A stretch of 32,000 bases of DNA, taken from positions 30,001 through 62,000 of the forward strand of contig NZ_JAYKGW010000171.1 of assembly GCF_035285525.1 (NCBI RefSeq), written 5' to 3'. Made by a program: the position numbers and the translations under genes. The notes beneath the pieces were generated by a model. The model was not told the origin of the DNA. It worked only from the letters and a program-made list of their open reading frames with translations, and ran no database searches. The DNA is from Okeania sp. GTDB lineage: Bacteria; Cyanobacteriota; Cyanobacteriia; Cyanobacteriales; Microcoleaceae. Shown here piece after piece: positions 1-32,000 of the stretch; the first letter of the stretch is position 1, and each line of letters begins with the position of its first letter.

Positions 1-8100: not shown

Positions 8101-11100
8101 TGAATTACGATATCAACAGTACCGCCAAGCAAAATGAAGATTACTTCAACTCTCGCTATCGCAAAGTATCCACCGATGGCAACTCAGAACGAGATGGAAT
8201 TATTATTCCCCAGGGCGAAACTTCTGGTCGGATTTATATTGTAGCTAATCCCGATGCACTGGAAGAAACAGACGAAGAACTTACCATTACCTTAAAACCC
8301 CATAATTTTGATAATGAGGCGGGTAGTAGCAATACAAATACTAACTACCGAGTAGATTCAAATAACGAAACTCGTCTGGTCAAGATTATAGATAATGGTG
8401 CATATCAAGAAAAGGCGCTCTTCCTAGATAAATTCGATCGCCCCATCGACACTAATAATCCTTTATATGTCGATGGTAACGGCCAAGCTACAATTAAAGT
8501 TAAACTGGCTGGTTTATTTAGTGATGACAATGAGAAGGTTGCCGTTACTGTTAGTGGAAAACAAGTAAATTTCGATAATAGCAACTGGGATCGAGCGCAA
8601 ACTATTACCATAGATGATTTGACAACAAGTTCAACCCTAAGTTATAGCTACAGCAACAAAGATGGCAACCAAAGTGGCAGTATCCCAGTTACCGCTACCC
8701 CACCCCAACTGATACAAACAGAAGAAGGTAGCACAGCAGACCTAATTCCTGTTACCCCAGAAGTTAGCATCAACAAAGGACGAGATGTTCGCGAGGGAGA
8801 TAACCAACCAGGGGAATTTATTGTTAATTTGAACGCCCCAGCACCAGAAGGAGGGTTAGAGGTTAAATATACGGTAGAGGGTACTGCTACCACCAAAGAA
8901 GATTATGAAGAGCTACCTGATACTATTATAGTAGAGGCTGGAGAAACCCAGGTTATTTTACCTGTGGCAGCAGTAGATGACAATATTTTAGAAGACAAAG
9001 AAACAGTAGAAATTAGCCTGGTCCAGCCTCTGCCCACAGTTGGCGCAGAATTCCAAGTTAACACTTACACAAATAGTCATCAACTAAAACCAGTAGTAAC
9101 AGCATTATCCAACGGTGGCTTTGTTATTATTTGGCAGTCTTATAATCAGGATGGCTCTGACTACGGTATTTACGGTCAACGTTACGATGCTGATAGTAAC
9201 AAAGTTGGGAATGAATTCCAAGTTAATACTTACACCACAAATTGGCAAGAACGTCCAGCCGTAACAGCACTGCCAAATGGAGGCTTTGTTGTTACTTGGG
9301 ATTCTGTCGGTCAAGATGGCTCTGGCAACGGTATTTACGGTCAACGTTACGATGCTAACGGTAATAAAGCAGGGAATGAATTCCAAGTCAATACTCGCAC
9401 CATAAACGCGCAATGGAAACCAGCAGTAACAGCGCTGACAAATGGAGACTTTGTCGTTACTTGGAATTCTAGCGATCAAGATGGCTCTGGCACCGGTATT
9501 TACGGTCAACGTTACGATGCTGATGGTAATAAAGTAGGGAATGAATTCCTAGTTAATACTTACACCAAAAGCAGTCAAGAAAATTCAGCAGTAACAGCAC
9601 TGCCAAATGGAGGCTTTGTTGTTACTTGGCATTCTCGCGGTCAAGATGGCGATGGCACCGGTGTTTACGGTCAACGTTACGATGCTGATGGTAACAAAGT
9701 AGGGAATGAATTCCAAGTTAATACTTACACCACAAGCTGGCAAGATCATTCAGCAGTAACAGCACTGACAAATGGAGGCTTTGTCGTTACTTGGAATTCT
9801 AGCGATCAAGATGGAGATATAACAGGTGTTTACGGTCAACGTTACGATGCTGATGGTAATAAAGTAGGGAATGAATTCCAAGTTAATACTTACACCATAG
9901 GCAACCAACATAGTTCAGAAGTAACAGCACTGCCAAATGGAGGCTTTGTTGTTACTTGGAATTCTGGTGGAAATCAAGATGGCTCTGCCAGCGGTGTTTA
10001 CGGTCAGCGCTACAATGCTGATGGTAATAAAGTAGGGGATGAATTCCAAGTTAACACTTATACTAATAACGCTCAAAGAAACTCGGCAATAACAACATTA
10101 GCAAATGGTGACTTTATTGTTGCTTGGGAATCTCAGGGTCAAGATGGTTCCAACTACGGTATCTACAGTCAGCGCTATCAAAATGTATTCTATACCGTTA
10201 ATCCCGAATTCGATTCGGCAACTGTCGAAATAGCTGACAATGACAGTACCAACATCGAACTTGCTAATAAAGTAGAATCTACAGGTGAAGAAACCAGTAG
10301 CTACACCTCAACTTTTACTCCTGTCAACACCTCTGAAGACGGCACATCAGAGACAGTAGGCGTGCGCCTGCCCAGTCGCCCCAGTGCCGATGTCACCCTC
10401 AAATTATCCAACCCCGACACCACAGAAGGGGAAGTCACTCCTACTAACCTGACATTTACCACCAATAATTGGGATGAATATCAGGATGTCACTATTACTG
10501 GCAAACCAGACTCAGAAAATGATGGGGATGTAGAATACGAAATTGCTGTCACAGCAGAGAGCGACGATGTTAATTACAACGACAAAACTACCGTAATTCC
10601 CGTCACTAATACAGATGAGAACAGCAACATCGAACTGGCGAATAAAATTGAAGTAACAGACCCGGAAACAGGAGAGAAAAGCACTTCCTACACTGTATCA
10701 TTCAATGAAGTCACAACCTCCGAAGAGGGCACGTCGGAAACAGTAGGGGTACGCCTGCCCAAAGCCCCCAATGCCAATGTCACGGTAGAATTATCAGAGG
10801 TTGACACCACGGAAGGGGAAGTCACTCCTACTAACTTGACATTTACCCCCAATAATTGGGATGAATATCAGGATGTCACCATTACTGGTAAACCAGATCC
10901 GGAAAACGACAAAGATGAAAAGGATGTAAAATACAATATTTATTTCAAAGATACAAGCGACGAGCCTAAGTATGAAACAACAAAAATTACTGTCACCAAT
11001 ACTGATATAGACGGCACGGGAGAAACAGAAGCAGTTAAGAAACCAACCGCTAGCGTTAAAGTCATTGAGCAAATGACAGAAACCAAGGCGGGTAAAGTAG

Positions 11101-14100
11101 AAATTAGCCTCAGTGAACCAGTTCCTGAAGGGGAAACAGTAACAGTTCAGTTTAGTGCTTATGACGACAATACTGCTACAGAGGGAGAAGACTATAAACT
11201 CGGTAATAAGCTATTTATTAACTCTATAGCTGACGACAATAATAAAACTCAATTATTTGATAATCCCTTCGGCGAAGAAAGTCCCGGCAACTCTGCCAAA
11301 CCAGCTTTTGGAGATGTTGATGGTGATGGAGATACGGACGCAGTAGTAGGTACTGCAGATGGCACTATCAAATATTTTGAAAACCTTGGTATTGGTAATT
11401 TACAAGCCAGGAGTGGTGCTAATAATCCTTTCAATAATATCAAAGTCGGTAGCAATGCTGCTCCGGCTTTAAGCGATATTAATAACGACAGTAAATTAGA
11501 TTTAGTAGTAGGGGCAGGTGACGGGAATCTCAGTTACTTTGTGAATAAGAGCAATTCTACCAATACTCTTTTCCTCAGTGCGGATGCGATCGCCGATTTA
11601 ACTAATCCCTTCAGTAGCATTAAAGCTAATAATAACAGCGTACCTACCTTTGGAGACTTAAACGGCGATCGCTTACCAGATTTAGTATTGGGGGCAGGAA
11701 ATGGTTCTGTTACCTACTATTTCAATGAGGGGACGGCTACCAAACCAATCTTTAAATCTAATTCTGGCAATGAAATCACCAAGCTAGGCAATAACGCCAT
11801 GCCACAATTAATTGATTGGGATTTTGACAACGATTTAGATATCATTGCTATCAACAGTGAGGGCGAGATTAAGTATCTACAAAACAGTAACTCTAGCAGC
11901 CCGAATTTTACTGTGAAAAATGGTCAAATCTTACCTGGTATCACTATCGATCCTGGTAGCGCTTTGGCTTTAACAGATTTAGATGAGGATGGAGATACAG
12001 ACGCATTTATCGGTACGCCAAATGAAGGAATTGAGTACCTGGAACAATTCCAAGCAGTCACCTTTAAAGCTGGAGAAAAAACTAAAGAAGTTACGATTCA
12101 ACCTATCCAGGATCGAGTAGATGAGGGAGAGGGAGAAAGTTTCAAATTCACCCTAGAAAACGGTATTAATGAAAATAATAAGTATGAAGTGGATAGTAAG
12201 TCAAACCAAGTAGAATTAACTATTGGTGATGACGACAATGCTGGCGTGACTGTCACCCCCAAACAAACAGACACAACTACTTCAGAATCAGAAAAGGGCA
12301 AGACTCTAACTTATACTGTAAAACTTGATAGCAAACCAACAGATGTAGTTCAAGTTTATTTTGGTAGTAACGATGCTACAGAAGCTTTGTTAGGAACAAG
12401 CAAATCTAAAAAACTTGAGTTAGAAGTCGAGAATGGCAAGAATCCTAATAAATTCCCTGCTCGCCAAGGCGCAAGGTTCTTTGATGGTAATGGTGTCCGT
12501 CAAGCGACTACTGAGGAATTGAACGGGACGAATGTAGACAAGGTTGCATTCGATCTGATTTTTGGTAATAATAGTAATGGTGGCGAAGCTGCGGAGGATG
12601 GTGAGGACGTAATTCTGGAATATTCCACCAATGGCGGTAGTAGCTGGTCTGTAATTGCTCGTTACGATACAGAAGACTACGCAGAATGGACTACCATTGA
12701 GCAAGAAATTCCTCCAGAAGCACGAACTCCGAAAACTCAGTTACGTTGGCGACAAGTAAGCCATGATGGTAATGGTTATGATAACTGGGGACTAGCAAAG
12801 GTAGAAATCCCAATCGCTCAAAAAGCTGAGGTTATTCAACTAGAATTTACCCCCGATAACTGGGACAAACCTCAAGAGTTTTTTGTTAGTGGCGTTGACG
12901 ACGAGATTGACGATAATAATGTTCCCTACAAAATTATAACTACCGTTCAAAGTGAAGATCGTCAATATCGCGGTTTGGAAGTTGAACCAATTCAGTTAAC
13001 AAATAATGATGACGCAGATAATGCCCAACTGGAAATTACGAAAATTACTGATGGGGTAGCAGAAGGACGGGAAAATATTTACAAAGTTCAGCTCTCTACC
13101 AAACCGACAGGAGAAGTACGAGTAATTGCCGATCCTCAAAACGACCAAATTCGTCTCAATGATGAAAATTTTGGCGATCGCATGACCCTGACTTTCGACG
13201 AAACTAACTGGGATGTGGAACAAGTGGTTCGAGTCAGCGCCTTCGATGATAACATTGTAGAATTTATCCATGAAAGTCAGATTGAATTTGAAGTTGAGAG
13301 TGGGAAATACAAAGACTTTGAGTCGAAAGCGGTTAACGATAATTCTGAGGGGGCGATCGACTTAGGAGAAATCCAAGGAGGTTATACCTGGAAAAATTTG
13401 GGGGTAGCAGGAACAGACCGGGATTGGTTTAAGTTTACTCTCACTGACGCTGCTACTACCGAAGATTTTGTCCGACTTAATATTACTGAAGGTAACAAAG
13501 ACAACCTTGAGTTTAAAATTTACAAAGAAGACGACTTAGAAAACGCTGTTAAAACCAGCAGTAGTGAAGTCAAACTGGATGGTTTAGAAAGGGGCGAATA
13601 TTACCTAGAAATATTCAGTCCTGAAAAGTCAAAGATTGAATACGATTTAGTGATCGCTGACGAAGGTTATCAATACGAGACACTGGAAAATGATCTCAAA
13701 CCCCTAGATGTACAGATAGTAGACGACGATCTACCCACTGCCAAGATTATATCTGGTCCTACTGCTGCAGAATTATCTTCCGAACCTGGTTACTTTACTA
13801 TTAAGCTAGATGCTCCAGTGCCTAATAGAAATGGCTCCACGGGGATTAAAGTTAACTATGAAATTGTTGGTGGTACAGCTACGCTACAAGAGAATAAACA
13901 ACTGGGTGATTATAAAGTAACTAACAAAAATTCGTCCAAACAAGGTTCTGTTCGTATTGCTCCCGGAGAGGTGCAGAATAACGTCATTGTTGTGCCCATT
14001 GACGATAAGTTAGTGGAGGATTTGGATTTAGAGGTAACAAAAGTTACGAAAGGTGATACCAGCAATGGTAAAACCAAGCTCAATTTAGACGTTCAGATTC

Positions 14101-17100
14101 CCTTGACTGTTACGTTAACCAAAGAAGAAAATTTGCAGGAACCTAATGATACTTCTGATTCTGCTAGCATATTAACTGGTTCAGATAATTTGTCTTTTGA
14201 GAATCTCAGTATTTCTTCAAATGATAAAGACTGGTACAAATTCACTCTTTTGGAAACAGGTACCAGCAAGCACAATATAAAAATGACTCCATCAAGTAGT
14301 GGTGAAGGTTTAGGCGATTTAGATATCCGCTTATACAAAAAAGAGAATATTAATCAGGTTATTCGTTATAGTAATTTTAGTGGAAGGACAGTAGAGAATA
14401 TTAGTTTAGATGGTTTACCAGCAGGTGATTACTATATTGAAGTGTATGGATATAGTGGTAGTACCAACGATTATTCTCTGAGTGTAAATGCTCCTCTTAA
14501 AGCTGAAACCCCAGAAATATTTGCAGATAGTACATTAAAATTTTCTGATGACATATCAGGAAAAATATCTAGCGGTCAGAAATTTCAAGTCACGGATAGT
14601 CGTTTGACAGCTACCGTGGCAGTTGAAGTTAACGATGAAGATGCTGACAATATTCTCGTAGGTGCCAAGGCGAAAGTTGCTGGAGAAACAATCCAAGTCA
14701 AACTCCTAGAAGGAGAAGGCTATCAAATCAAAGCCGAAAACCCAGAAGAGACAGAAGCAACATTAGTCATTCAAGATGACGACACTCCTGGAGTGAGGAT
14801 CGTCCAAGTGGGAGAAAATACCACTGTTGCCGAAGAAAAAACAGCAACTTTTGCTGTTTCTCTCCTCAGCGAACCTAACGCACCTGTAACCCTAAAGTTA
14901 ACTCCTGGTGCCGAGATAGAATTTGTCGATCCTGTAGCACCCACAGAAGTTGAAGTAGAAAAAACTACCTACAATTTCGCTACATCGGAACCGAAGGTAG
15001 ATGACCAAACATTTGATATCAAGCTCAACAGTTTAGTCAACACAGACCGGGGCGATGCCGTAGCCTTTGACATCAAGCTCAAAGAGAAACCTAGTAAGAA
15101 TGTCACGGTAAAAATCTATGATGCCAACGATTTAGATCCCACCGATAAAAGTCGTCCCCTACAAGAAATTACTTTTACTGCTGATGAAACTGCGGTTGTC
15201 AATAAAGTTACTGGGGAGAAGAAGTCGGGCAACTGGAACGAACTGCGAAAAGTTAATCTATATGAGTTAGATCGAGATGCAAGTGGTAATTACAAGCTTG
15301 TTCTTGAAGTCAATGGTCAAAAACAAGAAATAGCAATTAACAGTAAAGTTGAGAAAGTTAAAAAAGAAACCACATCCATCACTATTCAGCCAGAAGATTG
15401 GTTCAAGCTCCAAACTGTAACCGTTGCTGGCAGTCAAGATTTGGTATCTGAACCTGGTATCTTCCACAACACTTCGATTCAGTATGAAGTTACCAGCAGC
15501 GATAATAATTACAACGAAATTTTCGTACCCAATCAAACCATAGAAGTAGTTGACCGAGTTCTCAATGCTAAAGAAACAGCCCAAGGTATGAAGGAAGGCT
15601 TAGGTTTACTACAAGATAGCATCGACGAATTGTCCCTGCCTTTAGTTGGTAAACTCAAGGGCAAAAATCCCAGTATTATCGGCGATCTGGGTAATGCCCT
15701 CGCTAAAGATACGGAATCTCAAACCCAACTTACTTCCGAAAAGTTGAAGGAAACCATCGAAAATGTTCTCGGCAAGTTAGGTTTAGAATTCTTCAACGTT
15801 ACTACCGAAATTAACGAACTAGAAACGATCGTCGGTATCAACTTAAGCAAACAACAAGAATACCGTCTACCCCTAGATGCTAATTTAGGGATACCCGCCC
15901 TGGGATTACAAACTGAAGGGGATCTACGGGCTGCTTTCAATTTCGATATGTCTTTAACCTTTGGCATCCACAAACAGTTTGGTTTCTACCTAGACACTGG
16001 TACTAAGAAAGATGAAAATGGCGATGAGATTAAGGATAAAGATGGCAAACCGATCTACAACACCTTTCTTGATACAGGCATCAAAGTTGATTTAAAAGAC
16101 TTCAAGGGTCGTGGCGGCTTAGGATTCTTGGCTTTAGAGTTCACCGACGATCCAGAAAACCCTACAGCTTTACAGGTTAGTTTTACAGCGACTCTAAATG
16201 ACGTTGATGATATCAAGAAGGACACTGATGAGACAAAGAAGCCCACTACTACTATCGTTCAAAAGAGTTTAATTACTGATAGTGGTTTAGTAATTGACGT
16301 TCCTGCATCTACTTCTCTAGAAAACGACGAAATTTTAGCAGAGAAGATTGCTACTGAAGAGGCAGCTATTGAGAATAAGATTGCTGATGCAGAAAAAGTA
16401 GATCAAGGATTAGGGACAGTTGAGGTAACTGAGTTAAGCAAAGATAAGTTATCAAAAGAAGTAGAAAAAGCTACTAGCAAAAAATCAGAGAACCCAGATA
16501 AACTGAAAAAATCAGAGGGCAAAACTGTAGGTGAGTCGGAACTTTCTGAGAGTGAGGAATTAGAAGAAACAATTTCTTCTGAAAAGTCTCAGAAACTCAA
16601 GAATAAACTGAAAAAATCAGAGGGCAAAACTGTAGGTGAGTCGGAACTTTCTGAGAGTGAGGAATTAGAAGAAACAATTTCTGCTGAAAAGTCTCAGAAA
16701 CTCAAGAATAAACCGAAAAAATCAGAGGGCAAAACTGTAGGTGAGTCGGAACTTTCTGAGAGTGAGGAATTAGAAGAAACTGTTTCTCGTAAAAAATCTC
16801 AGAATAAGAACAAAAAACAACAAAAAAATAATGATGATTCTAAGTTAGTTAGTGAGTCTGGAACGACTTCAGAAACTGAAGAAGAGGCAACTCAAGAATC
16901 TCAAACTAGCGATCGGCCTTTAATTCAACGTCGCAGCGGGACAACAACTTCAACAGAAACTTTAACTGGAAATGCCCTAACTAACCGTTTATCAGAATTG
17001 GGTATTAACGAACTCAGTGTTACATTACCAACTAATGTAACAGTTGAACTAACTACTGCAGATGGTAGTTATAAGCTTAGTATTGATAATTTTGACCTCA

Positions 17101-20100
17101 AAGCATTAGTTAAGGAAGTAACTACTATTCAGTTACCCATTGACTTAGAAATAACTGGCGCGGTATTAAACGTTACTCAAAGTACCAAAGATGGTAAGAA
17201 AGTTAATAGTTATGATATTCAGGGTAAATTCAATAATGCCGATGTTACATACAAAGACTTAGCCAATGGTGGATATGAACTAGGAATTAAAGAGTTTGAC
17301 TTGAAAGACTTTGTGGAAAAAGCTACCACCGTGACTTTGCCCATAGACTTAAAAATTGATGATGCCAAATTCAATATCACTAAAGATACAGATGGTAAAG
17401 CATCCTACGATATTACAGGTAAATTCAATAACGCCGATGTCAGTTATAAAGACTTAACAGATGGTGGTTATGAAGTCAAACTAGATAATTTTGATTTGCA
17501 GAAATTTGTCAAAGATACCACCAAAGTCGAGTTACCTATAGATGCCAAAGTAGATGATGCAGTAATTAAAATTACCAAAGTCACCAAAGGCGAGCAAGAG
17601 GTAAATAATTATGATATCAGCGGTAAGATAAATAACGCCGATGTCAGTTATAAAGACTTAACAGATGGTGGTTATGAAGTCAAATTTGATGACGAGTTAG
17701 ACCTGAGTGCTGTGGTGAAGGCAGCAGCTAACGATCCTAATTTACCAATTCCTTCCCTCAGCTTAAATAAACCTAGTCTGACTTACAGCAAGGATGACTC
17801 TGAGACAAAATATAGTTTCACCCTGGCAGATGAGTCATCAATTAGCTACACCAAAAAATCTAATAACGATTATGAGTTTATCGTAGATCATTTCCCCATT
17901 GGTAAATTAAGCGAATGGATTGACACTGATCTGGGCATCTCTGGTGCTAGTGAAGTCTTTAAAGGGAACCTTGATGTTGAAATCAGCCCCAATAAGAAAG
18001 AAATAGTTTTAGATGGCACTGTAGATTTTGGCAAGTTTATGAAACCGCTCATTAATTATGATGTTTCTTGGAAAGTTAATAAACCTACCTTAAGCTACAC
18101 AACTCTAGGGGGAGAAACTAAATACAGTTTCTCAGATACGAGCAAATCTATTAGCTACGCCAAAGATGCTAAAGGGCAAACTACTTTTAAGGTTGATAAC
18201 TTCCCAATAGGAGATATCGCTAATGTCGTTGCTAGCGGACTAGGATTAAGCAGTAGTAATTTACCAAAATGGATAGTTGATGCGACAATCAGTCCCACTG
18301 AGAAGAGTTTAAGTGTTGATGGCGAAATTGCTGTCAAAGACTTTGCAGACTTCGTAGGGTTAAATTTACCAGATGGATTAAATTTAAGTTTGAAAAACCC
18401 CAATCTTAGCGTCAAAGGGACAGATAAAAATAAGAGCTTCGATTTTTCAGGAACCGGGACACTGACTTTACCTAAAGACTCTTTTGATGATTTTACAGAA
18501 ATTGCCGATTTGTTACCAGGTATAGAGGCAACAGCTTCAGGGTTAGAGGTATCGGGAGATATTGCAGTTAGCAAATTAAGCTCTGGTGATATTGGATTGC
18601 AATTGGGAGTGCCAGTGCTAGGAGCTATCCGGTTAGAGCGCGAAAACGATAAATGGAAATTAGCAGCTATAGAGGATGGCGATCGCCTAACCATAGCAGA
18701 CTTAGGAGTAGTCGCCACCAACGACGAATACAGTTTTACAGATTTATTTAACTATGAATTTAAGGGTGATGCCAATCTGGGATTAAAAACCAAGACGAGC
18801 ATAGAAGGTAACTCAGCTTTCCCTTCTTTTAATGTTGATATCGCTGCCGATCTACCTTTATTTAACTATGGCAGTCAGGAAGAAGCAGATGATCGAGGTT
18901 TCGATATTGCCTTCAATAATCTCGAAATCGACCTCGGCACCTTCTTGAGCGACCTTGCTAAACCTGTAGTCGTTGAAGTTGACAGAATTATCGATCCGAT
19001 TAAGCCAGTTATTAAAGCTCTACAAGCTGATACTAAGTTACTGTCCAAATTAAAGTTAGAAAGCAAGTTTGATAAAGATGGAAAACCAGGTGTATCTATA
19101 TTAGAGATTGCGGAAACACTACTTCCTGAAAACAAAAAAATACAAACAGCAATTACATTTGCCAAGACTGTCAGCGGAATAGTTGATACAGTTGATGCTT
19201 TAAATAAGCAGGAAGGCAATAAAAGAATTCCTTTAGGAAGCTACAATCTAGATGATTTTAAAGCTGCAAGTCAGGATGATGCTGATGATGCCAGCAAGAA
19301 GAGTGACTCCATTAAGTTAGATACAGATGATAAATCGAAAGACACATCCGAGGATAAATCGAAAGATAAATCTACACCAGAAGAACAAGCAAAAGAAAAT
19401 GAGGCTTATAAGTCATTTAGTTCTTTAGAAGGAATTTCTATTCCTTTGATTGAGAAACCTATCAATGCAGCTTACTTGCTTTTAGGAAAAAATGTGGATT
19501 TGATTAAGTATGATATTCCCGATCTTGAATTTGGTTTTGAACTCAGCCAAAGTTTCCCCTTTTGGACTCCGCCTCTAATTTCCGGCAAATTAGGAGGAGG
19601 TATTACGGCGAAAACAGACCTAGCCATTGGTTTTGATACTTACGGTGTTAATCAATGGTGGAAAAAATATAATTTCGATCCTGCTAAAGCTTATTTAGTA
19701 TTTGATGGTTTCTACTTAGACGACTTTGACAAAGACGGCAAGGATAAGCCGGAGTTCAGTTTGGACGGTGACATTAGTGCAGGCGTGAATGTCAGCATAT
19801 TAGCCGCCTCTGCTGAAGTAAAAGGTGGTGTTGATGGCAATGTTAGTTTTGATGTCGAAGATGTGGGCGAGAAAACTGGTAAAAACGATGGTAAAATCCG
19901 AGGTTCGGAAATTCTTTCTCGAATTAACGACCCATTATCCTTATTTGAGCTTTACGGTAAGATCGATGCTTACCTCAAAGGAGAAGCTAAAGTTTTTGGT
20001 TTGGGAACAGTTTGGGAGAAAGAATTTGCTCGTTTCAACTTAGCAGAATTCCGTATCGACAAATCAGGTGCTAGTGCTTCCGCTATTGGTGGCAAATATT

Positions 20101-23100
20101 CTACCAGTTATATTGCTGATGCCACTATCTTCCTAGATGCCAACCTCAACGGATTACTAGACGACAATGAACCTGTCACCGTCACTGATAGCAATGGTAA
20201 CTACAACCTAGAATTTGACATCGAATACTACGATACTAACGGCAATGGAAAATTGGATGCAGAAGAAGGGCAAATAGTTGCCATGGGGGGTGTCGATACT
20301 TCCAGTGGCGTGAACATTACCACTCAAATGGTGGGCAGCGTAGAATCTGCAGTGCTAACACCTCTAACTAACCTACAAAAGTTTTTAGTCCAAGAAGAAT
20401 ATGTAGCATCTAACAAAGCAGCCGACAAACTGATGACTGAGAAATTAGATTTACCAAAAGGAGGAAGTTTAGCAGACAACGACCCCATAGCTGATATTGG
20501 TGACGACCAAGGGTTAGTCCAGAAAGTAGGTGTAGAATTTTATCTAGCTCATGTGGAATTGCAAAATATCATCGTTCATGCTAACGCTTTGGTTCAAGGT
20601 GTTAATTCTGAAATTGATTCTATCTACTTAGAGAAAATCGTCACTCAAGGGTTAGCTGAAGCATTGACATCTGAGAAAGTAAGTTTCGACCTCAGCAATG
20701 CTGAGGATGTAGAATTTATATTAAAAGAAATTGCTGCACAAAGCACTAAACCAGATATTGCCAATGGTGAAGAAGAAGAAGGCACTAAACCAGATATTGC
20801 CAATGGTGAAGAGATATCTGCTGATATCATCGAAACAGTAGCCGAAATGGTGGCTGAAGCTAACGCCCTCATTGATGAAATGGCAACCGCAGCAGAAAAA
20901 CAAAGTCTCGAACTGGTGATGCCAACTGTTGCTCCCGTTAAGCGATCTACCCAAGGAGAACTGACGAAAATCACAAAAGAACTTGCTGCGGGCAAATCAA
21001 CTCCCGAAACTGCACAAGAGCAATTTACAACCCAGCTAGAAGAAAGCAACCGGTTGGAGCCACAACTCATTAGTGATACTCGCAAGGTCAAAGTTTACTC
21101 CACAGGAGATGGGGAGATAGATGAAAACACTGGTAAAACTATTGACATCGTTATTGAATTAGGAGAACCAGCACCAAATCAAGGTGTGAATATTCTCTAC
21201 AATATTTCCGGTACTGCTACCGAAGGGGAAGATTATCAAATAGTAGGACTACCTAATGGTGGTTCCGAAATTTACATAGAACCAGGAGAAACTCAAAAAA
21301 CTATAACTATCTCTCCCGAAAACGATGAGATTAGCGAGCTAACAGAATTTATCACTTTGAATCTCCGGTACGCAGCGGAAAGTTTTGTCATAGATTCGGA
21401 AATGCAAACTGCTGTGGTTCGGATTATTGATGATGAAGAACTAACAACTGGAGATCAACCAGAAGGAATATGGAAACCAGGAACAGTTGACGATGATACT
21501 TTAGTGGGCACAAAAAAACAAGACACCTTGAGTGGTAATTATGGTAACGACTCTATCAAGGGTAAGGCAGGTGCAGATGTCCTCCAAGGTAGTCATGGCA
21601 ATGACACCATTATTGGTGGAACTGGTTCAGATGTTGTTGAAGGCAACTATGGCGATGACCTCCTTCAAGGAAACCAAGGAAATGACCAAATTCATGGGGG
21701 TTCTGGGGTAGATAGAATTTCCGGTGGTGCAGATAACGATGACATTTATGGTGGTGCAGATGATGACAATATTTCTGGTGGTGCAGGCAATGACAATATT
21801 TCTGGTGATACAGGCAATGATAATATTTCTGGTGATGCTAATAATGACTGGATACAAGGCGGTGTTGGTAACGATGTCATCACTGGTGGCGAAGGTCAAG
21901 ATGTAGTCAATGGAGGTGATGGGGCAGATTACTTTGTCTTAAAATCTCCAGAGGAAGGATTAGATATAGTAGTTGACTTCGATCCGACTCAGGGTGACAA
22001 AATTATTATTGACTCTGCTGGTTTCAACAATCCTACCCTGGAGGATTTCCAATTCCTCAATGGTTACTTGTATTTCCAAAAGCAACAAATTGCTCTGATC
22101 CAAAATGAAGGAGTTAGCTACAACTACTTCTCATATTTATCAGAAATTCTGGAAATCAAAAACACTAAAACTCTGAAAACTCCGGTTAGTCCTAAAGTTA
22201 CAATCCAAGAAACAGAGGGCGCTGAAGCAGAAGAACCATCAACATCTTCTAATATTGTCTCTCGTAAAGAACCAGCCAATTTGTTCGCAGAAATATTACA
22301 GAGGGGTGTTGTCAAAGTGGGAGTTGTAAATAATCCCGTAGTTTATGAGGAACTAGAAGATGGAACAGCGCGGGGAACAGGTGCTGAATTGGGTAAAACA
22401 TTAGCAAGTGCCCTGTTTGGTGATGAGAATGCAGTTGAGTATGTACTTTTAGACTTTAACCAAGGGTTTGAAGCAGTAGCTAACAAAGAAGTTGATATTC
22501 TAGATTCGGGAGCAACTTACAACCTAGTCAGAGATGCTCTATTAGATATTGACTTTGCTCCAGTTCGCTTTTATGATAACGATGCAATAATTGTTAAAGC
22601 TGATAGGGATATTGATAATGCTCAAGAACTCCAAGGTTTGACTATTGGTGTATTTGCCGGTTCGACTACGGAGCAAAATCTCAAAGATTTCTTAGCCGAA
22701 AATAGTATAGAAGTTGAGATCATAAGCTTTAGTAGCAAGCAAGATATATTTGTATCTTATGATAACGGTGAGATAGATGCAGTAGCAAGCGATCGTACTG
22801 TTTTAGCAAGCTTGATTCCCACTTTCTCTAATCCCGACAACCACAAAATACTAGACGAAGAAATTTCGGAAGGACCTTTAGCACCAATCCTGCCAGAAAA
22901 TGAATCAGAGTGGGCAGATGTGGTGCGTTGGGTAACTTATGTACCTATTCAAGCTGAAGAATTTGCCATTACCTCTAAAAACATTGACCAAGTGAAAGCC
23001 GATAGCCAAGACCCAGCTATACGTCGCTTCTTAGGATTAGGTGGCAATTTAGAAGGTAATTTAGGGGAAACCCTCGGTTTACCCGCAGACTTCGCAGAAA

Positions 23101-25169
23101 ATGTAATTAAATCTGTTGGTAATTACGATGAAATATATAAACGTGTTTTCCCTGGTTTAGAACGTAAACGCAACCATCTCTGGACTAACGAAGGTTTACA
23201 TTACTCACTACCTTTCTCCGGTACAACAATTTCATCAGAATTGATTAATAATGATGAACGAGGTCTTCTGCAGGAAATATTGGAGCGTGGTGTGGTAAAT
23301 GTAGGTCTCCCTGGTAATAGTCCTGGTTTTGGTGAACAAAGAGAAGGAGAATGGCAAGGCTTTGATGTTGATTTAGGTCGCGCATTAGCAGCAGCTTTAT
23401 TTGGCGATCCTGATCGAGTTAATTTTGTGGAACAGGATTTTGCTAAGGGTTTCCCCAATGTAGCCAATGGTAAAGTAGATGTTTCGGCAATGGCTGTTTC
23501 CCACAACTTAGTACGAGATGCAGGTTTAGGTATCGACTACGGTCCTACCTATCTCTATACCGGACAAGGAATATTAGTCAGAAATAATAGTGGTATCACT
23601 TCTTTGCCCATGTTAAATGGTCTGAGAATAGGAGTGGTAGCAGAAAGGACTACTAAGCAAAATCTGGAAGATAACTTGGCAAAAATAGGAGGTACCTTTG
23701 TTCCCGTAGAATTTAACAGCAATAAGGACCTGTTTGCTGCCTATGAAAGTAATGAAATAGATGCCCTAGCAACAGATTTAACGATTATTGCTACCAGGAT
23801 TAATGATTTTTCTAATCCTTCGGAACATCGCATCTTAAATGAAGTCTTGTCTAAAGAACCTTTAGCATTAGTGATTGATGAAAATCAGTCAGACTGGGCA
23901 GATGTTGTCCGATGGGTGACTCATACTCTGGTACAAGCAGAAGAATTTGGCATTACTCAAGAAAATGTAGATGATGTTATTGCTAATAGCGAAAATCTCC
24001 AGATTCGTCGTTTCTTAGGTTTAGAAGAAAATATAGGCGAAACTCTAGGTTTACCTAAAGATTACGCGGTACAAATAATTAAAGCTGTGGGTAACTATGG
24101 GGAAGCTTACGATCGCCACTTTAATAAGTTTAATAGCAATATTTTGCCTCGGGGTACTAACGAATTATTGAGCGACTTTGGCTTACAATATGCTTATCCT
24201 TTGGGAGTACCTCCAGTTACTGAAGATGAACCAACTGTCCCTATTCAGGAAGACTCTTCGCCACAACAACAAGATGATGAAATTGATGCTGCTGATACTA
24301 CCACACCTGATGAGACTGAAGATACAGAGACGTCTGATGAAACTCAAGACACAGAGGATACTACGTCTGATGAGACTGAAGATACAGAAAGTACCATATC
24401 TGATGAGACTGAAGATACAGAAAATACCTCAACTCTAGAAGATGAAACAGGAGAACAGACAACTCTCGACCCTAATGATGGACAAGAGTCTATAGAAGAG
24501 GAAGTAGAAGCAGGTCAAGTTACAATAGGTACTGATGGTAGCAATACTTTGTCAGGCGGTTCGGACAATAATGTGCTTTACGGTATGCGGGATGACGATG
24601 TGCTTTATGGTAATGCAGGAGAGGACACTACTTATGGTGGTAAAGGGAATGACCTAATTATTGGAGGCGACGGTGACGACCTTCTTTATGGAAATAATGA
24701 CAATGATACTATTGAAGGTGAAGGGGGTAACGATGAAGTTCATGGTAATCGTGGATTAGATTTTATTAATGGTGGCGATGGTGACGATCTACTTTATGGT
24801 GGTAAAGATTCTGATCGTATTTTGGGAGGTGCAGATAACGACACTATCTTTGGCGATCAGGGTAATGACTTATTAGAAGGTAATGAAGGGGATGATTTGA
24901 TTGATGGTGGTGAGGGAGATAATACTCTTAGTGGTGGTCAGGGTGGCGATCGCTTTGTATTAGCTCCAGGTAACAGCAATCTGATTCTAGATTTTGAGGA
25001 TGGTATTGATTTCTTACAGCTTGAAGATGGTATTGCTTTTGAGGATTTGACTTTAACTGAAGAATCAGGAAACACTGTGGTTGAGTTGAACTCGGAACGC
25101 TTGGCTATTGTTTCGGGGGTAGCTTCTGGTTTGCTAACAGCAGAAGATTTTCTCATTGCTGAAAGTTAA
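4602..25169 (+). CDS. giant (6,855 aa) mosaic RTX / Calx-beta / FG-GAP / SBP-containing protein; predicted type I secretion substrate, surface or extracellular
   Basis: A single uninterrupted 20,568-nt ORF. Recognisable domains run in one frame along its whole length (see sub-features). It contains two blocks of GGxGxDxUx nonapeptides and an RTX-type C-terminus. It is acidic and appears to contain only one Cys. Confidence 0.95.
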   Translation: MDNQPKSLVFLDTSISNYQQLMEGIDRNNTEIILINGSQNGIEVITNVLAQRQNLKNIQILSHGSEGALYLGNSKLDSSNLQDYSAQLDTWGKAMTNGGDFLLYGCNVASGDGKTFVEELSRITRRDVAASEDLTGSSVRGGDWDLEFKTGDIEARSALLPEVRANFAGVLDPVTIYKDSNYQGWSKSFYSEGFYTNFGDVGNDSTSSIKVEEGYKATLYKDNTQRSDSIIFLGNNSKLENNFNDIASAIKIEKIPETGLKATLYSNEDFTGDSVKFNTNIISQDWGGFNHGVPREDPDFFSAVWEGYFVPPESGTYKFSYKADDVVRFQIDTNGNEWFDIDSGWYTLGDGKSSSEYFQEGTAYKTKVSYFERKGDASIDFTVDGPGRSDSRNLSGLFVPYNPPKLSITPLNSESSERSGYAQFQVTADKTAPYDIDLNFSWNGQYTTKDGQSYFGRQIPRGSRETIVKIPIKNDSVYESSETLTFTLKPGNPAYLLGSNTTATAEIIDNDMKVSLEGGGETLKEAEQGKTNLTLKISDGGFQETTPVTFNTTGSLHLRIDPITVPAGQTSVDVPVTAIKNTDVINDESFQISVAPNLSYYQLADNNTVNINVEDDEPEIDITSTGIIEEAGATGEFTINFTKVNPQEFELKFQVEGTAKHGTLRNPSADSDYKLFYDALNENGKSLELEGSNYLKPGTDKAKPDIHTVKVPANTKTIKLRVQPINDELWEPDETVTITLLDHAESTSANKQYYKINSSKNTGTFTIKDNEPTISLGKVVNPEEGFGFGSTIQELGKALALDGEGYVRVPSSDKLDLSSNGKFTQEAWVDVTGSGEQAIFGDGTYQTNNQKAFPRLWITKKQGVKAAFGDGEVYHELFSPDNVLNPNSWNHLAATFDGTDYKIYVNGVEIVSTDKYKGKKPDNSQQFDIGRNGESDYFQGAIDEVRLWNVARTPGEIQNAMVTPLTGEETGLIGYWSFENNTNDSSSNDNHGTYVDNIFITPNNGNNESQFIDSQANPDGKNLGKTLYFTGEGKRQVTTRAFDTTVVDNITFDLIFSDGTNGGEAADEGKDVVLEYSTDGGNKWQQLAIYDTENYTQWTAIQETLPENARADKTEFRWRQIRDDGSGDNWGLANVQVANYINNPAPQIGYIEVNLDRPFEAPQGLWVNYDINSTAKQNEDYFNSRYRKVSTDGNSERDGIIIPQGETSGRIYIVANPDALEETDEELTITLKPHNFDNEAGSSNTNTNYRVDSNNETRLVKIIDNGAYQEKALFLDKFDRPIDTNNPLYVDGNGQATIKVKLAGLFSDDNEKVAVTVSGKQVNFDNSNWDRAQTITIDDLTTSSTLSYSYSNKDGNQSGSIPVTATPPQLIQTEEGSTADLIPVTPEVSINKGRDVREGDNQPGEFIVNLNAPAPEGGLEVKYTVEGTATTKEDYEELPDTIIVEAGETQVILPVAAVDDNILEDKETVEISLVQPLPTVGAEFQVNTYTNSHQLKPVVTALSNGGFVIIWQSYNQDGSDYGIYGQRYDADSNKVGNEFQVNTYTTNWQERPAVTALPNGGFVVTWDSVGQDGSGNGIYGQRYDANGNKAGNEFQVNTRTINAQWKPAVTALTNGDFVVTWNSSDQDGSGTGIYGQRYDADGNKVGNEFLVNTYTKSSQENSAVTALPNGGFVVTWHSRGQDGDGTGVYGQRYDADGNKVGNEFQVNTYTTSWQDHSAVTALTNGGFVVTWNSSDQDGDITGVYGQRYDADGNKVGNEFQVNTYTIGNQHSSEVTALPNGGFVVTWNSGGNQDGSASGVYGQRYNADGNKVGDEFQVNTYTNNAQRNSAITTLANGDFIVAWESQGQDGSNYGIYSQRYQNVFYTVNPEFDSATVEIADNDSTNIELANKVESTGEETSSYTSTFTPVNTSEDGTSETVGVRLPSRPSADVTLKLSNPDTTEGEVTPTNLTFTTNNWDEYQDVTITGKPDSENDGDVEYEIAVTAESDDVNYNDKTTVIPVTNTDENSNIELANKIEVTDPETGEKSTSYTVSFNEVTTSEEGTSETVGVRLPKAPNANVTVELSEVDTTEGEVTPTNLTFTPNNWDEYQDVTITGKPDPENDKDEKDVKYNIYFKDTSDEPKYETTKITVTNTDIDGTGETEAVKKPTASVKVIEQMTETKAGKVEISLSEPVPEGETVTVQFSAYDDNTATEGEDYKLGNKLFINSIADDNNKTQLFDNPFGEESPGNSAKPAFGDVDGDGDTDAVVGTADGTIKYFENLGIGNLQARSGANNPFNNIKVGSNAAPALSDINNDSKLDLVVGAGDGNLSYFVNKSNSTNTLFLSADAIADLTNPFSSIKANNNSVPTFGDLNGDRLPDLVLGAGNGSVTYYFNEGTATKPIFKSNSGNEITKLGNNAMPQLIDWDFDNDLDIIAINSEGEIKYLQNSNSSSPNFTVKNGQILPGITIDPGSALALTDLDEDGDTDAFIGTPNEGIEYLEQFQAVTFKAGEKTKEVTIQPIQDRVDEGEGESFKFTLENGINENNKYEVDSKSNQVELTIGDDDNAGVTVTPKQTDTTTSESEKGKTLTYTVKLDSKPTDVVQVYFGSNDATEALLGTSKSKKLELEVENGKNPNKFPARQGARFFDGNGVRQATTEELNGTNVDKVAFDLIFGNNSNGGEAAEDGEDVILEYSTNGGSSWSVIARYDTEDYAEWTTIEQEIPPEARTPKTQLRWRQVSHDGNGYDNWGLAKVEIPIAQKAEVIQLEFTPDNWDKPQEFFVSGVDDEIDDNNVPYKIITTVQSEDRQYRGLEVEPIQLTNNDDADNAQLEITKITDGVAEGRENIYKVQLSTKPTGEVRVIADPQNDQIRLNDENFGDRMTLTFDETNWDVEQVVRVSAFDDNIVEFIHESQIEFEVESGKYKDFESKAVNDNSEGAIDLGEIQGGYTWKNLGVAGTDRDWFKFTLTDAATTEDFVRLNITEGNKDNLEFKIYKEDDLENAVKTSSSEVKLDGLERGEYYLEIFSPEKSKIEYDLVIADEGYQYETLENDLKPLDVQIVDDDLPTAKIISGPTAAELSSEPGYFTIKLDAPVPNRNGSTGIKVNYEIVGGTATLQENKQLGDYKVTNKNSSKQGSVRIAPGEVQNNVIVVPIDDKLVEDLDLEVTKVTKGDTSNGKTKLNLDVQIPLTVTLTKEENLQEPNDTSDSASILTGSDNLSFENLSISSNDKDWYKFTLLETGTSKHNIKMTPSSSGEGLGDLDIRLYKKENINQVIRYSNFSGRTVENISLDGLPAGDYYIEVYGYSGSTNDYSLSVNAPLKAETPEIFADSTLKFSDDISGKISSGQKFQVTDSRLTATVAVEVNDEDADNILVGAKAKVAGETIQVKLLEGEGYQIKAENPEETEATLVIQDDDTPGVRIVQVGENTTVAEEKTATFAVSLLSEPNAPVTLKLTPGAEIEFVDPVAPTEVEVEKTTYNFATSEPKVDDQTFDIKLNSLVNTDRGDAVAFDIKLKEKPSKNVTVKIYDANDLDPTDKSRPLQEITFTADETAVVNKVTGEKKSGNWNELRKVNLYELDRDASGNYKLVLEVNGQKQEIAINSKVEKVKKETTSITIQPEDWFKLQTVTVAGSQDLVSEPGIFHNTSIQYEVTSSDNNYNEIFVPNQTIEVVDRVLNAKETAQGMKEGLGLLQDSIDELSLPLVGKLKGKNPSIIGDLGNALAKDTESQTQLTSEKLKETIENVLGKLGLEFFNVTTEINELETIVGINLSKQQEYRLPLDANLGIPALGLQTEGDLRAAFNFDMSLTFGIHKQFGFYLDTGTKKDENGDEIKDKDGKPIYNTFLDTGIKVDLKDFKGRGGLGFLALEFTDDPENPTALQVSFTATLNDVDDIKKDTDETKKPTTTIVQKSLITDSGLVIDVPASTSLENDEILAEKIATEEAAIENKIADAEKVDQGLGTVEVTELSKDKLSKEVEKATSKKSENPDKLKKSEGKTVGESELSESEELEETISSEKSQKLKNKLKKSEGKTVGESELSESEELEETISAEKSQKLKNKPKKSEGKTVGESELSESEELEETVSRKKSQNKNKKQQKNNDDSKLVSESGTTSETEEEATQESQTSDRPLIQRRSGTTTSTETLTGNALTNRLSELGINELSVTLPTNVTVELTTADGSYKLSIDNFDLKALVKEVTTIQLPIDLEITGAVLNVTQSTKDGKKVNSYDIQGKFNNADVTYKDLANGGYELGIKEFDLKDFVEKATTVTLPIDLKIDDAKFNITKDTDGKASYDITGKFNNADVSYKDLTDGGYEVKLDNFDLQKFVKDTTKVELPIDAKVDDAVIKITKVTKGEQEVNNYDISGKINNADVSYKDLTDGGYEVKFDDELDLSAVVKAAANDPNLPIPSLSLNKPSLTYSKDDSETKYSFTLADESSISYTKKSNNDYEFIVDHFPIGKLSEWIDTDLGISGASEVFKGNLDVEISPNKKEIVLDGTVDFGKFMKPLINYDVSWKVNKPTLSYTTLGGETKYSFSDTSKSISYAKDAKGQTTFKVDNFPIGDIANVVASGLGLSSSNLPKWIVDATISPTEKSLSVDGEIAVKDFADFVGLNLPDGLNLSLKNPNLSVKGTDKNKSFDFSGTGTLTLPKDSFDDFTEIADLLPGIEATASGLEVSGDIAVSKLSSGDIGLQLGVPVLGAIRLERENDKWKLAAIEDGDRLTIADLGVVATNDEYSFTDLFNYEFKGDANLGLKTKTSIEGNSAFPSFNVDIAADLPLFNYGSQEEADDRGFDIAFNNLEIDLGTFLSDLAKPVVVEVDRIIDPIKPVIKALQADTKLLSKLKLESKFDKDGKPGVSILEIAETLLPENKKIQTAITFAKTVSGIVDTVDALNKQEGNKRIPLGSYNLDDFKAASQDDADDASKKSDSIKLDTDDKSKDTSEDKSKDKSTPEEQAKENEAYKSFSSLEGISIPLIEKPINAAYLLLGKNVDLIKYDIPDLEFGFELSQSFPFWTPPLISGKLGGGITAKTDLAIGFDTYGVNQWWKKYNFDPAKAYLVFDGFYLDDFDKDGKDKPEFSLDGDISAGVNVSILAASAEVKGGVDGNVSFDVEDVGEKTGKNDGKIRGSEILSRINDPLSLFELYGKIDAYLKGEAKVFGLGTVWEKEFARFNLAEFRIDKSGASASAIGGKYSTSYIADATIFLDANLNGLLDDNEPVTVTDSNGNYNLEFDIEYYDTNGNGKLDAEEGQIVAMGGVDTSSGVNITTQMVGSVESAVLTPLTNLQKFLVQEEYVASNKAADKLMTEKLDLPKGGSLADNDPIADIGDDQGLVQKVGVEFYLAHVELQNIIVHANALVQGVNSEIDSIYLEKIVTQGLAEALTSEKVSFDLSNAEDVEFILKEIAAQSTKPDIANGEEEEGTKPDIANGEEISADIIETVAEMVAEANALIDEMATAAEKQSLELVMPTVAPVKRSTQGELTKITKELAAGKSTPETAQEQFTTQLEESNRLEPQLISDTRKVKVYSTGDGEIDENTGKTIDIVIELGEPAPNQGVNILYNISGTATEGEDYQIVGLPNGGSEIYIEPGETQKTITISPENDEISELTEFITLNLRYAAESFVIDSEMQTAVVRIIDDEELTTGDQPEGIWKPGTVDDDTLVGTKKQDTLSGNYGNDSIKGKAGADVLQGSHGNDTIIGGTGSDVVEGNYGDDLLQGNQGNDQIHGGSGVDRISGGADNDDIYGGADDDNISGGAGNDNISGDTGNDNISGDANNDWIQGGVGNDVITGGEGQDVVNGGDGADYFVLKSPEEGLDIVVDFDPTQGDKIIIDSAGFNNPTLEDFQFLNGYLYFQKQQIALIQNEGVSYNYFSYLSEILEIKNTKTLKTPVSPKVTIQETEGAEAEEPSTSSNIVSRKEPANLFAEILQRGVVKVGVVNNPVVYEELEDGTARGTGAELGKTLASALFGDENAVEYVLLDFNQGFEAVANKEVDILDSGATYNLVRDALLDIDFAPVRFYDNDAIIVKADRDIDNAQELQGLTIGVFAGSTTEQNLKDFLAENSIEVEIISFSSKQDIFVSYDNGEIDAVASDRTVLASLIPTFSNPDNHKILDEEISEGPLAPILPENESEWADVVRWVTYVPIQAEEFAITSKNIDQVKADSQDPAIRRFLGLGGNLEGNLGETLGLPADFAENVIKSVGNYDEIYKRVFPGLERKRNHLWTNEGLHYSLPFSGTTISSELINNDERGLLQEILERGVVNVGLPGNSPGFGEQREGEWQGFDVDLGRALAAALFGDPDRVNFVEQDFAKGFPNVANGKVDVSAMAVSHNLVRDAGLGIDYGPTYLYTGQGILVRNNSGITSLPMLNGLRIGVVAERTTKQNLEDNLAKIGGTFVPVEFNSNKDLFAAYESNEIDALATDLTIIATRINDFSNPSEHRILNEVLSKEPLALVIDENQSDWADVVRWVTHTLVQAEEFGITQENVDDVIANSENLQIRRFLGLEENIGETLGLPKDYAVQIIKAVGNYGEAYDRHFNKFNSNILPRGTNELLSDFGLQYAYPLGVPPVTEDEPTVPIQEDSSPQQQDDEIDAADTTTPDETEDTETSDETQDTEDTTSDETEDTESTISDETEDTENTSTLEDETGEQTTLDPNDGQESIEEEVEAGQVTIGTDGSNTLSGGSDNNVLYGMRDDDVLYGNAGEDTTYGGKGNDLIIGGDGDDLLYGNNDNDTIEGEGGNDEVHGNRGLDFINGGDGDDLLYGGKDSDRILGGADNDTIFGDQGNDLLEGNEGDDLIDGGEGDNTLSGGQGGDRFVLAPGNSNLILDFEDGIDFLQLEDGIAFEDLTLTEESGNTVVELNSERLAIVSGVASGLLTAEDFLIAES
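5120..5370 (+). other. beta-gamma-crystallin-like module
   Basis: YKDSNYQG fits the Greek-key signature Y/FxxxxY/FxG. NDSTSS and NDIASA fit the microbial Ca-binding motif (N/D)(N/D)xx(S/T)S. Confidence 0.5.
5377..5800 (+). other. PA14 domain
   Basis: GLKATLYSNEDFTGDSVKFNTN..DFFSAVWEGYFVPPESGTYKFSYKADDVVRFQID..YKTKVSYFERKGDASIDF matches the classical PA14 pattern. Confidence 0.7.
5813..6925 (+). other. array of Calx-beta-like modules (about 3-4)
   Basis: The pattern xVxYxTxxGTAxxGxDY...ExxExF/TxTL...AxxxIxDND recurs, e.g. TATAEIIDND, NINVEDDEPEI and EPDETVTITLL..FTIKDNEP. Confidence 0.65.
6990..7550 (+). other. LamG / concanavalin-A-like lectin domain (Laminin_G_3 type)
   Basis: LALDGEGYVRVPSSDKLDLSSNGKFTQEAWV..WNHLAATFDGTDYKIYVNGVEIV..FDIGRNGESDYFQGAIDEVRLWNVARTPGEIQ is the typical pattern of this domain. 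Confidence 0.7.
7675..8015 (+). other. Asp-box jelly-roll module, copy 1 (reelin-subrepeat-like)
   Basis: FDLIFSDGTNGGEAADEGKDVVLEYSTDGGNKWQQLAIYDTENYTQWTAIQETLPENARADKTEFRWRQIRDDGSGDNWGLANVQV contains one SxDxGxxW Asp-box. A paralogous copy lies at 12465-12812. Confidence 0.45.
8038..9030 (+). other. Calx-beta-like modules plus an unassigned segment
   Basis: LWVNYDINSTAKQNEDYF..ETDEELTITLKP and GEFIVNLNAPAPEGGLEVKYTVEGTATTKEDYEELPDTIIVEAGETQVILPVAAVDDNILEDKETVEISLV fit the Calx-beta pattern. Confidence 0.6.
9048..10196 (+). repeat. seven tandem 165-bp (55-aa) repeats, predicted seven-bladed beta-propeller
   Basis: GAATTC recurs in phase at 9048, 9213, 9378, 9543, 9708, 9873 and 10041. The periods are six of 165 nt and one of 168 nt. 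The unit is EFQVNTYTxxxQxxxAVTALxNGGFVVTWxSxxQDGSGxGIYGQRYDAxGNKVGN. Confidence 0.9.
10248..10995 (+). repeat. two tandem ~125-129-aa Ig-like modules
   Basis: NIELANK..TSE(D/E)GTSETVGVRLP..(A/N)(D/N)VT(L/V)(K/E)LS..DTTEGEVTPTNLTFT(T/P)NNWDEYQDVTITGKPD occurs twice. The ~85-nt stretches starting at 10431 and 10818 are near-identical. Confidence 0.75.
11262..12045 (+). other. FG-GAP / VCBS-type repeats (at least 5)
   Basis: Repeats seen: PAFGDVDGDGDTDAVVGTADGTIKYFEN; PALSDINNDSKLDLVVGAGDGNLSYFVN; PTFGDLNGDRLPDLVLGAGNGSVTYYFNEG; PQLIDWDFDNDLDIIAINSEGEIKYLQN; LALTDLDEDGDTDAFIGTPNEGIEYLE. Confidence 0.8.
12465..12812 (+). other. Asp-box jelly-roll module, copy 2
   Basis: FDLIFGNNSNGGEAAEDGEDVILEYSTNGGSSWSVIARYDTEDYAEWTTIEQEIPPEARTPKTQLRWRQVSHDGNGYDNWGLAKVEI is colinear with copy 1. 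Confidence 0.45.
13335..13660 (+). other. bacterial pre-peptidase C-terminal (PPC) domain 1
   Basis: NDNSEGAIDLGE..GTDRDWFKFTL..LEFKIYKEDD..LERGEYYLEIFS..EYDLVI fits the PPC pattern. Confidence 0.65.
14139..14490 (+). other. PPC domain 2
   Basis: EPNDTSDSASIL..SNDKDWYKFTL..LDIRLYKKEN..LPAGDYYIEVYGYSGSTNDYSLSV fits the PPC pattern. Confidence 0.7.
16500..16814 (+). repeat. three near-perfect tandem 105-bp (35-aa) repeats encoding a K/E/S-rich segment
   Basis: Units start at 16500, 16605 and 16710. The encoded unit is KLKKSEGKTVGESELSESEELEETIS(S/A)EKSQKLKN. Only a few substitutions separate units 1 and 2. Confidence 0.9.
17091..17700 (+). repeat. three 65-68-aa repeats of an unnamed module
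   Basis: The FDL(K/Q) landmark occurs at 17091, 17295, 17490 and about 17685. The unit is FDLKxFVKxxTxxxLPIDxKxDDAxxxITKxTxGxxxYDIxGKFNNADVSYKDLTDGGYEVK. An identical 54-nt stretch occurs at about 17421 and 17631. Confidence 0.8.
17763..18700 (+). repeat. three ~104-aa repeats of a second unnamed module
   Basis: LNKPSLTYSKDDSETKYSF (about 17763), VNKPTLSYTTLGGETKYSF (about 18075) and LKNPNLSVKGTDKNKSFDF (about 18391). Each is followed by ..ISY(T/A)K..F.VD.FPIG.. . Confidence 0.7.
20104..20300 (+). other. SdrD-B / dockerin-like Ca-binding module
   Basis: YIADATIFLDANLNGLLDDNEPVTVTDSNGNYNLEFDIEYYDTNGNGKLDAEEGQIV contains two DxNxNGxxD-type loops. Confidence 0.4.
21085..21440 (+). other. Calx-beta domain
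   Basis: IDIVIELGEPAPNQGVNILYNISGTATEGEDYQIVG..IYIEPGETQKTITISPENDEISELTEFITLNL..TAVVRIIDDE fits the Calx-beta pattern. Confidence 0.7.
21485..21940 (+). other. RTX block 1 (about 16 nonapeptide repeats)
   Basis: LSGNYGNDS IKGKAGADV LQGSHGNDT IIGGTGSDV VEGNYGDDL LQGNQGNDQ IHGGSGVDR ISGGADNDD IYGGADDDN ISGGAGNDN ISGDTGNDN ISGDANNDW IQGGVGNDV ITGGEGQDV VNGGDGADY. A 27-bp DNA periodicity is visible at 21723-21848. Confidence 0.9.
21940..22120 (+). other. internal copy of an RTX-protein C-terminal module
   Basis: DYFVLKSPEEGLDIVVDFDPTQGDKIIIDSAGFNNPTLEDFQFLNGYLYFQKQQIALIQNEG is colinear with the true C-terminus DRFVLAPGNSNLILDFEDGIDFLQLEDGIAFEDLTL..ERLAIVSGV. Confidence 0.5.
22283..23220 (+). 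other. family 3 periplasmic solute-binding domain, AapJ/BztA/NatF (general amino-acid) type, copy 1
   Basis: ILQRGVVKVGV..GTGAELGKTLASALFGDENAVEYVLLDFNQGFEAVANKEVDIL..YNLVRDALLDIDFAPV..LQGLTIGVFAGSTTEQNL..GEIDAVASDRTVLASL..HKILDEEISEGPLAP..EWADVVRWVTY..AEEFAITSKN..IRRFLGL..LGLPADFAENVIKSVGNYDEIYKR.. . Confidence 0.85.
23266..24212 (+). other. family 3 solute-binding domain, AapJ/NatF type, copy 2
   Basis: ILERGVVNVGLPGNSPGFGEQREGEWQGFDVDLGRALAAALFGDPDRVNFVEQDFAKGFPNVANGKVDV..HNLVRDAGLGIDYGPTYLYTGQGILV..LNGLRIGVVAERTTKQNL..NEIDALATDLTIIA..HRILNEVLSKEPLALV..DWADVVRWVTH..AEEFGITQEN..IRRFLGL..LGLPKDYAVQIIKAVGNYGEAYDR.. . Confidence 0.85.
24215..24520 (+). repeat. acidic T/D/E-rich low-complexity linker with SDETEDTE repeats
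   Basis: GATGAGACTGAAGATACAGA occurs at 24309, 24369 and 24402. The peptide reads PDETEDTETSDETQDTEDTTSDETEDTESTISDETEDTEN. Confidence 0.85.
24530..24955 (+). other. RTX block 2 (about 15 nonapeptide repeats)
   Basis: LSGGSDNNV LYGMRDDDV LYGNAGEDT TYGGKGNDL IIGGDGDDL LYGNNDNDT IEGEGGNDE VHGNRGLDF INGGDGDDL LYGGKDSDR ILGGADNDT IFGDQGNDL LEGNEGDDL IDGGEGDNT LSGGQGGDR. Confidence 0.9.
24956..25166 (+). other. C-terminal module, presumed T1SS secretion-signal region
   Basis: FVLAPGNSNLILDFEDGIDFLQLEDGIAFEDLTLTEESGNTVVELNSERLAIVSGVASGLLTAEDFLIAES-stop. Its position directly after an RTX block at the extreme C-terminus is what is expected for T1SS substrates. Confidence 0.6.
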
Positions 25170-25176
25170 AGTAATT

Positions 25177-25277
25177 AGGACTTACGCAAAGAAACCGGGT
25201 TTCTAGGATAAATTGTTGTTTTGAGCAATAGACGTCTACCCTCGTACCGGGTTTCTGGGTTCACTTGCGTAAGTCCT
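25177..25277. mobile_element. 101-bp MITE-like element with perfect 13-bp TIRs AGGACTTACGCAA / TTGCGTAAGTCCT
   Basis: The TIRs lie at 25177-25189 and 25265-25277. ACCGGGTTTCT is repeated internally as a direct repeat. AGTAAT is present on both flanks. The element starts 8 nt after the giant ORF stop, so it could also fold as a terminator stem. It shares its TIR family with 4050-4183. Confidence 0.6.
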
Positions 25278-25342
25278 GAGTAATATTATAGGATTTATAG
25301 GGGCAAGTGGCCATCTACTCCCTACTTCCTTAAATAAATAAT

Positions 25343-32000: not shown

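What the first reader, a model, noticed from the sequence alone, without database searches (positions are those of the whole stretch)
22283..24212. Two tandem AapJ/NatF-type amino-acid-binding domains embedded between RTX blocks of a secreted megaprotein
Seen: two ~310-aa segments, colinear with each other, share blocks such as WADVVRWVT(Y/H), AEEF(A/G)IT, IRRFLGL, ETLGLP.D(F/Y)A...IK(S/A)VGNY.E.Y.R and NLVRDA. Both match, over their whole length, the family 3 periplasmic binding proteins of general amino-acid ABC importers (AapJ, BztA and cyanobacterial NatF type). Established: such SBPs normally work as free or lipid-anchored periplasmic proteins that dock onto an ABC permease. Here they are Cys-free, lack a signal peptide or lipobox of their own, and lie at the distal C-terminal end. 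In the RTX-adhesin model that is where ligand-binding domains sit. Inference: this could be a new class of adhesin ligand-binding module, binding amino acids, peptides or peptide stems on partner cells or sheath material. It could instead be an extracellular amino-acid capture or sensing device tethered to the cell surface. I know of no described system of this type.
Basis: partly seen in the sequence, partly recalled or inferred. Interest (0 to 1): 0.8.

Follow-up and report, generated by a model that had tools for sequence, protein, structure and literature searches.

The report
Secreted tandem amino-acid-binding cassette, cyanobacteria
Near the end of a 6,855-residue calcium-repeat (RTX) exoprotein of the marine cyanobacterium Okeania lie two copies of an amino-acid-binding protein that normally feeds an uptake pump, rebuilt for a different export route; the same cassette occurs in giant proteins across cyanobacteria and no study of it was found.

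Summary
Window nt 22269-24212 encode two colinear AapJ/BztA-type family-3 solute-binding (Venus-flytrap) domains: copy A is aa 5890-6219 and copy B is aa 6220-6537. They are 47% identical to each other. They sit between two RTX beta-roll blocks at the C-terminal end of one intact 6,855-aa ORF (Okeania sp., WP_324237703.1).

The arrangement is not unique. The cassette RTX-cap / SBP-A / SBP-B / (RTX-cap or DUF4114) recurs in 26 of 54 related loci, including Trichodesmium Tery_4754. Every member that carries an organism name is cyanobacterial.

All RTX- or DUF4114-linked copies lack a signal peptide. They also lack the four Cys that are invariant in free AapJ-type proteins. Sec-exported tandem relatives keep those Cys.

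Copy B keeps the putative alpha-carboxylate Arg and alpha-ammonium Asp in every giant-protein (22/22) and 63/63 and 60/63 stand-alone copies. Copy A is often degenerate elsewhere but intact here.

Best reading: an extracellular, non-transport ligand-binding module that recognises an amino-acid head-group. The ligand and the role (adhesion or capture) are unknown.

The LapA-type RTX-adhesin model is only partly met. There is no retention module, and the N-terminus is a caspase-like DUF4347 domain.

No literature on this arrangement was found. Verdict: new variant of a known kind, interest about 0.6.

The parts
4602..25169 (+). Megaprotein gene, 6,855 aa. Okeania sp. MEB3342272.1 / WP_324237703.1, annotated 'DUF4347 domain-containing protein'. 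pI 4.26, one Cys.
   Evidence: ORF list and translation; exact look-up; composition.
4602..5114 (+). N-terminal DUF4347 domain (aa 1-171) with a caspase-like fold. His63 (nt 4788-4790) and Cys106 (nt 4917-4919) each follow the end of a strand.
   Evidence: Pfam E = 2.9e-55. AF2 pLDDT 85.7. Foldseek lists caspase chains at E about 1e-4, with weak superposition. Motifs are conserved in homologues.
21480..21932 (+). RTX block 1 (aa ~5627-5777), about 17 nonapeptide repeats.
   Evidence: Pfam HemolysinCabind and NCBIfam RTX models; 40% identical to block 2 over 189 aa.
21933..22268 (+). Cap following RTX block 1 (FVLKSPEEGLDIVVDFDPTQGDKIIID...) plus a short linker rich in Pro, Thr and Glu. The distance from the last RTX repeat to the start of copy A is 119 aa.
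   Evidence: Sequence. The same spacing, 113-138 aa, is seen in all 26 large hosts.
22269..23258 (+). SBP copy A (aa 5890-6219), AapJ/BztA type. Clamp residues kept: T5972, R5977 (nt 22530-22532), G6020-S-T-T, D6064 (nt 22791-22793).
23259..24212 (+). SBP copy B (aa 6220-6537), AapJ/BztA type. Clamp residues kept: S6300, R6305 (nt 23514-23516), T6350, T6351, D6392 (nt 23775-23777). Unusual E6348-R6349 (nt 23643-23648) in the lobe-2 loop.
24213..24521 (+). Acidic Thr/Glu/Asp-rich low-complexity linker (aa 6538-6640; 40% D+E, no K or R).
24522..25001 (+). RTX block 2 (aa ~6641-6800).
25002..25166 (+). C-terminal cap and presumed type I secretion signal (aa 6801-6855, ...RFVLAPGNSNLILDFEDGIDFLQL...LTAEDFLIAES).
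   Evidence: Sequence. The same C-terminal ending occurs in relative P0126 (same length and C-terminal sequence as the L002 ORF). The secretion-signal function is inferred.

Best explanation
The segment is the core of a conserved cyanobacterial cassette: RTX beta-roll + cap / SBP-A / SBP-B / second RTX beta-roll + cap. It sits at the C-terminal end of a giant type-I-secretion-style exoprotein.

The two domains descend from an AapJ/BztA/NatF-type periplasmic amino-acid-binding protein that was duplicated once. They were then re-tooled for Sec-independent export: the signal peptide or lipobox is gone, and the four invariant Cys are replaced.

Proposed mechanism:
1. The protein leaves the cell C-terminus first through a type I system.
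2. The RTX blocks fold on extracellular Ca2+.
3. The rigid A-B pair then sits outside the outer membrane as a Venus-flytrap receptor. It closes on a small ligand that presents a free alpha-amino-acid head-group. That ligand could be a free amino acid, or a residue linked through its side chain or gamma-carboxyl to a peptide, lipid or polymer.
4. It does not hand the ligand to an ABC permease. It works as a non-transport binding module, either anchoring or cross-linking the filament to material bearing such groups, or holding amino acids at the surface.

Copy B is the universally conserved binding site. Copy A is auxiliary in most lineages but looks competent in this window.

Shown here: homology, fold, tandem conservation, family-wide Cys loss, retention of the clamp residues, and recurrence of the cassette. 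Inferred: secretion, extracellular location, ligand class and biological role.
For: Family and fold:
- Pfam SBP_bac_3 passes for both copies.
- Both copies match 4Z9N over the full length.
- The AF2 model of the pair has pLDDT 91 and pTM 0.91.
- Foldseek places 4Z9N first, with target-normalised TM 0.93 and rmsd 1.7 A.

Single origin and conserved order:
- A and B copies together form one clade apart from free SBPs.
- A copies cluster with A copies, and B copies with B copies.

Change of export route:
- The four Cys invariant in free SBPs are replaced in every A and B copy.
- Every RTX- or DUF4114-linked tandem protein has 0 Cys in its SBP domains.
- Tandem relatives whose listed sequences show signal peptides or membrane segments have 7-12 Cys.
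- 81 of 96 single free SBPs have at least 4 Cys.
- The whole protein is acidic (pI 4.26) and has one Cys.

RTX context:
- There are two RTX blocks, each with a cap.
- The last RTX repeat lies 113-138 aa before the module in all 26 large hosts.

Binding competence of copy B:
- Arg is present in 22/22 giant-protein copies and 63/63 stand-alone copies.
- Asp is present in 22/22 and 60/63.
- Thr/Ser is present in all giant-protein and stand-alone copies.
- Both window copies keep these residues.
- DSSP of the model puts the Arg in the short helix that starts five residues after the preceding strand, as in classical family-3 proteins (the comparison rests on my own knowledge).

Not a transporter partner:
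- No polar-amino-acid permease or ATPase genes are present in the window. The nearby importer is PotABCD-like and has its own SBP_bac_8 protein.
- No neighbouring gene is conserved around the giant-protein loci.
Against: - No type I secretion genes lie in the 32-kb window, and secretion has not been shown.
- No retention module was found, so tethering at the cell surface is unproven.
- The ligand is unknown.
- Several residues invariant in free AapJ-type proteins are replaced across the family. These are 4Z9N R73, T89, R192 and D221. In the window they are G/G, A/V, I/I and E/Q. The pocket or the docking surface has therefore changed.
- Window copy B carries E6348-R6349 in the lobe-2 loop. This is seen in 1 of 22 relatives and could occlude the site.
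- Sequence aligners place the canonical Arg two residues away from the family's Arg. The clamp assignment rests on topology and invariance.
- Stand-alone paralogues of about 738 aa have no recognisable export signal. They lie next to an ECF sigma factor gene, which hints at other roles for the module.
Confidence: 0.55

Rival explanations
1. Extracellular nutrient-capture device ('aminophore', by analogy with the T1SS-secreted hemophore HasA). The surface-held or released pair scavenges free amino acids. It raises their local concentration for re-uptake through porins and the periplasmic Nat/Aap systems, limiting loss of leaked amino acids from filaments or colonies.
For: The amino-acid clamp is kept. 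The domains descend from uptake SBPs whose nearest free relatives carry a lipobox-type N-terminus (P0085). The distribution lies mainly in filamentous and colony-forming cyanobacteria, including the diazotrophs Trichodesmium and Crocosphaera. The HasA analogy is from my own knowledge.
Against: There is no receptor or permease partner in any neighbourhood. A stoichiometric binder fixed on a 6,855-aa protein is an expensive way to hold one or two ligand molecules. Partner domains in the same protein (PA14, LamG, FG-GAP, Calx-beta, PPC) are typical of adhesion or matrix proteins rather than nutrient acquisition.
Confidence: 0.17
2. Structural or folding element with no ligand. The bilobed pair serves as a rigid spacer, or as a Ca2+-independent folding unit between two beta-rolls. 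The conserved 'clamp' residues are kept for fold stability only.
For: Copy A is degenerate in many lineages. Its Arg is lost or deleted in 10 of 22 giant-protein copies. Lobe 2 is deleted in Dapis and four other loci. Asp is replaced by Asn in 52 of 54 stand-alone copies. The model gives a rigid pair with pTM 0.91. Window copy B has an atypical E-R in the binding loop.
Against: Copy B keeps Arg, Asp and Thr/Ser in essentially all of more than 100 non-redundant sequences, although mean column identity in the family alignment is only 28%. Copy B is never truncated. A simple spacer would not need a 650-aa flytrap pair conserved in order and junction.
Confidence: 0.15
3. Sensor module. Ligand-induced closure of the flytrap changes the conformation or interactions of the megaprotein and signals to the cell, as in the BvgS/EvgS tandem flytraps or the GlnH-PknG system.
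For: Tandem family-3 flytraps are the sensing part of BvgS and EvgS, which are structural matches. AapJ-type domains are fused to Ser/Thr kinases in other proteins (P0172, P0253). The stand-alone tandem paralogues are followed 66-317 bp downstream by an ECF-type sigma factor gene in 10 loci, with a TPR protein next in five.
Against: The window protein has no transmembrane segment, kinase or other output domain. No regulator gene lies next to it. An exported RTX protein has no obvious path for signalling back into the cell.
Confidence: 0.08
4. Artefact. A mis-assembled metagenome bin or an erroneous gene fusion has joined an ordinary SBP operon to an RTX gene.
For: The window comes from a metagenome-assembled genome.
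Against: The reading frame is continuous. The same architecture is present in complete or nearly complete genomes: Trichodesmium erythraeum IMS101, Calothrix NIES-22 and NIES-2100, Tolypothrix PCC 7101 and Capilliphycus salinus. It is also present in more than 20 further assemblies. Family-wide Cys loss shows long adaptation to this context.
Confidence: 0.02

Closest known systems
Free AapJ / BztA / YhdW / NatF-type general amino-acid ABC substrate-binding proteins (structure 4Z9N, Brucella ovis, co-crystallised with glutathione)
   Same: Homologous over the full length, including the C-terminal extension of about 90 aa typical of this subfamily. Same bilobed fold (target-normalised TM 0.93). 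Same Arg, Thr/Ser and Asp clamp positions.
   Different: No signal peptide or lipobox. All four invariant Cys are replaced. The domains are duplicated in tandem and embedded in an RTX megaprotein. No cognate permease or ATPase genes are nearby. Free-SBP invariants R73, T89, R192 and D221 are replaced.
GlnPQ SBD1-SBD2 (Lactococcus lactis, 6H30): tandem family-3 binding domains fused to an ABC permease
   Same: Two family-3 amino-acid-binding domains in tandem on one polypeptide. Both halves match structurally.
   Different: In GlnPQ the domains are fused to the translocator and deliver substrate to it (own knowledge). Here there is no membrane domain. The mutual arrangement also differs (rmsd about 15 A over both halves).
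BvgS / EvgS periplasmic tandem Venus-flytrap sensor domains (4Q0C, 9ILW)
   Same: A tandem flytrap pair on one polypeptide that serves a non-transport purpose. From my own knowledge, the two BvgS domains are also functionally unequal, as copies A and B appear to be here.
   Different: Those pairs are attached to a transmembrane histidine kinase and are Sec-exported to the periplasm. Sequence identity is only 12-13%.
PEB1a of Campylobacter jejuni (2V25): family-3 Asp/Glu-binding protein also reported as a surface adhesin
   Same: It is a family-3 amino-acid binder with a claimed adhesin role. The NCBIfam model 'bifunctional adhesin/ABC transporter aspartate/glutamate-binding protein' hits both copies weakly. 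It is also a structural match.
   Different: It is a single free protein with a signal peptide that works with an ABC importer. The column of its side-chain-binding Arg (mature R67, from my own memory) is Gly in both window copies.
RTX adhesins (LapA, MpIBP, FrhA, AhLap)
   Same: A giant acidic protein with a C-terminal RTX beta-roll and ligand-binding domains near the C-terminal end. In AhLap a vWFA ligand-binding domain buds from the C-terminal beta-roll (PMC12077191), which parallels a module placed between beta-roll blocks.
   Different: There is no N-terminal retention module and no array of Ig-like extenders, both of which are required by the definition in bioRxiv 10.1101/2025.09.30.679566. 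The N-terminus is a caspase-like DUF4347 domain. No binding domain of SBP type is reported in those surveys.
MltF (SBP_bac_3 domain fused to a lytic transglycosylase)
   Same: Another example of a family-3 SBP fold recruited as a non-transport module. It hits weakly in NCBIfam and PDB.
   Different: It is a single domain, Sec-exported and attached to the outer membrane, with a regulatory role for an enzyme domain.

Membership tests
SBP_bac_3 (PF00497), family-3 solute-binding proteins | Score above the Pfam gathering threshold | tested here: met
   31.5 bits (copy A) and 58.9 bits (copy B) against a cut-off of 26.4.
AapJ/BztA/YhdW-type general amino-acid SBP subfamily | Full-length colinear homology, including the extra C-terminal segment of about 90 aa | tested here: met
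   4Z9N residues 11/13-327 of 328 are aligned, E = 7.5e-51 and 3.6e-62. Foldseek target-normalised TM 0.93, rmsd 1.7 A.
AapJ/BztA/YhdW-type general amino-acid SBP subfamily | Four invariant Cys (4Z9N C23, C49, C136, C178) | tested here: not met
   They are replaced by V, G/S, G and I in all A and B copies. SBP domains of every RTX- or DUF4114-linked member have 0 Cys.
AapJ/BztA/YhdW-type general amino-acid SBP subfamily | Sec/Tat signal peptide or lipobox for periplasmic delivery | tested here: not met
   The domains are internal, at aa 5890-6537. Family members that begin with the domain start 'MLLDKV...RG' with no hydrophobic leader.
AapJ/BztA/YhdW-type general amino-acid SBP subfamily | Encoded with AapQ/M-type permeases and an AapP-type ATPase | tested here: not met
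   Neighbours are TrmD, GldG-like, DUF4340 and a PotA/PotD/permease set with its own SBP_bac_8 protein. No partner is conserved in related loci.
AapJ/BztA/YhdW-type general amino-acid SBP subfamily | Arg / Ser-Thr / Asp clamp for the ligand alpha-carboxylate and alpha-ammonium | tested here: met
   T5972, R5977 and D6064 in copy A; S6300, R6305 and D6392 in copy B. The clamp is invariant in copy B across the family. The assignment rests on sequence and topology, not on a liganded structure.
TIGR01096 Lys/Arg/Orn (polar amino acid) SBP subfamily | Score above the NCBIfam cut-off (256 bits) | tested here: not met
   105.4 and 120.8 bits.
Cyanobacterial NatF (N-II system SBP) | Orthology to Anabaena NatF | not tested
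   No NatF reference sequence was available. The nearest free SBPs (P0083-P0085) are metagenomic; P0084 and P0085 are named 'general L-amino acid transport system substrate-binding protein', and P0085 has a lipobox-type N-terminus. They branch nearest the module clade.
RTX / type I secretion substrate | Ca2+-binding nonapeptide repeats near the C-terminus | tested here: met
   PF00353 E = 6.4e-58 with 10 stretches, in two blocks.
RTX / type I secretion substrate | Adjacent HlyB/HlyD/TolC-type secretion genes, or demonstrated secretion | tested here: not met
   None in the 32-kb window and none conserved in related loci. Secretion itself cannot be tested with these tools.
RTX adhesin (LapA/MpIBP/FrhA type) | N-terminal retention module | tested here: not met
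   No Pfam or NCBIfam retention-module hit. The N-terminus is DUF4347 with a caspase-like fold.
RTX adhesin (LapA/MpIBP/FrhA type) | Long tandem array of Ig-like extender domains | tested here: inconclusive
   Pfam finds a mosaic instead: PA14, LamG, Reelin-B x2, Calx-beta, FG-GAP and PPC. Large stretches have no hit and were not modelled.
RTX adhesin (LapA/MpIBP/FrhA type) | Ligand-binding region at the distal C-terminal end, next to the beta-roll and T1SS signal | tested here: met
   The SBP pair lies at aa 5890-6537 of 6,855, between beta-roll blocks.

The most novel reading that the evidence does not exclude
Cyanobacteria possess a phylum-wide, type-I-secreted, disulfide-free Venus-flytrap cassette derived from the amino-acid uptake protein AapJ/NatF. 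It acts outside the outer membrane as a lectin-like receptor for free amino-acid head-groups. It would give giant surface or matrix proteins a previously unknown binding specificity, either for filament-matrix or cell-cell attachment or for holding amino acids in the sheath or colony. This would be the first case of an ABC-type solute-binding domain working as the ligand-binding module of an RTX exoprotein.
Probability: 0.35. Interest if true: 0.8.

Novelty: new variant of a known kind. Interest (0 to 1): 0.62.

Why it matters
Solute-binding (Venus-flytrap) domains are known to be re-used in sensors, receptors and enzymes. I found no report of one re-tooled for type I secretion and placed between RTX beta-rolls.

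The family-wide loss of the four conserved Cys coincides exactly with the RTX or DUF4114 context. This gives a clean evolutionary marker for a change of export route.

The cassette is present in ecologically important cyanobacteria: Trichodesmium, Crocosphaera, Nostoc, Dolichospermum and Microcoleus. A defined ligand would assign a function to part of their large, unexplained repertoire of giant exoproteins. It could bear on colony or mat cohesion, or on nitrogen and amino-acid economy.

The pair is a compact, disulfide-free, well-predicted 650-aa unit with an obvious binding assay, so the hypothesis can be tested directly.

Tried and rejected
- Literature searches found nothing on this arrangement. 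Terms tried were RTX + substrate-binding protein + cyanobacteria, Trichodesmium + RTX + solute-binding, RTX adhesin + solute-binding, tandem substrate-binding domains + cyanobacteria, and Tery_4754. The search for 4Z9N gave only its identity (Brucella BztA-like protein with glutathione), not its pocket residues. A search for PEB1a pocket residues found nothing usable.
- I looked for conserved neighbours of the giant-protein loci, namely T1SS genes or amino-acid permeases. None recur. The recurrent clusters turned out to be housekeeping genes or generic ABC ATPase domains.
- I tried to confirm the clamp Arg by sequence alignment to classical SBPs. phmmer and MAFFT both shift the canonical Arg by two residues relative to the family's invariant Arg. 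I rejected that register because of the strand-to-helix spacing in the AF2 model and the invariance of the residue, but this remains an inference.
- NCBIfam and Pfam scans for a retention module or other adhesin models were negative.
- An Rfam scan of the window gave no match.
- The window's own genome is not among the GTDB species representatives (best locus 60% identical). Its origin came from an exact protein look-up instead.
- The assembly-artefact hypothesis was rejected because the architecture recurs in finished genomes.
- A classical transporter role was rejected because the signal peptide, the Cys and the permease genes are all absent.
Full report
**1. What is in the sequence**

The window holds one intact ORF, 4602-25169 (+), of 6,855 aa. 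An exact look-up identifies it as MEB3342272.1 / WP_324237703.1, 'DUF4347 domain-containing protein', from an Okeania sp. metagenome-assembled genome on a 79-kb contig.

The finding's coordinates, 22283-24212, lie inside two adjacent segments. Copy A is aa 5890-6219 (nt 22269-23258) and copy B is aa 6220-6537 (nt 23259-24212). The stated start is 14 nt inside copy A and out of frame.

The two copies align end to end at 47% identity, E = 9e-95.

**2. Family assignment**

- Both copies pass Pfam SBP_bac_3 (31.5 and 58.9 bits; cut-off 26.4).
- Both match the 328-aa protein 4Z9N over its whole length (E = 7.5e-51 and 3.6e-62).
- 4Z9N is the Brucella ovis BztA/AapJ-like binding protein co-crystallised with glutathione (PMC6191719). 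It is the closest structural neighbour of the Asn-binding YhdW (bioRxiv 10.64898/2026.05.04.722672).
- NCBIfam equivalog and subfamily models are hit only below their cut-offs.
- An AlphaFold2 model of the pair, built on a 42-sequence family alignment, has mean pLDDT 91 and pTM 0.91. The high pTM suggests a fixed mutual orientation of the two domains.
- Foldseek puts 4Z9N first (target-normalised TM 0.93, rmsd 1.7 A). Next come the known tandem flytraps GlnPQ SBD1-SBD2, BvgS and EvgS. These cover both halves but with rmsd 15-19 A, so their mutual arrangement differs.

The SBP family-3, AapJ-type assignment is therefore solid.

**3. Context within the protein**

Pfam finds the following upstream:
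- DUF4347 at aa 8-171
- PA14/GLEYA
- Laminin_G_3
- two Reelin-subrepeat-B domains
- Calx-beta
- FG-GAP repeats
- PPC

Around the pair there are two RTX blocks. Block 1 (aa ~5627-5777) is followed by a cap-like segment (FVLKSPEEGLDIVVDFDP...). After copy B comes a 103-aa acidic Thr/Glu/Asp linker. Then comes block 2 (aa ~6641-6800) with its own cap and the C-terminus. The two blocks are 40% identical over 189 aa.

The whole protein has pI 4.26 and a single Cys, C106.

No retention-module model is hit.

Neighbouring genes are TrmD, a GldG-like protein, a DUF4340 protein, and a PotA/PotD/permease-type importer with its own SBP_bac_8 protein. There is no polar-amino-acid permease and no T1SS gene.

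**4. The pair is a family-wide module, not a one-off**

A word-indexed search returned 96 proteins. The tandem ones are all named as cyanobacterial where a name exists. They fall into these architectures:
- About 738-830 aa, with an N-terminal repeat of about 45 aa.
- About 1,000-1,118 aa, with a C-terminal DUF4114.
- About 800-1,060 aa, with an N-terminal RTX block.
- SBPx2 followed by a C-terminal RTX block.
- Fragments of giant proteins.

None has a signal peptide.

A scan of one genome per GTDB species gave 54 loci, all cyanobacterial. Taxa represented:
- Laspinema, Microcoleus, Trichodesmium erythraeum IMS101, Nostoc, Calothrix, Tolypothrix
- Dolichospermum, Rivularia, Capilliphycus, Dapis, Hormoscilla, Lyngbya, Limnospira
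- Crocosphaera watsonii, and Merismopediaceae, Leptolyngbyaceae and Prochlorotrichaceae bins

In 26 of these loci the module lies near the C-terminus of a host reading frame of about 1,100 to over 4,300 aa. Many of these run off the fetched flank.

In every such host the last RTX nonapeptide lies 113-138 aa before the start of the module. Downstream there is a second RTX block (11 loci), a DUF4114 end (8 loci) or something else. The unit of evolution is therefore RTX-cap / SBP-A / SBP-B / C-terminal element.

An exhaustive HMMER search of 1.84 billion cluster representatives gave the same picture. The top 30 or so hits are tandem modules, including hosts of 5,524, 6,571, 6,366, 4,518 and 4,361 aa.

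Named examples:
- Scytonema (DUF4347 protein)
- Elainellaceae
- Hormoscilla
- A distant Cys-free branch that includes a Synechococcus lacustris entry

The Trichodesmium homologue is Tery_4754 (ABG53709.1), annotated 'Na-Ca exchanger/integrin-beta4' with COG2931 + COG0834. No paper in the library mentions it.

**5. Evolution of the two copies**

In a neighbour-joining tree, all A and B domains form one clade on a long branch, apart from free single-domain SBPs. Metagenomic single-domain SBPs (P0083-P0085; P0085 has a lipobox-type N-terminus) are among the nearest outgroups.

All A copies group together. B copies form two groups. The nearest relatives of window copy A are A copies (at most 54% identity). 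Those of copy B are B copies (at most 62%).

This indicates one ancient duplication, followed by conservation of the order. The junction peptide (NDDRNLLQEI-type) is one of the two most conserved stretches in the family. The locus-finding tool chose it as a search pattern.

**6. Signature of a changed export route**

Free AapJ-type proteins have four invariant Cys (4Z9N C23, C49, C136, C178). In every A and B copy these are V, S/G, G and I.

Among the cluster representatives the split is clean:
- Every RTX- or DUF4114-linked tandem protein has 0 Cys in its SBP domains.
- Nine other tandem AapJ-type proteins have 7-12 Cys. P0143, P0145 and P0147 start with hydrophobic leader-type N-termini and P0176 ends in a hydrophobic stretch.
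- 81 of 96 single free SBPs have at least 4 Cys.

Add the missing leader, the acidic composition and the RTX flanks. Together these make the best evidence available here that the module is exported unfolded by a type I-like route and folds without periplasmic disulfide formation. Secretion itself is still an inference.

**7. Is the binding site alive?**

From established knowledge of family-3 amino-acid binders (HisJ/LAO R77, S72, D161; GlnBP R75, T70, D157; own knowledge), the ligand is gripped in three ways:
- A lobe-1 Arg and a Ser/Thr five residues before it hold the alpha-carboxylate.
- A lobe-2 G-S/T-T loop also contacts it.
- A lobe-2 Asp holds the alpha-ammonium.

The Asp column aligns without gaps among AncQR, PEB1a, 2YJP, 5EYF, 4Z9N and both window copies (D6064, D6392).

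For the Arg, phmmer and MAFFT place the canonical Arg two residues after the family's Arg. In the AF2 model, however, R5977 and R6305 are the third residue of the short helix that begins right after the preceding strand. That is five residues after the strand's last Ser/Thr, the classical geometry. The two extra residues fall in the following loop. I therefore take R5977 and R6305 as the clamp Arg. This is an inference.

Across non-redundant sequences, copy B keeps:
- Arg in 22/22 giant-protein copies, 63/63 stand-alone, 15/16 small-RTX and 6/6 DUF4114-type copies.
- Asp in 22/22, 60/63, 14/16 and 6/6.
- Thr/Ser in all giant-protein, stand-alone and DUF4114-type copies and 12/16 small-RTX copies.

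Copy A is much less constrained:
- In giant proteins its Arg survives in only 12/22. Five are deleted.
- Lobe 2 is missing altogether in Dapis and four other loci.
- In stand-alone proteins Asp is replaced by Asn in 52/54.
- In DUF4114-type proteins Arg is replaced by Trp in 4/5.

In this window both copies keep the full set: T5972, R5977, G-S-T-T and D6064; S6300, R6305, T-T and D6392.

Two caveats apply:
- Window copy B has E6348-R6349 where relatives have G-T/A, seen in 1 of 22 each.
- Residues invariant in free AapJ-type proteins are replaced across the family. 4Z9N R73 shares a column with PEB1a mature R67, which binds the ligand side-chain carboxylate (from my own memory). It is G in both window copies. 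T89, R192 and D221 are also replaced.

The clamp is therefore conserved, but side-chain specificity or the permease-docking surface has changed.

**8. Mechanism**

I commit to an extracellular, non-transport Venus-flytrap module. It would be exported C-terminus first, with the RTX blocks folding on Ca2+. The rigid A-B pair would then bind a ligand with a free amino-acid head-group. Copy B is the conserved site.

Whether the ligand is a free amino acid (capture or retention) or a tethered residue (attachment or cross-linking) cannot be decided here.

Evidence leaning toward an adhesion or matrix role:
- The partner domains PA14, LamG, FG-GAP and Calx-beta.
- The parallel with AhLap, where a vWFA binding domain buds from the C-terminal beta-roll (PMC12077191).

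Rivals are a capture device, an inert spacer, a sensor and an artefact. They are weighed in the structured fields.

**9. Comparison with the RTX-adhesin model**

[quoted passage not shown] Only the last two are met here.

The N-terminus is DUF4347. DUF4347 is also the N-terminus of the cassette-bearing giants of Trichodesmium, Dapis L021 and Laspinema. It lies in an upstream ORF in three further loci: directly upstream of, or overlapping, the host ORF in L003 and L019, and about 4.6 kb upstream in L047.

Its AF2 model (pLDDT 85.7) matches the T6SS effector Tce1 best (TM 0.55). After that come about 50 caspase chains at E about 1e-4, with only weak superposition (query-normalised TM 0.32-0.40). 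His63 and Cys106 each sit just after a strand end, as in clan CD peptidases. Cys106 is the protein's only Cys.

Whether this domain plugs, processes or releases the protein is unknown.

**10. Novelty and verdict**

The arrangement is widespread in cyanobacteria. In public records it is annotated only generically ('transporter substrate-binding domain-containing protein', 'DUF4347 domain-containing protein', 'Na-Ca exchanger/integrin-beta4'). It is absent from the literature I could search.

It is a new variant of a known kind: re-use of an SBP or flytrap domain. Its distinctive features are Sec-independent, disulfide-free, RTX-flanked tandem domains.

Interest is about 0.6. The finding is surprising to specialists and directly testable, but the ligand and the role are still open.

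Noticed in passing
window 4602-5114 (aa 1-171); His63 at nt 4788-4790, Cys106 at nt 4917-4919: The N-terminal DUF4347 domain looks like a caspase-type (clan CD) fold. 'IQILSHGSEG' and 'LLYGCNVA' place His and Cys just after strand ends, and C106 is the only Cys in 6,855 aa. The AF2 model (pLDDT 85.7) hits the T6SS effector Tce1 (9QPE) first, then about 50 caspase-3/6/7/8 chains at E about 1e-4 with weak superposition (query-normalised TM 0.32-0.40). DUF4347 also starts the cassette-bearing giants of Trichodesmium (Tery_4754), Dapis and Laspinema. It may be an autoprocessing or plug domain.
   Followed up: partly
window 2357-3937 and 25343-25960: The megaprotein gene sits between a GldG-like (ABC_transp_aux) gene and a DUF4340 gene. 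From my own knowledge these two families are usually adjacent partners of an ABC-2-type system, so the 20.6-kb gene looks inserted into that operon.
   Followed up: no
L026, L028, L030-L033, L038-L040, L043, L046, L048, L054 (for example L026:9707-19487): Stand-alone tandem-SBP paralogues of about 738-830 aa have no signal peptide. They carry an N-terminal repeat of about 45 aa ('YLxxNPDVAxAVxxGxFxSGxxH(W/Y)xxxGxxEGR') with no Pfam hit. An ECF-type sigma-70 factor gene flanks them in 13 loci: 66-317 bp downstream in 10, upstream only in L043 and L054, and both sides in four. In five of these loci a TPR protein follows, and an ABC exporter (ABC_membrane + ABC_tran) and a methyltransferase recur further downstream. 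This may be a regulatory system built on the same module. Their copy A has Asp replaced by Asn (52/54) and an Arg in the lobe-2 loop (50/54).
   Followed up: partly
L019, L021 (Dapis), L022, L036, L047: In these giant proteins copy A has lost the central stretch of about 95 residues (profile positions about 105-200, which is lobe 2), while copy B is full length. Copy A can therefore decay to a half-domain.
   Followed up: partly
P0125 (Scytonema sp. UIC 10036, 5,524 aa): One cassette-bearing giant continues after the SBP pair and a DUF4114-like region. Its C-terminal segment reads like a subtilisin-type peptidase (motifs such as 'HGTHVAGII' and 'GTSMAAAYVTG'). This rests on sequence reading only and was not profiled. 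The cassette is therefore not always terminal.
   Followed up: no
P0172, P0253, P0143, P0182, P0247: Cys-containing AapJ-type domains also follow other N-terminal regions. By reading the sequences only (none was profiled), these look like a Ser/Thr kinase plus a hydrophobic stretch (P0172, P0253), caspase-like domains (P0143, P0182), and a large P-loop (Walker A) region (P0247). This SBP subfamily may be a frequent sensor or partner module beyond transport.
   Followed up: no
window aa ~1500-1900, ~4300-4900 and ~4150-4300 (nt ~9100-10300, ~17500-19300, ~17050-17500): The megaprotein contains further internal repeats with no family hit. There are seven units of about 55 aa ('GNEFQVNTYT...QDGSG.GIYGQRYDA.GNKV'), several units of about 70 aa ('LPIDL.I..A...ITK...G....YDI.GKFNNADV.YKDL..GGYE'), and three copies of an acidic 'KKSEGKTVGESELSESEELEETIS' unit.
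   Followed up: no
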